A DNA stretch of 32,152 nt. Origin: an uncultured Anaerolineales bacterium (GTDB lineage Bacteria; Chloroflexota; Anaerolineae; B4-G1). The notes below the pieces were generated by a model that worked only from the letters and a program-made list of their open reading frames with translations, was not told the DNA's origin and did no database searches. The DNA lies in contig CAZYSK010000067.1 in the NCBI GenBank assembly GCA_964649415.1, positions 191 to 32,342 of the forward strand. The letters are read 5' to 3'. Made by a program: the position numbers and the translations under genes. How positions within the stretch are numbered: position 1 is the first letter of the stretch; each line of letters begins with the position of its first letter. Positions 1 to 32,152 of the stretch are shown here, one piece after another.

Positions 1-113
1 GCGGTCAGACGGAGGATGGAGCGCCATCGGACGTACGAACAGACGCCCCACCAACCTACGAACCTAGCGATCTACCGAATTCCGATCAAGCGGATCGTCC
101 CAATCCGAGGGTT

Positions 114-1061
114 GTGATGTGCGTAGATGACGATGAAGGAGTGATCGGTCTCTTCCGCCGTTACCTGAGCAGACAGGGCTATCGGGTTGCCAGCCTGACG
201 GACAGCGCAGCGGTGGTGCAGACCGCCCGGCGGCTTCAGCCGTTTGCCATCACCCTGGATGTCGTTATGCCCGGCAAGGACGGCTGGCAGATCATTCAGG
301 AACTGAAGGCCGACACGGCGACACGGCATATCCCGGTCATTGTGTGTACGATCGTAGGTGACAAGAAAGAGCGTGGCCTCAGCCTGGGTGCCGCCGGCTA
401 CCTGATCAAACCGATCCTCGAAGACGACCTGATAGATGCCTTGGAACGTCTAGACCAGGCGGATGCCCGGCATGAAGCGTCAGTGGAAGCGGCCGCTGAG
501 CTTCCCTCAACGGTGGGAAGAAATCGTCTGGAAGAAGAAGCGTGCCGGGTGCTGATCATCGACGACCATGCAGACGACCGAAAGCTCCTACGCCGAATGA
601 TCGAGGGGCAGGATGGTACGGACGTGGAACGGCAGCGTCGATATGAGGTTATGGAAGCCGCCGGAGGCGAAGAGGCCATCACCCTGATTCAGGAGGCCCG
701 TCCCACCATCATCATTCTAGACCTCATGTTGCGGGACATGGATGGCTTCGCTGTCCTGGAATCCATCAAGGGGGATGAAGCCACTCGCTCCATTCCCATA
801 ATCATCGTGACTGCCAAGGACCTGACGCCGGAGGAACAGGACACCCTGCATCGAGGCGCAGAGTCTCTGTTGCAGAAAGGGCTCTTCAAACGGCAGGATC
901 TGTTGGCAGACGTGGCTGCGGCTCTTGAGCGGATGCAGACGTCGACATCTGGCGTCGGGCGTCAGCGGAAGGGCCTTGATCATTCGGACGTTGATCCCGA
1001 CCGTCTGCCCGACCGTCCGCGGTCGACGTCGGCTGCGTCCGAGGCAGAAGACGGAGTCTAG
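114..1061 (+). CDS. Response regulator with two tandem CheY-like receiver (REC) domains. The last ~25 aa are encoded by a family-2 GC-rich repeat. The start may be the ATG at 117, which has a GAGGG RBS.
   Basis: The 315-aa ORF has two REC signatures: VDDDEG...LDVVMPGKDGW...KP, and LIIDDHADD...ILDLMLRDMDGF...IIIVTAKDL. The acidic pocket, phospho-acceptor Asp, conserved Thr and Lys are present in both domains. The ORF ends 5 nt before the next gene. Confidence 0.8.
   Translation: MMCVDDDEGVIGLFRRYLSRQGYRVASLTDSAAVVQTARRLQPFAITLDVVMPGKDGWQIIQELKADTATRHIPVIVCTIVGDKKERGLSLGAAGYLIKPILEDDLIDALERLDQADARHEASVEAAAELPSTVGRNRLEEEACRVLIIDDHADDRKLLRRMIEGQDGTDVERQRRYEVMEAAGGEEAITLIQEARPTIIILDLMLRDMDGFAVLESIKGDEATRSIPIIIVTAKDLTPEEQDTLHRGAESLLQKGLFKRQDLLADVAAALERMQTSTSGVGRQRKGLDHSDVDPDRLPDRPRSTSAASEAEDGV
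987..1041. repeat. Family-2 GC-rich dispersed repeat (GACGTTGATCCCGACCGTCTGCCCGACCGTCCGCGGTCGACGTCGGCTGCGTCCG) forming the C-terminal tail of the tandem-REC gene
   Basis: Related copies at 4055..4127 and 9538..9620 are in the same orientation. The element contains the palindromic CCGCGG / GTCCGCGGTC core. Confidence 0.5.
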
Positions 1062-1066
1062 GAGAA

Positions 1067-2788
1067 ATGAACGAATCTACTGAACAAGAGCGATTCAGAC
1101 ACCAAGTCTGGTTGGAGTGCAAAGCGTGTGGCCATCGAGTCCCATTCACCCATCCCGTGAAGGTGTGTGAGCAATGCGGAGGGGCCTGGATAGACGCCCG
1201 CTACGACTACGAAGCCGTACGGAAACTATGGCCCGCTGCCCTACGCGACCGCCCTTTCGACATGTGGCGGTATCGAGAGCTACTCCCGGTTCGTGACCAC
1301 GCGCACAAGGTGACTATGGGCGAAGGCGGGACCCCCCTGCTCCAGGCAGCCAACCTGGGAATGATGCTGGGCTGTCCGCACATTTACTTCAAAGACGAAC
1401 GCCAGGGACCGACGGGCTCCTTCAAAGACCGACAGGCCGCGCTGGCCATCTCGGTGATGAAGGAGCACGGCGTGATGGAGGCGGTGGTGGCATCTACAGG
1501 CAACGTCGCCATCTCATACTCGGCCTACTCTGCACTGGCCGGCATCAAGATGTGGGCGTTTCTCACCAGCCTGGTGCCCTCGGAGAAGATGCGCGAGGTG
1601 GCTCTCTACGGCAGCGAAGTGGTCAAAGTGACATCCACCTACGACGAGACCAAGAAGGTCGCAGCGGAGTTCGCGGCGCGCAAGGGGCTGTTCCTCGACC
1701 GGGGCATCCGGGGCATCTCGGCCCGAGAGGCCATGAAGACGGTCGCTTTCGAGACAGCTGAACAACTGCCCGCGCTCCTGGGCCTCAGGCCAAGCCATGG
1801 CGACACGCCCTGGCGCACACCGGACTGGTACATCCAGGCAGTGAGTGGAGGAATGGGGCCGGTAGGCGTGTGGAAAGCGTACGAGGAGTTGATGACGCTG
1901 GGCCTGGTCGACCGAATGCCGAGACTGGCGTGCATTCAGGCGGCGGGCTGCGCGCCGATGGTCCACTCATTCCAGAAAGGGCTGGACGAGGCGGAGACGG
2001 TGACCAACCCTCAGACACTGGTCATCACCATCGCCACCGGGAGCCCTGGCCCGGCCTATTCCTACCTGGCCCACGTTATCCGGGAGCATGGCGGCGCTTT
2101 CGAGGCAGTCACCGACGATGAGACGTTCCGTGCCATGCACGTGATGGCCAAGCTAGACGGCATATCAATGGAACCAGCGGCGGCGACAGCTTTCGCCGGG
2201 TTGTTCAAGCTGCTCAACAAGGGCGTCATCGGGCGCGATGAAGTCATCGTTGTCAACTGCTCGGGTCACACGTTCCCGGTCGAGAAGCACCTCCTGGGAA
2301 ACGAATGGGCGCGCACGGTGGAGTTGCCTGCGGAGAAGCCAACCGTCCAGGAAGGAGCCGCTTTGCTTCCCTTTGCAACAGAAGGGCTGCTCGGGACGCT
2401 GGGGCAACTGAACGGGCGGGTCCGGTCAATCGCCATCATCGAGGACGACTCACAAGCCCGGCTGCTGCTGCGGCGCATTCTACAGACGCGCGGCGAATAC
2501 CAGATCTTCGAGGCTCCCGATGGCGCTGCGGGGCTCGAGATGGTGCGCGCCCAACGGCCTGACGTCATCCTGTTGGACCTGATGATGCCAGGCATGGACG
2601 GCTTTGAGGTGTTGGACGCGCTCAAGGATGACGAGCAGGTAAGCGACGTGCCAGTGATCGTCATCACGGCCAAGGAGTTGACTGCGACGGAGCGAGATCG
2701 GCTCAGCAAGCAGACCGAGAAGTTGCTGGAGAAAGGCTCCTTCACCGACGAGGACCTGCTGGAAGAGATTCTGAAGCGGGCATCGTGA
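1067..2788 (+). CDS. Threonine-synthase-like PLP-dependent enzyme (fold type II) with an N-terminal Cys4 zinc-ribbon, fused to a C-terminal REC receiver domain
   Basis: The N-terminus has CKACGH...CEQCGG. The PLP-lysine motif PTGSFKDRQAA matches the ThrC / Trp-synthase-beta superfamily, and there is a glycine-rich SGGMGPVG loop. A ~130-aa linker follows, then a canonical REC domain (IAIIEDD...LLDLMMPGMDGF...VIVITAKEL). Confidence 0.75.
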   Translation: MNESTEQERFRHQVWLECKACGHRVPFTHPVKVCEQCGGAWIDARYDYEAVRKLWPAALRDRPFDMWRYRELLPVRDHAHKVTMGEGGTPLLQAANLGMMLGCPHIYFKDERQGPTGSFKDRQAALAISVMKEHGVMEAVVASTGNVAISYSAYSALAGIKMWAFLTSLVPSEKMREVALYGSEVVKVTSTYDETKKVAAEFAARKGLFLDRGIRGISAREAMKTVAFETAEQLPALLGLRPSHGDTPWRTPDWYIQAVSGGMGPVGVWKAYEELMTLGLVDRMPRLACIQAAGCAPMVHSFQKGLDEAETVTNPQTLVITIATGSPGPAYSYLAHVIREHGGAFEAVTDDETFRAMHVMAKLDGISMEPAAATAFAGLFKLLNKGVIGRDEVIVVNCSGHTFPVEKHLLGNEWARTVELPAEKPTVQEGAALLPFATEGLLGTLGQLNGRVRSIAIIEDDSQARLLLRRILQTRGEYQIFEAPDGAAGLEMVRAQRPDVILLDLMMPGMDGFEVLDALKDDEQVSDVPVIVITAKELTATERDRLSKQTEKLLEKGSFTDEDLLEEILKRAS

Positions 2789-2825
2789 CGGCACTCCGGC
2801 GGAGACCTGACGGGGCGAACAAAAA

Positions 2826-2976
2826 GCATGGAGCGCCATCGGAATGGCGCCTTCAAATGGAGCATGGAGCGCCATCGGAATGGCGCCTTCAAATGGAGCA
2901 TGGAGCGCCATCGGAATGGCGCCTTCAAATGGAGTATGGAGCGCCATCGGAATGGCGCCTTCAGATAGAGCATGGA
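2826..2976. repeat. Family-1 hairpin repeat: four tandem copies of a 36-bp unit (ATGGAGCGCCATCGGAATGGCGCCTTCAAATGGAGC) containing the perfect palindrome GCGCCATcggaATGGCGC
   Basis: Four directly abutting units fill the intergenic space between the ThrC-REC gene and the hybrid HK gene. A partial copy is also present at 15..32 of the window. Confidence 0.85.
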
Positions 2977-4447
2977 TCAAGCAATCAAAGTACTATACGT
3001 GGAAGACGATCCGGCAAGTGTGACGTTGGTGCGTCGCGTGCTCGAGAATGAAGGTTACCAGATTGTCGCCGCCCCTGATGGCCTTTCGGGCATCGAGGCA
3101 GCCAGGCAGGAACTGCCGGACCTGATCCTGATGGATATCGACGTCGGAGGACTGGACGGCTACGAGGTGAGCACCAGGCTACGGAGCATCGAGGAACTGA
3201 AGAAGGTACCCATCGTGGCCGTCACTGCCGCACGCATGCGCGGCGACCGAGAACGAGCGCTCATAGCCGGTTGCACTGGCTACATCCCCAAGCCCATCGA
3301 CGTAGATACATTCTCGGAGCAAGTGCGTTCTTTCCTCCGGGGGACCAAGGAGGATGTTGAGTCGGCGGAGGAGAAAGCGGGGTACCTGGTCGAGTACAGC
3401 CATAGGCTGGTGGACCGATTGGAAAAGAAACTGCGCGAGCTGGAGAAGGCTCATGCGGATCTCCAGCGCTTGGATAAGATGAAGACGGACTTCATCATCC
3501 TGTCCAGTCACGAACTTCGCACCCCTCTCACCGCCATTTATGGCTACGCCCAGATTCTCCGATCCAACCCCGCCATCCCCGGCTCCGCCGATGATGCTGG
3601 CAGTCCACGCTGCATCGTAGAGAGGATGGCGGAAGCGACGTGGCGCTTGAACCAGGTGATAGGCGATATCCTCAACGTCGCGCTGCTTGACGCCCGGGAA
3701 CTGGACCTGGCGACAGAGCCGGTCTTCCTGGACTCTCTGATACACAAGGCCGTGCGGAGCATCAGCGACTCAGCGCCTGATCGGCAACTGACCTTCGATC
3801 TCGGAGGGCTAGATAACCTCCCGCGGGTGACAGGGGACTCGAAACGCCTGTACCAGGCACTGTGGAACGTGATCAGCAACGCGGTGAAGTACACGCCCGA
3901 CGGAGGGCGTATCCGTATCACAGGAGATCAGATCGAGGATACGGCGCACGTGGCTGTCCAAGACAATAGGGGGCAGGATACAGGAGTACCACGGATAGGA
4001 GAAATACACGATGGGAGAGGCGGAGGGCAGGAGGCAGGAGGCAGGGAGACGGCAGACATTAACCCCGACCGTCTGCCCCCGACTGTCCGCGGTCGGCACC
4101 GTCCGCGGTCGACGCCGGCTGCGTCCGTGCACGTGGTCGTCCAGGACAGTGGAGTAGGAATTCCTCCAGAGGATCAGGAACGCATCTTTGATCGCTTCTA
4201 CGTGCTGGAGAACACGGATCTCCACTGCTCCAGCAAGACGGCGTTCAAGGGGGGCGGGTTGGGCGTTGGGCTCACCGTAGCACGGGGCATCATCAGAGCG
4301 CACGGGGGCAGAATCTGGGCAGAAAGCGAAGGGTACGACGAAGAGCGGCTGCCGGGCAGTACCTTCCACATCCTCCTGCCGCAGAGACAGGAAGAAGCGG
4401 GAGGCAAGAGGCAAGAGGGGTCGCCGGACATGCTGACAGATTGGTGA
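2972..4447 (+). CDS. Hybrid sensor histidine kinase: N-terminal REC, then HisKA (H-box SHELRTPLTAI) and HATPase_c, with a 61-codon in-frame repeat insertion before the G1 box
   Basis: The REC domain reads VLYVEDDP...LMDIDVGGLDGY...KP. The H-box is FIILSSHELRTPLT. The N-box-like segment is VISNAVKYTPDGGRIRI. The G1 box DSGVGIP and G2 box GGGLGVGL are present. The ORF is continuous across the insertion. Confidence 0.8.
   Translation: MDQAIKVLYVEDDPASVTLVRRVLENEGYQIVAAPDGLSGIEAARQELPDLILMDIDVGGLDGYEVSTRLRSIEELKKVPIVAVTAARMRGDRERALIAGCTGYIPKPIDVDTFSEQVRSFLRGTKEDVESAEEKAGYLVEYSHRLVDRLEKKLRELEKAHADLQRLDKMKTDFIILSSHELRTPLTAIYGYAQILRSNPAIPGSADDAGSPRCIVERMAEATWRLNQVIGDILNVALLDARELDLATEPVFLDSLIHKAVRSISDSAPDRQLTFDLGGLDNLPRVTGDSKRLYQALWNVISNAVKYTPDGGRIRITGDQIEDTAHVAVQDNRGQDTGVPRIGEIHDGRGGGQEAGGRETADINPDRLPPTVRGRHRPRSTPAASVHVVVQDSGVGIPPEDQERIFDRFYVLENTDLHCSSKTAFKGGGLGVGLTVARGIIRAHGGRIWAESEGYDEERLPGSTFHILLPQRQEEAGGKRQEGSPDMLTDW
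3965..4129. repeat. In-frame 183-bp composite insertion (purine-rich GGCAGGAGG repeats plus a family-2 GC-rich repeat), flanked by an 18-bp imperfect direct repeat at 3947..3964 and 4130..4147
   Basis: CACGTGGCTGTCCAAGAC and CACGTGGTCGTCCAGGAC match at 15 of 18 positions and flank the element. At protein level HVAVQD is duplicated as HVVVQD. Removing the insertion restores a canonical ..TAHVAVQDSGVGIP G1-box context. Confidence 0.55.
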
Positions 4448-4513
4448 GCCGGCGGGCCTTAGCGTAAACCGACGGTCCGGATCGTTCCAATCCGTGGATA
4501 TCCCGCGGCAGGC

Positions 4514-5431
4514 CTAACCGTGCTTCCACTCCAGGGGCTCGTTGCCCTGCGCCAGGTGCATACCCGGATCGCGCATCATCAATACCATGCCAACGACCAA
4601 CAGCGCGCCGCCGATCCATTGCACCGGCGACAGACGTTCACCCAGCAGCAGAAAGGCAAGCGCCAGGCTGATTAGCAGTTCGAGCAGGCCGAACAAAGCT
4701 GTCTCCACGCCTCCCACCCGCTGCAATCCACTGAACATCGCCAGCCGCGACAGGGCAGTCGTCAGTCCTAGCGCCAATATAGCGGATAGACCGGAAGGTG
4801 TGACGGGCTCCACCGGCTGTCCCTCCAACACCCGTGCCAGACCCACCACACCCGCCATGGCGGTCAGTATGTACAGCGTAGCGGTACGGGATGGCACATC
4901 GGCCAACACCCACTGCCCCAACACCAGATGCCAACCGTAGATAGCCGCCGACGCGACCATCATAGTCACTCCCAGCCAGTCCAACTTGCCCGTCCCTGAG
5001 CGCGTCAACAGAAAGACTCCCAGCATCGAAAGCGCCAGGCGAGCCAACGTGAGCATCGTCAGTGGCTGCCCAGATGCAAAGAGGAATAACACGACCCACA
5101 GCGGATAGAGCGTGTTGAGCAACGCGGCGAGGGAAGCGTCGAGACGCGAGAGGCTGGTGTAGTAAAACAGGGAGCCCAAACCATTGACTGCCCCCACACT
5201 GATGCACCCAAGCAGCCCACGCCAGGAGATGACAATCTCTCGACGCCACAAGAGCGCGAAGGCCAGCCAGATCAGAACGGCTGCGACAGCCGTCCGAAGT
5301 GCGGCGAGGGTGAAGGGCGTGACCCCGCTCCGATAAGCGAACTTGCCCAGAATGGGCGCCCAGCCAAGAAAGAAACTGGCCATACACGTGCTCACGATCC
5401 CATGACGCTGCTCGCGGCTCAAATGGTCCAT
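4514..5431 (-). CDS. DMT-superfamily (EamA-like) 10-TM transporter. The likely start is MDHLS at 5431 with a GGGAG RBS. The ORF extends to 5497.
   Basis: The ORF has about 10 hydrophobic helices in two repeated halves (EamA-like). The amino-acid composition is typical of drug/metabolite transporters. Confidence 0.7.
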   Translation of the reverse strand: MDHLSREQRHGIVSTCMASFFLGWAPILGKFAYRSGVTPFTLAALRTAVAAVLIWLAFALLWRREIVISWRGLLGCISVGAVNGLGSLFYYTSLSRLDASLAALLNTLYPLWVVLFLFASGQPLTMLTLARLALSMLGVFLLTRSGTGKLDWLGVTMMVASAAIYGWHLVLGQWVLADVPSRTATLYILTAMAGVVGLARVLEGQPVEPVTPSGLSAILALGLTTALSRLAMFSGLQRVGGVETALFGLLELLISLALAFLLLGERLSPVQWIGGALLVVGMVLMMRDPGMHLAQGNEPLEWKHG

Positions 5432-5487
5432 CTCACTCCCATCGGTTCCAGGCGGGCGCGGGGACCGCGCCCCTACGCGGTGGCTTG

Positions 5488-5645
5488 TGGACGCCATCAG
5501 AATGGCCTTCTTGGGTTGATCGGGGCCATCAGAATGGCCTTCTTGGGTTGATCGGGGCCATCAGAATGGCCTTCTTGGGTTGACTAGGGCCATCAGAATG
5601 GCGTCCTTGAACAGGACTGGTGCGCCACCGGAATGGCGCCATCCT
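5488..5645. repeat. Family-1 hairpin repeat array: three and a half tandem copies of a 32-bp unit (GGCCATCAGAATGGCCTTCTTGGGTTGATCGG) followed by a GCGCCACCGGAATGGCGCC variant
   Basis: The units are directly abutting and the GGCCATcagaATGGCC palindrome is visible. The array lies in the divergent intergenic region between the transporter and the 5684 ORF. Confidence 0.85.
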
Positions 5646-5683
5646 ATTGCGCGATGACGGCGTTTGTGATACACTCGCGCTTG

Positions 5684-6373
5684 ATGACTCAGAGACAAAG
5701 ACATACGATTGCCGCGCTGGCGATCGCCAACATCGTCATTATTCTCGCCTTGTCAGTGCTCGTGGCACCGTCTACCGGTGGGCGCAGTGACCGTGCCCAT
5801 TCCATCGTGAAGGGAAGCGATGCGGCCCATTCCACTATGGAGGGAAGCGAAGCGGCTCCTACCACTGTGAAGGGAAGCGAAGCGGCCCCCGGCCACGAAG
5901 ACCACGCCCCTGTTGAGCTGGTGTGCCAATGGAAAGCCACGCAGTTGCTCGCTCAAGCCGGCCTGGGCGGCAAACTGACCCTGGCTCCTGATGGACCGCT
6001 CCAGGTCGAGATCACCACAGACCTGACAGGGCAGATGCCACGGACGCATGCACCCGGTGGAGAACCTGTCAGGTCCGTTGACGAGGCCGCCCATTCCACC
6101 ATAGAGGGAAGCGAAGCGGCCCAATACGTATGGACAGCCTTCGACATCGCACTGGCCTTGCTGGAACAGGAGAAGGAATGCGCCACATTCACACAGGTCG
6201 AAGTCAGGATTCTGGCGCACGGCCACACCACCACTACGCAGATCAGCGCGATCGTCAATACGGCTGACCTGTCATCTTTCAGCGCAGGTGAACTCAGCGA
6301 GGACGCGTTCATCGAGCGCGTGGAATACACAAGCACCGCGATAAGTGAGAACGGATTGTTCCGATCCGAGTAA
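5684..6373 (+). CDS. Hypothetical membrane-anchored protein whose central region is built from 30-bp family-1-like repeats (the ORF extends upstream to 5633)
   Basis: The N-terminus has a TM helix, IAALAIANIVIILALSVLV. Three or more tandem 30-bp units (GCGGCCCATTCCACTATGGAGGGAAGCGAA) encode the repeat AHSTMEGSEAA. The C-terminal ~90 aa look protein-like. The upstream ATG at 5633 lies inside the repeat array. Confidence 0.35.
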   Translation: MTQRQRHTIAALAIANIVIILALSVLVAPSTGGRSDRAHSIVKGSDAAHSTMEGSEAAPTTVKGSEAAPGHEDHAPVELVCQWKATQLLAQAGLGGKLTLAPDGPLQVEITTDLTGQMPRTHAPGGEPVRSVDEAAHSTIEGSEAAQYVWTAFDIALALLEQEKECATFTQVEVRILAHGHTTTTQISAIVNTADLSSFSAGELSEDAFIERVEYTSTAISENGLFRSE

Positions 6374-6399
6374 GAGTATAGCACACTCGTTCCATCGGC

Positions 6400-6625
6400 A
6401 CAAGAGGGCAGGAGGCAGGAAGCAGGAAGCAGGAGGCAAGGGACAGGGATGAAAGACAGCGCGCCATCGGAATGGCGCCGTCTGATAATGGATGGCGCGC
6501 CATCGGAATGACGCCGCCTGATGGGGGATAGTGCGCCATCGGAATGACGCCGCCTGATGGGGGATAGTGCGCCATCGGAATCGCGCCGTCTGATGATGGA
6601 TGGTGCGCCACTGGTCAGAATGGCA
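6400..6625. repeat. Purine-rich GGCAGGAGGCAGGAAGCAGGA tract followed by four tandem ~37-bp family-1 units (GCGCCATCGGAATG(A/G)CGCCGCCTGATGGGGGATAGT)
   Basis: The array is directly visible and lies immediately upstream of the GH-like gene. The units degenerate toward the 3' end. Confidence 0.85.
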
Positions 6626-6648
6626 AGTCCAAAAGGGGTAAAGACACG

Positions 6649-9165
6649 GTGAAGCGATTGGTTCTGATGTGCGTCGCGGCCTTGCTGCTTCTGGTGGCTG
6701 CCGGTGCGCCATCAAAACGGTGCGCCATCGGAATCGCGCCGCCTGATAGGAGGTGGCACGCCATCGGGCGCACGGACAGCCGCAGCGTCCACAGAATGGA
6801 TCGCTTCGGCTCCCTCTACAGCGGAATAGCGACGTCCCAACAGGAATGGCCGGTGCGAACTCTGCACTCCGGCTATCACTTCCTCCCACCCTACGCGAAT
6901 CCCCGCGACCGCTTCGGCTTCGACTCGGGGAGCGACCTGACCACCTACGCAGTGGAGCAACTCCAGGCCGGTTGGTATAGCGATTGGAATACCAACCTCA
7001 ACCCACCCCACCCTGATGGCCTGACCTACGTCCAACTGGTGCGGCTCCACGCCGGGGCCGATCCGCAAGACCCAACCCAGGTCACAGTGGCTCCCAGCCC
7101 GGAGATCATCGCCCAGATCGCGGCCGCACACCCGGGATCCCTGTGGCTCTTGGGCAACGAGCCGGATTCCCTCTACTGCGGCAGTCCGATCTACCCTGCA
7201 GTGTACGCCCACGTCTACCACGACGTCTACACAACCATCAAGGCACTGGACCCCAGCGCACTGATCGCCAACGGCGCTGTTGTCCAGCCCACGCCCTGTC
7301 GTCTGGAGTACCTGGACATCGTGTGGGATACGTATGTCCAGGCCTACGGCGAGCCGATGCCGGTGGACGTGTGGAACACGCACGCTTTCATCCTGCGCGA
7401 GGTGTACGGCTCATGGGGTGCCAGCACACCACCGGGTGTGGACCCAGGCTGCGGCGTCGCTTATCCTGTCTACGACGGCGATAACGTGGACGTGATGCGA
7501 GATCACCTCGTGGCCCTGCGCCAATGGATGAAGGACAAGGGAGAACAGAACAAGCCCCTGATCATCAGCGAGTACGGCGTGCTGTGGCCAGAGTGGTTCG
7601 TGGACGAGCGGGGACAGGCTTTCACGGCTGCCCGGGTGAGCCAGTTCATGACCCAGACCTATGACCTGTTTCTAAACGAGACCTACCCGGATATCGGTCT
7701 TCCCCAGGACGAATACCGGCTGGTGCAAGCCTGGGCCTGGTACAGCCTGTCCGACGACCAAGACTACAACGGCTACTTGTTCCACAGCAACTCCAAGGAA
7801 ATCTCCCCAATAGGTCAAGCGTACGCCGACTACACCGCCGCCCTGACGGACACGCAGTACACCGACCTGACCGCCCAACTGTGGGCGGACGTAGAGCCGC
7901 TGGCACACCTCACCCCAACCCTACCCTACGACGCGCCATCAGAATGGAGCCTTTGTGGAGATAGCGGTGCGCTGACCGCGACGCTTCCAGTGACGGGAAT
8001 CGTCGCCAATCTCGGTCCGTTGACCGCCACAGGCGTGGTCATCGCATGCCCAGGGTCGGGATGCCAGCTCATCCAGGATGTGCCTGGACGATATGTGGAG
8101 GACATCGCCCCGCTGCCGCTGCCGACGCTTGCCATCACCGCACCCGGGGTATACGATCTGTCGCTCGTCGCCGACGCGCCGCAGTCGCTGCCCGACGTAC
8201 GCCGCTGGAACAACTCAAGCACCGTCAGCGTGGACGCTAGAGCCGATCTGACGGTCTTGGAAGCAGTCTGGTGCATCCATTCCCAGGAGCCCGCGAGCGA
8301 TGTGCTCTCCGTCACCCTGACGGTGGAGAACGAAGGGCTCTGGCCCACGCCGCCCATTTCCGGCGCGCTGCACTTGAACAACGCCCAAGGCTCCCTGGTC
8401 CCGACGGTGCGGCAGGTCTCCGTCCCGGCCATGGGATCTCGTGCTCGAGCAGTTTCGCTCCAGGAGATGCCCCTTCCCGGTTCCAGTGAGGATCTGTACC
8501 GTCTGACGATTGACGTAGACAGCGCTGCGGTCCTGGACGAGCAGGATGAGAGCAACAACCAGGCCCAGATTCCGATTCCCATCGTCGTCACGACCACGCT
8601 GCAACCCACCGCCACCGGCGCGCTAACCTCGGCCAGCGGCCACACAGCCTTCTTGTTCCCGGCCACGTCAGTGACGCTGCCCACAGAGATACGTTTCACG
8701 CCGCTCCTGACGTCTGAATTGCCCCCAGGCCCACCATTGGGCGTGTCGGCGTTTGACCTGCGCGCCTATCGGGGTGGCGAACCTGTGTCCCCAACGCTAT
8801 CCTGTCCCATCACCGTCACCTGGCAGTACAGCGATACGGAGGTGACAGGGCTGTACGAGAGCGGCCTGGGCCTGTATAGCCTGGCATCAGACGGCCTTTG
8901 GCAACGTGTGTACCACCCGGTCGAGCGACACGATCTGGAGATGAACCGGCTGAGTACCTGCGTCCACCACTTGGGCACGTATGTCTTTGGACAGGGCGAC
9001 GAAATCTATTTCCCATCCATGCTGCTCGGCCCAGAGCTAGGAAACTGGCTGAGACACCAAGGTCTTGAGAAAGCGCCAGTTTCTCCTGCCGTCTCTGCTG
9101 CAGGAAGTTGTCCCTCCGGTCTTCCGCCGCGACTGACACCGAACGTGTCCCCTGCAGGATACTGA
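6649..9165 (+). CDS. Secreted glycoside-hydrolase-like protein (clan GH-A TIM-barrel motifs) with a C-terminal CARDB-like domain. A family-1 repeat sits in-frame directly after the signal peptide.
   Basis: The signal peptide is MKRLVLMCVAALLLLVAAGA. WLLGNEPD is an acid/base NEP-type motif and LIISEYGV is a nucleophile-Glu-type motif. The CARDB signature is ADLTVLEAVW...NEG...DEQDESNNQAQIPI. Residues 18-45 are encoded by GCGCCATC.. repeat units, and DAPSEWSL at 7925..7948 is another repeat copy. Confidence 0.6.
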   Translation: MKRLVLMCVAALLLLVAAGAPSKRCAIGIAPPDRRWHAIGRTDSRSVHRMDRFGSLYSGIATSQQEWPVRTLHSGYHFLPPYANPRDRFGFDSGSDLTTYAVEQLQAGWYSDWNTNLNPPHPDGLTYVQLVRLHAGADPQDPTQVTVAPSPEIIAQIAAAHPGSLWLLGNEPDSLYCGSPIYPAVYAHVYHDVYTTIKALDPSALIANGAVVQPTPCRLEYLDIVWDTYVQAYGEPMPVDVWNTHAFILREVYGSWGASTPPGVDPGCGVAYPVYDGDNVDVMRDHLVALRQWMKDKGEQNKPLIISEYGVLWPEWFVDERGQAFTAARVSQFMTQTYDLFLNETYPDIGLPQDEYRLVQAWAWYSLSDDQDYNGYLFHSNSKEISPIGQAYADYTAALTDTQYTDLTAQLWADVEPLAHLTPTLPYDAPSEWSLCGDSGALTATLPVTGIVANLGPLTATGVVIACPGSGCQLIQDVPGRYVEDIAPLPLPTLAITAPGVYDLSLVADAPQSLPDVRRWNNSSTVSVDARADLTVLEAVWCIHSQEPASDVLSVTLTVENEGLWPTPPISGALHLNNAQGSLVPTVRQVSVPAMGSRARAVSLQEMPLPGSSEDLYRLTIDVDSAAVLDEQDESNNQAQIPIPIVVTTTLQPTATGALTSASGHTAFLFPATSVTLPTEIRFTPLLTSELPPGPPLGVSAFDLRAYRGGEPVSPTLSCPITVTWQYSDTEVTGLYESGLGLYSLASDGLWQRVYHPVERHDLEMNRLSTCVHHLGTYVFGQGDEIYFPSMLLGPELGNWLRHQGLEKAPVSPAVSAAGSCPSGLPPRLTPNVSPAGY

Positions 9166-9453
9166 GTGCCACATCCCACGTCATCACTGGCTGCATCGGA
9201 GTGGGGAGTAGACACTAGGCTGGCTCACCCCGCGGCAGACTACCGCGCGTCTGGTGGGGAAGGCTGACAGATAGTGGCCTGCCTCGCTTCGTCCAGACAG
9301 ATTCCATCTGGGGATTGGCAATCGGCCTGACGCCCCTTATGCCCGCGATTCTGCTCACGACAAGGGTGACGGCAGGATGGTGACGGTCGAGTTCGCCCTG
9401 GTTCGTGGTTCCTCTCTGCAGCGGGGCCAGGAATCAGACACGGACGTCCGCGT

Positions 9454-10746
9454 TCACCGGAAGTTGAGCCCCGGCAGGAACGAGGGCAGGGGAAACAGCG
9501 CCGGGATGATCTCACCCAACGTGCCTGAGACACTGCGGACATTGATCGTGCGTCCGCGGACGTTGACCGTGCGTCCGCGGACATTGATACCGACCGTCTG
9601 CGGTCGGCTGCGTCCGTCCGCTGGCGCTCCCATCACCAGCCGCGTTATCTCACCCCCGTCCAGTTCGAGCCGCTCCCGACCCAGCACGGCGCGAAACCGG
9701 TCCCCCTCCTGCTCAAAGCGAAGCCCGCGCCAAAGGCGCGCGTCGAAGCACGCCTCAACGTAGTCCCGGAGGTCGGACATCAGGCCAGGAAGATTGACAA
9801 TGCGCATGGTGTGCTCGGGCAGAGGCAGACGCACTCCGGCGACACCCCGTTCGTGAAGCAGACGCAGGAAGTCCGCATCCTGCCAAGGCACGAACATCCG
9901 CAGTCCCCGCAGATCCAGCCGGGCCATAACCTCGGCCAGCGCGCCGGCGAGCGCAACCCGGCTGCCAGCATACTCGTACACCTCCCGCACGCCCGAGTCC
10001 GGCTCGCGCAGATTCTCCCAGGGGAAACTCAGGAACAGGTAGGCCACCGGGCGACCTCTCAGTTCCACAATCCAATCCTCCGCCTGGGGGAACTCCTCAG
10101 GTTGGCAGAAGTGCCGGGTGAACACCTCTACACACCGCACAAAGCGCACCGGCTCTGTCTGGTAAAGACGGGAGCACAGAGAGGCATCCGACTCGGTCGC
10201 CGGGCGGAGCGCAAGGCCGTCTACCCTCAGATCGACCTGACCGGGCTTGAGCACCACGTGCTCAAACTCCTGGGAAGCGACACAGCCAGCCCGCCTGTAG
10301 AGCTCGCGGTCACCAGAGACGAGCATCAGACGAGCACCTTCGGCGGTCAATTGGCGGGCGCAGTGATCGAGCAGCCGTGTGGCTAGTCCTAGACCCCGGT
10401 AGTCCGGGTGGGTACACACGCTGCCGATGCTGGCGACGCGCAAGGGGCTGCCGTACACGCTGACCTGACTGTGCCAGATGCCGATCTGGGAGACAGGTTC
10501 CCCCTGGTGGCAGATGACCTGCATCCCACCACGCCGGGGCGGGGTGTGCGCGGATTCGCCGCACGCGGAGGCAGTTTCCCCCAGATGCAGTCCGTCCGCC
10601 TGCTCAGCCTCCCCCGCAAACTCCGGGAAGCACAACGCATCCAGTCGCCGCGAGGCCACCAGCTCCTCCCGCCGGAGGAGGCGCGGCCCGTCCAGATCAT
10701 CCAAGGAGATCGAACACCCAGTATCCATATCCATCATTGCAGTCAA
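9454..10746 (-). CDS. GNAT-family N-acetyltransferase, Eis-like (GNAT plus a second GNAT-like lobe plus an SCP2-like C-terminus). The last ~45 aa are encoded by a family-2 repeat.
   Basis: The acetyl-CoA binding motif is SVCTHPDYRGLGLATRLLDHC. The ~400-aa length and three-lobe layout fit Eis-like enzymes. The C-terminal tail VRGRTVNVRGRTINV comes from the tandem 21-bp repeat. Confidence 0.6.
   Translation of the reverse strand: MTAMMDMDTGCSISLDDLDGPRLLRREELVASRRLDALCFPEFAGEAEQADGLHLGETASACGESAHTPPRRGGMQVICHQGEPVSQIGIWHSQVSVYGSPLRVASIGSVCTHPDYRGLGLATRLLDHCARQLTAEGARLMLVSGDRELYRRAGCVASQEFEHVVLKPGQVDLRVDGLALRPATESDASLCSRLYQTEPVRFVRCVEVFTRHFCQPEEFPQAEDWIVELRGRPVAYLFLSFPWENLREPDSGVREVYEYAGSRVALAGALAEVMARLDLRGLRMFVPWQDADFLRLLHERGVAGVRLPLPEHTMRIVNLPGLMSDLRDYVEACFDARLWRGLRFEQEGDRFRAVLGRERLELDGGEITRLVMGAPADGRSRPQTVGINVRGRTVNVRGRTINVRSVSGTLGEIIPALFPLPSFLPGLNFR
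9538..9620. repeat. Family-2 GC-rich repeat with an internal 21-bp tandem duplication (CGTGCGTCCGCGGACGTTGAC x2) containing the 10-bp perfect palindrome GTCCGCGGAC
   Basis: The element shares GACATTGATACCGACCGTCTGC and GGCTGCGTCCG with the copies at 987 and 4055. Confidence 0.5.
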
Positions 10747-10811
10747 CGCAGAGGCTGTGAGGACACCCTGTGCCTATGGACGGCACCATCATTCCGCCAG
10801 CGGATGAGGTT

Positions 10812-13100
10812 TCATCGTGCATCCGGTGACGCTTCTTCCGCGTCCAGCCGCTCCAGGCGCGCGATATCCGCCATCAGCCGCTTCAGCCCGGCCTCGTCGA
10901 AGACCACCGTCACCATCTCGTCGCCGCCGTCGGGCCGGCTCTGGATGACCAATCCATCGCCGAAGGTCGCGTGCCGCACGCGCTGGCCTGCACGGAACTG
11001 CAACTCGCTAGAGGGGCGAGCGCGAACGCGGGAGAAACCGGGGCCTTCCCGAAAACCTTGGGTTCTGCTCCTGGGCGCGGCCACCACGCCCGTTGCGGGC
11101 TTTGATCGTGCGCGCGCGCCTCTACGTCCCCACGAACCACCAATCAGCTCAGGGGGAACGTCCTCCAGGAACCGGCTGGGCACCGAGGGCTCGCTTTCGC
11201 CGTAGCGGGTACGCCGGAAGGCGTAGGTCAAGAAGAGCCGATCCTCGGCACGCGTCAGCCCGACGTACATCAGTCGCCGCTCCTCGGCCATCTGCTCGGG
11301 ATCGTCCAGGGAGCGGCTGTGAGGAAGCAGGCCATCCTCCAGGCCGGTGATGAAAACGACCGGGAATTCCAGTCCCTTGGCGCTATGAAGCGTGAGCAAA
11401 GTCGGTGCATCCGCCTCGTCGCTCAGGTTGTCCACGTCCGAGACGAGCGCGACGTCAGCCAGGAACTCGGTCAACGTCATGTCCTCGTACTCGGCGGCCA
11501 CGTTGCGGAGCTCCAGCACGTTGGCCCAGCGATCCTCGCCTTCCTCGGTGCCATCGCGCAGATAATCGCCGTAGCGGGTGTCCTGCAACACGCGATCTAT
11601 CAACTGCGCCACATCCATGGCATCGCGTGCGGAGATCCAACCTTCCAGCATCTCCAGGAATGACTCCAACACCCGCCGCGCCCGCGCGCCCAGCTTCGGG
11701 CCCTGGCCCGTCGCGTCGACCACGTCCTGGATCACCTCGTAAACCGAAACGCCGCGTGTCCGCGCCGTCTCCTCCAGCGCCGCCACCGTCTTCTGGCCAA
11801 TGCCCCGGGGCGGGACGTTGATCACCCGCGCCATACTCACGCCCTCTGTGGGATTGTGGATCAGCCGTAAGAAGGCGATCAAGTCCTTGATCTCGCGGCG
11901 GGCATAGAACCGGGTCGCCCCGACCAGCTTGTAGGGCAGGCCCGCGCGGATGAAGGCATCCTCCAGTGCACGCGACTGGGCGTTCGTCCGATACATCACC
12001 GCGCAGTCGCCGGGGTGCCCCCCCTCCTGGGCGACCAGTTGGGCGATGGTATTCACCACGAACAAGGCCTCGTCGTCCTGGTCGTAGGCCTCGTGGACGA
12101 CGATCTCGGGGCCACGCCCCCGGCGCGTGAACAGCGACTTGTCCGTCCGATCGGGATTGTGACGGATCACCGCGTGGGCGGCGTCCAGAATCGTCTGCGT
12201 CGAGCGATAATTCTGCTCCAGGAGGATGGTGAGGAGGTCGGGGTAATCGTCCCGCAGGCGGCGGATGTTGCGATAGTCCGCGCCTCGCCAGGCATAGATG
12301 GACTGATCCTCATCGGCGACGCAGAAGAGGTTGTGATAACGGCTCGCAAGCTGCTGCAACAGCGCGTATTGAGCCTGATTGGTGTCCTGAAACTCGTCCA
12401 CCAGGATGTACCGGTAGCGCTCCTGATACTTGGCCAGTACATCCGGGTTCTGCCTGAAGGCCCGCACAGTCACCATCAGCAAGTCATCGAAGTCAAGCCC
12501 GCTGTTGGCCGCCAGCAGGGCCTGGTAGCGTTCGTAGATGCGCTTGACGACCTCACCGTAGTAGGAGCCGGTGGTGTATGCCTCCGGCGTGATCAGCTCG
12601 TTCTTGGCCCGAGAGATGGCCCCATGCACCGCCTGGGGACGATAGCGCTTGTCGTCCAGGTTCAGGTCGCGGATCGCCTGCTTGACCAGGCGACGCTGGT
12701 CATCGGCGTCGAAGATGGCGTAGTCGCGCGGGATACCCGCGGCGTCGGCATCGCGGCGCAAAATACGGGCGCACGTGGCGTGGAACGTGCCCAGCGTGAG
12801 ACTGCGAGCGCGAGAGGGTCCAAGTAACCGCTCCAGCCGCTCTCGCATCTCACGGGCCGCCTTGTTGGTGAAGGTGACCGCCATGATGCGCCAGGGGGCG
12901 ACGTCTAGCTCCAGAACCAGCCAGGCGACGCGGTGTGTGAGCACGCGGGTCTTGCCGCTGCCCGGCCCGGCCAGCACCAGCACCGGGCCGTCGGATGCGG
13001 TGACGGCTTTCTGTTGTTGAGGGTTGAGTCCTTTGAGAGTGTCCACGGCGTCAGATTGTAACACAGGTGCACACAGCGCGCCAGTCTTGCCGTTCGGCAA
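10812..13100 (-). CDS. pcrA: ATP-dependent DNA helicase, PcrA/UvrD family (SF1). The ORF-finder start is TTG, and the true start may lie a few codons downstream.
   Basis: Walker A is AGPGSGKTRVLTHR. Motif II/III is DEFQDTNQAQY. The conserved GLNPQQQKAV N-terminus and a C-terminal Tudor-like extension are characteristic of PcrA/UvrD. Confidence 0.88.
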   Translation of the reverse strand: MPNGKTGALCAPVLQSDAVDTLKGLNPQQQKAVTASDGPVLVLAGPGSGKTRVLTHRVAWLVLELDVAPWRIMAVTFTNKAAREMRERLERLLGPSRARSLTLGTFHATCARILRRDADAAGIPRDYAIFDADDQRRLVKQAIRDLNLDDKRYRPQAVHGAISRAKNELITPEAYTTGSYYGEVVKRIYERYQALLAANSGLDFDDLLMVTVRAFRQNPDVLAKYQERYRYILVDEFQDTNQAQYALLQQLASRYHNLFCVADEDQSIYAWRGADYRNIRRLRDDYPDLLTILLEQNYRSTQTILDAAHAVIRHNPDRTDKSLFTRRGRGPEIVVHEAYDQDDEALFVVNTIAQLVAQEGGHPGDCAVMYRTNAQSRALEDAFIRAGLPYKLVGATRFYARREIKDLIAFLRLIHNPTEGVSMARVINVPPRGIGQKTVAALEETARTRGVSVYEVIQDVVDATGQGPKLGARARRVLESFLEMLEGWISARDAMDVAQLIDRVLQDTRYGDYLRDGTEEGEDRWANVLELRNVAAEYEDMTLTEFLADVALVSDVDNLSDEADAPTLLTLHSAKGLEFPVVFITGLEDGLLPHSRSLDDPEQMAEERRLMYVGLTRAEDRLFLTYAFRRTRYGESEPSVPSRFLEDVPPELIGGSWGRRGARARSKPATGVVAAPRSRTQGFREGPGFSRVRARPSSELQFRAGQRVRHATFGDGLVIQSRPDGGDEMVTVVFDEAGLKRLMADIARLERLDAEEASPDAR

Positions 13101-13138
13101 GCCATGGACTATAATAGCACCACATATCAGGGGGGAGG

Positions 13139-13555
13139 ATGGTTGTCACTCAGGAACTACGCATACACACCCGCGGCCACTGCGATATCCAGGACATCAC
13201 CGCACAGGTGGCTGGCCTGGTGAGTGACTCGGGCCTGCAGGCCGGTATCGCCACCATCTTCTGCCCCGGCTCGACCGGCGGTCTGACGACGATCGAGTAC
13301 GAGGACGGCGCACTGGCCGATCTCCAGCAGGTCTTCGACGAGATCGCGCCACCTGACCGGGCCTACCGCCATCACCTGCGCTGGGGCGACGACAACGGCC
13401 ACTCTCACGTGCGTGCAGCCCTCATCGGCCCCTCACTCACGGTGCCTTTCGTCGAGGGCCATCTCACACTCGGCACGTGGCAGCAGATCGTTTTCCTCGA
13501 CTTCGACACCCGTCCCAGGTCGCGCCGGTTAGTCGTGCAGATCATGGGCGAATAG
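13139..13555 (+). CDS. YjbQ/UPF0047 family protein (secondary thiamine-phosphate-synthase-like)
   Basis: The 138-aa ORF has the conserved DITAQV, GSTGGLTTIEYEDGALADLQ and HSHVRAALIGPSLTVP segments typical of YjbQ. Confidence 0.8.
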   Translation: MVVTQELRIHTRGHCDIQDITAQVAGLVSDSGLQAGIATIFCPGSTGGLTTIEYEDGALADLQQVFDEIAPPDRAYRHHLRWGDDNGHSHVRAALIGPSLTVPFVEGHLTLGTWQQIVFLDFDTRPRSRRLVVQIMGE

Positions 13556-13594
13556 CGCCCTCGGACACTTGTCGCGTCCATCGGAGATAGATCG

Positions 13595-15448
13595 GTGAAC
13601 GTCCCGGATCACGTCCGGACTCAGATCGAGACAATCCCCCGCAGGCCCGGCGTCTACCTGATGCGCGACGTCAGCAACACCGTCATCTACGTCGGCAAGG
13701 CGGTGGACCTGCACAGCCGCGTACGCTCCTATTTCCAGCCTTCCGCCTGGGACATCCCCAAGGTACGCGCGATCGTGTCTGAGGTCGCCGACGTGGATTT
13801 CCTGGTCACGGACTCAGAGCTGCAGGCGCTGATCCTCGAGGCGAACCTGATCAAAGAGCACCGTCCCCGCTACAACGTGCGCCTCAAGGACGACAAACGC
13901 TATCCATACATCAAGATCACCTGGGCCGACCCCTTTCCCCGGGTGCTCATCACGCGCCGCATGGAACAGGACGGCAGCCGCTACTTCGGCCCCTTCACCT
14001 CCAGTTCGGCTATGCACCAGACGCTCGATCTGCTGCGCAAGTCATTTCCGTACCTGACCTGCAATCGGGAGATCACTGGCCACGACGAGCGTCCCTGCCT
14101 GTACTACGACATCAAGCTGTGCCTGGGACCCTGCATTGGCGCGGTGACGCAGGAGGAATACCGGGCCATGATTCGGGGACTGGCTCGCTTCCTCGAAGGG
14201 CGGAGCGAGGAGGTGATCTCGGACCTGGAACAGCGGATGAAGGCGGCCTCCGAGGGGTGGGACTTCGAAAAAGCGGCTTCACTGCGGGACCAATTGCAGG
14301 CAGTGCGGCAGGTCGTCGAGCGGCAGACGATCGTCTCGTCGGTTGGCGCCGATCAGGACGTGGTCGCCTTCGCCCGCGAGGAGAACGACGCATGCGTGCA
14401 GGTCTTTTTCATCCGGAGCGGCAAACTGCTGGGACGGGAATACTTCCTGCTGGAGGGGACACAGGACGAAGACGAGCGGGAGGTGATGGCCGCCTTCCTC
14501 AAGCAGTTCTACGAGGAGGCAGCGTACATCCCGCCCGAGGTGCTGCTGCCGGAACAGATCGAGGAAGCTCTGATCATCGAGCAGTGGTTGAGAACCAAGC
14601 GCGGAGCCAAGGTGGCGCTCCAGGTCCCCCGCCGGGGCCAGAAGCGCCGGTTGGTGGCGCTGGCGGCGGAGAACGCCACGGAGACGCTCGCCGCCCTGCG
14701 TGCCCAGTGGCAGGCCGACGCCCACAAGCACGAGCAGGCGCTGGCCGAGATCCAGAAGGCACTGGAACTCCCAAAGCCCCCGGCACGCATCGAGTGCTAC
14801 GATATCTCCACCACGCAGGGGACAGAGATCGTCGGCAGCATGGTCGTGTTCGTGCAAGGCGTGCCGCGCAAGTCGGGCTACCGGCGCTTCGTCGTGCGCA
14901 GCGTCCACGGGCAAGACGACTACGCCAGCATGCGCGAGGTGCTCGAGCGACGCTTCCGCCGCTGGCAGATCGCCACGTCGGACGAGGCGCTGGGTAGCCG
15001 GGACATCAAGGGATGGGCCAAGCTGCCTGATCTGCTCATCGTGGATGGCGGCAAGGGGCAGCTAGGCGTGGCGGTCGAGGTGCTGAAGGCCTTCGACCTG
15101 CTTGACAGGATCCCCGTGGCCGGGCTCGCCAAGCAGCGCGAGGAGATCTTCCTCCCAGGGCGGGGGAAACCGGTCCTGCTCCCCCGCCGCTCCCAGGGCC
15201 TGTACCTGGTGCAGCGCGTGCGGGACGAGGCGCATCGCTTCGCCATCACACACCACCGCACGCGCCGGCGTCGGGCAGGCGTGGCGTCACAACTGGACGG
15301 CATCCCCGGCGTGGGTCCGGCGCGGCGCAACGCGCTCCTCAAAACCTTTGGATCGCTCAGCGCGATCCGCGCGGCCAGCGTCGAGCAGTTGGCTGCCGTG
15401 CCCGGCGTCCCACGCACTGTGGCCGTCTCTATCAAGGAGAACCTGTAG
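13595..15448 (+). CDS. uvrC: Excinuclease ABC subunit C (UvrC)
   Basis: The N-terminal GIY-YIG motif is PGVYLMRD...IYVGKA. The protein is 617 aa, the canonical length. The UvrBC-interacting region, the RNase-H-like domain and the HhH are present at the C-terminus. Confidence 0.92.
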   Translation: MNVPDHVRTQIETIPRRPGVYLMRDVSNTVIYVGKAVDLHSRVRSYFQPSAWDIPKVRAIVSEVADVDFLVTDSELQALILEANLIKEHRPRYNVRLKDDKRYPYIKITWADPFPRVLITRRMEQDGSRYFGPFTSSSAMHQTLDLLRKSFPYLTCNREITGHDERPCLYYDIKLCLGPCIGAVTQEEYRAMIRGLARFLEGRSEEVISDLEQRMKAASEGWDFEKAASLRDQLQAVRQVVERQTIVSSVGADQDVVAFAREENDACVQVFFIRSGKLLGREYFLLEGTQDEDEREVMAAFLKQFYEEAAYIPPEVLLPEQIEEALIIEQWLRTKRGAKVALQVPRRGQKRRLVALAAENATETLAALRAQWQADAHKHEQALAEIQKALELPKPPARIECYDISTTQGTEIVGSMVVFVQGVPRKSGYRRFVVRSVHGQDDYASMREVLERRFRRWQIATSDEALGSRDIKGWAKLPDLLIVDGGKGQLGVAVEVLKAFDLLDRIPVAGLAKQREEIFLPGRGKPVLLPRRSQGLYLVQRVRDEAHRFAITHHRTRRRRAGVASQLDGIPGVGPARRNALLKTFGSLSAIRAASVEQLAAVPGVPRTVAVSIKENL

Positions 15449-15662
15449 ACCCCATCCACAGCCGACGTCGACCGCGTGCAACCGAGGGCGTGTTGCGCAT
15501 TTGGCAACGGGCGGCGGGGTGACTACCCAAACTGAGTCTTCTGTGGTATAGTTGCACTGGTCAGGTCTGGGCCAGAGACCCCCCAATAAGAAGCCAGGTT
15601 TGTCACTGTCGAATTGTTAACAAGAAACCGGGTTTTTCGGAAAGACCTGGTTTCTGCTGCTG

Positions 15663-16478
15663 GTGTCACAAGAGGTGTACTTGGCCGCCCCGTATCCAGT
15701 CTGGTTGCGCTGGTTCGCATACACGTTGCTGCTCACCTCCGCCATCCCGGCAGGGCTGACCATCTACCAACTCATCAGAGCACGCCACGCCCCGTATTAC
15801 GTCTTGCGCCGGGAAGCCTTCACGCGCGCCAAGCGCTGGCTCCTGGCGTCCCTGAGCCTGGAGGCCGTGGCCGTCTTGCTGCTGCTGGCGGCTGCGTACA
15901 TCCCGAACCTCATGCCCGTCTCGCTTCCCACCTCGACCATGACGCCGACGGCCACGGCGACACGCGCGCCCACGGCCACCCCACGCCCGACTCGCACGCC
16001 AACCACGACGCCCACGCGTGCGCCCACGGCGACCCCGCCGTTTATCCCTACCCCGACGCAGGCGGTGCCTGTACCGGAGATGGCGCTCAGCCCGCTGCCC
16101 TCGGCCGTGCCGGCGGGGGAGGACGCGCGTATCGCGGTCATCACCCTCGCCACCGAGGAGGACGCCGCCGGCCAGCCCGTGGATCCGGGCAATGAGTTCG
16201 CGCCCGGCGATCACCGGGTGTACCTGTTCTTCACGTTCGAAGCCATGCAGCGCGGCGTCCCGACGACCTTCGCATGGTACAGAGACGAGGAATTGATCGA
16301 ATTCTGCTCGGACACGTGGCTCTGGGGGCAGGCCGAGGAACGCGACTGGGGCGAGAAAGGCAGAACCTCGTACTACTGCAAGCCGCCGGTGGGGTGGGAG
16401 CCGGGGACGTACGAGATCCGCGTCTTCATCGAGACGCGGCTGCAGGGCATCGCGCAGTTTGCGATCAGGGAGGAATGA
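15663..16478 (+). CDS. Hypothetical membrane-anchored protein with a Pro/Thr-rich linker and a C-terminal globular domain (start uncertain, GTG)
   Basis: It has two N-terminal hydrophobic helices and a PTATATRAPTATPRPTRTPTTTPTRAPTATP linker. The C-terminal ~110 aa are Trp-rich. No RBS is obvious. Confidence 0.4.
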   Translation: MSQEVYLAAPYPVWLRWFAYTLLLTSAIPAGLTIYQLIRARHAPYYVLRREAFTRAKRWLLASLSLEAVAVLLLLAAAYIPNLMPVSLPTSTMTPTATATRAPTATPRPTRTPTTTPTRAPTATPPFIPTPTQAVPVPEMALSPLPSAVPAGEDARIAVITLATEEDAAGQPVDPGNEFAPGDHRVYLFFTFEAMQRGVPTTFAWYRDEELIEFCSDTWLWGQAEERDWGEKGRTSYYCKPPVGWEPGTYEIRVFIETRLQGIAQFAIREE

Positions 16479-16554
16479 GAGGTGTTGCGGGCTGCGTGAT
16501 GCGTGTTGCTCAATCCTGGCCCGCCACAACGCAATCGTGAGCATGCATCAAGCA

Positions 16555-17220
16555 CTACATCAGCATCAGCACGAGGGCCAGTGCCGATACGGCCGGCACG
16601 GTCAAGTTGTCGATGCCCCACGGTGAACATGCCTCGACGAGTACGGCGGCCAGCGCCGTCACGGCCGCGGCTCCCGCAGCAGTGACCGCGCCCAACGATC
16701 CAGGGCCCAGCAGCAGGAGCGGCACGAGCGTCGCGATCCAACTGATGAGGAACAGCACCACAGACCCCTCCAGCGAGCGGGTGCTCCCGGCGACGGTGTA
16801 GCGCCGCTGCCCGATGCGCCGCCCCACCACCGCGGCCAGCGCGTCCCCCCACGTCATGGGCATCAGGCTGGCCACCAGCAGGTCGGGCCTGCCCCACAGC
16901 AGCCAGATCAGGGCCGCGAACGATATCGGGAAATAGACGGTGCCCAACTGGCCCTTCTCCCCGGTCTCCATGGCCTTGAACGTCCCGCGCCAGTAGGACA
17001 AGGCGTTGATAACGACGAAGGCCAGCGGCGGAATGATGGCGAAGGCGCGGCGCTCGAACAGCAGTACCGTCCCGAAGGCCCACATGCCGACGGCGATGTG
17101 GATGAACTTGCGCGTGAAGTCCACGGAATAGCCGCGCCACATGCGCAGCCCCTCGGCGACGCCGATGGCGGCGAAAACGTAGGCGAAGGAGGATAGTAGA
17201 GCGATGGTATCTTGGGGCAT
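16555..17220 (-). CDS. CTP-transferase-1 family membrane protein (CdsA / phytol-kinase / dolichol-kinase-like)
   Basis: It is a polytopic membrane protein. The motifs TRKFIHIAVG, GDALAAVVGRRIG and EGSVVLFLIS match the VTE5/DolK/CdsA family. Its start lies 9 nt after the REC-CHAT stop. Confidence 0.55.
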   Translation of the reverse strand: MPQDTIALLSSFAYVFAAIGVAEGLRMWRGYSVDFTRKFIHIAVGMWAFGTVLLFERRAFAIIPPLAFVVINALSYWRGTFKAMETGEKGQLGTVYFPISFAALIWLLWGRPDLLVASLMPMTWGDALAAVVGRRIGQRRYTVAGSTRSLEGSVVLFLISWIATLVPLLLLGPGSLGAVTAAGAAAVTALAAVLVEACSPWGIDNLTVPAVSALALVLMLM

Positions 17221-17229
17221 CGTTGCACC

Positions 17230-18732
17230 TTACACTTGATGGATGAGGATGGGCGACAGCCACGTGGTATCGTTGCGATCAATGGACAATTCGCACCTTG
17301 CATGCCAAAGCGCAACTTCTGGTCTGCCCTGGTCCAGCAGGGACTTATAGAAGGCCAGGGCCAATCGCCGAGCGCCGTCGTCGGATACAGGCCAGCGATA
17401 GCCCACCACCGAGGGCACACCGGCCTGGGCGACTGCATCGGCCAATCCGAGGAAGTCATCATCGAGCAGAGCAACCTTTCCACCCGACGCTGTGCCGTAG
17501 CAACTGCTCAGATAGACGAGGCGCACCCCCGATTGCCCAAGTAGCAGCCTGACTTCGGTCGCCCGCATAGGCACGATGCCCCCTTGCTTGTCCGCCTCAG
17601 CCCAGAAGTAGAGGCTACTTTCTTCGGGAGAGTCGGCCTCATAGGAACCATGCCCTGCATAATGTACCACGTCGTAGTTCTGTGCCTTCAACTCTGCTCT
17701 GACGCGTTCGTATGTGGCTTGTTCCGTGGCGATGAGCTTCACGTCAACCGGGATACGATCCTGGCCTTTCAAATAACTGGATAGCTCTTGTGCCTCGGCA
17801 TCAGCCCCATCAATCGGAGGCAGAGTCTTCGAAGTCGTGTTCGACGCGATGATCAGCACGCGCAGTTCTTTCGTCAGTGCCAGCACGCGAGGCGAGATCG
17901 CTTCGCGCTTTGGGGTAGCCTCACACACAAACCGGGCAAGCGGATGCTGAAGCACCAGGTATTCCTGAGGGGCATCCGAGTACATGAACTCCATTGGAAG
18001 ACACACATACTCCCTGGGAGTCTCAAATTGCAGCGAGAGCAACTGGCTGCTGGCACGGGCCGTCAGATAGGTCTCTTTGGCCTCGGGTTGCTCACCGAAT
18101 ACGTCACGCCATAGGTCGCGACCGATCTGCTCGACCTGCAAACGCAGGTTGTTCCAGTCTTGCCTGGCAACTTCGGTCCTCCTCGCATATCGCTCGACGT
18201 CTAGCACCAGCGCCCTGCCCGACCGCCGGGAGCAAACGTGATAGCCACGCGATCTTATCGCCAAGTGCTGCCTTGCCACAAGAGACAGGGACAGCCTGGA
18301 TTCATCGCCGAAATTCTTAAGCTGTGGTTCTCTTGGCTCGTCGCATATCCCCGGCCTGTCTCTCGTCTCCGCGATGATCTCCAAGACTTGTTTGACCACA
18401 TCTGGCGTCTTCTCGACGAATTGCTCTACCCCAAGATACCGAATCGCGCGGACGATTTGCTTGGCCCTCACATAGCGCGTTAGCAAGATGACGTGGACCT
18501 TCGGATCCAGAGCGCGGAAAGCCATCGCCAGACTCGAACCACTTTCGTCCTCCTCGCCACCTTCGTGCAGACGTACATCAATGAGCGCAAAATCGAAGGG
18601 CTCCTGTATGACCGCGTCCAGTGCCTGTCCCTCATTGGATGCCACCCGCACGGTATGCCCCTCATCGGAGAGCCGCCCGCGCAATGTATCCCGGAAGTCA
18701 GGCTCATCGTCTACTACCAGTATCTTGTACAT
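17230..18732 (-). CDS. Response regulator with N-terminal REC and C-terminal CHAT (caspase-like) protease domain. The start is MYKIL at 18732 with a GAGGGGG RBS. The ORF extends to 18834.
   Basis: The REC domain reads ILVVDDEPD...LIDVRLHEGGEEDESG...ILLT...K. The CHAT His/Cys dyad context is VVHYAGHG and RLVYLSSCYGT, with the typical ~400-aa CHAT layout. Confidence 0.75.
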   Translation of the reverse strand: MYKILVVDDEPDFRDTLRGRLSDEGHTVRVASNEGQALDAVIQEPFDFALIDVRLHEGGEEDESGSSLAMAFRALDPKVHVILLTRYVRAKQIVRAIRYLGVEQFVEKTPDVVKQVLEIIAETRDRPGICDEPREPQLKNFGDESRLSLSLVARQHLAIRSRGYHVCSRRSGRALVLDVERYARRTEVARQDWNNLRLQVEQIGRDLWRDVFGEQPEAKETYLTARASSQLLSLQFETPREYVCLPMEFMYSDAPQEYLVLQHPLARFVCEATPKREAISPRVLALTKELRVLIIASNTTSKTLPPIDGADAEAQELSSYLKGQDRIPVDVKLIATEQATYERVRAELKAQNYDVVHYAGHGSYEADSPEESSLYFWAEADKQGGIVPMRATEVRLLLGQSGVRLVYLSSCYGTASGGKVALLDDDFLGLADAVAQAGVPSVVGYRWPVSDDGARRLALAFYKSLLDQGRPEVALWHARCELSIDRNDTTWLSPILIHQV

Positions 18733-18797
18733 CGCTACGCCCCCTCGCGCCATCGCCTGCGACTGTGGAAAAGGATCACCGGACAAGCCACTCAGAC

Positions 18798-19688
18798 TCA
18801 CTCGACTGCGTCCCACCTCTCCCGTATGTAGCACATGGCCGCCCTAACATCCAGGTTCCGCGTCGAATTGCCCATACGCACCCAGAACTCGTGAGAGTCA
18901 CCCTTGCCCAAGAAAACCGGCCTTGGGCTTTCGTCAATGGAGACGGCGCAGATGCGCTTGCCATCCATCAACTCGAAACGTGGGTGGATATACAGCACGT
19001 ATTCCGCACCCAAATTGACCTGGACAATATCGGTCAGCAACAGTTGGAATCCGTCGATATCTGACTTGCGCAGGGTCTGCAAGTCTCTTTCAATACCCAG
19101 TATCGTGCCATCGTCAGCGACGCCAAGGAGCAGATGCCCGCCCCCGCAATTCAGCATCCCGGCTATCGCCCTGGCAATCTCCTCCTGCAATCTCTTGTTG
19201 ACTCTGTTCTGCCTGTAGTCCCAACGAATACTGGACTTAAACTCCACCCGGTCATTCTCACCCTGGGCGATCAATTCGACGACATCTGGGGCCGCGCATT
19301 CAACCGCGCGCTTCACATATCCCGGCAATTGACTCACTTCGGATTTCTCCAGGAAGCCAAAGGCTGGCGCAACCCCGTCGTGGTCCGGTTGGAGGGCCTC
19401 ACGCACCATCTTGACGTCCGCGTAGCCGGTCAAGATGATGATAGCCACGCTGGGGTCCTTCTCTCTGATCTCGTGCATGAGCACAAGGCCGTCGCGGTTT
19501 TCTTCGTCAGCCTCGTCCAGGCGGACGTCCAGGACTGCGACGTGAAAACGCTCGGCATCCACCATGTGCAGAGCTTCGGCTCTGCTGGACGCCAAGCGTA
19601 CGTCGTAACCATCGTCTGACAGAAGACCCGACAGCGTCACGCGCACGTCGGGCAGATCATCCACGACAAGAACGCGCCCTCTGTGCAC
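18798..19688 (-). CDS. Response regulator with N-terminal REC and C-terminal AlbA_2 (Schlafen-like) domain. The start is GTG.
   Basis: The REC domain reads VLVVDDLPD...VLDVRLDEADEENRDG...IILTGY...EKS. The C-terminal segment ENDRVEFKSS...AIAGMLNCGGGHLLLGVADDGTILGI...FWVRMGNSTRNL matches the AlbA_2 / Schlafen core. It lies 24 nt downstream of the preceding REC gene. Confidence 0.7.
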   Translation of the reverse strand: MHRGRVLVVDDLPDVRVTLSGLLSDDGYDVRLASSRAEALHMVDAERFHVAVLDVRLDEADEENRDGLVLMHEIREKDPSVAIIILTGYADVKMVREALQPDHDGVAPAFGFLEKSEVSQLPGYVKRAVECAAPDVVELIAQGENDRVEFKSSIRWDYRQNRVNKRLQEEIARAIAGMLNCGGGHLLLGVADDGTILGIERDLQTLRKSDIDGFQLLLTDIVQVNLGAEYVLYIHPRFELMDGKRICAVSIDESPRPVFLGKGDSHEFWVRMGNSTRNLDVRAAMCYIRERWDAVE

Positions 19689-19712
19689 CAGACTCCGCCT
19701 ACCCCCTCTGCC

Positions 19713-20114
19713 CTACCGCGCTAGTACTTCCCCCACAACCCGCACCAGATCCTCAGTTTCTGTCTTGGGGATATAGTTGGCCACAAGTCGCTGGCCCTGT
19801 GCATCCGGTTCCATCGCCCGACGCATTATATCAGATGTACCATAGCCCGTGATCATTACGACTCGGATTGCAGGCCAGCGGTGCCTGATCTCGGCTGCCA
19901 GATCCAGTCCCTCAGTGTTACCTTCGTCCGTCTCGTCCAGTCGCACGTCCAGCAGCGCTAGATCAAAATGACCAGTCCCAAGCAATTCCAGCGCCCTCTC
20001 CTGAGACCCGGCGCACTGGACGTCATATCCTGCGTCCTCCAGCAAGCCACTGAGCGTCGCGCGCCAGTCGGGCAGGTCATCCACTACCAAGACTCTGTTA
20101 GGTCCATCTGTCAT
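19713..20114 (-). CDS. Stand-alone CheY-like response regulator (REC only)
   Basis: The domain reads VLVVDDLPD...LLDVRLDETDEGNTEGL...VMITGY...IPKT. It shares the DVRL(D/H)E-acidic insertion with the REC domains of the CHAT and AlbA_2 proteins. It overlaps the upstream gene by 4 nt. Confidence 0.8.
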   Translation of the reverse strand: MTDGPNRVLVVDDLPDWRATLSGLLEDAGYDVQCAGSQERALELLGTGHFDLALLDVRLDETDEGNTEGLDLAAEIRHRWPAIRVVMITGYGTSDIMRRAMEPDAQGQRLVANYIPKTETEDLVRVVGEVLAR

Positions 20115-20503
20115 TGTCCCCCTCCTTCGCGGTTATCATGACGTCGATGCCCTATCGCGGCGGACGAGGGAATAATACCCTCGACGTGCTCAACCAGGTC
20201 CCGGTCACCGAAGGATTTGGCGAAATAGCGCTTGGCCCCCAGCCGGTAAGCCGCCAGGGCCTCCTCAGTCGTGGGCTGGACGGTCGTCACCACGACCCGC
20301 TTATCGGCGTATTTCTCGGCGATGATCTCAAGCACGTCCAGGCGGCGGGAACTCGCGATGACCAGATCGAACTGGTTCGCCTCAAGCTCGGTGATGGCAG
20401 TCTCCTTGTCAGGCGCGACGACTATCTCGAACTGGTTCAAGTCGTTCTTGGCGAACTCTATCCAGCAAGGTTCATCGTCGATGATCAGAATGCGCGTTCT
20501 CAT
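20111..20503 (-). CDS. Atypical (pseudo-)receiver domain protein that apparently lacks the phospho-acceptor Asp
   Basis: The REC fold is recognisable: ILIIDDEP in beta1, VVVTTV carrying the Thr, and YFAKSF carrying the Lys. Beta3 reads FDLVIASS, so the acceptor Asp position holds Ala. It overlaps both the HK stop and the next REC gene by 4 nt. Confidence 0.65.
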   Translation of the reverse strand: MRTRILIIDDEPCWIEFAKNDLNQFEIVVAPDKETAITELEANQFDLVIASSRRLDVLEIIAEKYADKRVVVTTVQPTTEEALAAYRLGAKRYFAKSFGDRDLVEHVEGIIPSSAAIGHRRHDNREGGGQ

Positions 20504-23500
20504 CGCGACACCTCCCCTCCTGCCCCTGGCGCTGGGATATGAACCAGCATGGTCGTTCCCGTGGAGTCGCTGCGCTCTATTTTAACATCACCGCCCAGAC
20601 TTTGCAACATCAGGCTGTTCAACCACAACCCCAGCCCGCTCCCCCCTCTCGGCTCCTTGGAAGGGACGGGCTTGGCGAACAGGCGTTGCTGAACTCTGGA
20701 TGGAATGCCTGGCCCCGTATCCCGAACGCGCACGCAGATGCTGCCGTCCGTCAGACGGCTGGCAACAGTCAACCGACCGCCGTCCTCCATCGCACGATAG
20801 GCATTGTCAGCCAGGTTGCGAAAGACCTCGGAGACCTGCCCAATGGGGGCCTGGATCTGCGGAATGGAGTCGTCCAGGTCCAGAGTAACCGCTATCGCCG
20901 AACGAACCGGGTCGGCTTGCCATCGCTCTCTCGTCCTGCCCACCACGTCATTCAGCACGGCATTGACGTCCACCGCCTGAACCTCGATCTCCCGCAGCGG
21001 CTCCTGGATGCGCGCGATGATCTCCGAGGTATAGCGGGCGTTGCGCTCGATGATGTCGAGGATCTCGGCGATGGTTTCGTCCGCGACGTCCACGCGCTTG
21101 CGCAGGCGCGTCACGTTGGGGACGATGATGTTGAAGGTGTTGTTGATGCGGTGCCGCAGCGCCGCCATTGCGGTGCCCAGCGTCGCCAGTTGCTTGGCGG
21201 CGATGGCCTCGCCGCGCGCTTGCTCATACAGCCGGGCGTTGTCCAGGGCGATGGCAGCCTGGCTGGCCATGGAGAGTAGGACTTGCAGGTCCTGCTCATC
21301 GTAGGCATGTTCTCGCTCCCAATCCTGCATAGCGATCACGCCCAGCGCCCTCTCGCCTATGACCATAGGAACACCTAGCCAAGAACCTGACAAACGTCCA
21401 ATGAACTCTTGGTGTCCGGGTTGCCCATACCACGCCTCGGCCTCCGCCGACGTGCGATGCAAGATGGGTTCCTTGGTGAGGATGATCTCTTCGGTCTTGC
21501 CCCGCCTCTCCATATCCGCCTGGCGGGATTCGTAGTGTACCCGTTCTCCCTGCTCCGTCGCCAGGCCGAAGTGGATCGTGTTCGCTTCCCCATCGTACAA
21601 GGCGATGTACATGTCCTGCGCGCCCGTCAGCCTCTTCGCCTGTTCGTAGATCAGTTCCAGGATCTCGTCTTGCTTCAGGCGAATCCCCGACGTCAATGTT
21701 CTCCCCACCTCGTTGAGCGCCGCCAAGGCCTCCACGCGACGCGCCAGCTTGCGGTTGACGTCGTAGTAGAGCTCTGCGTTGTCCAGCGCGATGGCGGCCT
21801 GGCTGGCCATGGAGGAGAAGACCTGCAAGTCTCGATCATCGTAGGCATGCTCTCGCTCCCAATCCCACAGGGCGAGCACGCCCAGTACTTTCTCACCCAC
21901 CACCATCGGAACACCCAGCCAAGAGAGTGGAACTCGTCCAATGAACTCTTGGTGTCCCGGCTGCCCATACCAGGCTTCGGACTCCGCCAGGGTGCGATGC
22001 AAGATGGGTTCCCTGGTAAAGATGACCTCTTCGGTCTTGCCTCGCGTCTCCATATCCGCCGGGCGGGATTCGTATTGCACCCGTTCGCCATGCTCCGTCG
22101 CCAGGCCGAAGTGGATCTCCCCCTTTTCCTCATCGTATAAGGCGATGTACATATCCTGTGCGCCAGTCAGCCTCTTCGTCTGTTCGTAGATCAACTCCAG
22201 GATCTCGTCCTGCTTCAGGCGAATGCCGGACGTCAGTGTCTGCCCAACCCCATTAAGCACCTGCATAGCATCGCTAAACGCCTGCATAGCCCCATAGGCA
22301 CGTGCGCTCTCAATGGCCACCGCGGCTGCCCCGGCAAGCGCCTCAACCAGGCGCACGTGATCCTCTGCGAATGCTCCAGCCTCCGTGCTCTCCAGGTCCA
22401 GGATCCCAATCACCCGGTCACCATAACGCAAGGGTGCCGCCAGTTCAGACTGCACCTCGGCGTACCATTCCTGGTAATACGGATCGTCCTGGACATCGCG
22501 GCAGACGTAGGTTTCTCCCGTCGCAACCACGTGCGCGCTGATGCTGTTCCCAGAGAGAGGCAGACGGGACGTGCTGCGCGTCGGTTCCTTCTCCACCGCG
22601 TTCATGGCCCCGAAGCGCAGCTCAGTGCCGTGCTCGTCCAGCAACCAGACGCCGGTGTAGGTGGCCGGGGTAAGCCGGGCCGCGTATTCCGCGATGCGCT
22701 TCAGCAAGCTTTCCAGCGGCGCCTTTCCAATGAGGGCGTATATCTCCTGGAGGACTCGAATATCGTCCACACGTTCCTGGAGCCTGGCCCGGGTCTCCTC
22801 GTACAGCTCGGTGGTGCGGAATGCCACGGCCGCTTGCGCCGCCAGGGCCTCTGCCAGGTGCTGGTCGGCCTCGCTGAAGGCGTTCAGCCGGCTGCTTTCG
22901 GCATTGAGCACGCCGACCAGCCTATCGCCCGCCAGCATCGGAACGTCCAACTCCGACCGGGTGGCCTCCACGTGACACTTGTACCGGGGATCCTGCGACA
23001 CATCCGTGACGCGCACCGGCTCGCGCGTCTGGGCTGCGGTGCCGATCAATCCCTCACCCAGATCGATGCTCCTGTCGGGAGACTTGCCCATCGCGTACCT
23101 GAATTCCAGGCTTCCGGTTCCCGGATCGAACACGCTGATGGACCCAAACTCGCAATTCAGGAGTTCTAGGGACCGCTCCAACGTCCGCTGCAGCAATTTG
23201 TCTCTGTCCAGCACGGAGGTGATGTCACGTGCGATATCTTGAAGCGTCTCGCGTTGCTGGAATAGCTGAGCGTTGCGAATGGCGACCGCCGCCTGGTTGG
23301 CGAACAACTGGATCAGTTCCTGCTGTTCCGCCGGGAACCCTTGTGGTGTGCGGTAGTTGACGAACAAGATACCCACCGCCTCGTCGCCGACCAGCAACGG
23401 AATCGCGGCCGTGGAGGCGATCTGCTCCCTGAAGATGAAGCGCCGCTCCGGCATGCCCTCTCGGGCGATTTTGAAGGGGGCCGAAAGAAGCGGTTCATGC

Positions 23501-25281
23501 TGCGCGTCCGCAGCGAAGAGGGGGCGACTCAACGTAAGGACCTGCATCGCCACGTCGTCAGGCAGGATTTTCTTGGACGGCTTGACTTCCACCAGCATTC
23601 TTCCTCCAGAGACGTGATCAGCGACGCGATCCCGTCTGCCTGGACTGTAGCGATACAGCTCAACCAGATCAGCGCCTAACACACCCCTGGCCTGTTGTGC
23701 AATCTGCTGCAGCAGATCCTCAAGACTTTCCCCCGTCACCTCGACGGTGCTCAGACGCTGCCCCACCTTGTTCAGCGCTTCTAGCGCCTGGATCCGCCTC
23801 TGGATCTGCTCATACACGCGGGCGTTGTGGATCGCCATGGCCGCCTGGTTGGCAAGCAGTTCGATGACCCTCCGTTGATCAGGTGGAAACTCCTGGCGGG
23901 TCCGGTAGTTGACGAACATGACACCTACGGTCTCGCCAGCGGCCTTGAGCGGCACGGAAGCCGAAGACAGGACCCCCTCGCGCACGACGAAGCGCCGGTC
24001 CGGGCGCTCAGGACGCTCGACGGTGAACGAGCCGCTGAGCAAGCGATCAGCCTGGGCATCGCGCGTATAAAGCGGCTCGCCGCGCTTGACAACTTCTACC
24101 GCGATGTCGTCCCCGAAGATGTGCTCCTTGACGACATCGGGGACCCGCCGCTCCCCTTCCAGGATCGGCGGGAGGATGTACCGCTCCTCCCTTTCGACGT
24201 ACTGATACACGTCAACCAGGTCGGCACCCAGCACATCCCTGGCGCTCCGCGCCACGTGCTGCAATACCCTTGGCAATCCTCTCGCCGACACCTCGGCCGA
24301 TAGCAGTTCCTCCCCGATCCGATGCAACCTCTCCAGGGCCGCCGACCGGCTGGTCTCCTGCTCGATCAGCCTGGCGTTGCGCAATGCGGCCGCCGCCTGA
24401 CCTGCCAGTGTCTCCAGGAGCACCTGGTCCCGTTCGTCAAAGGCCGCCAGGCCGTCCTTGTCGGCCGAGATCACCCCGACAACCTCGTCGCCCAAGGTCT
24501 TGATGGGCACCACGAGCATTGAGCGTTCAGAGGCCTGTGAAGACCAGCCACGGACAAACCGCGGGTCATGCACCGCGTCCATGACGAGCGCCGGCTCCCC
24601 ATTCTGGGCTACCCAACCGGCCAATCCCTCCCCAATGGCAAAGCTCCTCTGCTCCACGCCCTCCGCGGACCGCGCCGCCATTTTGAGCACATCGGCGCTC
24701 TCATCCATCCGGAATATGCTGACGTGCTGGCAATCCAACACGCGCGCCGCAGACTGTGTGATATGCTCGAGCAGCCTGGGCAGTTTCAGGTCGGAGTTGA
24801 TCCAGAGGCTCACTTCGTTCAGGACCGCCAGATCCCGTATCCATCGCTGCGCGACAGCTACCTGCGCGGCCAGACCCTGGGCCAGAGCCTGCTGAGAATC
24901 GCTGAAGTCTCTAGCCTCGTACGCATAGACGTCCATGACTCCCACGACCGTGTTTTTCACCCGTAACGGCACTACCATGGCCGACTCAAGCCCCACGGCG
25001 GATGCCTCTTCCTTGAACGCCCAGCGGGCGTCCGAGGCGATGTCTTTGACTACAATCGGGCGCCCCGTCTTGAACACCTCCGACCCGACGCTGATTTCGT
25101 CCAAAGGCAGGGCCGCCGTGCGCATATAGTCACCCGGCAGGCCCTCGGATGCAACAAGGCGCAGAGCTTGCTTGACCTCATCGAGGAGCCAGATGCCGAC
25201 CGGCAACTCCAGGATCGAGCCGATTGTACCTACCAACGGTTGAAGAAACCGCTTTTCGCCAGGCCCTGTAGAGGCAGACAT
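20500..25281 (-). CDS. Soluble multi-GAF sensor histidine kinase (about 8-9 GAF domains, HisKA and HATPase_c), 1593 aa
   Basis: It has no TM helices. GAF-like units with inter-domain ALxNARLYEQ linkers recur along the protein. The C-terminal H-box is AALRHRINNTFNII. HATPase_c reads RNLADNAYRAMEDGGRLTV...VRDTGPGIP...GGSGLGLWL. A strong GGGGGGAG RBS precedes the ATG. Confidence 0.85.
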   Translation of the reverse strand: MSASTGPGEKRFLQPLVGTIGSILELPVGIWLLDEVKQALRLVASEGLPGDYMRTAALPLDEISVGSEVFKTGRPIVVKDIASDARWAFKEEASAVGLESAMVVPLRVKNTVVGVMDVYAYEARDFSDSQQALAQGLAAQVAVAQRWIRDLAVLNEVSLWINSDLKLPRLLEHITQSAARVLDCQHVSIFRMDESADVLKMAARSAEGVEQRSFAIGEGLAGWVAQNGEPALVMDAVHDPRFVRGWSSQASERSMLVVPIKTLGDEVVGVISADKDGLAAFDERDQVLLETLAGQAAAALRNARLIEQETSRSAALERLHRIGEELLSAEVSARGLPRVLQHVARSARDVLGADLVDVYQYVEREERYILPPILEGERRVPDVVKEHIFGDDIAVEVVKRGEPLYTRDAQADRLLSGSFTVERPERPDRRFVVREGVLSSASVPLKAAGETVGVMFVNYRTRQEFPPDQRRVIELLANQAAMAIHNARVYEQIQRRIQALEALNKVGQRLSTVEVTGESLEDLLQQIAQQARGVLGADLVELYRYSPGRRDRVADHVSGGRMLVEVKPSKKILPDDVAMQVLTLSRPLFAADAQHEPLLSAPFKIAREGMPERRFIFREQIASTAAIPLLVGDEAVGILFVNYRTPQGFPAEQQELIQLFANQAAVAIRNAQLFQQRETLQDIARDITSVLDRDKLLQRTLERSLELLNCEFGSISVFDPGTGSLEFRYAMGKSPDRSIDLGEGLIGTAAQTREPVRVTDVSQDPRYKCHVEATRSELDVPMLAGDRLVGVLNAESSRLNAFSEADQHLAEALAAQAAVAFRTTELYEETRARLQERVDDIRVLQEIYALIGKAPLESLLKRIAEYAARLTPATYTGVWLLDEHGTELRFGAMNAVEKEPTRSTSRLPLSGNSISAHVVATGETYVCRDVQDDPYYQEWYAEVQSELAAPLRYGDRVIGILDLESTEAGAFAEDHVRLVEALAGAAAVAIESARAYGAMQAFSDAMQVLNGVGQTLTSGIRLKQDEILELIYEQTKRLTGAQDMYIALYDEEKGEIHFGLATEHGERVQYESRPADMETRGKTEEVIFTREPILHRTLAESEAWYGQPGHQEFIGRVPLSWLGVPMVVGEKVLGVLALWDWEREHAYDDRDLQVFSSMASQAAIALDNAELYYDVNRKLARRVEALAALNEVGRTLTSGIRLKQDEILELIYEQAKRLTGAQDMYIALYDGEANTIHFGLATEQGERVHYESRQADMERRGKTEEIILTKEPILHRTSAEAEAWYGQPGHQEFIGRLSGSWLGVPMVIGERALGVIAMQDWEREHAYDEQDLQVLLSMASQAAIALDNARLYEQARGEAIAAKQLATLGTAMAALRHRINNTFNIIVPNVTRLRKRVDVADETIAEILDIIERNARYTSEIIARIQEPLREIEVQAVDVNAVLNDVVGRTRERWQADPVRSAIAVTLDLDDSIPQIQAPIGQVSEVFRNLADNAYRAMEDGGRLTVASRLTDGSICVRVRDTGPGIPSRVQQRLFAKPVPSKEPRGGSGLGLWLNSLMLQSLGGDVKIERSDSTGTTMLVHIPAPGAGGEVSR
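21236..22315. repeat. Intragenic tandem duplication: two ~540-bp (180-codon) GAF-domain units with high nucleotide identity inside the multi-GAF HK gene
   Basis: Unit 1 starts with GCGTTGTCCAGGGCGATGGC at 21236 and unit 2 with GCGTTGTCCAGCGCGATGGC at 21776, a period of 540. The encoded peptides LTSGIRLKQDEILELIYEQ(T/A)KRLTGAQDMYIALYD...GQPGHQEFIGR... are near-identical. Confidence 0.85.
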
Positions 25282-25486
25282 ATGCTACTCCCCCCCAAGT
25301 TTAGCTAGACCTAGTGCAGAATCGGTGATGTTTGCGTAAACCAATTGCTAGAGCGCCAACGGGGCCGCATTGGCGTTCACTCGGCCTGGAGAAACACCCA
25401 CGCTCTGGCTACAGATATCCCCCCAGGTTATACTCAAGCCCAGATCGTCTGGGCCAGAGCGGAACCCCCGGTCTTCGCACAGAACT

Positions 25487-26827
25487 TCAATTGCGCCGCG
25501 CTTGCCTCCAGGCATCCAATTCAGCCTGGTATTCCGCTTCTGCAAACGCCAACCCCTTTTCCCGTAGCATCATAGCTGTGAGAACGTGAGGCAGGCCCTT
25601 TCGCTTCTCCAGGAACAGGATTTGAGAACCAGTGAGCGTATGCCCACCATTATCACTCAGGAATCGGTCAAGTTGGCGTCGCCCGCGCACCACGGTTCTC
25701 ATGAAACGCTGGGACTCACCCAAGAAATAGGTCATCAAGCGCTTCTCGTCCTCCGGCGTCGCCCGCAGGGAGCGATGAACCGTCCGGGAAATACAGCCCA
25801 TCACTCCCGGCAGGAATTCCCCGGACTCGATGCCGAGGACAATTTGCCGCGTCACGATGCCCCGTATCAGTAGCTTGACGATTCTCTCCCGGCCGTTCTT
25901 GCCCGGGGGAGGAGCCCCGTCCGCGACCAGGGTATACAGTGCCTTGGAATAGTCCGCAATCACGTGCTCGCTGGCACGGACCAGTGATTCCGGCATGTGA
26001 GAGGCACGCACGAAACCATGGATCGTGTCCACAAGGGGCCGGTAGGCATCCGTCTCAAACACCGACGCAGCGCCCTGCGAAATCATGGCCACGCGCTCGG
26101 TGCCGATGACCGTCTCAGCGAAGGGCTCCGCCATCTGACGCAGAGACCTGCTCTGGGGATCGAGTTCGCGGGAGATGAAGAGGGAATTGGAGAACTCGAC
26201 AAAGCGTCCGCACTTGCAGCCCGGCCTGCAAGCCGGCCCGCAGGCCTTTTCGGCACCCAGGTCATAGAACAACTCCGTGTTCGGCCCTGCCTTGCGGGGG
26301 GTCTCCATACCGTCAATCCCGCCGCCTTGCACCCAGTAGTTGTCATCCGGTCCCAGGCCAATGACGTGATCCCCGGGCACCCCTACCTCGATCCAGGCTC
26401 GACGTGTGACCCCGTCCCCCGGCAGATGCTCGCCCAAGACCGCCCCGCCCTCAAAATAGGAGACCCAGATGCGGCTCTGATCTATGCCGAGAACAGACGT
26501 GGCCAGTGTCCACATACGCCGAATGGTTTCGGCTTTCCCGTTTGGACCAAAGACAAATGCACCGGGCATTTCGAACAAGCTCAGGTGCGTGCCGTCAGTT
26601 CCGACCTTGTCGAGATCGAAGTGGCGAAAACACTCCTGAACGAGGACGAATTGGTCGCCGGGTCTTTCGTCCACCCGGGCCAGGGAGGTCTCTATCTGAA
26701 CTAGGCCGGCACTCATCACGTAAGACATGGGAATAGATGGGTGAAGCATAGGGGCGCGGGGCAGCGGGTGAAAGCCAAGTCCTTCGTAGTAACCTACAAA
26801 GCGCCGACGGATTGCAGAAGCGTTCAT
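25487..26827 (-). CDS. Truncated, divergent alanyl-tRNA-synthetase-like protein (class II catalytic core plus tRNA-recognition domain only; no editing or C-Ala domains), 446 aa from the ATG at 26827
   Basis: Alignment to AlaRS is recognisable. N-terminal IRRRFVGYYEGLGFHPLP corresponds to IRQ.FLDFF..KGH. QECFRHFDLDKVG..THLSLFEMPGAFVFG corresponds to QRCVRAGGKHNDLENVG..HHTFFEMLGNFSFG. AGPNTELFYDLG corresponds to CGPCTEIFYD. RFVEFSNSLFI corresponds to RYIEIWNLVFMQF. LTGSQILFLEKRKGLPHVLT corresponds to the tRNA-recognition DAFKLYDTYGFPLELT. The AGGKHND ATP-binding segment is shortened. The upstream in-frame ATG at 26881 lies upstream of the predicted promoter. Confidence 0.65.
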   Translation of the reverse strand: MNASAIRRRFVGYYEGLGFHPLPRAPMLHPSIPMSYVMSAGLVQIETSLARVDERPGDQFVLVQECFRHFDLDKVGTDGTHLSLFEMPGAFVFGPNGKAETIRRMWTLATSVLGIDQSRIWVSYFEGGAVLGEHLPGDGVTRRAWIEVGVPGDHVIGLGPDDNYWVQGGGIDGMETPRKAGPNTELFYDLGAEKACGPACRPGCKCGRFVEFSNSLFISRELDPQSRSLRQMAEPFAETVIGTERVAMISQGAASVFETDAYRPLVDTIHGFVRASHMPESLVRASEHVIADYSKALYTLVADGAPPPGKNGRERIVKLLIRGIVTRQIVLGIESGEFLPGVMGCISRTVHRSLRATPEDEKRLMTYFLGESQRFMRTVVRGRRQLDRFLSDNGGHTLTGSQILFLEKRKGLPHVLTAMMLREKGLAFAEAEYQAELDAWRQARRN

Positions 26828-26861
26828 ACTGACCCCTCTCACAGCTACACGCGGAACAGAG

Positions 26862-26900
26862 GCTACAATATTGTACCACACTTATCGGGGTTATGCAACA
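26862..26900 (-). promoter_or_regulatory. Predicted sigma70-like promoter of the AlaRS-like gene: -35 TTGCAT, 17-bp spacer, extended -10 TGgTACAAT
   Basis: On the minus strand the sequence reads TTGCATAACCCCGATAAGTGTGGTACAAT. A ~35-nt 5'UTR with a GAGAGGGG RBS precedes the ATG at 26827. A second copy with TTGCAC / TATAAT is conserved at 32060..32088. Confidence 0.55.
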
Positions 26901-26996
26901 CATTCCAGTGTCCTGAGCTCAAGCGGTAACCTCGATGTGCCATTGCGCTTGCCAACGTAAACCAAGACCACCGGCACCGCGTTACCATCATCTGCC

Positions 26997-28037
26997 CTAT
27001 GCCGGCTTCAGAAGTGCGCTCACGATACCGATATCCTGCCACGTGACCGTTTCCTCCTCAGGCACGCCACCGATCACAATTGGGGCAACGGGGGGAAACT
27101 GGATCTTTCCCGTCCCCGGATCACGGACAAACCTGCCATACTCCCACTCTTTCTGATCGACGTTCCATACCACCGCGTGCCCCGTCGCCGGTGGGACAGC
27201 ACCTCGCGCCCAGGCCGCCAGGACGTAGTCCCCCTCGTTGCTGTGTGGTCCAGCCCACCGATCTCGTGGGACGCGGACTGCAAAGCTGCGAGCATCCCAC
27301 GGGAGCCACAGGTTGGTGCCAAACGGCATGCCGTCTTCCGGGTGATACAAACGGTATCTCCGCTCATCGATATCGATCTCCGAGGGGATCAAGCAGCCTC
27401 TCGGCTCCGCACGCAGGAGCCCATAGCCGTTCCCTGTGACCACGGGGATATGCACGGCTGCTGCGCCATCGACCAGCGAAAGGTCATCCGCCAGACACCG
27501 GCACAGGGCGTTGATCCAACTGAGTGCGTGCTGGCACTTGTCTATCTGCTGACTGCATTCTTGTGTTCGCGATGGGTCTCTGAAGCGATTATCCTCCCAA
27601 TACTTGATCGCTTCGCCAAAGGCCTTGATCGCACGCTGGTAATCGACCAGCGCCTTGGTCCTGGATCCTAGCGCACAGTGGAGCAAGCCCCGCAGGTACA
27701 CGACGACAGCTTCGATATGGCGCTTGTTCTGGTAGCCAGGCAGTAAGCCAAGCGCTTTGGCAGCCTCTTGACAACAGTCCAGCGCCGGTCCCCATCGATC
27801 AGTCTCTCGATACAGGTCACCCATCCAGATACAAAGGACGCTCTCACTTGCAGAATGATGACAGGCTCGCGCGAACGCGTGGGCCTCTTCAATGCATCGA
27901 ATAGCCCTATTCACGTCGCCCAGGCACCAGTACTCTGAGCATTTCATCGTGGCAGCGGAGACTACAGATGGCAGCCCATTCTCGCACACCAGTGCTCTAG
28001 GCGCCAGGTCTGGGGGCAATCCCGTGATCACAGGCAT
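26997..28037 (-). CDS. Hypothetical protein with an N-terminal Cys-rich TPR-like helical domain and a C-terminal LexA/S24-peptidase-like beta domain that lacks the catalytic Ser and Lys
   Basis: The N-terminal ~190 aa are helical with TPR-like A/L/Y periodicity. The C-terminal HIPVVTGNGYGLL...FAVRVPRDRWAG..GDYVLAAW...GHAVVWNVDQKEWEYGRF...VTWQDIGIVSALL aligns to LexA segments LPLVGRVAAGEPLL, LLRVSGMSMKDIGIMDGDLLAV, GQVVVARIDDEVTVKRL and GLAVGV, with Ser replaced by Arg and Lys by Gly. A GGAG RBS is 8 nt upstream. Confidence 0.45.
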   Translation of the reverse strand: MPVITGLPPDLAPRALVCENGLPSVVSAATMKCSEYWCLGDVNRAIRCIEEAHAFARACHHSASESVLCIWMGDLYRETDRWGPALDCCQEAAKALGLLPGYQNKRHIEAVVVYLRGLLHCALGSRTKALVDYQRAIKAFGEAIKYWEDNRFRDPSRTQECSQQIDKCQHALSWINALCRCLADDLSLVDGAAAVHIPVVTGNGYGLLRAEPRGCLIPSEIDIDERRYRLYHPEDGMPFGTNLWLPWDARSFAVRVPRDRWAGPHSNEGDYVLAAWARGAVPPATGHAVVWNVDQKEWEYGRFVRDPGTGKIQFPPVAPIVIGGVPEEETVTWQDIGIVSALLKPA

Positions 28038-28265
28038 GGTTACACTCCAGTGGCTCTATGCCGGTCTGCCAGAACACCACCAATCACCGAATAGTCCTTG
28101 ATCTCGCAAGCTCTTTCAGACTACACTGCAGAAGCATCTGCATACCGCAGCATGGCCGCGTAGCGGAGTAACTCAGATGCGCCGGTTGAGGCAGCAAGTT
28201 GATCGTGTCGCCTCCAGCGATCCAGGATCTCGGAGAGCGCCATCATCCTGCGCTGGTGGCAACTC

Positions 28266-29714
28266 TCATGCCCCTCGTATCTCTGGCAGCAGACGTCCAA
28301 GCTCGGAGCCAGCATCATCCGTGCCCGGTAGCCCATCGCCAACCAAACTATGCGTATTCGCCAGCAGTTGCTCCAATTGGCTCAGCATCCGCAGCGTCTC
28401 GGGCGGCAAGAACATACGCTTATGCGGATCGTAGGCCATCCAGCGCAAGGTCTCAGTGAAACGCATGGCCATCAGGTAGGGATGTAGTTCTTCTTCACTG
28501 CTGACAAGTGGCCGGATCGTCTCAATAAGCGTCAGCACCATCTCTGCTTGTGCCTGCACCCGCGCAGCATCCAGACGCGCTATCTCCGCCTCCCCCTCTG
28601 CCTGGTCCTCTACTGCCCTCCGTCTCCAATCGGCCTGCCAGGCTTCGACCCACTGGGCATAGATTTTCTCATCCTTTACGTCAATCTCACCCAGATCAAC
28701 GTTGAGGATCCGGGCCCCCTTGTCATTGCCCACCGAGAGTTTCTCGCGCAAGCGCTTTTCAAGACGTTCCCGGATCTCCTCACGGGGATTCCCCCGGCCT
28801 GGCCAGGGCGGCTGCATCAGCCAATCGAGACGGTAGTCAGCCAAGACCATCCGCAGGATCCCCTCAACCTCGCCAATCATCACGCGCCCCGTCCATTTCC
28901 TGGTCTGTTCCGGGTGATCCGGCTCGTGGATACGGACCCATGTGCTTGTGGCTGCGTTGAAGACCGCCTCATCCGTGTGCGCCAGCGACCTCGCCGGCAC
29001 CTCGCCCTGTTGGCCAGCGTCCCGGTCGTCAATCTTGAAAGTGATGTCAGCCTGGCAGGAAACAGGGATTCCCTCCTTCGTCATCGCCGTAACCGCAAGT
29101 GGCCAGTGCTGTTGTCGCAGGTCAATGACCTCCCAGACCCGCTCGTAGCGCTCAAGGAAGCAAAAAGCGGGGCCCAAGACCCGGCTCAGTCTTCCACCTC
29201 TCTCCAGAACCGCCGCGCTGTCACCGTGAACCACCACAAACCCTGGACCGCCGATGCGGTCACAAGTCGTGCCCGCCCCAAGCGTGATATGCCCTTCTTC
29301 CACGATCAGCAGCGGCTTGAGCGCATCCCCTGGCATGCCGAACATGCTCCGATGAGCGACACCTTGGGCCTCCTCCAGATCCTCCGTGTCGTAGAGGTCG
29401 CGGACAAAACGCGAGGCCAGGCGTGAGATAGCTATCAAAGCTATCAGCAATGGAACGGAACTGAAGAAGCTCCTGACAAGAAAGATGAAGCCGTAGCGGA
29501 TGCAGTCCTTCACCAGTCTCAGAAGACTCCCCACGTAGGACAGATCAAACGGGGCATGGAGAAACTCGATGGCGCATCCAATGAACACCACTAATAGGAT
29601 TGGCCCATGTACCGCAAACATGCGCCAGCGATGCTGACGCTTCAACCTCAGGCGCGTCGACCGCCCGCGTCCGGACAGGGCCCACCTAAGCAGATCTTCA
29701 GGCAGTGAGATCAT
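28266..29714 (-). CDS. SPFH/band-7 (stomatin/flotillin-like) domain membrane protein, 482 aa, with an N-terminal TM region
   Basis: The N-terminal hydrophobic helices are ILLVVFIGCAIEF and VPLLIALIAI. The SPFH core reads LLIVEEGHITLGAG...GPGFVVVHGDSAAV...EVIDLRQQ...VTAMTKEGIPVSCQADITFKID. A coiled-coil Ala/Glu-rich tail follows (AEGEAEIARLDAARVQAQAEM). Its ATG overlaps the upstream gene's TGA (ATGA). Confidence 0.7.
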   Translation of the reverse strand: MISLPEDLLRWALSGRGRSTRLRLKRQHRWRMFAVHGPILLVVFIGCAIEFLHAPFDLSYVGSLLRLVKDCIRYGFIFLVRSFFSSVPLLIALIAISRLASRFVRDLYDTEDLEEAQGVAHRSMFGMPGDALKPLLIVEEGHITLGAGTTCDRIGGPGFVVVHGDSAAVLERGGRLSRVLGPAFCFLERYERVWEVIDLRQQHWPLAVTAMTKEGIPVSCQADITFKIDDRDAGQQGEVPARSLAHTDEAVFNAATSTWVRIHEPDHPEQTRKWTGRVMIGEVEGILRMVLADYRLDWLMQPPWPGRGNPREEIRERLEKRLREKLSVGNDKGARILNVDLGEIDVKDEKIYAQWVEAWQADWRRRAVEDQAEGEAEIARLDAARVQAQAEMVLTLIETIRPLVSSEEELHPYLMAMRFTETLRWMAYDPHKRMFLPPETLRMLSQLEQLLANTHSLVGDGLPGTDDAGSELGRLLPEIRGA

Positions 29715-31714
29715 CTCCCCCCTACCCTCCTTTGCAGCCGCCGCATGATGCTGTCCACGTCGCCTGGAAGGAAATCGCGCAGCGCCGATCGTTGAAGCAG
29801 GCTCTCCAGCGCCTCAACGAAGTATTGTAGGATAGCATCCGTATGGACAGGGGGGGCCTCGTCCCGTATCCGCTCAATGCGTTTAGCGATATCCAGTATG
29901 ATTTCCACCTGGGCCTGTGCCCGCGCTTGTTCTACCCGACTTATTCGCACAGACTGTCCTTCTGCCCTCTGTATCGCGATTCTGCGTGCCCAATTGGCCC
30001 GCCAGGCCTCGATGCGTTTCTCGATCACGTCGTCGTCCATCGGCACCAGGTCGCTGATCCCCCCGCCCACGCGCTTGATGCCGAACTTGGGCAGTTCGGT
30101 GTCCAGTCTTTGCCGCAGTTCATCGGCGATCCGAGCACGCGGGTGTTTCCTCAAGTCTTCATATAGCTCAAAGGGCGCGTAGAGTTCGTCGAACTCGTAG
30201 TGAGAGATGATGTCGCGCACGATAGGCTCACCAACCAACTGGGGCAAGTCGTACCACTCGCACTTCGTGTTGTCTTCAGGGGTCTGGGCCAGGCACACCT
30301 GCATTGTTTCCGCAGTCACCGCCTTGTAGACATCGCTAGCACGATAGGGAAAGCCCTCGCCAAGCTGAGGCCTAGCATCGCCCGTGCTCATCTGGAATGG
30401 GACGAAAGTGACAACCCGGATGCCGATGCCGTCCTTGGTCCACGCATCAACGTGAAAGGCGCGTAACTGAACTCGCAGATCGATCACGTGCGTGGGCGTC
30501 TCGTACGCGTTCGTGAAGACAAGACCAGGCCCTCTGGCCCCTCTGATATCGGTGCTGGTGCATACGACGACGAGGTGATCGCAGCCGGTGAGGACGATAC
30601 CCGGCCCGGCCAGGAACTCCGCAAAGACGTCTCCCTCCAACCGCTGTATCAGCCGCTCCCTCGCTTCCAACCACGTTCGTGTTCCTTCAGTGCGTTCGGT
30701 GATTCGTTCGTCTACGACAACGTGGTATGGGTAGTTTGTGCCCAACGCATACGTCACAAGGCAACGGAGAGCTGTGCGATGCTGTTCGTACCACTCTCTT
30801 CGCGCTTCCCTGTTCCGTGAGCGGCGCAACAGATCAACGAAGTCAAAAATCTCATCGCAAAAGGTAGGGATGGTGCCCGCATCCCGTGGGCTACGGCTAC
30901 CTCGATACAGATCAAGCGGCGGTAAAGGCAGGAGTGAGGCAGACCTGAAGAAGAGCGTCCCCACAGGCATGAGAAGCGCTGGCAGCGTGATAAACAGCAG
31001 CCCAGACCAACCACACCGCCAGCCAATACAGACCGTGTCCCAGTAGTAGACCCACACGGCAGAAAGCATCCACCGACGGAATCTGTCATGGTTGGGTTCC
31101 AGACGGAGAGAAGGGCGAACCTGCTCAGGCGAGAAGACTACAGCGAGCAAGAAGAGGATCAATGAGCCTTCGCCGTCGAGCGCCAATGCCAGCACCAGGG
31201 CGACGAAGGCACCAAACGATGCCGGAATGAGCAAACGTCTTTCTCGCCACTTCCACGTAACCGTCTCTTTCCATCGCCATACAAGTCCCTGGGAGACCTC
31301 TACCTTGTCCCTTCTCGCGCTTTGCCTTACACAGGAAAGCCAGAAGCGGATAGGAAACAGGAGATAGGCAAGAACCAAAGCCAGCACGAGAAGGAACGCC
31401 AGGAATGCCAAGATCGCCAGTTGCGCATCGAAAGGCAGGCCGGAGGTACTCAAGAAGAGGTCGTGCAACCTTCCATGGAACCTGAAGAGGATACCAGATG
31501 CCAGCAGGAAGTACAAGAGTATGCACTTCAGGCCTGTTCGTATCCACTGAGCAGTCTGGGCTGATGCGCTTTTCCCCGAGAACCCGGCCAGCCGGAGAAA
31601 CGCACAAAGTGCCATAGCGCCCGCGCCGGCAAATGCAGCAGGCACCAACAGCAGAGCGAAGTTGCCCCAAGCATCCAGAAGGGTCTCGTCCAGAACCGCC
31701 ACGATCTCAGCCAC
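29711..31714 (-). CDS. SPFH/band-7 domain membrane protein, 667 aa, with a large polytopic N-terminal membrane region; a paralog of the downstream gene (GTG start)
   Basis: The N-terminal ~250 aa contain multiple hydrophobic helices. The SPFH core reads GPGIVLTGCDHLVVVCTSTD...VIDLRVQLRAFHVDAWTKDGIGIRVVTFVPFQ. The coiled-coil tail IEAWRANWARRIAIQRAEGQSVRISRVEQARAQAQVEIIL parallels the paralog's AQWVEAWQADWRRRAVEDQAEGEAEIARLDAARVQAQAEMVL. A GAGGTG RBS is present. Confidence 0.7.
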   Translation of the reverse strand: MAEIVAVLDETLLDAWGNFALLLVPAAFAGAGAMALCAFLRLAGFSGKSASAQTAQWIRTGLKCILLYFLLASGILFRFHGRLHDLFLSTSGLPFDAQLAILAFLAFLLVLALVLAYLLFPIRFWLSCVRQSARRDKVEVSQGLVWRWKETVTWKWRERRLLIPASFGAFVALVLALALDGEGSLILFLLAVVFSPEQVRPSLRLEPNHDRFRRWMLSAVWVYYWDTVCIGWRCGWSGLLFITLPALLMPVGTLFFRSASLLPLPPLDLYRGSRSPRDAGTIPTFCDEIFDFVDLLRRSRNREARREWYEQHRTALRCLVTYALGTNYPYHVVVDERITERTEGTRTWLEARERLIQRLEGDVFAEFLAGPGIVLTGCDHLVVVCTSTDIRGARGPGLVFTNAYETPTHVIDLRVQLRAFHVDAWTKDGIGIRVVTFVPFQMSTGDARPQLGEGFPYRASDVYKAVTAETMQVCLAQTPEDNTKCEWYDLPQLVGEPIVRDIISHYEFDELYAPFELYEDLRKHPRARIADELRQRLDTELPKFGIKRVGGGISDLVPMDDDVIEKRIEAWRANWARRIAIQRAEGQSVRISRVEQARAQAQVEIILDIAKRIERIRDEAPPVHTDAILQYFVEALESLLQRSALRDFLPGDVDSIMRRLQRRVGGR

Positions 31715-31810
31715 AGGCTAGACACCTCGTGTCAGGTTCATCAAGCCGCGAGAACACGTGGGGCCGGGCGCGTCTCACGACTTCTCGTTGTTCAGCATCT
31801 ATCGAAATGG

Positions 31811-32017
31811 CTAGGTTGAGGCTGCGATGAACAAACAAGCGGGACGGAATCGGGCCAGGCTGACGCCAGTGCAGAGCAGGAACTCGCAGGCCCAACTGAC
31901 AATACGCACACTTGCCACTGTGTTGAGGAGCGAAGTACGGGGGCATGACGGAGCGGGCACAAGCCAGGCTCTTTGAAAGCAACTCACAAAGCGCCGCCGG
32001 ATCTGCAGTGAATCCAT
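31811..32017 (-). pseudogene. Remnant of the 5' end of an AlaRS-like gene (68-codon ORF MDSLQIRRRFVSCFQRAW...), homologous to the N-terminus and 5'UTR of the gene at 26827
   Basis: MDSLQIRRRFVS is compared with MNASAIRRRFVG. Nucleotide homology of about 80% extends from the promoter through ~35 codons and then decays. An AGAGGG RBS is retained. The ORF reaches a stop 95 nt upstream of the SPFH GTG. Confidence 0.4.
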
Positions 32018-32120
32018 ACTGCCCTCTATCACGATCACGTGCAGAACAAAGACTGCACCATTATACCACACTCGCGCGGGTTGTGCAACAGATTCAGTGC
32101 GACCGTCACACATTGGGGAC
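31935..32120. repeat. Direct repeat of ~190 bp: second copy of the promoter, 5'UTR and first codons of the AlaRS-like gene (first copy at 26745..26925), flanking the SPFH-SPFH-TPR/S24 cassette
   Basis: The two regions align at about 80% identity, with ACAAAGCGCCG(A/C)CGGAT..GCAG..TCCATACTG..CACGCGGAACAGA / CACGTGCAGAACAAAGA..TATACCACAC..CGGGTTGTGCAACA.ATTCAGTG conserved. Confidence 0.7.
32052..32090 (-). promoter_or_regulatory. Predicted sigma70-like promoter (copy 2): -35 TTGCAC, 17-bp spacer, extended -10 TGgTATAAT. It may drive the remnant ORF plus the SPFH operon.
   Basis: The minus-strand sequence is TTGCACAACCCGCGCGAGTGTGGTATAAT, with the same 17-bp spacing and position as copy 1 at 26870..26898. 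Confidence 0.5.
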
Positions 32121-32152
32121 AAGCTCCTGAAAAGCCAGGCTGGGCCACTGGA

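Follow-up and report, generated by a model that had tools for sequence, protein, structure and literature searches.

A threonine synthase-like PLP enzyme fused to a C-terminal receiver domain beside conserved kinase and transporter genes in Anaerolineae-type Chloroflexota

Response regulators as a rule act on transcription or on second-messenger enzymes. Among those with enzymatic outputs are the methylesterase CheB, the diguanylate cyclases PleD and WspR, and RpfG, in which a receiver with the full set of phospho-acceptor residues is joined to an enzyme and stands beside a sensor kinase. The locus described here has the same arrangement, and the logic would again be phosphorylation-gated catalysis. 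It differs from these systems in that the putative output is a PLP-dependent, amino-acid-converting enzyme rather than a signalling one, and in that the receiver stands at the C-terminus and not at the N-terminus, the less common order among response regulators.

Regulatory segments have also been appended to the threonine synthase (ThrC) fold. Plant threonine synthase is a genuine ThrC with an N-terminal S-adenosylmethionine-binding extension and small-molecule allostery. The Arabidopsis thaliana enzyme (1E5X/2C2B), in which the appended segment controls the activity of a ThrC fold, is a structural neighbour of the protein described here, which carries a C-terminal phospho-receiver instead of an N-terminal small-molecule-binding segment. 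ThrC-like proteins of approximately 610–622 aa with a LeuA allosteric domain (P0169, P0187 and others) likewise place a regulatory domain C-terminal to a zinc-ribbon ThrC-like enzyme, but they belong to another clade (34–36% identity, motif GDYxFRxEGQKS) and their regulator binds amino acids and is not a phospho-receiver. Cysteate synthase, a ThrC-derived enzyme with a changed substrate, shows that new chemistry can arise on the ThrC fold; CapA2 from Alistipes finegoldii (9K3C) is a structural neighbour (target TM-score 0.76), although it shares 21% identity and lacks a receiver domain.

A literature search returned no publication on a PALP-REC or ThrC-receiver architecture. The window analysed here, a stretch of 32,152 nucleotides from an uncultured Anaerolineales bacterium, encodes such a protein, and its features suggest a ThrC-like PLP enzyme switched by phosphorylation within a kinase, enzyme, and transporter gene set.

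Architecture of the fused protein

Positions 1067..2788 of the window (+ strand) form a single ORF of 573 aa with an ATG start codon and an AGGAG Shine-Dalgarno sequence 5' of it. The ORF, Pfam matches, family conservation, and a fold model together describe a ThrC-like PLP enzyme with a C-terminal receiver, arranged from the N- to the C-terminus as a four-Cys zinc ribbon, a ThrC-fold PLP domain, a disordered linker of approximately 45 residues, and a canonical receiver. Both large domains exceed their Pfam cut-offs, PALP spanning residues 82–400 (E 1.9e-59, 201.9 bits) and Response_reg residues 455–567 (E 1.5e-21, 77.1 bits against a cut-off of 30.2). A preliminary description of this DNA had reported a PLP enzyme fused to a canonical REC domain in one ORF, with a Zn ribbon, a PLP lysine in PTGSFKDRQ, and a Gly loop; the fusion is borne out, and all three features are present, at C18/C21/C34/C37, Lys120, and residues 260–265, respectively.

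Conservation was assessed in a 57-sequence alignment of relatives comprising fused and non-fused members. The zinc ribbon (1118..1177, +) matches DUF7129 weakly, and its four Cys residues are invariant in the alignment. The fold-type II PLP domain (1310..2266, +), defined by the PALP match and by fold and motif comparison, is modelled by AlphaFold mostly at pLDDT >90. It contains the Schiff-base lysine, Lys120 (nt 1424–1426), within PTGSFKDRQ, as well as an ASTGN loop (residues 142–146), a Gly-rich SGGMGP loop (260–265), an SGHT motif (399–402), and a divergent segment, DRGIRGISAREAMKT, at residues 211–225. Lys120, G145, N146, and G262 are invariant in the 57 sequences, and S143, T144, S260, G261, G264, and G400 are nearly so. 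The loss of the active-site Lys, which the preliminary description had named as grounds for refutation, is thus contradicted by the alignment.

The interdomain linker (residues ~403–449; 2273..2413, +) is predicted to be flexible, with AlphaFold pLDDT <50 for residues 403–449. Its length and sequence vary across the family, with G440 invariant and L445 almost so, and a short conserved helix, EGLLGxLxQL, closes it directly before the receiver. The receiver (2429..2767, +), assigned from the Response_reg match and residue conservation, possesses the complete phospho-acceptor set: E459/D460/D461, D504 (nt 2576–2578), T534, and K556. D504 is invariant in the family, D460 and K556 are conserved in at least 90% of members, and the best matches among solved REC structures have E values of ~1e-15. 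Because the AlphaFold model contains no confident contact between the PLP domain and the receiver, regulatory coupling of the two is purely something that we infer.

Signalling genes and a transporter around the enzyme gene

Immediately upstream lies the 3' end of a gene for a giant PAS/GAF hybrid histidine kinase (1..1061, +), whose frame is open from base 3 and runs off the start of the window. Positions 114..1061, previously described as a tandem-REC regulator, are therefore not a complete gene, and the neighbour coordinates of that description were right only in part. The segment is instead the C-terminal REC-REC portion of a PAS/GAF-HisKA-HATPase-REC-REC kinase, which at full length on the window's own contig comprises 2,265–2,289 aa. 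The kinase contains several PAS and GAF domains, HisKA (residues 1651–1718), HATPase_c (1765–1873), and two RECs; the two receivers alone fall within the window (REC1 at ~nt 117–443, REC2 at ~nt 546–950). As would be expected for a response regulator, then, a histidine kinase is encoded next to the fused enzyme: the kinase stop codon stands 5 nt before the enzyme start codon in the window, the two genes overlap in one relative, and an orthologous kinase core is found directly upstream of the enzyme in 55 of 70 related loci. In 41 loci the upstream kinase leaves space for two receivers, in 9 for one, and in 8 for none. In these last 8 loci, where a plain non-hybrid kinase precedes the enzyme, the receiver fused to the enzyme is the one nearest to that kinase, an arrangement compatible with simple kinase-to-receiver transfer.

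Downstream, Pfam identifies a REC-HisKA-HATPase kinase (2972..4447, +) with D55 and H180. This gene had earlier been designated a hybrid HK, but its receiver is N-terminal, unlike that of a hybrid kinase of the classical type. Of 58 related loci, only 33 have a REC-kinase 3' of the enzyme. Alignment with four orthologs (414–445 aa) places a 61-aa in-frame insertion (nt 3956–4138) in its ATPase domain. The spacer between the enzyme and REC-kinase genes is filled by four tandem 36-nt repeats (2825..2976, +), each with a hairpin, GCGCCAT-CGGA-ATGGCGC; the corresponding spacer in relatives measures 14–106 nt, or the genes overlap. Rfam detected no known RNA family in the window, repeat arrays included, and none of the 12 stretches (60.6 kb) recovered by a metagenome scan for this organism-specific hairpin repeat contains a ThrC-like gene.

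Convergent with the REC-kinase gene is a gene for an EamA-family (DMT) membrane transporter (4514..5497, −), a conserved neighbour absent from the preliminary description. Pfam EamA matches the protein in two stretches (E 6.9e-27), corresponding to the two EamA repeats of the family, which includes the Escherichia coli threonine/homoserine exporter RhtA; no NCBIfam model matched it at E ≤ 1e-20. Among 58 related loci with enough downstream sequence, 41 have an EamA homolog no more than 3 kb downstream and 17 do not. It follows the enzyme gene directly, without an intervening REC-kinase, in 22 of the 41 loci (19 on the same strand), and the gaps between directly adjacent enzyme and EamA genes are 17–119 nt among the matches listed. 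The conserved unit thus reads kinase, PLP-enzyme-REC, optional REC-kinase, and EamA-family transporter.

Candidate phosphorylation control

To our preferred reading we assign a probability of roughly 0.5: the upstream kinase would have the fused protein as its cognate response regulator, acting through a ThrC-like enzyme whose substrate pocket has been remodelled, and the substrate or product of that enzyme would cross the membrane via the EamA transporter. Because a ThrC fold is conservatively fused to a canonical receiver in a two-component gene cluster, the phosphorylation-dependent control of the enzyme first proposed in the preliminary description is a reasonable reading, although the effect of phosphorylation is itself inferred. 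The multistep phosphorelay proposed alongside it fares less well: none of the three two-component proteins scanned (giant kinase, enzyme-REC, and REC-kinase) gave a Pfam match to an HPt domain, although a separate HPt protein may be encoded elsewhere, and in the 8 relatives mentioned above the upstream kinase is a plain one.

Under the preferred reading, the giant PAS/GAF sensor kinase would autophosphorylate and pass its phosphoryl group to Asp504 of the receiver, and in some lineages the downstream REC-kinase may contribute too. Phosphorylation of the receiver, which is tethered by its flexible linker, would then alter the activity or the oligomeric state of the PLP domain. This domain is predicted to bind an α-amino acid through Lys120 and the ASTGN loop, while a distal, probably anionic, group would be read by the remodelled pocket (R112, Q123, R212, R215, R220, and Gly 213/261/264), which stands where ThrC has its Ser155/Arg160/Asn188 phosphate site. 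Finally, the co-conserved EamA transporter would move the substrate or product across the membrane.

Alternatively, the PLP domain might serve as a ligand sensor and not as an output. An amino acid bound as an external aldimine would alter the uptake or loss of phosphate by the receiver, and the protein would act as a metabolite-gated phosphate sink or kinase modulator. PLP folds sense amino acids in the GabR/MocR regulators, and C-terminal receivers, as found here, are often sinks or modulators in CheV and hybrid kinases. The cluster is also rich in receivers, with two on the upstream kinase and one on the REC-kinase, and receiver number shifts between kinase and enzyme across lineages; in the three proteins scanned, Pfam gave neither an HPt domain nor a DNA-binding output. 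Sequence alone cannot tell a sensor from an enzyme. Nevertheless, residues for PLP binding and the substrate loop are kept in non-fused relatives, and the two of these with readable neighbours lie outside signalling contexts; the ancestral role of the clade therefore looks catalytic. The conserved transporter neighbour, moreover, fits a metabolite that is made or consumed. We thus consider a sensing role unlikely, and the preferred reading of an enzymatic output is retained below.

Relation to threonine synthase and spread of the fusion

About equally doubtful is the proposal that the protein is the organism's genuine threonine synthase, converting O-phosphohomoserine to threonine, which has acquired a receiver such that a sensor kinase tunes threonine supply and the EamA protein acts as an RhtA-like threonine/homoserine exporter. 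Threonine synthases are indeed its best sequence and fold matches. The protein is of fold-type II, carries its Schiff-base lysine in S-F-K-D-R, and is closest in fold to ThrC, sharing the fold of the class I enzymes from Mycobacterium tuberculosis (2D1F), Thermus thermophilus (1UIM/1V7C), Aquifex aeolicus (2ZSJ), and Bacillus subtilis (6CGQ) at Foldseek target TM-scores of 0.82–0.88 and 25–33% identity. Among solved structures, M. tuberculosis ThrC 2D1F is the top match (160 bits; Foldseek target TM-score 0.87). Held in common with class I ThrC are the SFKDR lysine, the ASTGN carboxylate loop, and the EPA and SGH motifs, and an N-terminal zinc ribbon also occurs in some canonical ThrCs (P0172, P0265). 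The inclusion of RhtA in the EamA family and the LeuA allosteric domains on more distant ThrC-like proteins, which show that regulatory add-ons occur elsewhere on this fold, would suit the proposal as well.

Against this stand both scores and motifs. The window protein falls under every curated ThrC cut-off: it scores 147.6 against 167.1 for TIGR00260, 274 against 303 for NF006050 (its best-scoring NCBIfam model), and 177.5 against 421 for NF004170, and it lies below the cut-off in each of the remaining ThrC models, whereas canonical zinc-ribbon ThrCs from the same search reach 285–336 on TIGR00260. Two motifs common to class I and class II ThrCs (Thermus, Mycobacterium, Aquifex, E. coli), NSxNPxR and GNxGN, are absent from it and are replaced throughout its clade by DRGIRGISAR and SGGMGP. 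In Thermus ThrC, Ser155, Arg160, and Asn188 form what we take, from the Thermus ThrC structures, to be the substrate-phosphate site; S155 and N188, together with N191, correspond to G213, G261, and G264 in 12–13 of 13 fused members, and the R160 position is shifted.

The gene neighbourhood likewise differs from what a threonine pathway would offer. The gene lies in a two-component and transporter cluster, and gene-family clustering over 80 loci found no widely conserved neighbour besides the kinases and EamA, and therefore no conserved hom, thrB, or other biosynthetic neighbour; a second ThrC-like gene within 10 kb was present in none of the loci. The nearest non-fused relative, P0124, just passes both TIGR00260 and NF006050 and sits among housekeeping genes, which favours the proposal of a genuine threonine synthase. 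The non-fused relatives P0131, P0124, and P0136 are on short contigs or have housekeeping-like neighbours, and two-component clusters do not surround the two whose neighbours can be read.

Other ThrC-like families account for the protein no better. Members of the PRK08197/NF006050 clade (~400 aa, e.g., WP_341472039.1 from a Candidatus Chlorohelix plasmid) resemble it in placing a zinc ribbon before a PLP domain of comparable length, but true NF006050 members score ~573 bits (P0197), have motifs of their own (SAGNAG, EPYRxEGKKT as in EPYRVEGKKT, and PTGGGTG), and form a separate clade. A tblastn search of plasmids with Thermus ThrC gave one Chloroflexota match, this PRK08197-type protein of Candidatus Chlorohelix, which is neither from Anaerolineae nor canonical. 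A neighbour-joining tree places the window protein in a separate clade, and cysteate synthase is rejected by its TIGR03844 score (117.9 against a cut-off of 324.9).

Of the earlier ThrC-like assignment, the ThrC fold and Lys120 therefore stand, but the name threonine synthase does not: on these scores and missing phosphate-site motifs, the window enzyme is not an orthodox threonine synthase and is probably not the housekeeping one. Relatives are named threonine synthase by JGI, in line with the proposal of a genuine ThrC, and only pyridoxal-phosphate dependent enzyme by NCBI; the JGI name is probably an over-annotation.

A third possibility is that frameshift, read-through, or mis-assembly fused two separate genes, one ThrC-like and the other for a response regulator; the preliminary description had itself named a frameshift or read-through artefact as grounds for refutation. 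This possibility can be dismissed. The low-complexity, predicted disordered linker is the only feature to arouse suspicion, whereas 7 contigs assembled independently of one another encode the identical protein, an uninterrupted ORF of ~550–590 aa recurs in the best 120 protein clusters and in 80/80 of the best loci, and two-receiver variants exist. PALP and REC are combined in all of the best 120 clusters (at least 120; 76–100% identity, 554–587 aa) and also in more distant ones (52–59% identity), some of which have two RECs. In species-representative genomes the fusion is one continuous ORF in the best 80 loci (median 563.5 aa), and complete or near-complete genomes that carry it include CP070811.1, OW818655.1, and OY776212.2; it is also present in the large contig sets JADJOJ01 and CAVTZT01. 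Hosts of the best 80 loci and of the best clusters are all Chloroflexota of Anaerolineae-type lineages.

More tentatively than the preferred reading itself, the kinase, ThrC-like-REC protein, and EamA transporter may be pictured as a signal-gated "make-and-export" or "import-and-convert" module. A PLP enzyme with a new pocket would be activated once Asp504 is phosphorylated, and it would make or destroy either a non-canonical amino acid or a signal derived from an amino acid, which EamA would move. If so, the protein would be the first response regulator whose output is a PLP-dependent, amino-acid-converting enzyme, and filamentous Chloroflexota might turn out to secrete a new metabolite or signal. 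Direct phospho-control of such an enzyme would extend the known classes of output and would couple two-component signalling directly to metabolism. The family extends well beyond one genome: relatives are encoded in 585 stretches of species-representative genomes, of which the best 80 are all fused. Sediments, sludge, and hot springs all harbour abundant Anaerolineae-type Chloroflexota, for which there is very little experimental genetics. A threonine synthase label, if wrong, could mislead metabolic reconstructions of these hosts. For this uncharacterised ThrC-like clade, the conserved pairing of the enzyme with both an EamA transporter and a huge PAS/GAF sensor yields a hypothesis that is concrete and open to experiment.

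A receiver domain fused to a ThrC-like enzyme

The gene at 1067..2788 on the forward strand is a single ORF of 573 aa with an ATG start codon, and its AGGAG ribosome-binding site overlaps the upstream gene's stop codon. Pfam assigned a full-length PALP (fold-type II PLP) domain to residues 82-400 (E 1.9e-59) and a receiver (REC) domain to residues 455-567 (E 1.5e-21), confirming the preliminary description of a threonine synthase (ThrC)-like PLP enzyme joined to a canonical receiver in one protein. Each of the named hallmarks could be located: a zinc ribbon with four cysteines (C18, C21, C34, and C37), the PTGSFKDRQ motif with the conserved active-site Lys120, and the Gly-rich loop SGGMGP. The receiver carries a complete phospho-acceptor set (E459-D460-D461, D504, T534, and K556).

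The identical protein is present on seven independently assembled contigs. Among 5.8 billion proteins searched, the best 120 clusters were all PALP+REC fusions (554-587 aa, 76-100% identity), and a representative-level search added further clusters of fused proteins with 52-59% identity, some of them 708-715 aa long and of PALP-REC-REC architecture. Scanning one genome per GTDB species yielded 585 stretches encoding a relative; the best 80, analyzed as loci, all belong to Chloroflexota of Anaerolineae-type lineages (among them Anaerolineales, Thermoflexia, Caldilineae, Ardenticatenaceae, and Promineifilaceae), and every one encodes a single continuous fused ORF (median 563.5 aa). A frameshift or read-through artefact joining two genes is thus rejected.

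In the AlphaFold model (mean pLDDT 84.7; PLP domain mostly above 90), residues 403-449 form a disordered linker (pLDDT below 50) between two confident domains, and no reliable contact between the PLP domain and the receiver is seen. A short conserved helix, EGLLGxLxQL, lies just ahead of the receiver. Phosphorylation could conceivably act by dimerisation, docking, or release.

Other fusions occur among distant relatives outside the window. P0169 and P0187, zinc-ribbon ThrC-like proteins of 619-620 aa, bear a C-terminal LeuA allosteric/dimerisation domain; P0188, P0219, P0228, P0231, and P0256 (610-622 aa) group with them in the tree, the domain scans covering P0169 and P0187. At their N-termini, P0249 carries an inositol monophosphatase domain and P0264 an RNase H/RVT_3 domain. 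Fusion to a regulatory or accessory domain seems to recur in the ThrC-like superfamily.

Sensor kinases and a transporter in the neighborhood

The upstream ORF listed as 114..1061 had been taken for a tandem-REC regulator. Its frame, however, is open from window base 3, and on the window's own contig it forms the end of a 2,265-2,289-aa gene encoding multiple PAS and GAF domains, HisKA (1651-1718), HATPase_c (1765-1873), and two receivers; the supposed regulator is therefore the C-terminal part of a giant hybrid sensor kinase, whose gene stops 5 nt ahead of the enzyme start codon. The gene at 2972..4447 encodes a REC-HisKA-HATPase protein (D55, H180). It does combine receiver and kinase domains, as first proposed, but its receiver is N-terminal and it is not a classical hybrid kinase. 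Convergent with this REC-kinase gene is that of an EamA-family transporter (4514..5497, reverse strand), absent from the preliminary description.

Neighborhoods were compared in the 80 loci from species-representative genomes, whose PLP domains show 53-81% identity and all of which have the receiver-fused enzyme; denominators are loci with enough flanking sequence. An orthologous kinase core (48-78% identity to that of the window) lies directly upstream in 55/70 loci; this kinase has room for two receivers in 41 loci, for one in 9, and for none in 8. Downstream, a REC-kinase follows the enzyme gene in 33/58 loci and an EamA homolog occurs within 3 kb in 41/58; one or the other is present in 55/58. 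In 22 of those 41 loci, EamA comes right after the enzyme gene without an intervening REC-kinase, 19 times on the same strand. Clustering all nearby ORFs of the 80 loci revealed no further widely shared neighbor. By these counts, the conserved unit is sensor kinase, ThrC-like-REC, optional REC-kinase, and EamA. The PALP-REC-REC variant is preceded by a large HAMP/GAF/PAS kinase and followed by two single-domain receivers.

A phosphorelay had been suggested for these genes. Pfam listed no histidine phosphotransfer (HPt) domain in the giant kinase, the enzyme-REC protein, or the REC-kinase, and eight loci have a plain kinase 29-147 nt ahead of the enzyme gene, which argues for ordinary kinase-to-receiver transfer over a multistep relay; the earlier model is thus not upheld.

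Tandem repeats with 32-36-nt units, each with the hairpin GCGCCAT-CGGA-ATGGCGC, occupy 2825-2976, 5493-5609, and 6461-6610, one array lying between the enzyme and REC-kinase genes, and single copies occur at 5622, 6722, and 7933. The 12 copies (up to 3 mismatches) are all on the forward strand within 2.8-8.0 kb of the window's coordinates, against 0.14 expected by chance. Rfam gave no match to this repeat, and its exact 22-mer was found only in 12 JGI metagenome stretches, all of the Ga018043x sample series; it looks like a lineage-specific REP-like element widening intergenic spacers. The REC-kinase ATPase domain contains a 61-aa in-frame insertion (3956-4138), absent from four orthologs, of which ~60 nt (CCCGACCGTCTGCC...ACCGTCCGCGGTCGACGxCGGCTGCGTCCG) resemble the giant kinase 3' tail at about 995-1040 (identities of 29/30 and 29/32); the coding sequence seems to have received a small GC-rich repeat by insertion. 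Between two assemblies of the window's contig (loci L006 and L007), the giant kinase gene differs by 72 nt (2,265 versus 2,289 aa), and the spacing of the genes downstream of EamA is also unequal (e.g., 14535 versus 14567 and 15515 versus 15583), consistent with 36-nt repeat copy-number variation between populations or assemblies. A hypothetical 246-aa protein with a membrane anchor (5633-6373, forward strand), whose same-position candidate counterparts downstream of EamA in close relatives have 168-175 aa, contains a 30-nt tandem repeat (5795-5888) coding GSEAA-type units, probably another intragenic expansion.

Farther along, a second signalling cluster on the reverse strand (17230-18834, 18798-19688, and 20500-25281) shows receivers in unusual fusions: it encodes REC-CHAT, in which CHAT is a caspase-like protease domain, as well as REC-Schlafen/AlbA_2 and a kinase of 1,593 aa that carries eight GAF domains; the putative receiver-controlled CHAT protease may merit separate study. 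For the 464-aa ORF at 25487-26881 (reverse strand), the match is confined to the catalytic core of class II alanyl-tRNA synthetase (positions 2-427 of 552 in tRNA-synt_2c); a complete AlaRS is far longer, and the ORF may represent a split gene or a paralog that has been truncated.

Identity and output of the PLP enzyme

The nearest solved proteins by sequence and fold are class I threonine synthases (160 bits for M. tuberculosis 2D1F). With the AlphaFold model as query, Foldseek gave target TM-scores of 0.82-0.88 to ThrCs, followed by plant ThrC, cysteate synthase CapA2 (0.76), and then TrpB, serine racemase, and dehydratases. The window protein nevertheless falls under every curated ThrC cut-off, scoring 274 on NF006050 (threonine synthase; cut-off 303) and 147.6 on TIGR00260 (thrC; 167.1); on TIGR03844 (cysteate synthase) it reaches 117.9 (324.9). 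On TIGR00260, further fused proteins obtain 144-166, and canonical-motif zinc-ribbon proteins from the same search, used as controls, attain 285-336; a true PRK08197 member reaches 573 on NF006050. A neighbor-joining phylogeny of the PLP domain grouped the fused proteins and a small number of non-fused relatives of 377-435 aa (39-52% identity) in a clade of their own, distant from canonical ThrC.

Thermus, Mycobacterium, and Aquifex ThrCs share NSVNPxRxEGQKT and PVGNAGN (NSANSINISR and SGNFGD in the E. coli class II enzyme), whereas [DE][RQ]Gx[RK]xxxx[RKV]E[AS]MKT and QAVSGGxGP take their place in the clade of the window protein. Clade-specific changes from Thermus include S155 to G213, N188 to G261, and N191 to G264, as well as Q164 to M223, G64 to Q123, and G53 to R112. 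In Thermus ThrC, the substrate's phosphate is bound by S155, R160, and N188. Because these motifs are replaced while Lys120, the ASTGN loop (which binds the amino-acid carboxylate), and the EPA and SGH motifs are retained, the sequence suggests that the enzyme has kept its binding of PLP and of an alpha-amino acid but would read the distal group differently. Conserved basic residues (R112, R212, R215, and R220) hint at a distal group that is still anionic.

The reading we favor, at a probability of about 0.5, is that the upstream sensor kinase has the fusion protein as its cognate response regulator, with an output in the form of a ThrC-like enzyme distinct from housekeeping ThrC and functionally tied to EamA. 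It is unlikely that the PLP domain instead serves as a GabR-like ligand sensor, with the receiver as a metabolite-gated phosphate sink or modulator, since both the occurrence of non-fused relatives outside signalling contexts and the transporter link favor catalysis. A true threonine synthase that is under phospho-control and partnered by an RhtA-like exporter is rather improbable, too: ThrCs are the best matches, and P0124, the closest of the non-fused relatives, narrowly passes the ThrC cut-offs and is encoded among housekeeping genes, but the lost signature residues, sub-threshold scores, and genomic context of the fused protein speak against it.

The literature searched contained no description of a receiver joined to a PLP enzyme of the ThrC fold and conserved together with a kinase and EamA across a bacterial class. 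Response regulators with enzymatic outputs are already known, as are ThrC-derived enzymes with new chemistry, such as cysteate synthase.

Follow-up and report, generated by a model that had tools for sequence, protein, structure and literature searches.

Lineage-specific short interspersed palindromic repeats of uncultured Anaerolineae (Chloroflexota) probably form a REP/MIRU-like hairpin minisatellite that arises by insertion and grows by slippage

Introduction

Mycobacterial interspersed repetitive units (MIRUs) are reportedly VNTR minisatellites of 40–100 bp. They are co-oriented with operons and have no conserved hairpin core. Rickettsia palindromic elements (RPEs) are said to be single insertions of 100–150 bp that lie in frame in genes. 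The REP/BIME elements, with their GTAG- and CGTC-tagged palindromic superfamilies, are mobilised by RAYT, and occasional intragenic copies have been reported (Di Nocera et al. 2013, PMC3733652, where RPEs are also mentioned). REPINs, which consist of two REPs in inverted orientation, are abundant and are regarded as non-autonomous mobile DNA evolving within the genome (Bertels and Rainey 2011, PMC3116915).

Here, a hairpin repeat was analysed in a stretch of 32,152 nucleotides (the window) from an uncultured Anaerolineales bacterium, contig CAZYSK010000067.1. A literature search found the core sequence of the repeat in no relevant paper and did not yield any account of comparable repeats from Anaerolineae. 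The copies are interpreted, with a probability of roughly 0.7, as lineage-specific short interspersed palindromic repeats of uncultured Anaerolineae, i.e. a REP/MIRU-like hairpin minisatellite whose copies are seeded by insertion and multiply by slippage.

Results and discussion

Structure of the repeat unit

The core GCCATCRGAATGGC is present in 15 copies between positions 2834 and 7949 of the window, as compared with 0.7 expected by chance. These were found with the pattern CGCCATCGGAATGGCG, up to three mismatches being allowed, and all 15 matches are on the + strand; shuffles of the sequence (n = 100) gave 0.69 ± 0.76 matches, and none of the 100 reached 15. Together with the four arrays recovered by Tandem Repeats Finder (Table 1), this bears out the initial annotation, in which hairpin repeats in tandem arrays had been recognised.

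The unit is 30–39 nt long, most commonly 35–36 nt, and consists of G[CT]G[CT], the 14-nt core and a tail of ~18 nt. The core forms a stem of 5–7 bp with a 4-nt loop, and the hairpin as a whole occupies 18 nt of the unit, with G[CT]G[CT] on its 5' side and GC, CC, CG or TG on its 3' side. Half of the units have the loop CAGA and hence no GGA; the loop CGGA also occurs. Viewed as DNA, the core is a 14-bp dyad, GCCAT-N4-ATGGC, with half-site centres 9 bp apart, and it is nearly invariant across lineages, in part by ascertainment, as the search pattern demanded two perfect cores. Among 124 units, the extension of the stem beyond GCCAT/ATGGC is not conserved and shows no compensatory pairs, which suggests that the sequence and not the structure is conserved.

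The tail is lineage-specific and most often ends in (T)GATG; tails of units from different lineages gave no alignment in MAFFT. Some tails are palindromic (CCTCTAGAGG, CCTTTAAAGG), but a conserved second hairpin was rejected, the folding energy of the tails of 124 units being equal to that of shuffles (p = 0.64). GTAG occurs in ~15 of the 124 units, separated by 5 nt from the 3' side of the stem, and one subfamily carries it in the tail. The partial units at both ends of an array vary in length, so that the termini are not fixed. Periods are 36, 32 and 36 nt in the window, with 30 nt in a derived form, and 15, 18 and 30–39 nt in the arrays among the matches listed. Tandem amplification with locus-specific tails, which had been singled out as unusual, is confirmed and is the normal mode of the family.

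Arrays and solo units in the window

Table 1. Repeat copies in the window. Positions are counted from the first nucleotide of the window.
Feature	Position	Strand	Repeat (period × copies; sequence)	Tandem Repeats Finder	Remarks
Array Z, last unit	1..31	+			Remainder upstream of the window
Array A	2825..2976	+	36 nt × 4.2; AGCATGGAGCGCCATCGGAATGGCGCCTTCAAATGG	2825-2976, 36 nt × 4.2, 96% matches	
Predicted upstream ORF made by array A	2828..2968	+	(MERHRNGAFKWS)n		46 codons, read from sequence
Array B	5488..5609	+	32 nt × 3.7; GCCATCAGAATGGCCTTCTTGGGTTGATCGGG	5493-5609, 32 nt × 3.7	
Solo unit	5618..5652	+	GCGCCACCGGAATGGCGC		One stem mismatch
Array C	5795..5888	-	30 nt × 3.1; 3' half-core GGAATGGGC + tail CGCTTCGCTTCCCTYCACAGT	5795-5888, 30 nt × 3.1	Derived unit
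Single C-type unit	6082..6120	-			In frame in ORF 5633-6373 (AAHSTIEGSEAAQ), family D8
Array D	6461..6630	+	36 nt × 4.2 + degenerate fifth core; GCGCCATCGGAATGACGCCGCCTGATGGGGGATAGT	6461-6610, 36 nt × 4.2	
Three degenerate cores	6704..6772	+	GCGCCATCAAAACGG, GCGCCATCGGAATCGCGC, CACGCCATCGGGCGC		N-terminal region of ORF 6649-9165
Single C-type unit	6793..6851	+	AATGGATCGCTTCGGCTCCCTCTACAGCGGAATAGCGACGTCC...		Translation RMDRFGSLYSGIATSQQEW
Solo unit	7927..7972	+	GCGCCATCAGAATGGAGCCTTTGTGGAGATAGCGGTGCGC		In frame in ORF 6649-9165 (DAPSEWSLCGDSGA)

Array Z codes in frame for DGAPSEWRGQME repeats in the HATPase–REC linker of a 2289-aa PAS/GAF hybrid kinase; it comprises 4.5 units of 36 nt in contig L118 (8813-8965) and 2.5 units in L117. 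Array A occupies the intercistronic gap between the stop codon of the ThrC-REC gene (2788) and the ATG of the RR-HK gene (2972), so placed that the RR-HK start codon falls in the terminal partial unit AGCATGG. At the orthologous loci the gap measures 24 nt (L239) and 68 nt (L241), both without an array. The predicted upstream ORF is in the RR-HK frame, with its TAG 3 nt ahead of the RR-HK ATG, and would be a consequence of the array, its translation being a prediction.

Array B separates ORF 5633-6373 from a divergent gene for an EamA transporter on the - strand and has stop codons in all six frames; it is one unit shorter in L117, and the equivalent position in L238 has no array. The annotated ATG of ORF 5633-6373 lies inside the 3' arm of the adjacent solo unit, which is orthologous to a solo in L238 (position 12921), both having the right flank TCCTATTGCGC, and is evidently the ancestral copy of its locus. 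Array C, also in frame in this ORF, reads as AHSxxEGSEA repeats and is present only in the window lineage; the orthologs encoded in L238, L239 and L241 lack it. The array C unit recurs in L238 (13893-14024) on the + strand with a full core at its head. The GCCCATTCCACTATGG repeats at 5795-5888 and 6082-6120, formerly described as hairpins, are instead the reverse complement of the GGAATGGGC + CGCTTCGCTTCCCTYCACAGT unit; the copy at 6082 is shared with L238 and is not found in L239 or L241.

Array D lies upstream of ORF 6649-9165 and has one unit less in L117; its site in L238 (13667) holds a solo with another tail. The C-type unit at 6793 is orthologous to the L238 array at 13901-14024 (30 nt × 4.1), which encodes MSRFASLYSE four times. 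The view that all stem-loops are perfect palindromes holds for arrays A and B and fails for copies 2–4 of array D and for 6704-6772, which have stem mismatches. Likewise, in-frame arrays occur in three ORFs (the giant kinase, 5633-6373 and 6649-9165) and not in two as annotated. Full cores in the window are all on the + strand, the coding strand of most flanking genes, and several arrays precede genes of a signalling cluster.

Dispersal and differences between relatives

A scan of metagenomes with a two-core pattern, which needs two perfect cores in direct arrangement, gave matches in at least 119 contigs with a GC content of 0.50–0.70, from six sample series among the matches listed. Dispersal was counted over metagenome contigs. 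A search elsewhere had been proposed in the initial annotation, with absence to be read as a mere local amplification; the contigs found show otherwise. A 16-mer scan of a genome collection gave nearly exclusively single chance matches and one real copy, a core with a typical tail in the GTDB Anaerolineae MAG L078, and homologs of the ThrC-REC protein carry the names Anaerolineae/Chloroflexota. Viral contigs scanned for the repeat gave no matches. Among the matches listed, the tail CGTTYCCAAAAGCTAATG is present in 18 of the 21 arrays of the Ga02334xx samples and is almost absent elsewhere, which indicates that the whole unit disperses.

Units turn up at new chromosomal sites. In L216, two units of 36 nt are inserted in frame in a small membrane protein whose gene is empty in L152 (93% nucleotide identity), the empty site showing the microhomologies CATCGG and GCCA. 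Further filled and empty pairs are L127 and L149, and L151 and its homolog L230. L238, with a ThrC-REC protein 90% identical to that of the window, carries solos at sites that hold arrays of four in the window, and in the reverse case a 4-copy array in L238 corresponds to a single unit in the window. The solos are kept at orthologous intergenic positions in L238, with cores no better conserved than their flanks. Between L117 and L118, which are 99.9% identical, the sole indels are whole units in three arrays (-72, -32 and -36 nt), a difference that may be an assembly artefact, as the arrays are about as long as the reads and the assemblies may share reads. Orthologous arrays in L138 and L202 differ by partial-unit indels.

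In these respects the family is like MIRUs, which are also direct tandem repeats of tens of bases at many intergenic loci with copy numbers differing between close strains; here, variable copy number was seen at several loci, in L117/L118 with the assembly caveat just given and between the window and L238 (4 versus 1 and 1 versus 4). A further likeness is an intercistronic repeat making a small ORF that abuts a gene, which was seen at array A only. Unlike MIRUs, the arrays are randomly oriented with no operon co-orientation, many are intragenic, and they have a conserved hairpin core. With RPEs they share the character of palindromic selfish DNA that lies in frame in genes, tolerated in surface loops and linkers, and also occurs between genes; in-frame palindromes missing from orthologs are found in L216/L152, L127/L149, L151/L230 and array C versus L238/L239/L241. 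They are set apart from RPEs by unit length (30–39 nt) and description, being tandem-amplified and from another phylum.

Gene context of the arrays

The context of 136 arrays among the matches listed was determined with a home-made codon-bias caller: 26 (~19%) lie well inside genes and 91 are intergenic. No significant orientation bias was found among the matches listed, either inside genes (11 co-oriented and 15 opposite) or between them (co/co 23 versus anti/anti 17). The period is divisible by 3 in 25 of the 26 internal arrays as against 38 of the 91 intergenic ones (Fisher p = 2e-7), and 17 of 25 internal arrays use the frames ...APSEW... or ...HSDGAPS... (p = 4.5e-4), again among the matches listed. 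Inside genes, only arrays that keep the frame and code for hydrophilic, linker-like peptides survive; hence the family lengthens protein linkers and loops. The resulting length variation affects histidine kinases, a radical-SAM-like enzyme and membrane proteins, and elsewhere arrays enlarge intercistronic gaps.

Genes next to arrays have no function in common. The survey of neighbour genes revealed no transposase-like gene recurring beside arrays; only GAF/kinase and ABC-ATPase families recur, and a recurrent neighbour as mobilising partner was rejected.

Proposed mode of spread

The repeat is best read as selfish REP-like DNA and not as a regulatory signal. Such DNA is herewith documented in Anaerolineae, where its direct tandem arrays, its locus-specific tails and its frequent in-frame position in genes are unusual. 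A seeded copy would expand or contract into a small direct tandem array, likely through slipped-strand mispairing or unequal recombination, with the short ATGG / GATGGYG homologies on both sides of each unit as partners, and the hairpin would favour polymerase stalling. In PMC4134008, archaeal replicative polymerases are described as slipping in vitro on a hairpin-containing template. The element would act at the DNA level, with no strand-specific part in transcription. Since the core is nearly invariant despite differing tails and GC content, and neutral junk should decay, an enzyme or a binding protein probably recognises its sequence specifically. Candidate agents of dispersal would be a hairpin-specific enzyme or microhomology-mediated template switching.

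A bolder and doubtful version is that the ~35-nt hairpin-plus-tail module is a mobile minisatellite of a new kind, copied by an enzyme other than the GTAG-specific RAYT of the clade, or by hairpin-promoted template switching at microhomologies such as CATCGG and GCCA, and then self-amplified in direct tandem. If so, the near-invariance of the core would reflect recognition by the copying machinery, and in-frame hydrophilic linker peptides would be a steady by-product in Anaerolineae proteins.

Relation to REP elements and RAYT-like genes

A true REP family moved in trans by RAYT, whose tandem arrays would arise as by-products when RAYT processes the repeats, in the way proposed for BIME arrays, seems unlikely. 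Features shared with REP/BIME elements are the short palindromic unit (20–40 nt), the many dispersed copies, the arrays, presence or absence between relatives, occasional intragenic copies, and RAYT-like genes in the host lineage. In favour of the RAYT reading, such genes exist in the same communities. One of them (L224) matches E. coli RayT in phmmer (7e-5) and NCBIfam NF047646 at 5.6e-14 (52 bits), below the curated cut-off of 80, and its ORF has no match in Pfam. Another is at L248, from the same sample as the window, with a flanking hairpin of neither family, and RAYT-like proteins form a very large family in Chloroflexi.

All five RAYT-like loci with adjoining hairpins (L224, L244-L247), however, have repeats of a different, GTAG-tagged family in their flanks, and four of the loci are also interrupted by them; these repeats are GTAGGGGCGACCCTYGTGGTCGCCC or GGGCRGG...CCYGCCCCTAC, and GTAGGGGCGACCC... 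likewise occurs in the flanks. In this small sample, the core GCCATCRGAATGGC was found within 500 nt of the RAYT-like gene at none of the five loci, and a REPtron, i.e. a RAYT gene flanked by the same repeat, was not observed. A RAYT partner was therefore rejected, and the correlation with RAYT genes that had been suggested beforehand leads to the other family. The GTAG-tagged REPs of the clade also form direct tandems (L224 1-230, with a 44-nt period, and L236, 5 × 66 nt), a point in favour of RAYT processing. An association of the core with the GTAG-REP GTAGGGGCGCGG-N3-CCGCGCCC was considered and rejected as not general, the two being adjacent only in the window/L238 lineage and in L165.

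The units themselves differ from REPs in lacking GTAG or CGTC at the foot of the stem in the flanks examined, GTAG, where present, being offset in the tail, and in a stem of just 5–7 bp. Arrays are direct and head-to-tail, not inverted dimers or alternating BIMEs, and the intragenic fraction of ~19% among the matches listed departs from extragenic pairs. Like REPINs, the repeats are short and abundant, but direct repeats predominate: there are only six head-to-head pairs among the 163 arrays and solos listed, and none in loci not ascertained by the pattern, a comparison to be read with the fact that the pattern itself demanded direct pairs. The few inverted pairs and the one GTAG-bearing subfamily are what a RAYT origin could claim. 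The element thus falls short of the RAYT-type REP definition, and the earlier label of REP/MITE-like stands in kind, by the number of contigs, the filled and empty sites and the variable copy number, and not in that strict sense. Since the RAYT-like genes of the clade have another cognate family, the question arises of what recognises and spreads the GTAG-less hairpin.

Regulatory, RNA and peptide readings

A dimeric DNA-binding protein (a regulator, or a nucleoid-associated or partition-type protein) to which the arrays offer clustered sites would account for the near-invariant dyad, for conservation of sequence rather than structure, for the position of several arrays upstream of signalling genes and for the solos retained in L238. 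This is nevertheless distinctly improbable. The reading fits poorly because about one fifth of the arrays among the matches listed are intragenic, in both orientations; moreover, arrays are gained and lost between close relatives, neighbour genes share no function, periods of 15–39 nt give no consistent helical phasing, and orthologous solo cores are conserved no better than their flanks.

A role of the hairpins at the RNA level is very unlikely, whether as attenuators or terminators, as stabilisers of mRNA or as a protein-sponge RNA whose loops contain GGA. Folded as RNA, the arrays do form better structures than shuffles (z of -2.9 for the + strand, -4.4 for the - strand), the full cores of the window share the coding strand of most neighbours, and the loop CGGA resembles a CsrA-type GGA loop. 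Against this, the 136 arrays among the matches listed have no orientation bias relative to genes, half of the loops lack GGA, and tails are structured no more than shuffles. Rfam gave no match for the window at gathering thresholds or for 2700-8000 at E <= 1. Terminator-like sites numbered 4 as compared with 3.3 expected from shuffles, none of them on the + strand at arrays, and no T-tract follows a hairpin on that strand; a GC-rich hairpin with a U-tract, oriented with the upstream gene, was thus not seen. The promoter regions named in the initial annotation are putative, and a promoter scan found nothing in the arrays. A promoter or terminator role was rejected, as counts were no higher than in shuffles, and the transcription attenuators formerly considered find no support.

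It is even less probable that the repeat is selected as a peptide module (GAPSEW...) with the intergenic copies as decayed remnants. The preference of in-gene arrays for two frames agrees with it, as do three in-ORF copies in or next to the window that read A-P-S-E-W with a synonymous loop base R. The DNA unit, however, occurs on both strands and in five or more frames, the 91 intergenic arrays of the 136 among the matches listed include many with a period not divisible by 3, host proteins are unrelated, arrays sit in linkers and loops missing from orthologs, and it is the nucleotide sequence that is conserved.

That the arrays are artefacts of assembly or degenerate CRISPRs can practically be dismissed: although arrays approach read length and many, among the matches listed, abut contig ends, the same arrays occur in independent JGI, ENA and NCBI assemblies, orthologous arrays of different samples are 92% identical, and the resemblance to CRISPR in period (~30–37 nt) and in a palindrome within the repeated sequence is offset by arrays of 2–10 units at more than 100 loci, some intragenic, by the lack of unique spacers, as the entire period is repeated (82–96% identity), and by the lack of cas genes in the window and flanks.

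With the copies read as selfish hairpin minisatellites, the arrays are natural VNTR markers for strain-resolved metagenomics, and their frequent position at contig ends explains assembly breaks. Among the matches listed, neighbouring arrays have the same orientation above chance (26 versus 12, p = 0.03).

Repeat arrays in the window

Hairpin repeats in tandem, as described in the initial annotation, are present in the window: CGCCATCGGAATGGCG, with up to three mismatches allowed, gave 15 matches, all on the forward strand, as compared with 0.69 ± 0.76 in dinucleotide-preserving shuffles. Each unit contains a 14-nt hairpin sequence, the core GCCATCRGAATGGC, followed by a tail of ~18 nt. The scan revealed no copies of the core between 8 and 32 kb of the window. 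The gene context was obtained with a home-made codon-bias gene caller and agrees with the public gene calls.

Genes and repeats in the window, and RAYT-like genes in fetched loci
Feature	Coordinates	Strand	Details
Giant kinase	ends 1061		
ThrC-like PALP-REC fusion (ThrC-REC)	1067-2788	+	
Array A	2825-2976		36 nt x 4.2, 96% matches (Tandem Repeats Finder); between ThrC-REC and RR-HK genes
Response-regulator histidine kinase (RR-HK)	2972-4447		
EamA transporter	4514-5497	-	
Array B	5493-5609		32 nt x 3.7, 94% matches (Tandem Repeats Finder); with a solo unit, between EamA gene and ORF 5633-6373
246-aa membrane-anchored ORF	5633-6373		holds array C and a single C unit
Array C	5795-5888		30 nt x 3.1, 82% matches (Tandem Repeats Finder)
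Array D	6461-6610		36 nt x 4.2, 88% matches (Tandem Repeats Finder); between ORFs 5633-6373 and 6649-9165
838-aa secreted protein	6649-9165		holds degenerate copies and a solo unit
Degenerate core copies	6704-6772		
Solo unit	7927-7972		
CGCCATCGGAATGGCG matches	2834-2957; 5492-5638; 6462-6738; 7934	+	pattern scan
Acetyltransferase, UvrD, UPF0047, UvrC, more signalling proteins	after 9165		
RAYT-like gene by hsdM, L244	4001-4600		
RAYT-like gene by hsdM, L245	669-1268		
RAYT-like gene by hsdM, L246	211-810		
RAYT-like gene by hsdM, L248	4001-4732		

The last 32 kb of the longer JGI contig Ga0180431_10000159 (L118) is the window, and L117 is a near-identical ENA contig. Directly upstream of the window is another array, Z, the fifth, which has 4.5 units, each of 36 nt; nucleotides 1–31 of the window are its final unit. 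Array Z is in frame within the HATPase/REC linker of the giant kinase, a PAS/GAF hybrid of 2289 aa, and codes for DGAPSEWRGQME repeats. Five of the six frames are open in the units of arrays A and Z; in array B, which is intergenic and has a 32-nt period, every frame contains stops.

The 30-nt repeats of array C had also been taken for hairpins, which they are not. Read as the reverse complement, they consist of the 3' half of the core, GGAATGGGC, followed by the tail CGCTTCGCTTCCCTYCACAGT, and in L238, the closest of three relatives compared at the ThrC-REC cluster, this unit is on the forward strand right behind a full core. Thus, array C is a derived member of the family on the opposite strand.

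The terminal partial unit of array A provides the start codon of RR-HK, and the array gives rise to an upstream ORF of 46 codons that is in frame with RR-HK and stops 3 nt before that codon; both are possibly side effects of the array. MIRU elements have intercistronic ORFs, of which this upstream ORF is reminiscent.

Structure of the repeat unit

The loci listed include 163 arrays and solo units, 136 with 2–10 cores. The periods, with numbers of intervals, are 36 (86), 35 (61), 34 (33), 33 (24), 15 (16) and 18 (14) nt, and periods of 30–32 and 37–39 nt also occur. The unit has the layout G[CT]G[CT]-GCCATC[AG]GAATGGC-tail, with tail subfamilies CCTCTAGAGRGTGATG, GCCTTTGTAGGGTGAYG, CCTYTTGAAGAGTGATG and CGTTYCCAAAAGCTAATG. 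The last is restricted to one sample series (18/21 arrays, mean GC 0.56); therefore the whole unit spreads, not the hairpin alone, and diverges by lineage.

Within the stem, GCCAT/ATGGC alone is constant. At the next pair, 52 units have C-G, 29 have C-C, 27 have T-C and eight have T-T, and no compensatory pattern was seen at this position; nor does the tail have structure above that of shuffles. Array ends are not fixed, partial units of differing length being found at both start and stop, and solo units are flanked by short direct repeats, e.g. GATGGCG...GATGGC. The near-invariance of the core, which comes partly from ascertainment, suggests sequence-specific recognition by something.

Head-to-head inverted pairs are rare (six cases). 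Neighbouring arrays on one contig are co-oriented beyond chance (26 vs 12, p = 0.03; loci L119–L237 and the window), and all 20 full cores across 17 kb of the window and L118 are on the forward strand. Short-range copying could account for this shared orientation, as could a replication-strand bias.

Distribution of the family

A 16-mer scan of the genome collection gave single chance matches, apart from one genuine unit, whose tail is typical, in the Anaerolineae MAG L078. The two-core pattern GCCATCRGAATG-N16-28-GCCATCRGAATG matched at least 119 metagenome contigs and none of the viral contigs. The motif is therefore not confined to the window, and a local amplification only, which its absence elsewhere would have implied, does not account for it. 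The loci fetched from these contigs represent six sample series and total 640 kb, with a GC content of 0.50–0.70. Several locus pairs are orthologous at 73–93% nucleotide identity, indicating that several species carry the family. The named homologs of the ThrC-REC protein of the window are from Anaerolineae or Chloroflexota MAGs.

Gain, loss and copy number

Orthologous sites with and without arrays were found. In L216, the N-terminal tail of a small membrane protein includes an in-frame array of 2 x 36 nt that is missing from L152 at 93% identity; the empty site in L152, at the junction of ...CATCGG and GCCA..., shows microhomology to the core. Within a gene of L127 lies a 2 x 33 nt array, and its exact site in L149 (~100–117) is filled by a copy of another hairpin family, CGGATYGTYCCRATCCG. 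One loop of a radical-SAM-like enzyme in L151 contains an array of 3 x 36 nt that is missing from the homolog in L230.

In the ThrC-REC cluster, array C is missing from the orthologous proteins of all three relatives (L238, L239 and L241), and the single C unit at 6082–6120 is common to the window and L238 only. L238 (ThrC-REC 90% identical) has single cores where the window has the solo unit 5618–5652 and array D, lacks array B, and has a 4-copy 30-nt array opposite the one unit at 6793–6851. In L239 and L241 (~80% identical), the ThrC/RR-HK gaps of 24 and 68 nt are array-free; L239 has one perfect core elsewhere.

Over 21.7 kb, L117 is separated from L118 by ~8 substitutions and three indels, whose lengths are exactly -72 nt in array Z, -32 nt in array B and -36 nt in array D; these repeat counts come from assemblies, which can miscount such repeats when built from short reads. 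Indels of 15 and 4 nt distinguish the orthologous arrays of L138 and L202. Arrays at contig ends are common (e.g. L124, L142, L143, L157, L168, L174, L175, L179, L180, L199 and L211), as expected for multi-copy repeats.

Taken together, these are members of a dispersed repeat family that differs between lineages and shows insertion polymorphism, local copy-number change and no strand bias.

Level of action

Transcription attenuators had been proposed as one role for the arrays. Array A folds somewhat better than shuffles on both strands (z -2.5 to -4.4), as would any quasi-palindromic repeat. With genes called by the home-made caller, orientation relative to genes showed no significant split, either for arrays with at least 90 nt of gene on both sides (internal; 11 co-oriented with the gene and 15 opposite) or for intergenic arrays relative to their neighbours (co/co 23, anti/anti 17, mixed 13). 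No sigma-70-like promoter was located inside the arrays, terminator-like sites are in no excess over shuffles, and Rfam gave no match. These findings argue against a role at the RNA level and leave the attenuator proposal without support.

Inside genes, the arrays are clearly filtered by frame and length. The period is divisible by three in 25 of 26 internal arrays vs 38 of 91 intergenic ones (p = 2e-7), and 17 of 25 internal arrays are in two frames, reading ...(G)APSEW... or, on the other strand, ...GHSDGAPS... (p = 4.5e-4).

Relationship to REP elements and a possible mobilising enzyme

Among the genes neighbouring core arrays in the loci, no recurring transposase-like gene was found. A phmmer search of all locus ORFs with E. 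coli RayT revealed a single ORF resembling a REP-associated tyrosine transposase (RAYT), in L224 (E = 7e-5). It scored 52 bits (5.6e-14) against NCBIfam REP_Tyr_transpos, below the cut-off of 80, had no match in Pfam, and is broken by repeat-derived insertions. Chloroflexi contain a great many relatives of this ORF, often labelled RayT by JGI. In five loci (L224 and L244–L247) the RAYT-like gene is flanked by GTAG-tagged REPs, GTAGGGGCGACCCTYGTGGTCGCCC and GGGCRGG-N7-CCYGCCCCTAC, and in four it is also interrupted; the GCCATCRGAATGGC core flanks it in none of the five.

In L244–L246 and L248, RAYT-like genes lie directly upstream of hsdM in type I restriction-modification operons, with hsdS on the other side in L244 and L248. 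L248 and the window come from one sample. The RAYT-like ORFs of L244–L246 have in-frame GTAG-REP insertions.

A third, classical GTAG-tagged REP, GTAGGGGCGCGG-N3-CCGCGCCC, has a window copy at 5454–5476 on the reverse strand, 12 nt from array B. The fetched loci contain 14 copies, including L238 (11819–11841, 12882–12904 and 13104–13126), L131, L165 and L201, and L236 has a 5 x 66-nt tandem array. Direct tandem arrays are also found for all three GTAG-REPs in these organisms and are therefore seemingly a habit of the lineage.

The known REP superfamilies are defined by a GTAG or CGTC tag (PMC3733652), whereas the core family has neither. Membership of the CRISPR class fails on spacers, that of MIRU on operon co-orientation, and that of RAYT-type REPs on the tag, the REPtron and the extragenic inverted arrangement. 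The element works like selfish repeat DNA of the REP, MIRU and RPE type. It is ordinary in principle; unusual are the direct arrays with locus-specific tails, the frequent in-frame occupation of genes, and a mobilising partner not found in the loci searched.

Array length would change in both directions through slipped-strand mispairing or unequal exchange at the ATGG or GATGGYG homologies that bracket the units, with the hairpin promoting polymerase stalling. Slippage of replicative polymerases on hairpin-containing templates in vitro is described in one study (PMC4134008). New sites may be seeded by a putative hairpin-recognising enzyme or by microhomology-mediated template switching.

Other features of the gene cluster

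The CGGATYGTYCCRATCCG family is found at 91–107 in the giant-kinase linker, at 4479–4495 between the convergent RR-HK and EamA genes, and at 6353–6369 at the 3' end of ORF 5633-6373; in L238 (13567–13602) it forms an in-frame duplication (GLFQSGGLFQS).

ThrC-REC joins a threonine-synthase-like PALP domain to a C-terminal receiver domain and is kept at 76–90% identity in >100 Anaerolineae contigs, with the constant order giant PAS/GAF kinase, ThrC-REC, RR-HK, EamA. As compared with the L239 and L241 orthologs, RR-HK has a 61-aa insertion within the HATPase_c domain (3990–4140) and an 11-aa C-terminal insertion (4395–4430). Both consist of GGCAGGA heptamer runs and the CCGACCGTC.../CGACCGTCCGCGGTCG repeat family, which recurs in two further genes; related copies are at 984–1041, 6404–6443 and 9534–9610. 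In L238 the RR-HK gene is gone (11680–11918 vs window 2789–4513), and at the junction there are a GTAG-REP, the CCGACCGTC family and a pair of hairpin cores separated by 16 nt, a sequence arrangement that suggests repeat-mediated deletion.

REC-CHAT and REC-Schlafen/AlbA_2 proteins adjoin a 1593-aa kinase with eight GAF domains (17230–19688 and 20500–25281, both reverse strand), the gene for which includes a 300-nt direct repeat (21227–21526 and 21767–22066).

Follow-up and report, generated by a model that had tools for sequence, protein, structure and literature searches.

Putative composite repeat insertion in frame within the catalytic domain of a hybrid histidine kinase gene of an uncultured Chloroflexota bacterium

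Organization of the locus

The window, by which the whole analyzed stretch of 32,152 nucleotides is meant, includes a gene for a hybrid histidine kinase with repeat DNA situated in frame within its HATPase_c domain. The features of the gene, and the means by which they were delimited, are as follows:

2972-4447, + strand: hybrid histidine kinase gene, REC-HisKA-HATPase_c, 491 aa (ORF and translation, Pfam, fold match)
3946-3967, + strand: left target copy, codons ..A H V A V Q D N (repeat search, alignment, AlphaFold)
3968-4018, + strand: left segment outside the repeat family (BLAST and profile comparison)
4019-4051, + strand: purine-rich GGCAGGA/GGCAGGAGG module, the repeats proper at 4019-4048 (repeat comparison)
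4052-4127, + strand: full-length copy of the repeat family here called family-2, model positions 1-76, encoding ADINPDRLPPTVRGRHRPRSTPAAS (nhmmer, BLAST)
4129-4150, + strand: right target copy, V H V V V Q D S (repeat search, alignment, AlphaFold)
4397-4447, + strand: non-conserved C-terminal tail of the kinase (..EEAGGKRQEGSPDMLTDW*) (alignment, module comparison)

The closest matches of the kinase were hybrid kinases of Chloroflexota MAGs (with Thermoflexia and Anaerolineae labels), 413-462 aa in length, and the host was assigned to the Chloroflexota by its best protein matches. Pfam identified HisKA and HATPase_c, the latter as two stretches split by the insert, and the Foldseek matches were HK853 and WalK, the core superposing on HK853 (TM 0.8). 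The alignments showed that the H box (H180) and the N (N299/N303), G1 (D392-G394-G396), F (F406/F409) and G2 (G427-G433) residues are retained, and with these boxes and the Bergerat fold the protein belongs to the HisKA type. In the protein the order is ..IEDT-AHVAVQD-(55 aa)-HVVVQD-SGVGIP... The tail at 4397-4447 consists of the purine-rich module followed by a family-2-like start, GCCGGACATGCTGA.

Duplicated target and empty site

The insert is bracketed by a direct duplication, CACGTGGCTGTCCAAGAC (3948-3965) and CACGTGGTCGTCCAGGAC (4131-4148), with 15 of the 18 positions identical. The repeat search widened it to GCACGTGGCTGTCCAAGACA (3946-3965) and GCACGTGGTCGTCCAGGACA (4129-4148), identical at 17/20 positions and spaced by 183 nt or 61 codons, and by eye it reaches 18/22 (3946-3967 and 4129-4150). 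When three or fewer mismatches were allowed, the 20-mer was found at these two sites only in the window, the expectation from shuffles being 0.02. The 183-bp in-frame repeat element with flanking duplication described in the earlier note is present, and the ORF is open across all its 1476 nt despite this 61-codon insert. Deleting the 183 bp yields ...EDTAHVAVQDSGVGIP..., the same as in the orthologues, which bears out the claim that excision would restore a normal motif. The net gain is 61 aa, composed of 55 aa and a 6-aa duplicate, and the Gly/Arg/Pro-rich loop of 55 aa that had been proposed was recovered as a loop, disordered in AlphaFold, while its length understates the net addition.

In orthologue alignments of 18 and 68 sequences the 61 residues were present in none of the others, and the insert was absent from 67/67 aligned orthologues (413-462 aa). 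The closest homologue, P0002, has 77% identity and is syntenic: its locus (L137) shares the gene order PAS/GAF protein, PALP-REC, kinase, EamA, hypothetical and CARDB with the window. The empty site reads GCA CAC GTC GCC GTC CAG GAT AGT GGG in the DNA of L137. The orthologue comparison that had been suggested for the insertion therefore does not indicate an ancestral loop, and the aligned sequences support a lineage-specific, frame-preserving insertion of repeat DNA inside the catalytic domain. Recombination between paralogous kinases was rejected, both flanks aligning with the same syntenic orthologues, and so was a degenerate tandem duplication of kinase sequence, 76 nt of the insert being a canonical family-2 copy.

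A chimeric assembly joined through repeats would be conceivable in a repeat-rich region where nearby tandem arrays differ in copy number between assemblies. The identical 491-aa product was nevertheless encoded on eight contigs, which derive from different samples assembled at ENA, JGI and Logan, and 301 nt around the insert were 100% identical across three loci (L001-L003), with the frame preserved. Because of these eight contigs and three identical regions an assembly artefact is very unlikely, to the point of being negligible.

The differences between the duplicates at 3/20 positions could reflect either age or an imprecise event. The duplication may also be longer and interrupted, and the left junction may show a GGAGTA microhomology; both are indistinguishable from chance.

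Make-up of the insert

Sequence comparison shows the insert to be a mosaic of intergenic or start-region modules and one full family-2 element. Within the left segment, positions 3983-4011 were identical at 28/29 positions to positions 11704-11732 of a related locus (L114), where a membrane glycosyltransferase-like gene begins and the matching stretch covers its Shine-Dalgarno sequence, its ATG and its initial codons (MGEIHE). In the kinase these positions are translated as IGEIHD, in the same frame as MGEIHE of L114. An internal restart of translation from the Shine-Dalgarno-like GGAGAAATACACGATG was rejected, the ATG at 4012 being out of frame and, as read by eye, opening an ORF of only about 49 codons.

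The purine-rich module also adjoins palindromic arrays, at 6404-6443 in the window and 9668-9707 in L114, in addition to its occurrence in the 3' tail of the kinase. The family-2 copy itself (4052-4127) recurs at 984-1041, 9577-9620 and 15459-15476, so that the window holds three to four copies. In these recurrences of purine repeats and palindromic part the composition proposed in the earlier note was found again. The right junction of the insert is the exact canonical family-2 terminus (..GCGTCCGTG|CACGTGG), and at the left junction there was no recognisable end. BLAST and profile searches of 343 kb found no family-2 membership for the left 86 nt (3966-4051), and the sampled 343 kb yielded no donor in which the 163 nt (3966-4128) are contiguous.

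DNA folding of the whole 203-nt region was no better than that of shuffles (z -0.13), so the complete insert does not form a single large palindrome. Searching proteins with the peptide of 55 aa encoded by the insert gave no candidates, and phmmer, run exhaustively on 1.84 billion representatives, had 0 matches at E <= 0.001. Rfam, searched with window positions 1-12000 at E <= 1, returned nothing. A genome-contig scan with the pattern CCGCGGTCGACGYCGGCTGCG produced 79 single chance matches, all in unrelated high-G+C taxa.

The family-2 element

The family-2 consensus is GCGGACATTGATCCCGACCGTCTGCCyCCGACCGTCTGCGGTCGGCACCGTCCGCGGTCGACGTCGGCTGCGTCCG, a unit of about 76 nt bounded by GCGGAC...GTCCGC. 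Its inner part, CCGACCG-TCTG-CGGTCGG, forms a hairpin, and an outer pairing joins GCGGAC with GTCCGC. DNA-fold z-scores ranged from -0.6 to -3.6 per copy, the partly degraded copy of the kinase having z -1.65. A pattern derived from the palindromic part identified 54 loci in JGI metagenomes, nearly all in the Ga0180429-436 series to which the contig also belongs, and nhmmer found 80 matches in 343 kb of related metagenome DNA, including about ten copies of 74-89 nt at 84-90% identity and dozens of shorter variants. The related loci come from one metagenome series and possibly represent more than one closely related population. The intergenic regions of the organism are built from several short modular repeats.

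When the flanks of 70 family-2 arrays were examined, the best direct repeats averaged 5.6, compared to 5.4 for shuffled flank pairs. The 20-22 nt duplication, with its 18-bp core, is therefore specific to the kinase event and is not a target-site duplication of the family. It also follows that the family spreads without target duplication, as REPs do. No transposase was present among the window ORFs scanned.

These results bear on the reading of the whole 165-bp unit as a classical MITE, i.e. a non-autonomous transposon with an 18-bp target-site duplication. Such an element would account for the significant flanking duplication and for the exact family-2 terminus at the right end, and a purine-rich head precedes a family-2 copy also at L114 9668-9823. 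As a unit, however, only 4052-4127 recurs, and the left 86 nt are without a family. The repeat search found no terminal inverted repeats in the 165-bp unit, family-2 alone having only the 6-7 nt GCGGAC/GTCCGC terminal pairing, and the fixed-length target duplication that would be expected at all copies of a MITE was seen at the kinase event only. A duplication of 18-22 bp is moreover unusually long for IS or MITE transposition. A family with defined ends accounts for 4052-4127 alone, the rest of the insert being made of other modules. The insert is therefore not the single MITE-like element that had been suggested, and a classical MITE is improbable.

Family-2 inside genes

Of the unique family-2 matches, 27/65 (about 40%) were located in ORFs that showed the GC3 signature of coding sequence and extended for 60 codons or more to either side. 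A looser count placed 22/56 arrays in long ORFs, compared to 52% for random positions. Host genes were recognized by Pfam domains on both sides of the element or by a domain split by it, and included the following:

L135: second REC-HisKA-HATPase_c kinase
L125: HAMP domain
L102: YkuD domain
L100: Guanylate_cyc domain
L108: UvrA (51-nt units)
L090 and L103: GAF kinases

In the uvrA gene of L108 (3676-3880) the in-frame array consists of one family-2 unit and three 51-nt units, in which a purine-rich GGGAGGCGGGCAGGAT module is nested between GCGGAC and GCGTCC. The array adds about 70 extra residues between UvrA_inter and UvrA_DNA-bind.

Two further copies of the window are associated with coding sequence:

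984-1041, + strand: family-2 copy forming the C-terminal extension (SDVDPDRLPDRPRSTSAASEAEDGV*) of a large PAS/GAF/REC protein
9535-9620, + strand: family-2 short units (21-nt period) and one longer unit (repeat search)

The first provides an extension of about 30 aa and the stop codon of a protein of more than 2200 aa, the L137 orthologue of which ends before the extension; the absence of family-2 inserts from orthologues was checked for two window genes only, this one and the kinase. The second is translated in reverse, giving ..QTVGINVRGRTVNVRGRTINVR.. close to the C-terminus of the product of a GNAT acetyltransferase ORF (9454-10746, minus strand).

All the coding copies in the same orientation as their gene (17/17) use one frame, ADIDPDRL..RSTSAAS. 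Of the alternatives, frame 2 is open and unused and frame 3 has a TGA. This single peptide frame, together with the insertion having been kept in the kinase long enough for the duplicates to diverge, could suggest that the loop is an adaptive functional addition, e.g. a disordered region with a docking or regulatory role, as opposed to tolerated junk. Against this, family-2 DNA is present also in intergenic regions, is found in either orientation and affects proteins and domains that are unrelated to one another, and neither the protein search nor phmmer found a homologous peptide anywhere else. The observed frame bias is what would result if purifying selection removed insertions read in the alternative frame, which is hydrophobic and rich in Cys and Arg, and we regard an adaptive loop as decidedly improbable.

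Structural position of the insert

The AlphaFold2 models, run with 68 sequences, describe the predicted fold and give no verdict on folding kinetics or autophosphorylation. In the model of the window kinase, strands 313-321 and 385-392 (SVHVVVQD) are separated by residues 324-382 with pLDDT of about 27, and the remaining catalytic domain has pLDDT 80-94. The insert-free P0002 is modelled with a tight hairpin (313-322 and 326-334) and is otherwise the same, which agrees with the suggestion that the kinase may still fold. In the solved catalytic domain of YycG there are 4 residues at the insert position, compared to 63 in the query.

According to the models and YycG, the insert lies in the beta-hairpin turn that directly precedes the G1 box. 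It had been assigned to the ATP lid, which is instead formed by residues ~405-430 and is separately flexible in the model (410-430). The right target copy is predicted to be the working strand feeding the G1 box (D392-x-G-x-G). The left copy, in which the ancestral Ala is kept, is placed by AlphaFold in the disordered part, and together with the patch it is predicted to form a Gly/Arg/Pro-rich loop of about 59 residues, probably directed away from the ATP pocket. The same hairpin turn carries inserts in two orthologues, 13 aa in P0017 (PGTCGLKATRF) and 9 aa in P0102. No second copy of the P0017 insert was found within the surrounding 7.3 kb. Other lineages have in-frame additions of their own elsewhere in the protein, the orthologues P0038 and P0039 having a 30-aa GSES-rich insert after the H-box helix.

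It may be asked whether the insertion inactivated the kinase and left a young pseudogene that is still open. The 61-aa insert splits HATPase_c beside the G1 box, the duplicated strand could compete for pairing, and the deviations of the query at conserved columns are slightly above the orthologue average: it differs at 9/104 columns conserved in at least 90% of the sequences, the other sequences at 4.6 +/- 3.0 (max 12). Yet it differs at only 1/92 columns that are invariant in the other sequences, and only one of its departures from the conserved columns falls within the catalytic domain. The residues of all five boxes are kept. The ORF has remained intact despite the divergence already seen between the duplicates, several samples carry the identical sequence, AlphaFold predicts an unaltered core, and the hairpin turn accepts inserts also in P0017 and P0102. 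Inactivation is accordingly considered unlikely, and the models point to a tolerated disordered surface loop in a kinase that is probably still functional.

Origin of the insertion

The explanation that we find probable is a lineage-specific event in which composite repeat DNA, selfish or neutral, entered a surface beta-hairpin turn of HATPase_c in frame, the kinase most likely working. Family-2 has spread widely, coding sequence included, where only stop-free insertions of a multiple of three survive and the copies in gene orientation show one hydrophilic frame. In the kinase, a 163-nt patch, in which a piece resembling a start region is joined to GGCAGGA purine repeats and a complete family-2 copy, would have been copied into the ..HVAVQD|SG.. 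codons, along with a target duplication of 20-22 nt. The patch probably entered by templated or illegitimate insertion and not by cut-and-paste transposition. It may have arrived in one templated step, through template switching or through illegitimate repair at a staggered break, or it may have accreted stepwise, and because the contiguous 163-nt donor was not found in the 343 kb sampled the two are inseparable.

A more far-reaching version is conceivable, if doubtful: family-2 might be an undescribed REP-like family in a Chloroflexota lineage, colonising genes about as heavily as Rickettsia palindromic elements (RPEs) do (~40% in ORFs, in one frame), and the kinase event a separate templated patch route, by template switching or target-primed copying, that brought in the repeat and unrelated flanking DNA, a Shine-Dalgarno and start-codon piece from another gene, with the 20-22 nt duplication and did not involve transposition.

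Comparison with known repeat systems

RPEs are dispersed palindromic repeats found in intergenic regions and frequently in frame in unrelated genes (Ogata et al. 2000, as summarized in PMC10969869 and PMC3733652), with a conserved peptide, a preferred frame and positions compatible with the protein fold (PMC10969869, PMC3733652). Family-2 resembles them in being dispersed and palindromic, in its intergenic and in-frame copies in unrelated genes and in its one preferred peptide frame; multi-copy dispersal, hairpin units, in-frame copies and a preferred frame, by which an RPE-like class can be recognized, were all observed. The systems differ in the host, which here is a free-living sediment organism of the Chloroflexota whereas RPEs belong to a reduced intracellular genome, and in the element, family-2 being high in G+C, about 76 nt long and modular. 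Unlike an RPE, the kinase insertion is also composite, with non-family DNA and a 20-nt target duplication. Judged from the G+C-rich consensus and the other phylum, homology of family-2 to RPE-1..10 is unlikely.

Intragenic REPs (GTAG- and CGTC-tagged) are short hairpin repeats in ORFs, single, dimeric or clustered, that add 20-82 extra residues, the clusters encoding 43-82 residues; they lack target-site duplications, and uvrA is one of their recurrent host genes (PMC3733652). Family-2 likewise comprises short hairpins in ORFs without target-site duplications, and uvrA is decorated in L108. The GTAG/CGTC REPs are defined by a terminal tag, an 8-9 bp stem starting with A/T, a loop of 4-5 nt and a CCA tail (PMC3733652). 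In contrast, the family-2 consensus has no GTAG, CGTC only internally and no CCA tail, and compared to the four CGTC families its stems are 7-bp, of G+C only and without an A/T start, with loops of 4 or 9 nt (9 in the outer).

Among bacterial MITEs, Coxiella QMITE1, ERIC, BOX and the Anabaena MITEs make in-frame fusions (PMC5896051, PMC10969869). The likeness lies in a small mobile non-coding repeat fixed in frame in a gene with a peptide segment added. MITEs, however, end in inverted repeats and are flanked by a duplication of fixed length for which the transposase of the parent IS is responsible, and neither feature was seen in the 165-bp unit or in family-2 as a whole. By function the kinase insert belongs with the RPEs and intragenic REPs.

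Gene-borne selfish DNA is already known from Rickettsia and other bacteria. The present case extends it to uncultured free-living Chloroflexota, a phylum and a lifestyle in which the habit has not been highlighted, and offers a clean natural example with the empty site available from a syntenic orthologue and the structural position defined. The tolerance of the hairpin turn before the G1 box for large inserts may make it useful for placing tags in histidine kinases. Annotators should expect repeat inserts that split Pfam domains and lengthen proteins in MAGs. The passenger DNA, and a 20-nt duplication that is peculiar to this event, suggest that repeats may enter genes by a route other than transposition.

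Other repeats and genes

Several other repeats were observed in the window and in related loci. Tandem arrays of a 36-nt unit with the hairpin GCGCCATCGGAATGGCGC were located at 2825-2976 and 6461-6610, with a further stretch at 6714-6767. The first of these runs into the start codon of the kinase (2972), and one unit lies within the 5' end of ORF 6649-9165. The spacers containing the arrays differ by 32 and 36 nt between L001 and L002, which shows that the copy number varies in the population. A 32-nt tandem array (hairpin GCCATCAGAATGGCC, 3.7 copies) is present at 5493-5609, between the EamA gene and ORF 5633-6373, and its unit was found also in 11 other loci of the metagenome series.

ORF 5633-6373 encodes a small membrane-anchored protein with no Pfam match, 246 aa in length compared to 184 aa in the syntenic L137 orthologue. 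It includes a 30-nt in-frame repeat (5795-5888 and 6082-6120) that gives the peptide repeats AHSxxxGSEA.

In L114 a further repeat family, ACGCGTCTCCCA..GTAGGGGCGCGGT..CCGCGCCC..CCCTGTGAAGC, was present at 9620-9668 and, on the minus strand, at about 1960-2010. It forms a terminator-like hairpin, with the purine-rich module directly after it.

On the minus strand of the window, positions 17230-19688 contain two adjacent overlapping genes, REC-CHAT and REC-Schlafen/AlbA_2, in which REC is combined with protease-like and Schlafen-like modules, an unusual pairing.

Follow-up and report, generated by a model that had tools for sequence, protein, structure and literature searches.

Detocs consists of a kinase, a stand-alone receiver (REC) serving as a buffer and a receiver fused to an effector (DtcA, DtcB and DtcC) (Rousset et al. 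2023, bioRxiv 10.1101/2023.01.24.525353). Defence by this system requires the His and Asp residues of the phosphotransfer, and the effector domains are exchanged between systems (10.1101/2023.01.24.525353). Detocs is the closest experimentally characterised system to the gene cassette considered here, which was found in a 32,152-nt stretch of DNA analysed as a whole (the window; all coordinates are positions within it). This link was missing from an earlier, sequence-only reading of the locus. Each operon has a cytoplasmic histidine kinase as its sensor, a stand-alone receiver possibly buffering stray phosphate, and response regulators with a cell-damaging enzyme, predicted in our case, as the output instead of a DNA-binding domain; in both, effector domains are exchanged among related operons. 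In contrast to Detocs, with its TPR-repeat sensor and single PNP ATP nucleosidase, the cassette combines a GAF array with a partner similar to alanyl-tRNA synthetase (AlaRS), has two effector regulators (Schlafen/TCAD9 and CHAT/TIR) and contains an extra pseudo-receiver. Its host belongs to Chloroflexota and it has no sequence-level match to the Detocs model in PADLOC, where weak, domain-level matches only were obtained and nothing named Detocs.

The same CHAT protease, Schlafen tRNase and TIR chemistries occur in the cyclic-nucleotide effectors of type III CRISPR and CBASS, such as SAVED-CHAT (8tl0), Cash (Csx15-Schlafen, PMC13462974) and TIR-SAVED. In these proteins a small sensor domain, fused to the effector, switches it on by oligomerisation, as may also happen in the cassette, where the sensor domain is a phospho-accepting receiver and not a cyclic-oligonucleotide-binding SAVED/CARF-like domain. 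The signal would be a phosphoryl group from a histidine kinase and not a nucleotide second messenger, and no Cas10 or CD-NTase gene was found near the cassette. Prokaryotic Schlafen nucleases (pSlfn; Nat Microbiol 2026, PMC13056530) are described as tRNases defending against phage with Ex4(E/D)xK as the catalytic signature; they share with one of our proteins the SLFN_AlbA_2 domain bearing this motif and its fusion to a separate sensor module. In the cassette protein, unlike these, the nuclease domain is C-terminal and the sensor is a kinase-fed receiver, while the main text of that paper names HATPase-like, HTH, Ig-like, DUF262 and other fusions and no receivers. The vocabulary of CHAT, TIR, TCAD9 (APH-like kinase), EAD7, EAD11 and Trypco1 domains is shared with the NTPase-centred ternary conflict systems (Kaur, Burroughs, Iyer and Aravind 2020, PMC7159879), and both occur preferentially in bacteria that are multicellular or filamentous. 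The cassette differs from them in having no MoxR, vWA, STAND or GTPase core and in being controlled by a histidine kinase; among vWA-associated effectors receivers are sporadic and no histidine kinase domains were found (PMC7159879).

Organization and distribution of the cassette

Six closely packed minus-strand genes were confirmed at 16555-25281, the stretch taken for an operon in the sequence-only reading. ATGA overlaps join the kinase to the pseudo-receiver gene and the latter to the stand-alone receiver gene; gaps of 24, 65 and 9 nt follow between the genes of REC and REC-AlbA_2, REC-AlbA_2 and REC-CHAT, and REC-CHAT and a membrane protein, respectively. The bounds of that operon proved wrong at both ends: the membrane-protein gene stands outside the module, and an AlaRS-like gene just upstream, at 25487-26827, had been missed. 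The functional unit would be a six-gene cassette at 17230-26827 (minus strand), comprising AlaRS-like protein, eight-GAF kinase, pseudo-REC, REC, REC-Schlafen and REC-CHAT.

Comparison with about 160 related loci showed this gene order in more than 25 independent Chloroflexota loci rather than scattered genes; because of this recurrence, the order is not due to chance. In the window the cassette sits between the TPR gene and the membrane-enzyme gene of an SPFH-SPFH-TPR-membrane-enzyme neighbourhood, with uvrC, pcrA, a GNAT gene and the SPFH/TPR genes as neighbours; the flanks are different in L003, L004, L086, L087 and L168. PLSDB plasmids yielded no REC-CHAT and so give no indication that the cassette moves by this route. 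No protease substrate is evident within the window.

Sensor kinase and AlaRS-like protein

The kinase (1593 aa, 20500-25281, minus strand) is composed of eight GAF domains, spanning about aa 20-1356 and supported by GAF end motifs, and of a core formed by a DHp helix (His1377) and a HATPase_c catalytic domain. Pfam recognised GAF_2 in eight stretches (E 1e-147) and HATPase_c (1e-16), with no match to HisKA, and a hydropathy scan revealed no convincing transmembrane segment, so that the earlier description of a soluble multi-GAF kinase holds. Twenty orthologs conserve the N, G1 and G2 boxes as well as the H-box LGTAMAALRH1377RINNTFNII; the codon of the predicted phospho-accepting His1377, invariant in the 20-sequence kinase-core alignment, occupies 21151-21153 on the minus strand (motif AALRHRINNTFN). 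A repeat search revealed that the last GAF unit was recently duplicated in tandem (GAF7 and GAF8, 21227-22066, minus strand): the copies, at 21227-21526 and 21767-22066, are spaced by 540 nt and agree in 82% of their nucleotides. The lengths of kinase orthologs range from about 590 to 1927 aa, and therefore the number of GAF domains varies.

The AlaRS-like protein (446 aa, 25487-26827, minus strand; Pfam tRNA-synt_2c, 1.6e-55) is, by its sequence, evidently a paralog of the aminoacylation and tRNA-recognition domains of AlaRS. Over its entire length, the family profile can be aligned with the N-terminal AlaRS fragments 9jdn, 3hxu and 1riq (E 2e-64), and the full fold of this fragment (AlaRS441) is retained. 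Unlike complete AlaRS, the protein has no editing and C-Ala domains, and it is about 30% identical to bacterial AlaRS. In E. coli AlaRS numbering, R69, E209, N212, motif 3 (G239, E241, R242), the class II motif 2 Arg and the equivalent of W170 are kept. In contrast to AlaRS441, the loop 70-AGGK-73 is deleted, the alanine pocket is altered throughout the family, with Glu for D235, Val for G237 and Leu for V214, and a new invariant Cys4 cluster (C196, C200, C204, C206) is present. The deleted loop includes Lys73, which contacts the tRNA 3' end in E. coli AlaRS. A further difference is genetic linkage: the AlaRS-like gene is followed by a GAF histidine kinase gene in 59 of 62 independent loci, at a median gap of 33 nt, which is only approximate since it comes from mechanical first-start-codon ORF calls. 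This makes it the most constant partner of the kinase, and we propose that it belongs to the sensing side of the module. Many distant AlaRS-like/kinase pairs bear just a plain receiver, which means that the two core genes do not always go with killing effectors.

Receivers and effector proteins

All four small regulators match Pfam Response_reg. The pseudo-receiver (130 aa, 20111-20503, minus strand; REC 1.1e-10), whose start overlaps the kinase stop codon, has Ser at the position of CheY Asp57 and retains Thr and Lys. The acceptor Asp is missing in 14/14 orthologs, in agreement with the earlier assignment, and in locus L010 the protein is fused to the C-terminus of the kinase. It would be translationally coupled to the kinase, would not be phosphorylatable and probably modulates the kinase. 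The stand-alone receiver (133 aa, 19713-20114, minus strand; REC 2.2e-18) has an intact acceptor, Asp56, and across 26 orthologs its Asp, Thr and Lys show at least 90% conservation; by analogy with DtcB of Detocs, it is proposed to be a phosphate buffer or sink. In REC, REC-AlbA_2 and REC-CHAT the receiver domain retains the full set of acidic pair, acceptor Asp, Thr and Lys. A 5-residue acidic insertion past the acceptor Asp (DVRLDE..E....GL), noticed earlier as a mark of three paralogous receivers, is indeed common to them and is conserved in 26 orthologs of the stand-alone receiver.

The REC-Schlafen (REC-AlbA_2) regulator (296 aa, GTG start, 18798-19688, minus strand) matches Pfam REC (2.8e-18) and SLFN_AlbA_2 (5.6e-16; 59.6 bits vs a cutoff of 25.3). 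Its acceptor is Asp54, and E144-x4-E149-x-K151 together with D192 is predicted to be the nuclease motif; the codons of the Schlafen-type stretch ENDRVEFK (Ex4ExK) lie at 19236-19259 (minus strand), and the ortholog alignment shows this motif and the Asp to be invariant in seven REC-AlbA_2 orthologs. Weak PDB sequence matches were obtained to SLFN12, SLFN5, SLFN13 and SLFN14. In its nearest relatives, AlbA_2 occurs in fusions with ORC/CDC6-like (STAND-like) ATPase, CHAT with AAA_16, trypsin and GmrSD modules. Most likely, the domain is a tRNase with tRNA as the target.

REC-CHAT (500 aa, 17230-18732, minus strand) matches Pfam CHAT (8.6e-35; 121 bits vs a cutoff of 24) and REC (5.6e-14), so that both effector assignments of the sequence-only reading, CHAT and AlbA_2, stand above the Pfam cutoffs. 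Its start is the ATG at 18732 (MYKIL...) with GAGGGGG ahead; the mechanical ORF extends back to 18834. The acceptor Asp52 and the caspase-like dyad of His361 (HYAGHG) and Cys411 (SSCYG) are invariant across 26 homologs (48-68% identity). The AF2 model (pLDDT 77.7) has as its top PDB fold match the activated SAVED-CHAT filament 8tl0 (E 1.4e-9), and separase matches too. SAVED-CHAT is a protease turned on by ligand-driven filament formation (8tl0).

Among relatives, slot 3 of the cassette is occupied by an AlbA_2 or TCAD9 (APH/RIO kinase-like) domain and slot 4 by CHAT or TIR, in approximate numbers of about 11 (AlbA_2 with CHAT), 4 (AlbA_2 with TIR), about 9 (TCAD9 with CHAT) and 1 (TCAD9 with TIR-like). 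Further outputs are REC-EAD7-CHAT, TIR-REC-CHAT, REC-EAD11, HD-CE-REC and Trypco1, and the TIR of the TIR-REC variant resembles defence TIRs such as PDC-S66, bSEFIR and ThsB. None of the regulators scanned in the window and its relatives showed a DNA-binding output, as had been stated for the four regulators of the window.

Possible mode of action and alternative explanations

In our opinion, the cassette is somewhat more probably than otherwise a Detocs-like, phosphorylation-triggered multi-effector module of growth arrest or defence that would act without transcriptional output. The AlaRS-like protein and the GAF array together would read a cytoplasmic cue, the kinase would autophosphorylate on His1377, and the phosphoryl group would be passed on to the three paralogous receivers, with the stand-alone receiver setting a threshold as a phosphate buffer, as was proposed for DtcB. 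Phosphorylation of the effector receivers may cause dimerisation or oligomerisation and so turn on the Schlafen-type nuclease and the caspase-like CHAT protease. Translation shut-down and proteolysis would then result in growth arrest or cell death, the likely context being phage infection or another severe intracellular insult. The earlier idea of a non-transcriptional phosphorelay gating a protease and a nucleic-acid effector is backed on the effector side by the domain swapping, the invariant Schlafen motif and CHAT dyad, the resemblance to SAVED-CHAT and the AlbA_2 fusions; its phosphotransfer wiring we infer.

A possible, though less probable, explanation is a switch of physiological stress, dormancy or differentiation, not directed against phages, in which the AlaRS-like protein and GAF array would report amino-acid or tRNA-charging status and the kinase, through regulated proteolysis and tRNA cleavage, would bring filamentous Chloroflexota into a slow-growth or developmental state. 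An analogy is provided by the role of CHAT proteins such as HetF in cyanobacterial differentiation. The wide and fairly stable retention of the cassette in Anaerolineae (46-81% identity) would fit a physiological role too, and in one clade it has a stable chromosomal position beside SPFH-SPFH-TPR. There is no obvious defence island around the window cassette, where neighbouring defence or mobile-element genes were not found; a tRNA-synthetase paralog suits a metabolic sensor, and the distant pairs with a simple receiver point the same way. Against this, combinatorial swapping of CHAT, TIR, Schlafen, TCAD9, EAD and HD-CE outputs is a usual feature of conflict systems, not of housekeeping regulators, the TIR of one variant has defence relatives, the genomic context differs even among fairly close relatives, and the GAF number changes fast, with the recent duplication in the window.

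It is very improbable that the receivers work without input from the adjacent kinase, say as switches responding to nucleotides, or that the effectors are catalytically dead scaffolds. Receivers without histidine kinases were noted in conflict systems by Aravind and co-workers (PMC8195603, PMC7159879), but here a kinase whose His and ATP-binding boxes are intact is always found next to them, none of the phospho-acceptor residues is lost from the receivers, and the CHAT dyad and Schlafen motif do not vary. Hardly credible, too, is an AlaRS-like gene that is a split or fragmentary housekeeping synthetase, placed upstream by accident and having no signalling role. The alignment over the whole catalytic and tRNA-recognition fragment, the motif 2 and motif 3 arginines and the distance of 205 nt to the kinase gene in the window, wider than in most relatives, would agree with it, but the linkage to the kinase, low identity to AlaRS, remodelled pocket, lost loop and Cys4 cluster speak against it. 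We also consider it quite unlikely that the gene at 16555-17220 (minus strand) supplies a functional terminal part of the operon, such as an output in membrane-lipid remodelling. It encodes a polytopic membrane protein of 221 aa, and its earlier identification as CdsA or phytol kinase was not borne out: there is no Pfam or NCBIfam match even at E=1, and the name relies on public sources (phytol kinase, dolichol kinase or CdsA) and a weak fold match to CdsA (4q2e, 4q2g; E 0.016-0.1, TM 0.36). The gene is probably co-transcribed with the cassette; no terminator-like site lies in the 9 nt after REC-CHAT, and the same adjacency occurs in L007, L024, L090, L092, L101 and L102. But it is missing beside most cassettes (L003, L004, L008, L016, L018, L086, L087, L168), and in L084 and L085 it directly follows SPFH-SPFH-TPR with no cassette between; in L085, as in L099, it flanks the cassette on the opposite side. 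Its product is 78-95% identical over more than 120 clusters of relatives, far above the module, and its GC3 is 0.88 vs 0.60-0.77 in the module genes. By these features, the membrane enzyme is a housekeeping-like neighbour belonging to the conserved SPFH-SPFH-TPR set, outside the signalling module.

Returning to the Detocs-like explanation, which we prefer, the cassette would be a Chloroflexota form of the "defensive two-component system" and not a device of ordinary gene regulation.

Composition and boundaries of the cassette

The minus-strand genes are as tightly packed as the sequence-only reading had stated, with ATGA overlaps or gaps of 9–65 nt between them. The first gene of that reading encodes a histidine kinase of 1593 aa (20500-25281). 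It is followed, each time through an ATGA overlap, by the genes of a pseudo-receiver (20111-20503) and of a stand-alone receiver (REC; 19713-20114), then by the genes of REC-AlbA_2 (18798-19688, after a gap of 24 nt), REC-CHAT (17230-18732, after 65 nt) and a membrane protein of 221 aa, named gene 6 here (16555-17220, after 9 nt). REC-CHAT is likely to start at position 18732, with an ATG that follows GAGGGGG.

More than 200 full-length homologs of REC-CHAT were found, with 46-69% identity and mainly from Chloroflexota and Anaerolineae metagenomes. Related loci, designated by L numbers below, were collected from the contigs of these homologs and by a scan of species-representative genomes, and were then searched with the proteins of the window. 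The co-occurrence of the genes in other genomes was borne out, and the same order recurs across related Chloroflexota loci: a gene of an alanyl-tRNA synthetase (AlaRS)-like protein of about 446 aa, a multi-GAF kinase, a pseudo-receiver, a receiver, a receiver joined to a variable domain and REC-CHAT. In a metagenome scan anchored solely on the AlaRS-like protein, the GAF kinase lies directly after the AlaRS-like gene in 59 of the 62 loci with enough downstream DNA. The median apparent gap between the two genes is 33 nt, an approximate value, as the ORFs were called mechanically from the first start codon and several gaps are negative. The AlaRS-like gene of the window (25487-26827, minus strand, 446 aa) does belong to the module. 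Thus, from the extent proposed earlier, the part from the kinase through REC-CHAT stands, gene 6 is excluded by synteny, and the upstream AlaRS-like gene has to be added. The cassette moves as a unit, because the same set, from the AlaRS-like gene to the last REC-effector gene, occurs amid unrelated flanks in five loci (L003, L004, L086, L087 and L168).

The membrane enzyme and the older neighbourhood

Gene 6 probably shares a transcript with the cassette but is not a component of the module. It is conserved far more strongly than the module genes (78-95% identity over >120 clusters) and is absent from most cassettes. Its GC3 of 0.88 resembles that of uvrC and pcrA, while the module genes have 0.60-0.77. 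In locus L084 the ortholog of gene 6 comes directly after an SPFH-SPFH-TPR group, with no cassette between; the counterparts of this group in the window are the minus-strand genes at 26997-31714, encoding SPFH proteins of 667 and 482 aa and a TPR protein. In L085 the SPFH-SPFH-TPR genes and the membrane gene are likewise contiguous, and in L085 and L099 the gene 6 ortholog is found on the opposite side of the cassette. The synteny in L084 and L085, the absence from most cassettes, the higher conservation and the GC3 together rule out gene 6 as a part of the module. It follows from the same distribution, conservation and GC3 that the cassette is placed between the TPR and membrane-enzyme genes of an older, conserved neighbourhood, which it interrupts in the window. 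In L005, L012, L014 and L123 the SPFH pair is located at the opposite end of the cassette, and a functional link of this pair with the cassette is conceivable.

The assignment of gene 6 to the CdsA/phytol-kinase family, made earlier, is plausible, with weak support. No Pfam or NCBIfam profile matched the protein at E up to 1, and no PDB sequence was matched with either the single sequence or the family profile. In its AF2 model (pLDDT 71) the top four Foldseek matches are all Thermotoga maritima CdsA, although weak ones (E 0.016-0.1, TM 0.36), and homologs are named phytol kinase, dolichol kinase or CdsA/phosphatidate cytidylyltransferase in public sources.

Genomic surroundings

A step in composition runs through the window. 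The cassette together with the TPR and SPFH genes (17230-31714) has GC of 0.58-0.62 and GC3 of 0.60-0.77; for the membrane gene, uvrC and pcrA (within 9454-17220) the values are 0.65-0.67 and 0.81-0.88. Foreign origin of the whole 14-kb block, or its lower expression, could account for this step. A search of plasmids with REC-CHAT gave only distant matches confined to CHAT. Ordinary chromosomal flanks are represented by uvrC, a YjbQ-family gene, pcrA/uvrD, a plus-strand gene at 6649-9165 (its 838-aa product contains a CARDB domain and weakly matches a glycosyl hydrolase) and a minus-strand gene at 9454-10746 (430-aa GNAT acetyltransferase).

A minus-strand ORF at 15666-16544 (292 aa) was considered as a seventh downstream gene and rejected as a shadow ORF (GC3 0.62, GC1 0.84). 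The real gene lies opposite on the plus strand at 15663-16478, has GC3 of 0.86, converges on the cassette and is called on this strand in the public record; a Pfam search with it gave no match. The scan for promoters and terminators was uninformative: the intergenic gaps contained no sites, and the total was below that expected from shuffled sequences. In no part of the window, the 205-nt gap before the kinase gene included, did an RNA family of Rfam reach the threshold.

Another unusual two-component cluster was noticed on the plus strand at 114-4447. It consists of three genes, for a REC-REC protein (114-1061), for a PLP-dependent enzyme of the PALP family with a receiver fused at its C-terminus (1067-2788) and for a hybrid kinase of the REC-HisKA-HATPase type (2972-4447). 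A PALP-family enzyme is uncommon as a receiver-linked output.

Histidine kinase and receivers

Pfam recognises eight GAF stretches and HATPase_c (1.2e-16) in the kinase, as was anticipated, and the protein is soluble, with no convincing membrane segment. Its DHp helix is divergent, as no Pfam HisKA match was obtained. The canonical elements of a kinase, a predicted phospho-accepting histidine in the DHp helix and the N, G1 and G2 ATP-binding boxes, are all present: in 20 orthologs the motif LGTAxAALqHRInNT always contains His1377, and the N box is conserved together with DTGPGIP and GxGLGLW. The last two GAF domains (21227-21526 and 21767-22066) form a recent tandem duplication with 82% nucleotide identity and a spacing of 540 nt. 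The kinases of orthologous cassettes are about 590 to 1927 aa long overall, and those of close relatives 933 to 1912 aa, with widely varying numbers of GAF domains, and this range suggests that the array expands and contracts fast.

Response_reg was found by Pfam in all four small proteins, and none of the regulators scanned carries a DNA-binding output, both in accordance with the earlier interpretation. Alignment with CheY places a serine at the acceptor position of the pseudo-receiver (gene 2), and the aspartate is also missing in 14 of 14 orthologs examined. The three other receivers retain the acidic pair, the acceptor aspartate (D56 in the stand-alone receiver, D54 in REC-AlbA_2, D52 in REC-CHAT), the Thr/Ser and the lysine of a canonical receiver. 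They are indeed paralogs with a common acidic insertion, DVRLDE..E....GL; for the stand-alone receiver, its conservation extends over 26 orthologs. The pseudo-receiver is translationally coupled to the kinase by the ATGA overlap, and in L010 (11519-13561) it is fused to the C-terminus of the kinase in a gene located after REC-CHAT, not before it. This fusion, a Rosetta-stone hint, points to a direct regulation of the kinase by the pseudo-receiver.

Effector proteins and their exchange among relatives

The Schlafen-type domain was confirmed by Pfam (PF04326, SLFN_AlbA_2, 59.6 bits against a cutoff of 25.3). The C-terminal domain of REC-AlbA_2 contains E144-NDRV-E149-F-K151 and D192, invariant in 7 orthologs, and so combines a profile match above the threshold with the active-site motif Ex4(E/D)xK. 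PMC13056530 identifies this motif as the catalytic signature of the prokaryotic Schlafen nucleases, and these enzymes, fused to diverse sensor domains, are described there and in PMC13462974 as recently recognised phage-defence tRNases. The REC + AlbA_2 architecture was found in about a dozen 50%-identity clusters among the best 150 matches of an exhaustive HMMER search; the nearest AlbA_2 domains are otherwise joined to ORC/CDC6-like ATPases, CHAT with AAA_16, trypsin or GmrSD-N.

The CHAT assignment proved equally sound (PF12770, 121 bits against a cutoff of 24), and the His/Cys dyad of a CHAT peptidase is present, with D52, H361 and C411 invariant in 26 homologs. In the AlphaFold model of REC-CHAT (pLDDT 77.7) the best match is the activated SAVED-CHAT filament 8tl0 (E 1.4e-9); separase 9hn4 was also matched, and the receiver part resembles the NtrX receiver.

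The domains at the third and fourth regulator positions of the Chloroflexota cassette vary combinatorially. AlbA_2 in the third position is combined with CHAT in the fourth in about 11 loci, plus the window, and with TIR in about 4; TCAD9, an APH/RIO kinase-like domain, is combined with CHAT in about 9 loci and with a TIR-like domain in about one. Further variants include REC-EAD7-CHAT, TIR-REC-CHAT and a Trypco1 gene after REC-CHAT. More distant pairs of the AlaRS-like protein and kinase are accompanied by REC-EAD11, REC-x-TIR, HD-CE-REC or a single plain receiver. Simpler cores were found outside this phylum, consisting of kinase, REC-TCAD9 and REC-CHAT in Acidobacteriota and of kinase and REC-CHAT in Desulfobacterota, Myxococcota and Bacteroidia.

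Some cassettes extend further, to a short kinase of about 255 aa, which consists of DHp and HATPase_c without a sensor domain, and to another REC-CHAT paralog that has diverged (L005:11513-13814, L006:1516-3784, L011:11602-13875); in L024 the membrane enzyme comes next after this paralog. Several AlaRS-like/kinase cassettes have as their sole regulator a REC protein about 285 aa long (L093:15547-16404, L096:11879-12733, L100, L135:7356-8225, L141), whose C-terminal part of about 160 residues, an uncharacterised output domain, matches no Pfam family.

The AlaRS-like protein

When its family profile is used, the AlaRS-like protein can be aligned over its full length to the N-terminal part of AlaRS that serves aminoacylation and tRNA recognition (E 2e-64 to 9jdn and 3e-61 to 3hxz of Escherichia coli). 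The ATP-binding residues of motifs 2 and 3 of a class II catalytic core are in place, and the equivalents of R69, E209, N212 and, in motif 3, G239, E241 and R242 (E. coli numbering) are invariant. The alanine pocket is altered (D235 to Glu, G237 to Val, V214 to Leu), the loop 70-AGGK-73 is deleted, and four new invariant cysteines are present. The protein ends after the tRNA-recognition domain and has neither the editing nor the C-Ala domain, and so it does not have the set of features of a functional AlaRS. Because of the remodelled pocket, the lost loop, the new cysteines and the missing domains, it looks like an adenylate-forming or tRNA-binding paralog and not like a housekeeping synthetase. 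It probably sits on the sensing side of the module, since it is constant while the outputs vary.

Tentatively, a more specific role may be proposed, in which the AlaRS-like protein is the primary sensor and either reads a signal related to tRNA or adenylates, such as damaged, foreign or uncharged tRNA, or produces an aminoacyl-adenylate or Ap4A-like ligand for the rapidly expanding GAF array, and the kinase then fires parallel receiver-gated effectors, namely the Schlafen tRNase and the CHAT protease and, in relatives, TIR or the kinase-like domain. If this is true, an immune sensor would have been derived from a tRNA synthetase, in an immune-type two-component system not described before, and the system would be a phosphorylation-based counterpart of the cyclic-nucleotide signalling in CBASS and type III CRISPR. 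A survey of the literature on AlaRS paralogs revealed no description of such an AlaRS-like/GAF-kinase/REC-effector cassette.

Relation to known systems

The closest characterised system is Detocs, the defensive two-component system DtcA/DtcB/DtcC, in which a histidine kinase directly arms toxic effectors (Rousset et al. 2023, bioRxiv 10.1101/2023.01.24.525353). Its three-part architecture, a sensor kinase, a stand-alone receiver and a receiver joined to a non-DNA-binding effector, is present in the cassette, and both systems share the logic of kinase, buffer receiver and REC-effector as well as the swapping of effectors. Unlike Detocs, whose sensor is built of TPR repeats (DtcA), the cassette uses a GAF array and the AlaRS-like protein, carries two different effectors per operon and an extra pseudo-receiver, and has no PNP domain, the effector in most DtcC proteins. 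No Detocs-named model of PADLOC was matched by the cassette, the presence of Detocs models in that release being unverified. The receivers matched SduA, PDC-M60B/C and PD-T4-6; these and the CHAT matches are weak and at the domain level, and no PADLOC model was found for the AlaRS-like, TPR or SPFH proteins.

The EAD, TCAD and Trypco domains of the relatives were defined in NTPase-centred conflict systems, where receivers are only sporadic and a histidine kinase domain was found in none of the vWA-associated effectors (Kaur et al. 2020, PMC7159879). Membership in the ternary systems of these authors was rejected, as neither an NTPase core (MoxR with vWA, STAND, GTPase) nor a VMAP/iSTAND component was found in the window and the related cassettes; only the effector and adaptor domains are common. 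Within the searchable literature on REC-CHAT and on GAF kinases with CHAT, no account of this system was found. Burroughs and Aravind (J Bacteriol, 2020) reportedly may discuss kinase/REC-effector operons.

Proposed mechanism and alternative explanations

The cassette is best interpreted as a phosphorylation-triggered multi-effector module, each functional statement being a computational inference. The idea of a phosphorelay that gates a protease and a nucleic-acid-targeting effector, put forward in the sequence-only reading, thus remains the best-supported one, given the architecture, the conserved acceptor and catalytic residues and the swapped effectors. The AlaRS-like protein and the GAF array would form the invariant sensing side, and the kinase would autophosphorylate on His1377 and feed the three paralogous receivers. 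By analogy with DtcB, the stand-alone receiver plausibly buffers a leaky signal; mutation of the acceptor aspartate of DtcB renders Detocs toxic (Rousset et al. 2023). Phosphorylation of REC-Schlafen and REC-CHAT would drive their oligomerisation and activation, a step that would parallel the cA-induced filament activation of SAVED-CHAT and Cash (PMC13462974). Cleavage of tRNA and proteolysis, leading to growth arrest or death, would be the expected outcome.

A physiological switch, governing starvation, dormancy or differentiation, is a credible alternative of modest probability: in Anaerolineae the cassette is common and its retention fairly stable, it lies outside any obvious defence island, and an aminoacyl-tRNA synthetase paralog suits metabolic sensing. 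Other explanations fare worse. A six-gene operon with the lipid enzyme as a working component would agree with the close spacing of the genes, but it is contradicted by synteny. The AlaRS-like gene is unlikely to be merely one piece of a split housekeeping AlaRS, despite its intact ATP side, since its pocket is altered and its linkage to the kinase is nearly constant. Receivers independent of the kinase, or effectors that are dead, are also unlikely, as the catalytic and acceptor residues are conserved.

Significance

If the reading as a phosphorylation-triggered module is correct, the principle of Detocs extends to Chloroflexota, a large phylum rich in uncultured members, and also covers the simpler kinase/REC-CHAT forms of Acidobacteriota, Desulfobacterota, Myxococcota and Bacteroidia. 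CHAT, Schlafen and TIR, known from cyclic-nucleotide immunity, would then also be gated by receiver phosphorylation. The proposed sensor partner is unexpected, being a domain of alanyl-tRNA synthetase that has been remodelled and is nearly always linked to a GAF-array kinase. The window offers proteins for testing the activation of a caspase-like protease and a Schlafen nuclease by receiver phosphorylation, sensing by an aminoacyl-tRNA synthetase paralog, and the multi-GAF arrays as possible diversifying recognition modules.

Follow-up and report, generated by a model that had tools for sequence, protein, structure and literature searches.

Fusion of a receiver domain with a seemingly active caspase-like (CHAT) protease in a conserved two-component operon of Chloroflexota

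The REC-CHAT gene and its product

The window analyzed in this work is a 32,152-nucleotide stretch of DNA from an uncultured Anaerolineales bacterium (contig CAZYSK010000067.1, positions 191 to 32,342), and all coordinates given here refer to it. On its minus strand, positions 17230 to 18732 encode a 500-aa response regulator, REC-CHAT, identified from the open reading frame, its sequence, and Pfam; the gene starts at an ATG at 18732, and the frame terminates at 17230 (TAA, 17230 to 17232). The product joins a receiver domain to a caspase-like (CHAT) protease that appears to be active, and it comprises three parts, all on the minus strand: the receiver (REC; aa 1 to 125, positions 18358 to 18732), a flexible linker (approximately aa 126 to 143, positions 18304 to 18357), and the CHAT caspase-like module (aa 144 to 500, positions 17233 to 18303), which consists of a small beta/helical N-terminal part and the catalytic domain. 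The fusion proposed in the original prediction was borne out, as both domains score far above their Pfam cutoffs and far beyond chance: Response_reg (PF00072) matches aa 4 to 109 at 52.9 bits (cutoff, 30.2), and CHAT (PF12770) matches aa 245 to 485 at 121.2 bits (cutoff, 24). Peptidase_C14 and C25 gave sub-threshold matches only (18 and 16 bits). The AF2 model of the protein has a pLDDT of 88 and a pTM of 0.84, and the linker is delimited by model confidence, with pLDDT values below 50 for aa 127 to 139.

The start codon had been predicted to be the ATG of MYKIL at 18732 rather than the GTG at 18834, and several observations agree with that choice. An identical 500-aa protein has already been called on 8 public contigs, and 58 homologs (∼485 to 506 aa) align with REC-CHAT from the Met at 18732, with the consensus MxxILVVDD. 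A GAGGGGG Shine-Dalgarno-like motif (18740 to 18746, minus strand) lies 7 nt 5′ of this ATG, and G-rich motifs of the same type precede the starts of the other four genes of the operon. The motif is thus where it had been placed, but its description as a perfect ribosome-binding site was overstated because the canonical core is matched by GAGG only. Use of GTG 18834 would produce a 37-nt overlap with the stop of the upstream gene (18798); this start was rejected on account of that overlap, the lack of homolog support, and the lack of a Shine-Dalgarno motif upon sequence inspection. A further candidate, ATG 18753, likewise has neither such a motif nor homolog support and was also rejected.

The receiver has the (beta-alpha)5 fold and a full phospho-acceptor set: the acidic pocket residues D8 and D9, the acceptor D52 (codon 18577 to 18579), T85, and K108 align with D12, D13, D57, T87, and K109 of CheY. 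Across 59 homologs, D52 never varies, and D8 and K108 do so only rarely. An acidic insertion of 17 aa had been reported after the acceptor Asp. To judge its size, we compared the receiver with CheY and the three canonical receivers of the window, and inspected HMM alignments to solved response regulators. In these alignments, the beta3-alpha3 loop that follows Asp52 (DVRLHEGGEEDESG, aa 53 to 65) is longer by only 5 residues (by 3 when compared with NtrX), which make up the acidic insertion; what remains of the proposed 17 aa is ordinary loop and the beginning of helix 3. Control of the protease by the receiver, as originally proposed, gains support from the complete set of phospho-acceptor residues, from the histidine kinase encoded in the Chloroflexota operon, and from the kinases directly upstream of REC-CHAT in five other lineages; phosphorylation is the probable means of this control.

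In the CHAT domain, the predicted catalytic residues lie in the motifs HYAGHG (aa 357 to 362; His361, codon 17650 to 17652) and LVYLSSCYGT (aa 405 to 414; Cys411, codon 17500 to 17502). Their assignment to canonical caspase/CHAT positions is corroborated in two ways. In the AF2 model, His361 (then Gly362) follows the buried beta-strand 355 to 360 and Cys411 follows the buried strand 405 to 409, so that each residue stands after a core strand; and His361, Cys411, the flanking Gly, and the hydrophobic strands are invariant in 59 homologs (47 to 70% identity to the query). The structure prediction that had been suggested as a check returned a caspase-like fold, and the domain can be placed within the caspase-hemoglobinase fold, with Csx29 and SAVED-CHAT as its closest structural relatives. 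A single-sequence search of the PDB with the CHAT half gave caspase-4 matches at chance level only (E about 1), and SAVED-CHAT was reached only with a 14-sequence profile of that half; in the resulting alignment, the His361 and Cys411 motifs correspond to HFIGHG and LNAC of SAVED-CHAT (PDB entry 8tl0). When a profile of full-length REC-CHAT was used, the output was swamped by receiver matches. Judged by its sequence, REC-CHAT is probably an active protease, and its output would be that of a CHAT (clan CD) cysteine protease.

A conserved five-gene operon

A conserved five-gene two-component operon of Chloroflexota ends with REC-CHAT. In the window, all members lie on the minus strand, beginning with a soluble histidine kinase (HK) of 1,593 aa (20500 to 25281) in which Pfam detects 8 GAF domains, an H-box, and HATPase_c. 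The H-box is found at LRH(1377)RINN (His codon, 21151 to 21153), and aa 1362 to 1584 align with the AtoS/ZraS kinase cores of NCBIfam. No convincing transmembrane segment was found in the kinase, which has one borderline hydropathy window near the N terminus. The start of the next gene overlaps the kinase stop and encodes REC1 (130 aa, 20111 to 20503), a pseudo-receiver by Pfam and alignment in which the acceptor Asp is replaced by Ser; the acceptor is likewise lacking in 12 of 12 orthologs. REC2 (133 aa, 19713 to 20114) is a stand-alone receiver by Pfam, with the acceptor Asp intact and the same acidic loop insertion as REC-CHAT, and LD[VMI]RLDE[TS]D is kept in all 13 of its orthologs. The fourth gene (18798 to 19688) encodes, by Pfam, a 296-aa REC-SLFN_AlbA_2 protein, so that the operon has two response regulators with effectors, this one and REC-CHAT; the protein is similar to Schlafen core domains, and its REC-AlbA_2 architecture recurs in at least 200 homolog clusters. 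The acidic 5-residue insertion beside the acceptor Asp recurs in all three of the operon's phospho-competent receivers, which is consistent with one cognate kinase. Neither PADLOC nor NCBIfam assigned any of the operon proteins to a specific family. A 221-aa membrane protein encoded downstream was considered as a further member and rejected, as L012, the closest relative, is the only other locus to keep it behind REC-CHAT.

The gene order HK, REC1, REC2, REC-X, REC-CHAT, where X denotes a variable output domain, occurs in at least 12 Chloroflexota loci (seen in the window and in L004, 6, 8, 10, 12, 13, 14, 16, 20, 21, 25, and 90), with tight or overlapping gene spacing. The REC-X output is swapped between Schlafen/AlbA_2 and, in 6 loci, a TCAD9-kinase-like domain. 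Every Chloroflexota REC-CHAT locus with enough flanking sequence has a histidine kinase in the operon, and two-gene units with a large kinase directly upstream of REC-CHAT are found in Acidobacteriota, Deltaproteobacteria, Bacteroidota, Geobacteraceae, and Altiarchaeota. In four orthologs (P0027, P0034, P0035, and P0065), an EAD7 adaptor domain is inserted between REC and CHAT, and REC-CHAT orthologs or paralogs elsewhere carry EAD7, TIR, or the death-like bDLD1; no EAD, death-like, or TIR adaptor domain was detected in the window protein by Pfam. The same CHAT subfamily is also fused to nSTAND NTPases (nSTAND1/2), HD-CE, or GAF. Trypco1 genes adjoin the operon in three loci (L004, L025, and L027) and are absent from the window.

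The locus is syntenic across genomes whose proteins share only 44 to 70% identity, and an AlaRS-like gene adjoins the operon in conserved synteny. The neighbors in the window are housekeeping genes (UvrC, UvrD, AlaRS-like, and SPFH); neither a defense island around REC-CHAT nor CRISPR genes were found there, and an Rfam scan of the whole window returned nothing. PADLOC defense models gave no match to the operon beyond weak CHAT/REC similarity. The GC content of the window is unremarkable, a profile that is uninformative on horizontal transfer.

A probable kinase-gated protease and its counterparts

We consider it likely, with a probability of roughly 70%, that the operon encodes a kinase-gated caspase-like protease, that is, a phosphorylation-triggered proteolytic switch, because of its domain content, the intact residues, the fold, the conservation of the operon, and the recurrent pairing of kinase and REC-CHAT across phyla. 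In such a switch, the soluble 8-GAF kinase would sense an intracellular ligand or state and autophosphorylate, probably on His1377. The phosphoryl group would then pass to Asp52 of REC-CHAT, a transfer predicted from the genomic linkage to the kinase, and in parallel to REC-AlbA_2 and the stand-alone REC2. Phosphorylation of the receiver would turn the protease on, either through receiver-mediated dimerization that pairs two CHAT domains or through release of an inhibitory REC-CHAT contact, and the His361/Cys411 dyad would cut one or a few target proteins. REC2 would most likely act as a phosphate sink and thereby set the threshold, the part ascribed to DtcB in Detocs, where mutation of the acceptor Asp of DtcB is toxic; the pseudo-receiver REC1 would most likely modulate the kinase.

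Response regulators with enzymatic or adaptor outputs, such as the methylesterase CheB, the diguanylate cyclases PleD and WspR, and RssB, work by relief of inhibition or by dimerization. REC-CHAT is built like them, with a canonical acceptor pocket in an N-terminal receiver that would govern the C-terminal part (an enzyme or, in some of them, an adaptor), but its output is a clan CD cysteine protease. Within that clan, separase and the gingipains, which are regulated by securin or a pro-domain, differ from REC-CHAT in their regulation and biology, and there is no sequence-level family membership.

Detocs operons, which combine a histidine kinase, a REC-only protein, and a REC-effector, act as abortive-infection systems; their components are the kinase DtcA, the receiver-only "buffer" DtcB, and the receiver-effector DtcC (Rousset et al. 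2023, doi 10.1101/2023.01.24.525353). As in Detocs, an enzymatic effector takes the place of the DNA-binding output of a response regulator, an additional stand-alone receiver is present, and the effector domain is swappable. With its kinase, REC2, and two receiver-effector proteins, the window operon has the Detocs layout, a resemblance of architecture only; homology, in the form of DtcA, DtcB, or DtcC sequence, a TPR sensor, or a listed effector, was not found. The kinase sensor is an 8-GAF array whereas that of Detocs is TPR, and a CHAT protease and an AlbA_2/TCAD9 response regulator stand in place of the PNP ATP nucleosidase, CHAT not being among the effectors listed for Detocs (doi 10.1101/2023.01.24.525353). 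The window operon further differs in its conserved pseudo-receiver and in having no defense-island context. A PADLOC scan returned no Detocs-named model, although its library may not contain one.

An N-terminal sensor module that switches a CHAT protease is a feature shared with two sensor-gated proteases of CRISPR type III systems, SAVED-CHAT (PDB entry 8tl0) and the TPR-CHAT protein Csx29 of Craspase (PDB entries 7y9x and 7y83). The switch differs: a kinase-fed phospho-receiver replaces the cyclic-oligoadenylate-binding SAVED domain of the former and the RNA-guided gRAMP complex of the latter. The operon also has traits of NTP-dependent conflict systems, as the same CHAT subfamily resides on nSTAND1/2 NTPases, EAD7, bDLD1, and TIR occur in orthologs or paralogs, and TCAD9 and Trypco1 are found in sister operons. 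In conflict or apoptosis-like systems of this kind, caspases or trypsins serve as effectors and EAD or death-like domains as adaptors, and the receivers are described as lacking histidine kinases (Kaur, Burroughs, Iyer, and Aravind 2020, 2021; PMC7159879 and PMC8195603); here, in contrast, the kinase is a conserved upstream component. The Pfam scan found no MoxR, STAND, or vWA core of a ternary system in the window ORFs that it covered, and the EAD or death-like adaptors of ternary NTPase systems are present in the orthologs and paralogs but not in the window protein.

The literature that we searched held no experimental study of REC-CHAT or of CHAT with a response regulator, although the architecture is already catalogued, and no characterized response regulator with a clan CD protease output. 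No paper joining caspase-like proteins, response regulators, and anti-phage activity was found, and a 2018 archaeal census does not mention protease outputs. Bacterial caspase-like proteases are emerging as immunity executioners and signal relays (Craspase, SAVED-CHAT, and gasdermin-activating proteases); to our knowledge, every such immune protease studied is switched by a sensor of nucleotides or RNA. For REC-CHAT the switch would be His-Asp phosphotransfer, the commonest bacterial signaling currency, which would carry the Detocs principle, in which a two-component system triggers an effector, over to proteases and into another phylum. REC-CHAT is a tractable protein in which to study CHAT activation, as BeF3-, acetyl phosphate, or a phosphomimetic could serve as a chemical trigger. 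The operon, with its single kinase, its pseudo-receiver REC1, the presumed sink REC2, and two response regulators that bear effectors, is a defined genetic system for studying how phosphate is divided among parallel effectors.

Biological role and competing readings

The operon may have a role in cell death or defense. That flavor comes from the variable AlbA_2/TCAD9 partner, the EAD7, TIR, and bDLD1 domains, the STAND, HD-CE, and GAF fusions, and the Trypco1 neighbors; by analogy, the CHAT-subfamily relatives suggest a regulated cell-death or defense-type decision in Chloroflexota, which is the most speculative part of our interpretation. Chloroflexota are typically filamentous, and we tentatively entertain, as a rather unlikely scenario, that the cytoplasmic multi-GAF kinase senses an infection or damage signal and, by way of the REC2 threshold and REC1, arms at the same time the protease and a Schlafen-like or kinase-like effector, committing a cell of the filament to suicide or growth arrest. 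If true, the operon would be a two-component version of the apoptosome or inflammasome and a new defensive two-component class with a protease output.

The same phospho-switched protease could instead have an ordinary physiological or developmental role, in regulatory proteolysis and not in suicide or immunity, which we regard as a serious contender while short of probable. There are precedents: in Nostoc, the CHAT protease HetF takes part in cell division and in the differentiation of heterocysts, and separase has its function in the cell cycle. The usual sensing of metabolites by GAF kinases, the housekeeping neighbors, the missing defense island in the window, the lack of a PADLOC system match, the AlaRS-like synteny, and the vertical-looking inheritance across Anaerolineae all speak for this role; synteny at 44 to 70% identity, together with unremarkable GC, points more to a core function passed down vertically than to a mobile immune module. 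It fits less well that the partner effector swaps between unrelated domains (AlbA_2 versus TCAD9-kinase), that orthologs or paralogs have gained EAD7, bDLD1, or TIR adaptors, and that the nearest CHAT relatives reside on STAND NTPases, since swapped effectors, adaptor gain, and STAND fusions are features described for conflict or apoptosis-like systems (PMC7159879 and PMC8195603). Even with a developmental rather than defensive role, REC-CHAT would be, as far as we found, the first caspase-output response regulator to be given a function.

REC-CHAT might also be a processing step, in which the phosphorylated form cuts a specific partner and so frees or activates the real effector, much as in the cascade that leads from SAVED-CHAT to PCaspase or in the Craspase-Csx30 system. 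Candidate partners are the linker of REC-AlbA_2 or REC-TCAD9, the Trypco1 proteins encoded beside the operon in L004, L025, and L027, and an EAD7- or bDLD1-tagged protein. REC-CHAT is constant beside a variable REC-X, the EAD7 and bDLD1 insertions imply partner recruitment, and its nearest relatives by structure, Csx29 and SAVED-CHAT, cleave in a site-specific manner. We nevertheless hold this proposal to be possible more than probable, as REC-X has its own intact receiver, suggesting independent direct activation by the kinase, no obvious partner gene is present in the two-gene units of other phyla, and no cleavage site was identified.

A receiver that needs no histidine kinase and responds, for example, to a nucleotide or a small molecule, the linkage to the kinase being incidental, appears improbable: Kaur et al. 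find kinase-less receivers in MoxR-vWA/iSTAND conflict systems and predict kinase-independent switching, but here all phospho-acceptor residues are conserved, and a kinase is present in every sufficiently flanked Chloroflexota operon and directly upstream of REC-CHAT in five other lineages. Least credible of all is a CHAT domain serving as a non-catalytic scaffold or binding module, like those of the anti-sigma factor DdvA or CFAP46, as His361, Cys411, and their flanks are invariant in the 59 homologs and align with the His and Cys motifs of SAVED-CHAT (8tl0).

The REC-CHAT gene and its caspase-like domain

REC-CHAT, a 500-aa response regulator (N terminus MYKILVVDDEPDF), is encoded on the minus strand between an ATG at 18732 and position 17230. 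It is a real feature, which the original prediction read correctly except for the size of one insertion. The proposed fusion is borne out by Pfam, as both the receiver (aa 4-109; 52.9 bits, cut-off 30.2) and the CHAT domain (aa 245-485; 121.2 bits, cut-off 24) score above cut-off, with sub-threshold matches to Peptidase_C14 (caspase) and C25 (gingipain). The start had been moved from the ORF-finder call at 18834 to ATG 18732, and this correction holds on several grounds: an identical product is already annotated on eight public metagenome contigs; the alignment of 58 homologs (∼485-506 aa) begins at the Met of this ATG; a GTG start at 18834 would overlap the 3' end of the preceding gene (stop at 18798) by 37 nt; and a G-rich Shine-Dalgarno motif, GAGGGGG, lies at 18740-18746 (spacing 7), with similar motifs 5' of the other operon genes. 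GTG 18834 was rejected for its overlap and, like the in-frame ATG 18753, because no comparable Shine-Dalgarno motif lies upstream of it.

The motifs said to carry the catalytic dyad, HYAGHG (His361, codon 17650-17652) and LVYLSSCYGT (Cys411, codon 17500-17502), are both present. An AlphaFold2 model, generated from a 59-sequence alignment, is confident (pLDDT 88, pTM 0.84), its only weak stretches being the interdomain linker (aa 127-139) and the loop that follows the catalytic Cys (aa 413-422). In this model, strand 355-360 leads into His361 and strand 405-409 precedes Cys411, which is the caspase-hemoglobinase topology; each residue thus occupies its canonical position after a core strand, and both are invariant among homologs. 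Structural comparison of the model gave scores of 22.3 and 21.8 for Craspase TPR-CHAT/Csx29, 18.8-19.9 for separases, 19.2-19.7 for CFAP46, 18.3 and 18.1 for gingipains K and R, 17.4 for SAVED-CHAT, and 16.9 for DdvA, while the N-terminal domain scored 18.6 against the phosphorylated NtrC1 receiver. When a profile built from the CHAT half is compared with SAVED-CHAT (8tl0), HYAGHG pairs with HFIGHG and LSSC with LNAC; SAVED-CHAT and Craspase are the closest characterized proteases. Structure prediction, one of the proposed checks, therefore upholds the assignment by showing a caspase-like fold, and the most economical interpretation is that the protease is active.

Receiver domains and operon architecture

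Alignment with CheY and three canonical receivers of the window gives REC-CHAT a complete phospho-acceptor set (D8/D9, D52, T85, and K108); among 59 homologs, D52 is invariant and D8 and K108 are nearly so. The loop following D52 (VRLHEGGEEDESG) is acidic, as predicted, but the claimed 17-aa insertion is overstated, since the loop exceeds that of CheY, of the window's other receivers, and of the solved response regulators 3rqi and 3a0r by only 5 residues, and that of NtrX by 3.

Four genes on the same strand, overlapping or tightly spaced, lie upstream: a soluble histidine kinase of 1,593 aa (20500-25281; eight GAF domains, H-box LRH1377RINN, and HATPase_c); REC1 (20111-20503), whose start overlaps the end of the kinase gene by 4 nt; the receiver REC2 (19713-20114); and REC-AlbA_2 (18798-19688), which joins a receiver to a Schlafen/AlbA_2 domain. 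REC1 is a conserved pseudo-receiver: none of its 12 orthologs has the acceptor Asp (11 have Ser and one has Asn), and the remaining fold signature (DD pocket, Thr, and Lys) is retained. REC2 keeps its acceptor Asp in 13 of 13 cases. The acidic loop insertion is common to the three phospho-competent receivers (REC2, REC-AlbA_2, and REC-CHAT) and is kept in their orthologs, in REC2 as LD[VMI]RLDE[TS]DE.N..G; REC-CHAT proteins from other phyla lack it. We infer it to be a specificity feature for one shared kinase.

The REC-AlbA_2 family spans at least 200 clusters, many of them on contigs whose lengths match those of REC-CHAT contigs. Its AlbA_2 half (aa ∼135-296) matches the cores of human SLFN12, SLFN5, and SLFN14 (best E value, 1e-4) and retains the invariant ExxxxEFK (E144 and E149). 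Gly stands at the position that HMMER aligns to the Asp of NTDGG in SLFN12, which leaves Schlafen-type RNase activity uncertain.

Conservation and relatives

The order kinase-REC1-REC2-REC-X-REC-CHAT, where REC-X is an effector-bearing receiver, recurs in 12 further Chloroflexota loci (L004, L006, L008, L010, L012, L013, L014, L016, L020, L021, L025, and L090), with the qualification that the L020 contig stops short of the kinase and REC1 is undetected in L025. Their REC-CHAT proteins are 44 to 69% identical to the query. REC-X is an AlbA_2 protein in seven loci and a ∼530-aa TCAD9 plus APH-like kinase protein in six. The genes are permuted in L015, and L017 is without REC-X. Three loci carry an additional module directly after the first REC-CHAT (L010, 11513-13814; L016, 11602-13875; L011, 1585-3778), consisting of a minimal histidine kinase (252-264 aa) and a REC-CHAT with a REC2-like receiver. 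A paralogous 600-aa REC-CHAT with an N-terminal helical, adaptor-like extension (NLRNIRTLLTEGFTDEELRRLCYDV...) follows a 2,268-aa hybrid kinase in L024 (9686-11488), which comes from the same MAG as L018; this genome thus has two kinase-linked REC-CHAT systems.

Acidobacteriota, Deltaproteobacteria, Bacteroidota, and Geobacteraceae have full-length REC-CHAT proteins at 29-35% identity, and an Altiarchaeota MAG has a partial one (24%), interrupted by the contig end. In all five of these lineages, the gene for a large histidine kinase stops within a few bases of where REC-CHAT starts; the two thus form a recurrent two-component pair, which gives phospho-control of REC-CHAT strong genomic support. 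An exhaustive HMMER search covering 1.84 billion representatives (E ≤ 1e-30) retrieved 196 clusters, about sixty of them full-length REC-CHAT. The other close CHAT relatives, at 35-45% identity across aa ∼170-499, bear nSTAND1/2 NTPase, HD-CE, or GAF modules at the N terminus, and some REC-CHAT proteins carry bDLD1 (a bacterial death-like domain), a linker-inserted EAD7 adaptor, or an N-terminal TIR.

Trypco1 genes (114-118 aa), absent from the window, adjoin REC-CHAT in two Chloroflexota lineages and one deltaproteobacterial MAG: directly 3' in L004/L018 (11508-11852) and L025 (11639-11995), and immediately downstream on the opposite strand in L027 (11512-11832, minus). Earlier descriptions pair Trypco1 with trypsin-like peptidases; in these loci its neighbor is a caspase-like one.

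Proposed mechanism, role, and neighborhood

Architecture, intact catalytic and acceptor residues, fold, and operon conservation are shown for REC-CHAT, and we consider a kinase-gated active protease probable (roughly 0.7). The GAF kinase would phosphorylate D52, which would turn the protease on through receiver dimerization or relief of inhibition, and REC1 would modulate the kinase. The closest characterized logic is that of Detocs, which likewise combines a kinase (DtcA), a receiver-only protein (DtcB), and a receiver-effector (DtcC). There, mutation of the DtcB Asp renders the system toxic, and phosphate buffering was proposed for DtcB (Rousset et al. 2023, doi 10.1101/2023.01.24.525353); by analogy, REC2 would buffer phosphate. 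The window operon nevertheless departs from Detocs in sequence and sensor. Nor does it have the NTPase core or the adaptor coupling of the systems of Kaur et al. (PMC7159879, PMC8195603). These authors defined the domains found on and beside the CHAT relatives in multicellular bacteria, from conflict and apoptosis-like systems, called the receivers kinase-independent, and did not find histidine kinases among the effectors. The window operon would work like both but belongs to neither.

A death or defense function is a tentative and rather unlikely proposal. The swappable REC-X effector, the adaptor domains on REC-CHAT relatives, and the link of CHAT relatives to STAND speak for it; conserved synteny, ordinary GC content, housekeeping neighbors (UvrC, UvrD/PcrA, the AlaRS-like gene, and SPFH proteins), and the lack of a PADLOC system match for the window operon speak against it. 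The REC plus CHAT pair is already catalogued, under source names such as "CHAT domain-containing protein" or "CheY-like chemotaxis protein"; in the literature searched, with older work covered in part, we found no paper on the architecture or the operon. The system draws its main appeal from its conserved multireceiver operon and from the possibility that phosphorylation triggers a caspase-like protease.

The gene next upstream of the kinase, both in the window and in no fewer than nine other Chloroflexota loci (at measured distances of 16-206 nt from the kinase start), encodes a 446-aa AlaRS-like protein (25487-26827, minus) comprising only the AlaRS catalytic domain (tRNA-synt_2c) and scoring 196 bits against an alaS cut-off of 457. 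It may be a split AlaRS, or a paralogous one, held by synteny, or it may be functionally linked. Further upstream, at 26997-31714 (minus), a TPR protein is followed by a pair of large SPFH/Band_7 proteins of 482 and 667 aa; contigs with the identical operon also encode this TPR protein and, next to it, the 482-aa Band_7 protein, whose gene is there interrupted by the locus end. A 221-aa multipass membrane protein (16555-17220, minus), starting 10 nt past the REC-CHAT stop and conserved in position only in L012, has no match in Pfam, NCBIfam, or PADLOC; by eye, its RKxxH...GDxxAxxxGxxxG...EGS pattern is reminiscent of polyprenol/phytol kinases. A separate signaling cluster (114-4447, plus) encodes a tandem-receiver protein, a receiver-HisKA-HATPase hybrid kinase, and PALP-REC, an unusual fusion of a PLP-dependent enzyme (PALP) to a C-terminal receiver.

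Follow-up and report, generated by a model that had tools for sequence, protein, structure and literature searches.

Bacterial Schlafen domains have been shown only in 2025-2026 to have a tRNA-cutting immune role, and where their activator has been described it is a phage protein or cyclic tetra-adenylate, being unknown in other cases. The catalytic motif of these proteins is Ex4(E/D)xK (PMC13056530, PMC13462974), and its mutation abolishes tRNA cleavage in RorSlfn5 and CbCash (PMC13056530; PMC13462974). EcoSlfn7, a DUF262-Slfn protein, conferred phage defence (PMC13056530). Bacterial Schlafens work as oligomers (a hexamer; a dimer or filament), and the supplementary tables of the two papers (PMC13056530, PMC13462974) list 55 prokaryotic Schlafen (pSlfn) architectures. 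A second point of reference is Detocs, which consists of the kinase DtcA, the buffer receiver DtcB and the receiver-effector DtcC (bioRxiv 10.1101/2023.01.24.525353). Defence by Detocs requires both the Asp and the His, and loss of the buffer-receiver Asp is toxic (bioRxiv 10.1101/2023.01.24.525353); in Detocs, therefore, phosphorylation activates. A third is formed by the conflict systems of multicellular bacteria (Kaur, Burroughs, Iyer, Aravind; PMC7159879, PMC8195603), which have MoxR-vWA, GTPase or STAND cores and receiver domains that are independent of histidine kinases, and for which the Chloroflexota have been noted as one of the phyla concerned.

The locus examined here lies in a window of 32,152 nucleotides (the whole stretch of DNA that was analysed) from an uncultured Anaerolineales bacterium of the Chloroflexota. 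It encodes a receiver joined to a Schlafen-like domain (REC-AlbA_2), and the cassette to which this gene belongs is a variant of both the prokaryotic Schlafen effectors and the Detocs-like systems. What matters here is the entire kinase-plus-four-receiver cassette, with its exchangeable effectors, rather than REC-AlbA_2 alone. Its features, together with the gene next to it, are the following:

17230..18732, minus strand: REC-CHAT gene, 500 aa, receiver plus caspase-like CHAT protease (Pfam, CHAT E 8.6e-35, and REC)
18798..19688, minus strand: REC-AlbA_2 gene, 296 aa, GTG start (ORF list, Pfam, more than 120 homologue clusters of the same architecture)
18801..19283, minus strand: AlbA_2 / Schlafen-like domain, aa 136-296 (Pfam, PDB profiles, domain model, Foldseek)
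19113..19115, minus strand: third acidic residue D192 (SLFN14 alignment)
19236..19259, minus strand: catalytic motif ENDRVEFK, i.e., Ex4ExK with E144, E149 and K151 (SLFN14 alignment)
19296..19679, minus strand: receiver domain, aa 4-131 (CheY / Spo0F alignment)
19527..19529, minus strand: phospho-acceptor D54 (CheY / Spo0F alignment)
19713..20114, minus strand: REC2, stand-alone receiver, 133 aa, intact acceptor Asp (Pfam)
20111..20503, minus strand: REC1, pseudo-receiver, 130 aa, acceptor Asp replaced ('DLVIASSRR'; Pfam REC E 1.1e-10)
20500..25281, minus strand: cytoplasmic histidine kinase, 1593 aa, eight GAF domains (Pfam, 8 GAF stretches and HATPase_c)
21151..21153, minus strand: H1377 in the kinase H-box 'HRINNT', followed by the N, G1 and G2 boxes
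25487..26881, minus strand: AlaRS catalytic-domain paralogue, 464 aa (Pfam tRNA-synt_2c)

The first-pass annotation had described the central gene as a receiver fused to a Schlafen-like AlbA_2 domain, and the fusion is indeed real, since both domains score above their Pfam cutoffs. Response_reg matches residues 6-105 (E 2.8e-18, 66.5 bits against a cutoff of 30.2) and SLFN_AlbA_2 (PF04326) matches residues 144-279 (E 5.6e-16, 59.6 bits against a gathering score of 25.3), the latter over 117 of the 118 profile positions; the AlbA_2 match is thus significant. The two peptides quoted in the annotation, VEFKSS and GMLNCGGGHLLLGVADDGTILGI, lie within residues 148-199. No helix-turn-helix (HTH), winged-helix or other DNA-binding Pfam domain accompanies the two, and their combination is not due to chance. 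Among the best 25 of 58 NCBIfam matches only the receiver part was hit, far under the cutoffs, and neither these matches nor those of PADLOC covered the AlbA_2 part, receiver similarity being all that they showed. In a profile search of the PDB the AlbA_2 domain matched the C-lobes of SLFN14, 12, 13, 11 and 5, and its profile aligns with both lobes of eukaryotic Schlafens. A full-length AF2 model has a pLDDT of 91 and a pTM of 0.65, a value that leaves the mutual placement of the receiver and AlbA_2 domains undefined. As a fold search with this model returned almost exclusively receiver structures, the C-terminal domain was modelled separately (AlphaFold, pLDDT 93.6), and the best 31 Foldseek matches of this model in the PDB were 3lmm, SAMD9 (7ksp, 9o0d), SLFN5/11/12/13/14 and 2kyy, without exception AlbA_2, Schlafen or SAMD9 structures, which confirms the AlbA_2 fold.

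The AlbA_2 domain also retains the nuclease-like acidic residues of the Schlafens. E144, E149 and K151, together with D192, pair with 'TESTHVEFK' and 'LIGVDD' of the SLFN14 C-lobe active site in the PDB profile alignment, and all four are invariant in alignments of 21 and of 38 homologues. The domain is, moreover, 38-44% identical to plasmid-borne AlbA_2 domains, among them DUF262 fusions. REC-AlbA_2 is most likely a Schlafen RNase gated by phosphorylation, and probably one that acts on tRNA. It counts against a nuclease, however, that AlbA_2 proteins without known activity, e.g., 3lmm, bear the same acidic residues. In one sister REC-AlbA_2 protein, P0212, the acidic residues have been lost, and non-catalytic roles therefore occur in the lineage. 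The domain identities and the intact catalytic residues of REC-AlbA_2 are established, as are its phospho-acceptor residues: D10, D11, D54, T87 and K115 all match the phosphorylation residues of CheY and Spo0F in the alignment, and the D, T and K are kept in all 33 position-3 receivers. An acidic insertion (DVRLDEADEEN) directly follows the acceptor Asp.

Kinase, REC1, REC2, REC-AlbA_2 and REC-CHAT are all encoded on a single strand, with 4-nt overlaps or gaps of 24-66 nt between them. REC1 overlaps each adjoining gene by 4 nt, the stop of REC2 lies 24 nt ahead of the REC-AlbA_2 start, and 66 nt separate the REC-AlbA_2 stop from the REC-CHAT start, for which the ATG at 18732 (MYKILVVDD, with GAGGGGG ahead) is the most probable candidate, consistent with the 500-aa JGI gene call. 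The GTG at 18834 given in the ORF list, which would make the CHAT gene overlap the AlbA_2 gene by 37 nt, was rejected in favour of this ATG. The earlier placement of REC-AlbA_2 directly upstream of REC-CHAT in the same operon is thereby borne out. A scan for promoters and terminators found sites no more frequently than in shuffled sequence and is, therefore, uninformative on transcription units.

The kinase H-box HRINNT (H1377) is invariant and its N, G1 and G2 boxes are conserved among 25 orthologues; no Pfam DHp model matched the kinase and Pfam detected no TPR, the eight GAF domains being found instead. In REC1 the acceptor position is occupied by a residue other than Asp in all orthologues (21/21). 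REC2 belongs to the same receiver subfamily as REC-AlbA_2, keeps the D, D, D and T in 22/22, and may serve to buffer or shuttle phosphate. The 'hY.GHG' His and 'C.G' Cys of the CHAT domain (C445 in 534-aa numbering) are kept in 21 orthologues. Phosphorylation gating, as suggested in the first-pass annotation, receives indirect support from the conserved receiver residues and from the presence, in the same operon, of a kinase with an invariant H-box.

When 5.8 billion proteins were searched, 345 matched REC-AlbA_2, the best 120 of which are all ~300 aa long, contain both domains and are 55-100% identical; among the more than 120 homologue clusters with this architecture, all named ones bar one are from Chloroflexota, while the clusters of distant relatives carried hardly any taxonomic names. 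The same AlbA_2 subtype occurs as a C-terminal module on many diverse N-terminal sensor domains, with a receiver in 4 of 137 representatives. The expectation that AlbA_2 would normally be met with helicase, winged-HTH or Schlafen nuclease contexts thus needs refinement, as helicase and winged-HTH domains are not the chief partners of this subtype. All 12 distinct REC-AlbA_2 loci contain the cassette, i.e., multi-GAF histidine kinase, pseudo-receiver, stand-alone receiver, REC-AlbA_2 and an effector in the last position, which is REC-CHAT in nine loci and REC/TIR in three. In 19 sister loci a TCAD9 (APH-like kinase) domain replaces AlbA_2 on an orthologous receiver (53-68% identity); the genome scan used peptide patterns within the receiver and therefore retrieved chiefly such paralogous or sister REC-TCAD9 loci. 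The domain at the AlbA_2 position therefore has the behaviour of an exchangeable enzymatic effector. EAD7 is likewise found as a receiver-effector partner in related loci. Effectors are exchanged at two positions, around an unchanged signalling core. Operon layout, cassette conservation and effector swapping are in this way established. Across loci the AlbA_2 domain is 52-66% identical and the kinase core 58-76%. Many lineages of the Chloroflexota possess the cassette, its identities parallel those of adjoining genes, and it looks vertically inherited within the phylum, at an ordinary evolutionary rate. Such inheritance and such a rate are unlike those of typical mobile defence systems.

Compared with the prokaryotic Schlafens RorSlfn5, EcoSlfn7 and Cash, REC-AlbA_2 shares the fold, the Ex4(E/D)xK motif, the single lobe and a separate regulatory or sensor domain (PMC13056530, PMC13462974). 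Its partner is, however, a phospho-accepting receiver under a histidine kinase, whereas the sensors described for prokaryotic Schlafens are a protein-binding Ig-like domain, DUF262, a cA4-binding Csx15 domain, an ATPase or NACHT, and its Schlafen domain is C-terminal, whereas that of RorSlfn5 and CbCash is N-terminal. While 69.6% of pSlfn genes lie beside known defence genes (PMC13056530), the REC-AlbA_2 locus has no such neighbours among the 15 window proteins analysed with PADLOC. Neither 'receiver' nor 'response regulator' appears in the main texts of PMC13056530 and PMC13462974, to which that search was confined; a full-text literature search for 'Schlafen' with 'receiver domain' returned unrelated papers only. 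The eukaryotic Schlafens (SLFN11/12/13/14) and the SAMD9 tRNase domain have a nuclease domain that is homologous to AlbA_2 and shares its catalytic residues, at 12-20% sequence identity (Foldseek). Eukaryotic Schlafens, however, combine two fused AlbA_2-like lobes with a linker and helicase domains, where REC-AlbA_2 has a single lobe, and neither they nor SAMD9 are regulated via His-Asp phosphotransfer to a fused receiver.

Like Detocs, the cassette combines a sensor histidine kinase with a stand-alone receiver and with a receiver whose fused partner is a cell-damaging enzyme instead of a DNA-binding domain, and its effector domain is exchangeable across genomes; REC-AlbA_2 would most likely be one of several effectors under a single kinase, by the logic of Detocs. 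The Chloroflexota cassette differs in having a GAF array as sensor rather than TPRs, AlbA_2 and CHAT as effectors rather than the PNP ATP nucleosidase of 80% of Detocs systems, at least two receiver-effectors per operon (Schlafen or TCAD9, plus CHAT, TIR or EAD7) and an extra Asp-less pseudo-receiver; unlike Detocs, it is confined to Chloroflexota and seemingly vertical. No model named Dtc was matched in PADLOC-DB 2.0.0, a release not confirmed to contain Detocs models. With the conflict systems of multicellular bacteria the related loci have the vocabulary of CHAT, TIR, EAD7 and TCAD9/APH-like kinase in common (PMC7159879, PMC8195603), but the Chloroflexota cassette has a histidine kinase as its invariant core, and the cassette and flanking genes of the window include no MoxR, vWA, STAND, GAP1 GTPase or VMAP gene.

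We consider it moderately probable that REC-AlbA_2 is a response regulator with a single-lobe Schlafen-type metal-dependent endoribonuclease as output, forming one arm of a branched two-component cassette, and we infer its mode of action as follows. The eight-GAF cytoplasmic kinase would detect an intracellular cue, autophosphorylate at H1377 and pass the phosphoryl group to the Asp of three receivers of the same subfamily, i.e., REC2, REC-AlbA_2 (D54) and REC-CHAT. Phosphorylation of D54 would alter the alpha4-beta5-alpha5 face of the receiver, which a short helical linker of ~13 residues would connect to the strand bearing E144, E149 and K151. Formation of a dimer or oligomer most likely follows, and two AlbA_2 lobes would then make up an active Schlafen-like RNA clamp that may cleave tRNA (or another structured RNA) and so shut down translation. 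The CHAT protease would be activated in parallel (the TIR enzyme in other genomes), while REC2 is probably a phosphate sink and the Asp-less REC1 a modulator, both protecting from accidental firing. Several Chloroflexota lineages are filamentous, and the result would be growth arrest or death of one filament cell upon infection or severe stress. A further, less likely reading of the biological role is a hitherto undescribed circuit for immunity or cell death that is fixed in the chromosomes of Chloroflexota, in which one multi-GAF kinase would fire at least two death effectors (a Schlafen tRNase or APH-like kinase plus a CHAT protease or TIR enzyme), with the pseudo-receiver and buffer receiver as safety catches and the AlaRS paralogue as a tRNA-linked sensor or antidote. 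If so, this would be the first Schlafen nuclease under bacterial phosphorelay control.

The same device could, less probably, serve another purpose: instead of acting against phages or in cell suicide, it would regulate stress responses or development in filamentous Chloroflexota as a housekeeping function, in which a metabolic cue received by the GAF array would lead to limited, reversible tRNA cleavage and proteolysis for dormancy or remodelling. The window does not qualify as a defence island: among 15 ORFs over ~27 kb of it, PADLOC found no defence gene, only receiver similarity to SduA, PD-T4-6 and PDC-M60, and the flanking genes are UvrC, UvrD and other housekeeping genes. The spread of the cassette over Chloroflexota lineages in step with its adjoining genes and the conservation of the AlaRS paralogue beside it point the same way, and, according to PMC13056530, 30% of prokaryotic Schlafen genes are located away from defence neighbourhoods, possibly with non-immune functions. 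However, the partner domains CHAT, TIR, EAD7 and TCAD9 are typical of conflict systems (PMC7159879), the swapping of effectors at two positions on a constant core is the pattern of Detocs and other defence systems, and the closest non-REC relative of the AlbA_2 domain adjoins a methyltransferase/DUF1156 gene and an EAD11 gene. The housekeeping setting and seeming vertical inheritance mean that the cassette may show non-immune physiological roles of such effectors, which bears on the roughly 30% of prokaryotic Schlafens outside defence islands.

It is unlikely that gating is inverse, as in a guard, with a constitutive kinase whose phosphorylation holds nuclease and protease OFF until loss of the kinase or of ATP in infection or damage frees both. 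The direction of control cannot be read from sequence, and a pseudo-receiver and an extra receiver fit either logic, but phosphorylation of receivers commonly favours dimerisation and activity, and Detocs, the sole tested analogue, needs the kinase His and receiver Asp and becomes toxic when the buffer Asp is lost. Very unlikely, finally, is an AlbA_2 domain that acts as a nucleic-acid-binding output and not as a nuclease, in an unusual transcription factor-type response regulator of target genes. In its favour, the majority of response regulators are DNA-binding, AlbA_2 carried a DNA-binding annotation for a long time, there is a crystal structure of the SAMD9 domain with DNA (7ksp), 'DNA/RNA binding protein' stands in the titles of SLFN5 entries, one source names one homologue a 'predicted HTH transcriptional regulator' and the catalytically degenerate P0212 persists. 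Against it, the invariance of Ex4ExK and D192 would not be expected of a pure binder, REC-AlbA_2 contains no DNA-binding Pfam domain, a kinase-like enzyme domain fills the same operon position in the sister loci, the subtype sits on very diverse sensor-like N-termini, as for an effector module, and the once 'DNA-binding' SAMD9 domain is now called 'tRNase domain' in the title of a PDB entry (9o0d).

A phosphorylation-switched nuclease, i.e., the reading that we prefer, would add His-Asp phosphotransfer to the known triggers of Schlafen domains. Since such a protein could be switched in vitro by acetyl phosphate or BeF3-, it would be a convenient model of single-lobe Schlafen activation. The operon would, furthermore, extend the principle of Detocs, in which a kinase has one effector, to a single kinase that commands several unrelated, exchangeable effectors, and would connect two-component signalling with the CHAT/TIR/EAD toolkit, whose predicted role is in the programmed cell death of multicellular bacteria.

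In 10 of the 12 REC-AlbA_2 loci the AlaRS paralogue is the gene immediately ahead of the kinase, and it is uncertain whether it is part of the cassette system. It scores 195.9 bits against the alaS model (cutoff 457). Its active site is altered, with the AGGK of motif 2 deleted and D235/G237 changed, and it is, therefore, unlikely to be the ordinary AlaRS of the organism.

The first-pass annotation described a receiver fused to a Schlafen-like AlbA_2 domain, encoded immediately upstream of a REC-CHAT gene, and suggested phosphorylation-gated binding or cleavage of nucleic acids. The open reading frame is indeed present (the quoted peptides correspond to residues 148-199 of the protein, here called REC-AlbA_2), and the fusion is borne out by Pfam matches to Response_reg at residues 6-105 (E 2.8e-18) and to SLFN_AlbA_2 at residues 144-279 (E 5.6e-16; 59.6 bits vs. 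a gathering score of 25.3), the latter spanning 117 of the 118 profile positions. The AlbA_2 match is therefore significant, contrary to the refuting outcome named in the annotation. The observation is confirmed and its interpretation supported. A search of 5.8 billion proteins retrieved 345 relatives, the best 120 of which are all ~300 aa long and contain both domains, at 55-100% identity. Five of these 120 carry an organism name, i.e., four "response regulator [Chloroflexota]" and one from a MAG labelled Proteobacteria. These conserved two-domain relatives indicate that REC-AlbA_2 represents a genuine protein family rather than an artefact of assembly or chance.

REC-AlbA_2 is the fourth gene of a tight minus-strand operon, listed here with the gene directly upstream:

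25487..26881, minus strand: paralogue of the AlaRS catalytic domain, 464 aa, directly upstream of the kinase
20500..25281, minus strand: kinase with eight GAF domains and HATPase_c
20111..20503, minus strand: REC1, pseudo-receiver
19713..20114, minus strand: REC2, stand-alone receiver
18798..19688, minus strand: REC-AlbA_2, 296 aa, GTG start
19500..19530, minus strand: acidic insertion in the REC-AlbA_2 receiver (D-V-R-L-D-E-[TAS]-[DN]-E-x-N in its subfamily), also present in orthologues
17230..18732, minus strand: REC-CHAT, receiver with CHAT protease

Neighbouring genes overlap by 4 nt or are separated by 24 nt at the first three junctions, and are 66 nt apart at the last; REC-CHAT adjoins REC-AlbA_2 on the same strand, as annotated. 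The kinase is matched by no Pfam DHp model but is an intact histidine kinase, since 25 orthologues have in common an invariant "HRINNT" H-box (H1377) and, after it, the N, G1, and G2 boxes. Alignment of the REC-AlbA_2 receiver with CheY and Spo0F identified the acidic pair D10/D11, the acceptor D54, T87, and K115, all kept in 33 out of 33 receivers of this operon position. The acceptor Asp is also retained in REC2 and REC-CHAT, and the three phospho-accepting receivers share an acidic insertion straight after it (D-[VIM]-R-L-D-E-[TAS]-[DN]-E-x-N), which is unusual and was specific enough to be picked as the pattern of the genome scan. In REC1 the acceptor is replaced ("DLVIASSRR") in all 21 orthologues, while Thr, Lys, and the first Asp are kept in all 21 and the second Asp in 14; REC1 is thus a conserved pseudo-receiver. 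The His and Cys of the CHAT domain are conserved in 21 REC-CHAT orthologues.

A profile built from 21 C-terminal domains of the family matched, among solved structures, the catalytic C-lobe of SLFN14, SLFN12, SLFN13/8, SLFN11, and SLFN5 (E 7e-7 to 9e-3), with a second, weak match to the N-lobe of the same structures. In the SLFN14 alignment "GEnerVEFK" of the query lies opposite "TESTHVEFK" and "liGVaDdg" opposite "LIGVDD." The AlphaFold model of the isolated domain is confident (pLDDT 93.6, pTM 0.90), and its best 31 PDB fold matches are solely AlbA_2-type structures, i.e., 3lmm, the SAMD9 DNA-binding/tRNase domain (7ksp, 9o0d), SLFN5/11/12/13/14, and 2kyy. Two recent papers assign the catalytic site of bacterial Schlafen tRNases to an Ex4(E/D)xK motif, mutation of which abolished both tRNA cleavage and toxicity (PMC13056530; PMC13462974). 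E144-x4-E149-x-K151 and D192 of REC-AlbA_2 show no variation in either the 21 or a set of 38 homologues and match this motif; the question raised in the first-pass annotation, whether nuclease-like acidic residues are retained, is therefore answered positively.

An exhaustive profile search that covered 1.84 billion representative proteins yielded 1,684 representatives at E <= 1e-30. In the best 150 the AlbA_2 domain is nearly always C-terminal (protein size 150-1,176 aa), and the N-terminal partners, assessed for 137 of them, are very diverse and in majority unannotated, including SBP_bac_3 (12), bPH_2 (5), REC (4), TIR_2 (2), STAND NTPases, AbiTii, Lon, and a BrxL-like ATPase. One protein (P0182) carries a different, CheY/RpfG-like receiver on the same AlbA_2 subtype, which indicates that the fusion arose at least twice, independently. 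In a sister REC-AlbA_2 protein (P0212) the active site is degenerate (E..AFL for E..EFK; GVGKNG for GVADDG). The gene of the nearest relative lacking a receiver (P0121) adjoins a DUF1156/methyltransferase gene and an EAD11 gene. Plasmid relatives of the domain (35-44% identity) include DUF262-AlbA_2 proteins, and EcoSlfn7, a DUF262-Slfn protein, gave phage defence (PMC13056530).

Twelve distinct REC-AlbA_2 loci were compared (L037, i.e., the window, L001, L003, L005, L007-L010, and L038-L041), a set that takes in a sister clade of <50% identity. All 12 encode a multi-GAF kinase, REC1, REC2, REC-AlbA_2, and then another receiver-effector: REC-CHAT in nine (in L001 with an EAD7 adaptor) and a receiver-TIR fusion, with TIR N- or C-terminal, in three. 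An extra small histidine-kinase core (~260 aa, HATPase_c) with a second REC-CHAT behind it was observed in L007 (12851..15152), L009 (12006..14279), and a further locus, L016 (1516..3784). In 19 more Chloroflexota loci, from MAGs labelled Anaerolineae (including Caldilineaceae), Thermoflexales (class Thermoflexia), and Candidatus Aquidulcis (class Candidatus Limnocylindria), a receiver fused to TCAD9, an APH-like kinase domain, comes after the same kinase/REC1/REC2 core, with REC-CHAT, EAD7-REC, or nothing beyond it. This receiver is 53-68% identical to that of REC-AlbA_2, above its similarity to REC2. AlbA_2 and TCAD9 occur together in none of the loci examined. AlbA_2 therefore sits in a slot filled in the course of evolution by alternative enzymatic effectors, while the signalling chassis stays constant.

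At the sequence level, our results show an intact receiver, operon kinase, and Schlafen active site, and an effector-like slot. The best-supported reading is that of a putative phosphorylation-gated Schlafen endoribonuclease, in which a phosphoryl group would pass from H1377 to D54 and, by analogy with Detocs, switch the nuclease on. In Detocs, a two-component anti-phage system, both the kinase His and the receiver Asp are needed and a buffer receiver without its Asp is toxic (bioRxiv 10.1101/2023.01.24.525353); REC2 is probably a similar, DtcB-like phosphate buffer. From homology, tRNA would be the substrate. Eukaryotic Schlafens have two lobes and receivers commonly dimerise upon phosphorylation; together with the oligomeric state of bacterial Schlafens and the active-site strand beginning only ~13 residues past receiver helix alpha5 in the REC-AlbA_2 model, this suggests that activation may proceed via oligomerisation. 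Among single-lobe bacterial Schlafens, the working form is a hexamer in some cases and dimers and filaments in others.

Bacterial Schlafen effectors with diverse fused sensors were already known, although the main texts of these reports, supplementary architecture lists aside, make no mention of a receiver-Schlafen fusion (PMC13056530; PMC13462974). With Detocs it was established that a two-component system can act in defence and that its effectors can be exchanged (bioRxiv 10.1101/2023.01.24.525353), an architecture that the cassette parallels. For multicellular bacteria, Kaur et al. reported systems with CHAT, TIR, EAD, and APH-kinase effectors, and stated explicitly that the receivers in them occur independently of histidine kinases (PMC7159879; PMC8195603). 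Full-text literature searches returned no match for a kinase-centred multi-effector cassette combining Schlafen, Detocs, and CHAT/TIR/EAD elements. We class the cassette as a variation on published themes, not as categorically new: the context of one kinase, four receivers, and exchangeable death-type effectors raises its interest, which is lowered by the prior publication of prokaryotic Schlafen effectors and Detocs and by evidence consisting of sequences and models.

The CHAT, TIR, EAD7, and TCAD9 partners, effector exchange on a constant chassis, the defence-context relatives of the AlbA_2 clade and, by analogy, the parallel with Detocs point to a conflict or cell-death system. They argue against a non-immune, physiological role in stress or dormancy control, which we consider less likely but keep as a serious rival, since PADLOC detected no defence gene among 15 ORFs over ~27 kb of the window and the cassette is restricted to one phylum, with identities (AlbA_2 domain 52-66%, kinase core 58-76%) that parallel those of adjacent genes (AlaRS paralogue 44-71%). 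The neighbours, i.e., UvrC, UvrD, GNAT, transporters, and other signalling genes, also fit such a role.

The AlaRS paralogue occupies the same position in 10 of the 12 REC-AlbA_2 loci and in many of those with REC-TCAD9. Its motif-2 "AGGK" is missing, two residues are changed (D235->E and G237->V in E. coli numbering), and a conserved four-Cys insert ("C..CrPgC.CG") is present. A tRNA-related gene beside a putative tRNase system is suggestive of a possible link. Further flanking features are:

16555..17220, minus strand: multi-pass membrane protein, 221 aa, starting 10 nt past the REC-CHAT stop
114..4447, plus strand: second signalling cluster with a double-receiver protein (315 aa), PALP-REC (573 aa), and a REC-HisKA-HATPase kinase (491 aa)
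26997..31714, minus strand: upstream of the AlaRS paralogue, a TPR protein and a tandem pair of SPFH/Band_7 proteins (482 and 667 aa)

The membrane protein has no Pfam or NCBIfam match, is kept 3' of CHAT (82-83% identity) in L008 and L013 only, and is probably an unrelated neighbour. PALP-REC is a PLP-dependent enzyme fused to a receiver; L039 has another just 5' of the cassette, and a Band_7 gene close by.

Follow-up and report, generated by a model that had tools for sequence, protein, structure and literature searches.

The window, that is, the whole stretch of 32,152 nucleotides analysed here, carries a gene for an alanyl-tRNA synthetase (AlaRS)-like protein that lies directly in front of a GAF histidine kinase gene, and its relatives lie in front of, overlap, or are fused to such a kinase. 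The open reading frame encodes a real protein with the complete fold of the catalytic and tRNA-recognition fragment of AlaRS. It is a stand-alone paralog of the AlaRS catalytic core, probably with a regulatory and not a housekeeping role. Such a role, which had been proposed earlier, is supported by the linkage in operons, by the fusions to GAF histidine kinases, and by the loss of the alanine-pocket and G3:U70-reader residues. On balance, we lean towards a gene encoding an input component of a His-Asp phosphorelay and not a tRNA-charging enzyme. The features of the locus are listed in Table 1.

Table 1. Features of the AlaRS-like locus (positions are those of the window).
Feature	Position	Strand	Description and basis
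AlaRS-like protein, 446 aa	25487..26827	(-)	class II catalytic domain and helical tRNA-recognition domain; homology, fold, signature residues
Promoter-like element	26870..26898	(-)	TTGCAT (26898..26893), 17-nt spacer, TGg and TACAAT (26878..26870); read from sequence
RBS-like GAGAGGGG	26840..26833	(-)	ahead of ATG at 26827
Cytoplasmic sensor histidine kinase, 1593 aa	20500..25281	(-)	eight GAF and HATPase_c (Pfam); H-box ALRHRINN by eye
Tandem duplicated GAF of the kinase	21226..22257	(-)	aa 1009-1188 and 1189-1352, 74% identical
Stand-alone receiver protein 1 (REC1), 130 aa	20111..20503	(-)	Pfam; start overlaps kinase stop by 4 nt
Stand-alone receiver protein 2, 133 aa	19713..20114	(-)	Pfam; start overlaps REC1 stop
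Receiver and AlbA_2 (Schlafen-type) fusion, 296 aa	18798..19688	(-)	Pfam
Receiver and CHAT (caspase-like protease) fusion, 500 aa	17230..18732	(-)	Pfam
Multi-pass membrane protein, 221 aa	16555..17220	(-)	9 nt after REC-CHAT; no family match; sequence
Upstream cassette	26997..31714	(-)	SPFH 29711..31714, SPFH 28266..29714, TPR protein with uncharacterised C-terminal domain 26997..28037; Pfam

A class II AlaRS profile match was sought and found: the Pfam profile tRNA-synt_2c matched the AlaRS-like protein with an E-value of 1.4e-55 over profile positions 2-427 of 552. Solved AlaRS catalytic fragments aligned to it over its full length, and the AlphaFold model (pLDDT 89, pTM 0.88) was superposed by Foldseek on the AlaRS fragments 9jc7, 3hxu, and 1riq with TM-scores of 0.74-0.80. 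The protein ends at the point where the editing domain would start, and just 205 nt separate the stop codon of its gene from the next gene. When six full-length AlaRS sequences were compared with the 32-kb window by tblastn, there was no match past residue ~470 and no remnant of the editing or C-Ala domains. The AlaS equivalog profile TIGR00344 covered positions 2-425 of 847 and scored 196 bits, below its cutoff of 457; the four-domain architecture of canonical AlaS (catalytic, tRNA-recognition, editing, C-Ala) is not the one found here. [quoted passage not shown]

The truncated architecture, and nothing else, speaks for a broken housekeeping gene, namely a truncated or frameshifted remnant of alaS. 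A frameshifted remainder downstream was looked for, and none is present in the window. The predicted fold is confident, and hundreds of intact homologues of 445-450 aa, sharing family-specific invariant residues, occur in five phyla. We conclude that the sequence data, as far as they go, refute the broken-gene reading, and we give it practically no credence.

The ATG start is favoured because the homologues are 445-446 aa long; an alternative GTG start at position 26881 lies inside the promoter-like element. The two hexamers of this element match the consensus at 3/6 and 5/6 positions, with an extended -10, and the sigma-70 consensus scan gave no site at its threshold. The "near-consensus promoter" ascribed to the gene earlier was therefore overstated.

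The paralogs were separated from canonical AlaRS in 100 of 100 neighbour-joining bootstraps, indicating that they form a monophyletic family. Over 120 proteins, each about 445 aa long, share 55-81% identity with the AlaRS-like protein, and at E ≤ 1e-30 there are 435 cluster representatives, canonical AlaRS included. The carriers belong to Chloroflexota, cyanobacteria, Saprospiraceae, and Thiothrix-like bacteria, in at least five phyla and mostly in lineages known as filamentous; a cultured one is Thiofilum flexile DSM 14609 (locus L066). Complete or nearly complete carrier genomes also include CP059265.1 (Ca. Thiothrix singaporensis), OZ245894.1 (Saprospiraceae), GCA_040961635.1, and GCA_027331455.1. 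The distribution is patchy, as the pattern scan of the genomes of 185,579 species gave 70 loci, and some genomes have tandem or several copies (L056; L049 and L076). Viral or plasmid carriage of the family was considered and dismissed: no relatives were present among the IMG/VR viral contigs, and the PLSDB plasmids contained canonical alaS only, with at most 31% identity to the AlaRS-like protein.

The neighbourhood of the AlaRS-like gene was compared across 46 loci. In 42 of them, the AlaRS-like gene is followed by, or fused to, a gene for a GAF or histidine-kinase protein, with spacings between -95 and +205 nt in the unfused cases. A GAF protein is also encoded next to it in two of the remaining four loci; in L066, the overlap with the AlaRS-like gene is 4 nt, and no kinase domain was detected in the GAF partner. 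Stand-alone multi-GAF genes also adjoin the AlaRS-like gene in relatives. Receiver (REC) genes lie downstream in 38/46 loci, the recurrent order being AlaRS-like, GAF-HK, REC, REC, REC-AlbA_2, and REC-CHAT or REC-TIR. The fusions repeat this arrangement within single proteins: the AlaRS-like domain is followed by GAFs in P0130 and P0134 (in the latter also by HATPase_c), and two AlaRS-like domains are followed by GAF and HATPase_c in P0122 and P0123. P0121 is a tandem pair of AlaRS-like domains, and L043 has an AlaRS-like domain fused to GAF. Both the N-terminal position in the fusions and the adjacency in the 42 loci support a possible role of the AlaRS-like module as a kinase input.

The earlier note had seen the gene at the end of a cassette of membrane-scaffold and pseudo-protease genes. 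Two SPFH/Band_7 genes were indeed confirmed in the upstream cassette by Pfam, but no protease-like domain is supported in any upstream gene. The candidate pseudo-protease, the TPR protein, has just three homologues found; its C-terminal 160 aa gave no Pfam or PDB match even at E ≤ 10, and the AlphaFold pLDDT in the C-terminal region is 30-65. The SPFH cassette is directly upstream of the AlaRS-like gene in L010, L011, L012, L045, and L071, and SPFH is present in 7/46 loci, that is, as a recurrent minority neighbour. Since the conserved linkage lies downstream whereas the upstream genes vary, the AlaRS-like gene heads a two-component operon and is not the tail of the SPFH cassette.

This operon combines a kinase with an H-box and HATPase_c and four REC proteins, encoded by overlapping or closely spaced genes. 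The kinase has no TM-like segment. A counterpart of its duplicated GAF subtype, and of no other segment, could be recognised in every one of the 41 partner proteins compared, which come from different phyla; the solved structure nearest to this subtype is the cyclic-nucleotide-type GAF of 5w10, with a weak E-value of 6e-4. REC1 has, by eye, Ser at the phospho-acceptor position, and the position of both stand-alone receiver genes is conserved in related loci. The REC-AlbA_2 fusion is conserved in L004, L006, L008, L012, and L014, and REC-TIR stands in place of REC-CHAT in relatives. The downstream receiver outputs comprise REC-TCAD9, REC-TIR, REC-deoxyribosyltransferase-EAD8, REC-PNP, and EAD7-REC, as well as CHAT and AlbA_2/Schlafen. 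The gene of the 221-aa membrane protein is possibly the last one of the operon. The protein recurs in L010, L011, L012, and L045; the idea that it is a gasdermin-like CHAT substrate found no support, as it is a membrane protein of the multi-pass type and matches nothing in Pfam, PADLOC, or the PDB. Neither tRNA genes nor Rfam matches are present in the window, so that a cis RNA element or an adjacent tRNA gene was discarded as a hint to the ligand.

Within the AlaRS-fragment fold of the protein, the ATP-site residues are kept and the alanine-binding Asp is replaced by Glu. The family signature of the AlaRS-like protein consists of CFR[HY]FD, GAFxFG, L216, E238-T-V240-x-G-x-E-R245, PPPGK310, and LEK408xxGLP. 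The ATP-anchoring residues R68, F85, E211, and R245 are invariant in the paralogs, as is N214, and the invariance of R68, F85, and R245 extends to both halves of the tandem fusions and to five phyla. These three residues map to Arg68, Phe89, and Arg232 of 9jc7, which anchor ATP there (PMC12143591). The motif 2 Arg, the stacking Phe, and the motif 3 Arg of a class II ATP site are all present on the catalytic-fragment fold.

Meanwhile, the alanine pocket is refilled: the changes V214L, D235E, and G237V (E. coli numbering) are fixed in the paralogs, and the AlaRS-like protein has L216, E238, and V240 at the E. coli positions Val214, Asp235, and Gly237 in place of the canonical pocket residues. 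The pattern E-x-V-x-G-x-[ED]-R was found in 154/157 paralogs vs. 0/45 canonical AlaRS, and D-x-G-x-G-x-[ED]-R in 44/45 canonical AlaRS vs. 0/157 paralogs. Asp235 has been described as the essential alpha-amino binder (PMC12143591). Two other features proved undistinctive. The shortening of the AGGKHND segment pointed out earlier is real in comparison with E. coli-type AlaRS, but the same R-x-x-D loop is present in 36 of the 45 canonical sequences sampled (full-length AlaRS of ≥850 aa), and the short "AGGK" motif-2 loop was rejected as diagnostic. The four-Cys cluster C196/C200/C204/C206 was likewise rejected as a family-specific metal or redox site, the same C-x-C cluster being present in many canonical bacterial AlaRS.

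The G3:U70 readers have also changed, here to basic residues. The substitutions N303K and D400K (E. coli numbering) correspond to K310 and K408 of the AlaRS-like protein; position 303 is K/R in most paralogs and position 400 in nearly all, vs. Asn and Asp in the canonical sequences. Asn303 and Asp400 are the G3:U70 readers of AlaRS, and the E. coli D400A and D400N variants are virtually inactive (PMC6055181). It should be noted that the Tupanvirus mini-AlaRS charges tRNA(Ala) although it has no N303/D400 equivalents (PMC10036535), so their loss is no proof of lost tRNA(Ala) recognition. Within the tRNA-recognition domain, the C-terminal part varies more among the paralogs than among canonical AlaRS (entropy 2.49 vs. 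1.81), and in the Thiothrix-type members, which are 380-384 aa long, this part is truncated. Both observations make it less likely that tRNA is the ligand throughout the family.

These residues bear on the possibility that the protein is an auxiliary mini-AlaRS like the Tupanvirus enzyme or the 461-residue E. coli fragment, providing a conditional supply of Ala-tRNA and co-transcribed incidentally. The two-domain architecture is common to all of them and is sufficient for aminoacylation elsewhere, the Tupanvirus enzyme shows that the N303/D400-type readers can be dispensable (PMC10036535), and the ATP-site residues are intact here. However, the viral and E. coli proteins are active alanyl-tRNA synthetases, whereas the AlaRS-like family has Glu for Asp235 in every aligned member, Val for Gly237, and Leu for Val214, and is linked to kinases. 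The position at which D400A and D400N nearly abolish the E. coli activity (PMC6055181) is Lys in the AlaRS-like protein, the TIGR00344 score falls below the cutoff, and both the patchy distribution and the multiple copies per genome fit poorly. Moreover, a fusion to a kinase has no rationale for a housekeeping enzyme. We consider a mini-AlaRS very unlikely.

A known counterpart in architecture is AcmF of the ascamycin pathway (Streptomyces sp. 80H647), which was compared by its description. It has the aminoacylation and tRNA-recognition domains only, shares the Asp-to-Glu change at the residue that binds the alpha-amino group of alanine (D232E in AcmF, E238 here), belongs to a non-canonical clade apart from housekeeping AlaRS, and uses Ala-tRNA(Ala) to alanylate adenosine sulfamate (PMC12945691). 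AcmF differs in reportedly being without most ATP-binding residues and carrying N219Q, whereas the AlaRS-like family keeps these residues, N214 included. It also lies in an antibiotic cluster with a second AlaRS, whereas the family lies in or is fused to two-component systems in 42/46 loci. With its role in nucleoside-antibiotic biosynthesis and the common D-to-E substitution, AcmF is a precedent for natural-product or other non-ribosomal aminoacyl transfer to a non-tRNA small molecule or carrier. Yet the conserved neighbourhood of the 46 loci contains GAF/HK and REC genes instead of biosynthetic ones, and no second resistant AlaRS copy analogous to AcmD adjoins. Nothing indicates a natural-product pathway, which the earlier note mentioned for known cases, and we regard such a role as very unlikely.

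AcmF is also relevant to a tentative alternative, the chief rival of our reading, namely that the protein makes a signal. It would be either an active adenylate-former with a new small substrate or an AcmF-like enzyme transferring aminoacyl groups from aminoacyl-tRNA to an adenosine nucleotide, and its product, a dinucleotide or a compound resembling an aminoacyl-adenylate, would be the GAF ligand that switches the kinase. The scheme would be that of CBASS-, Pycsar-, or Thoeris-type systems, in which an enzyme makes a second messenger and a receptor for it acts on an effector. Consistent with it are the motif 2 Arg, motif 3 Arg, stacking Phe, E211, and N214, which are invariant in five phyla and in both tandem halves, and the D235E change common to AcmF (PMC12945691). 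A GAF protein is the partner also in L066, in which no kinase domain was detected, stand-alone multi-GAF genes are among the neighbours, the conserved GAF subtype is nearest, though weakly, to the 5w10 GAF, and GAF has been listed as a receptor domain that binds nucleotides in conflict systems (PMC7159879). On the other hand, the N-terminal fusion to the GAF-kinase and the start/stop overlaps point to a 1:1 complex and not to a diffusible amplified signal. Likewise, AcmF itself reportedly lacks most of the ATP residues, and the Asn, that the family keeps, and all three pocket changes enlarge side chains.

From these sequence features, the AlaRS-like protein is most likely a ligand-binding input module of the kinase operon. 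It would retain the class II adenine-nucleotide site, with an alanine pocket presumably remodelled and narrowed by the Val to Leu, Asp to Glu, and Gly to Val changes and with an acceptor-stem-reading surface predicted to show Lys/Arg where AlaRS has Asn303 and Asp400. Such a protein may bind ATP/AMP and, along with it, a ligand of the aminoacyl or tRNA-acceptor-end type other than free alanine or G3:U70 tRNA(Ala). The partner kinase would sense the ligand occupancy through direct contact of its conserved GAF subtype with the AlaRS-like protein, and this contact would set the autophosphorylation of the kinase and, through it, the phosphorylation state of the receiver-effector proteins, with their putative protease, NADase-type, and nucleic-acid-directed domains. 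The likely setting would be stress- or invader-triggered cell-fate control in mostly filamentous lineages. A conflict or programmed-death role is suggested by the effector domains, and by these alone, and the operon as a whole suggests a link between a translation-related cue and cell-fate or immune decisions.

There are not many regulatory aminoacyl-tRNA synthetase paralogs, and a field of research has grown from each of them (GCN2, HisZ, EpmA, AcmF). HisZ is a stand-alone class II paralog that does not charge tRNA and acts as the ligand-sensing regulatory subunit of ATP-phosphoribosyltransferase; its parent synthetase and its partner are different, and it is without the catalytic residues that the AlaRS-like family retains. 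Both HisZ and the HisRS-like domain of eukaryotic GCN2 are catalytically degenerate, whereas in our family all ATP-site and catalytic residues are invariant in the five phyla, an invariance that suits an active enzyme as well as, or better than, a passive sensor. What the GCN2 domain and the AlaRS-like module have in common is a class II synthetase-derived domain coupled to a kinase and serving as a regulatory input; uncharged tRNA is the proposed activating ligand of GCN2 (PMC6421407, PMC6919976). As the parents are HisRS vs. AlaRS and the kinases an eIF2alpha Ser/Thr kinase vs. a histidine kinase, in different domains of life, the likeness is one of analogy and not of homology, and the nucleotide site is invariant in the AlaRS-like family.

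The effector side resembles the conflict and apoptosis-like systems that Kaur, Burroughs, Iyer, and Aravind described from multicellular prokaryotes in 2020/2021, with which it shares the repertoire of CHAT, TIR, TCAD9/APH-like kinase, EAD7, EAD8, PNP, and receiver domains and an overlapping range of taxa, namely Chloroflexota, filamentous cyanobacteria, and other filamentous lineages (PMC7159879, PMC8195603). Those systems are built on STAND NTPase or MoxR-vWA ternary cores, whereas the core here is a GAF histidine kinase with an AlaRS-derived partner; AlaRS is mentioned in neither paper. The effector and adaptor domains are present in the conserved operon; neither a STAND nor a MoxR-vWA core was seen there. 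Membership in a known anti-phage defence system was rejected, as PADLOC-DB 2.0 gave no match for the AlaRS-like protein and weak domain-level matches only for the REC and CHAT proteins (BovA and SAVED_CHAT for REC-CHAT). Full-text literature searches gave no paper tying an AlaRS-like protein to histidine kinases, GAF, CHAT/TIR, or EAD/TCAD systems. One cyanobacterial orthocaspase with an "alaS" domain match is listed in a review (PMC7475262), which is too weak to count as a prior description.

A bolder version, which we regard as rather doubtful, would join the enzyme and the sensor. An AlaRS-derived enzyme-sensor would make or hold an adenylate-type ligand upon a translation-related cue, such as a tRNA acceptor end that is uncharged, cleaved, or foreign, or a toxin resembling an aminoacyl-adenylate. 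The dedicated GAF subtype would read it, and the His-Asp phosphorelay would fire the CHAT, TIR, Schlafen/AlbA_2, PNP, and TCAD9 effectors in an unrecognised immune or death pathway of filamentous bacteria. If true, bacteria would have an equivalent of GCN2-type tRNA sensing that is connected to cell-suicide effectors.

The AlaRS core as a dedicated, sometimes fused, partner of histidine kinases appears to be an undescribed combination, in which the nucleotide site is intact and the amino-acid pocket and the acceptor-stem surface are rebuilt in at least five phyla. If the input-module mechanism holds, it would represent a new class of two-component input domain and a phosphorelay-controlled version of an effector toolkit so far known under STAND and MoxR-vWA NTPases. 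It would also offer a testable route by which the translation or tRNA status, or a phage-derived tRNA-like cue, acts on the cell-fate or immune effectors of multicellular bacteria. The family genes are annotated as "alanyl-tRNA synthetase" by JGI, and metabolic reconstructions could therefore count the paralogs as AlaRS.

The AlaRS-like protein of the window matches Pfam tRNA-synt_2c strongly (E 1.4e-55, profile positions 2-427 of 552), which provides the class II profile match sought in the earlier note, and its score against the NCBIfam alaS equivalog (196 bits) lies far under the 457-bit cutoff. Solved AlaRS catalytic fragments (9jdn/9jc7, 3hxu and 1riq) align with it end to end. The AlphaFold model, computed with 24 homologues as input, is confident (pLDDT 89.2, pTM 0.88) and has the same fragments as its top PDB matches (TM 0.74-0.80, E ~1e-29). 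The C-terminus falls where the AlaRS editing domain would start, 205 nt before the next gene. The Pfam span, the structure alignments and the model match thus confirm that only the aminoacylation and tRNA-recognition domains are present, as had been proposed. A pseudogene is an unlikely explanation of the short frame: tblastn with six full-length AlaRS queries found no AlaRS sequence past residue ~470 in the 32-kb window, and hence no downstream frameshifted remainder; the gene is not a broken alaS.

Translation likely starts at the ATG at 26827, preceded by the RBS-like GAGAGGGG, because the alternative GTG at 26881 lies inside a promoter-like element and homologues measure 445-446 aa. The promoter, previously described as near-consensus, is only moderate (TTGCAT, 17 nt, TGgTACAAT), and a consensus promoter scan returned no site at its threshold.

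Features of the window
Feature	Coordinates	Strand	Remark
Second unusual signalling cluster	114..4447	+	
Double-receiver protein	114..1061	+	
PALP (PLP-dependent enzyme)	1067..2788	+	C-terminal receiver domain
REC-HisKA-HATPase hybrid kinase	2972..4447	+	
CARDB-domain protein	6649..9165	+	
GNAT acetyltransferase	9454..10746	-	
UvrD/PcrA helicase	10812..13100	-	
UvrC	13595..15448	+	
221-aa multi-pass membrane protein	16555..17220	-	no family match; 9 nt after REC-CHAT
REC-CHAT	17230..18732	-	
REC-AlbA_2	18798..19688	-	
REC2	19713..20114	-	
REC1	20111..20503	-	possible pseudo-receiver; Ser for phospho-acceptor Asp, by eye
Partner histidine kinase	20500..25281	-	1593 aa
Tandem GAF duplication in kinase	21226..22257	-	aa 1009-1188 and 1189-1352; 74% aa, 76% nt identity
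AlaRS-like protein	25487..26827	-	446 aa; Pfam tRNA-synt_2c
SPFH-SPFH-TPR cassette	26997..31714	-	directly upstream of AlaRS-like operon

The word-indexed search returned more than 120 stand-alone relatives of ~445 aa at 55-81% identity. An exhaustive search gave 435 cluster representatives at E<=1e-30, canonical AlaRS included; paralogs scored ~210-680 bits and canonical enzymes from ~205 bits at 30-32% identity. The two groups separated in 100 of 100 NJ bootstraps. Scanning a single genome from each species yielded 70 loci, in Chloroflexota (Anaerolineae, Caldilineaceae, Promineifilaceae, Thermoflexia), cyanobacteria (Phormidium, Leptolyngbyaceae, Spirulina), Saprospiraceae, a Methylococcaceae MAG, Thiothrix, Thiofilum, Thiolinea and a few more. 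Most of these lineages are generally known as filamentous. No members were found in viral contigs or plasmids. Databases label members as hypothetical protein (one member, NCBI) or alanyl-tRNA synthetase (JGI), and searches of openly accessible full-text literature found no prior description. The module is sometimes duplicated: L056 carries two tandem genes (8607..11395), a single MAG has copies on separate contigs (L049 and L076), and the proteins P0121-P0123 have tandem domains in a single polypeptide.

For the residue comparison, 48 paralogs were set against 45 canonical sequences, and a second, phylum-spanning alignment agreed; E. coli numbering was transferred through 3hxu, with the ATP/alanine complex 9jc7 as a second reference. 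The ATP-anchoring R68, F85 and R245 are invariant in paralogs in both alignments. R68 matches Arg68/Arg69, which binds the ATP alpha-phosphate, and F85 and R245 match the adenine-stacking pair Phe89 and Arg232 (PMC12143591). D71, H81, W165, E185, R208, E211, N214, G242 and E244 are invariant too, and all active-site residues are kept in both halves of P0122 and in the L056 gene pair. The alanine pocket has three fixed changes, all to bulkier residues: Val214 to L216, Asp235 to E238 and Gly237 to V240. When the adenylate is that of Ala, Ser or Gly, its alpha-amino group is bound by the acidic Asp235 (PMC12143591). Of 157 paralogs, 154 carry the motif E-x-V-x-G-x-[ED]-R, and none of the 45 canonical sequences does; D-x-G-x-G-x-[ED]-R is found in 44 of the canonical set and in none of the paralogs. 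The reported shortening of RAGGKHND is real, by four residues relative to the E. coli type, but it is not distinctive, as 36 of the 45 canonical AlaRS recovered here (>=850 aa) also have the short R-x-x-D loop. A four-Cys cluster was rejected as family-specific since many canonical enzymes share it.

The G3:U70 readers are substituted as well (Asn303 to K310, Asp400 to K408); Lys or Arg stands at the first position in most paralogs and at the second in nearly all. The substitutions D400A, D400N and N303D leave E. coli AlaRS with almost no activity (PMC6055181). Judged from the alignments, the residues defining alanine binding and G3:U70 reading are absent from the AlaRS-like protein, and a working mini-AlaRS is unlikely, even though the Tupanvirus mini-AlaRS also lacks such readers and still charges tRNA(Ala) (PMC10036535). 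The C-terminal part of the tRNA-recognition domain is more variable in paralogs than in canonical AlaRS, and Thiothrix-type paralogs are shortened to ~380 aa. As the adjoining helix is still basic (PGKNGRERIxKLLIRG), nucleic-acid binding with altered specificity remains plausible.

Gene context supplies the decisive evidence. Among relatives, the genes upstream vary and those downstream are conserved, in the order AlaRS-like, multi-GAF histidine kinase, REC, REC, REC-AlbA_2 (Schlafen type), and REC-CHAT or REC-TIR. The analysis covered 46 distinct loci, each with a full-length paralog followed by >=3 kb of sequence. In 42 of them a GAF or kinase gene was directly downstream or fused (gap -95 to +205 nt, overlaps frequent), and REC genes followed it in 38. 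Of the four seeming exceptions, two still carry a GAF protein nearby: the isolate T. flexile (Thiofilum flexile DSM 14609) encodes one of 1029 aa in a gene that overlaps the AlaRS-like one by 4 nt, and Ca. Thiothrix singaporensis encodes a GAF-HATPase-REC hybrid 964 nt downstream. The AlaRS-like domain precedes GAFs in single polypeptides in P0130, P0134 (with HATPase_c too) and L043; in P0122 and P0123 two such domains precede GAF and HATPase_c, and P0121 has them as a tandem pair. Across phyla, all 41 partner proteins compared contain one particular GAF subtype, and no other part of the kinase recurs in every one of them. This subtype is the GAF duplicated in tandem in the window's kinase (aa 1009-1352), and its closest solved relative is the cyclic-nucleotide-type GAF 5w10 (weak, E 6e-4). 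In ten loci (L044, L045, L048, L050, L052, L054-L057, L073), a large multi-GAF gene without a detected kinase domain lies just upstream, and a shorter GAF-kinase lies downstream wherever the contig is long enough; the pair looks like a split form of the long kinase.

The family is AlaRS-derived, and its constant partner, at times fused to it, is a GAF protein that in most cases is a histidine kinase. We infer that it is the input module of the phosphorelay. We lean towards a ligand-binding sensor subunit, which when loaded would touch the conserved GAF and feed the phosphorelay, because the fusions are N-terminal, starts and stops overlap, and GCN2, whose aaRS-like domain regulates its kinase, offers a precedent. 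The main alternative, which we rate as less likely, is a catalytically active protein that makes the GAF ligand itself, as an adenylate-type or AcmF-like product. In its favour are the complete invariance of the catalytic residues and the D-to-E substitution also present in AcmF, which is a truncated AlaRS-like enzyme with Ala-tRNA(Ala) as donor (PMC12945691). The two models overlap. A natural-product enzyme is unlikely, since the conserved neighbours in the 46 loci are GAF/kinase and REC genes, with no biosynthetic genes among them.

On the minus strand of the window, the AlaRS-like gene heads an operon that begins at 26827 and extends at least as far as 17230. No terminator-like site was found between the AlaRS-like and kinase genes; kinase/REC1 and REC1/REC2 overlap, and later gaps are 9-65 nt. 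REC1 has FDLVIAS where the following receiver has FDLALLD (by eye) and may be a pseudo-receiver. Besides CHAT and AlbA_2, receiver-fused outputs in relatives include TCAD9/APH-like kinase, TIR, nucleoside deoxyribosyltransferase-like with EAD8, PNP phosphorylase and EAD7. Conflict and apoptosis-like systems of multicellular prokaryotes have the same effector and adaptor repertoire (PMC7159879, PMC8195603), and this domain content suggests a putative defence or programmed-death role; PADLOC returned no system matching the operon. The membrane protein recurs 3' of receiver genes in L010, L011, L012 and L045.

The linkage to the SPFH cassette held in part: it recurs directly upstream in L010, L011, L012, L045 and L071, but SPFH genes occur in only 7 of 46 loci. 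One of these five loci comes from a Thermoflexia genome, where identity of the AlaRS-like protein is just 43%. The C-terminal ~150 aa of the TPR protein gave no Pfam or PDB match and a low-confidence AlphaFold model; this part is fast-evolving, with only three homologues found. Ordinary housekeeping neighbours occupy 9454..15448.
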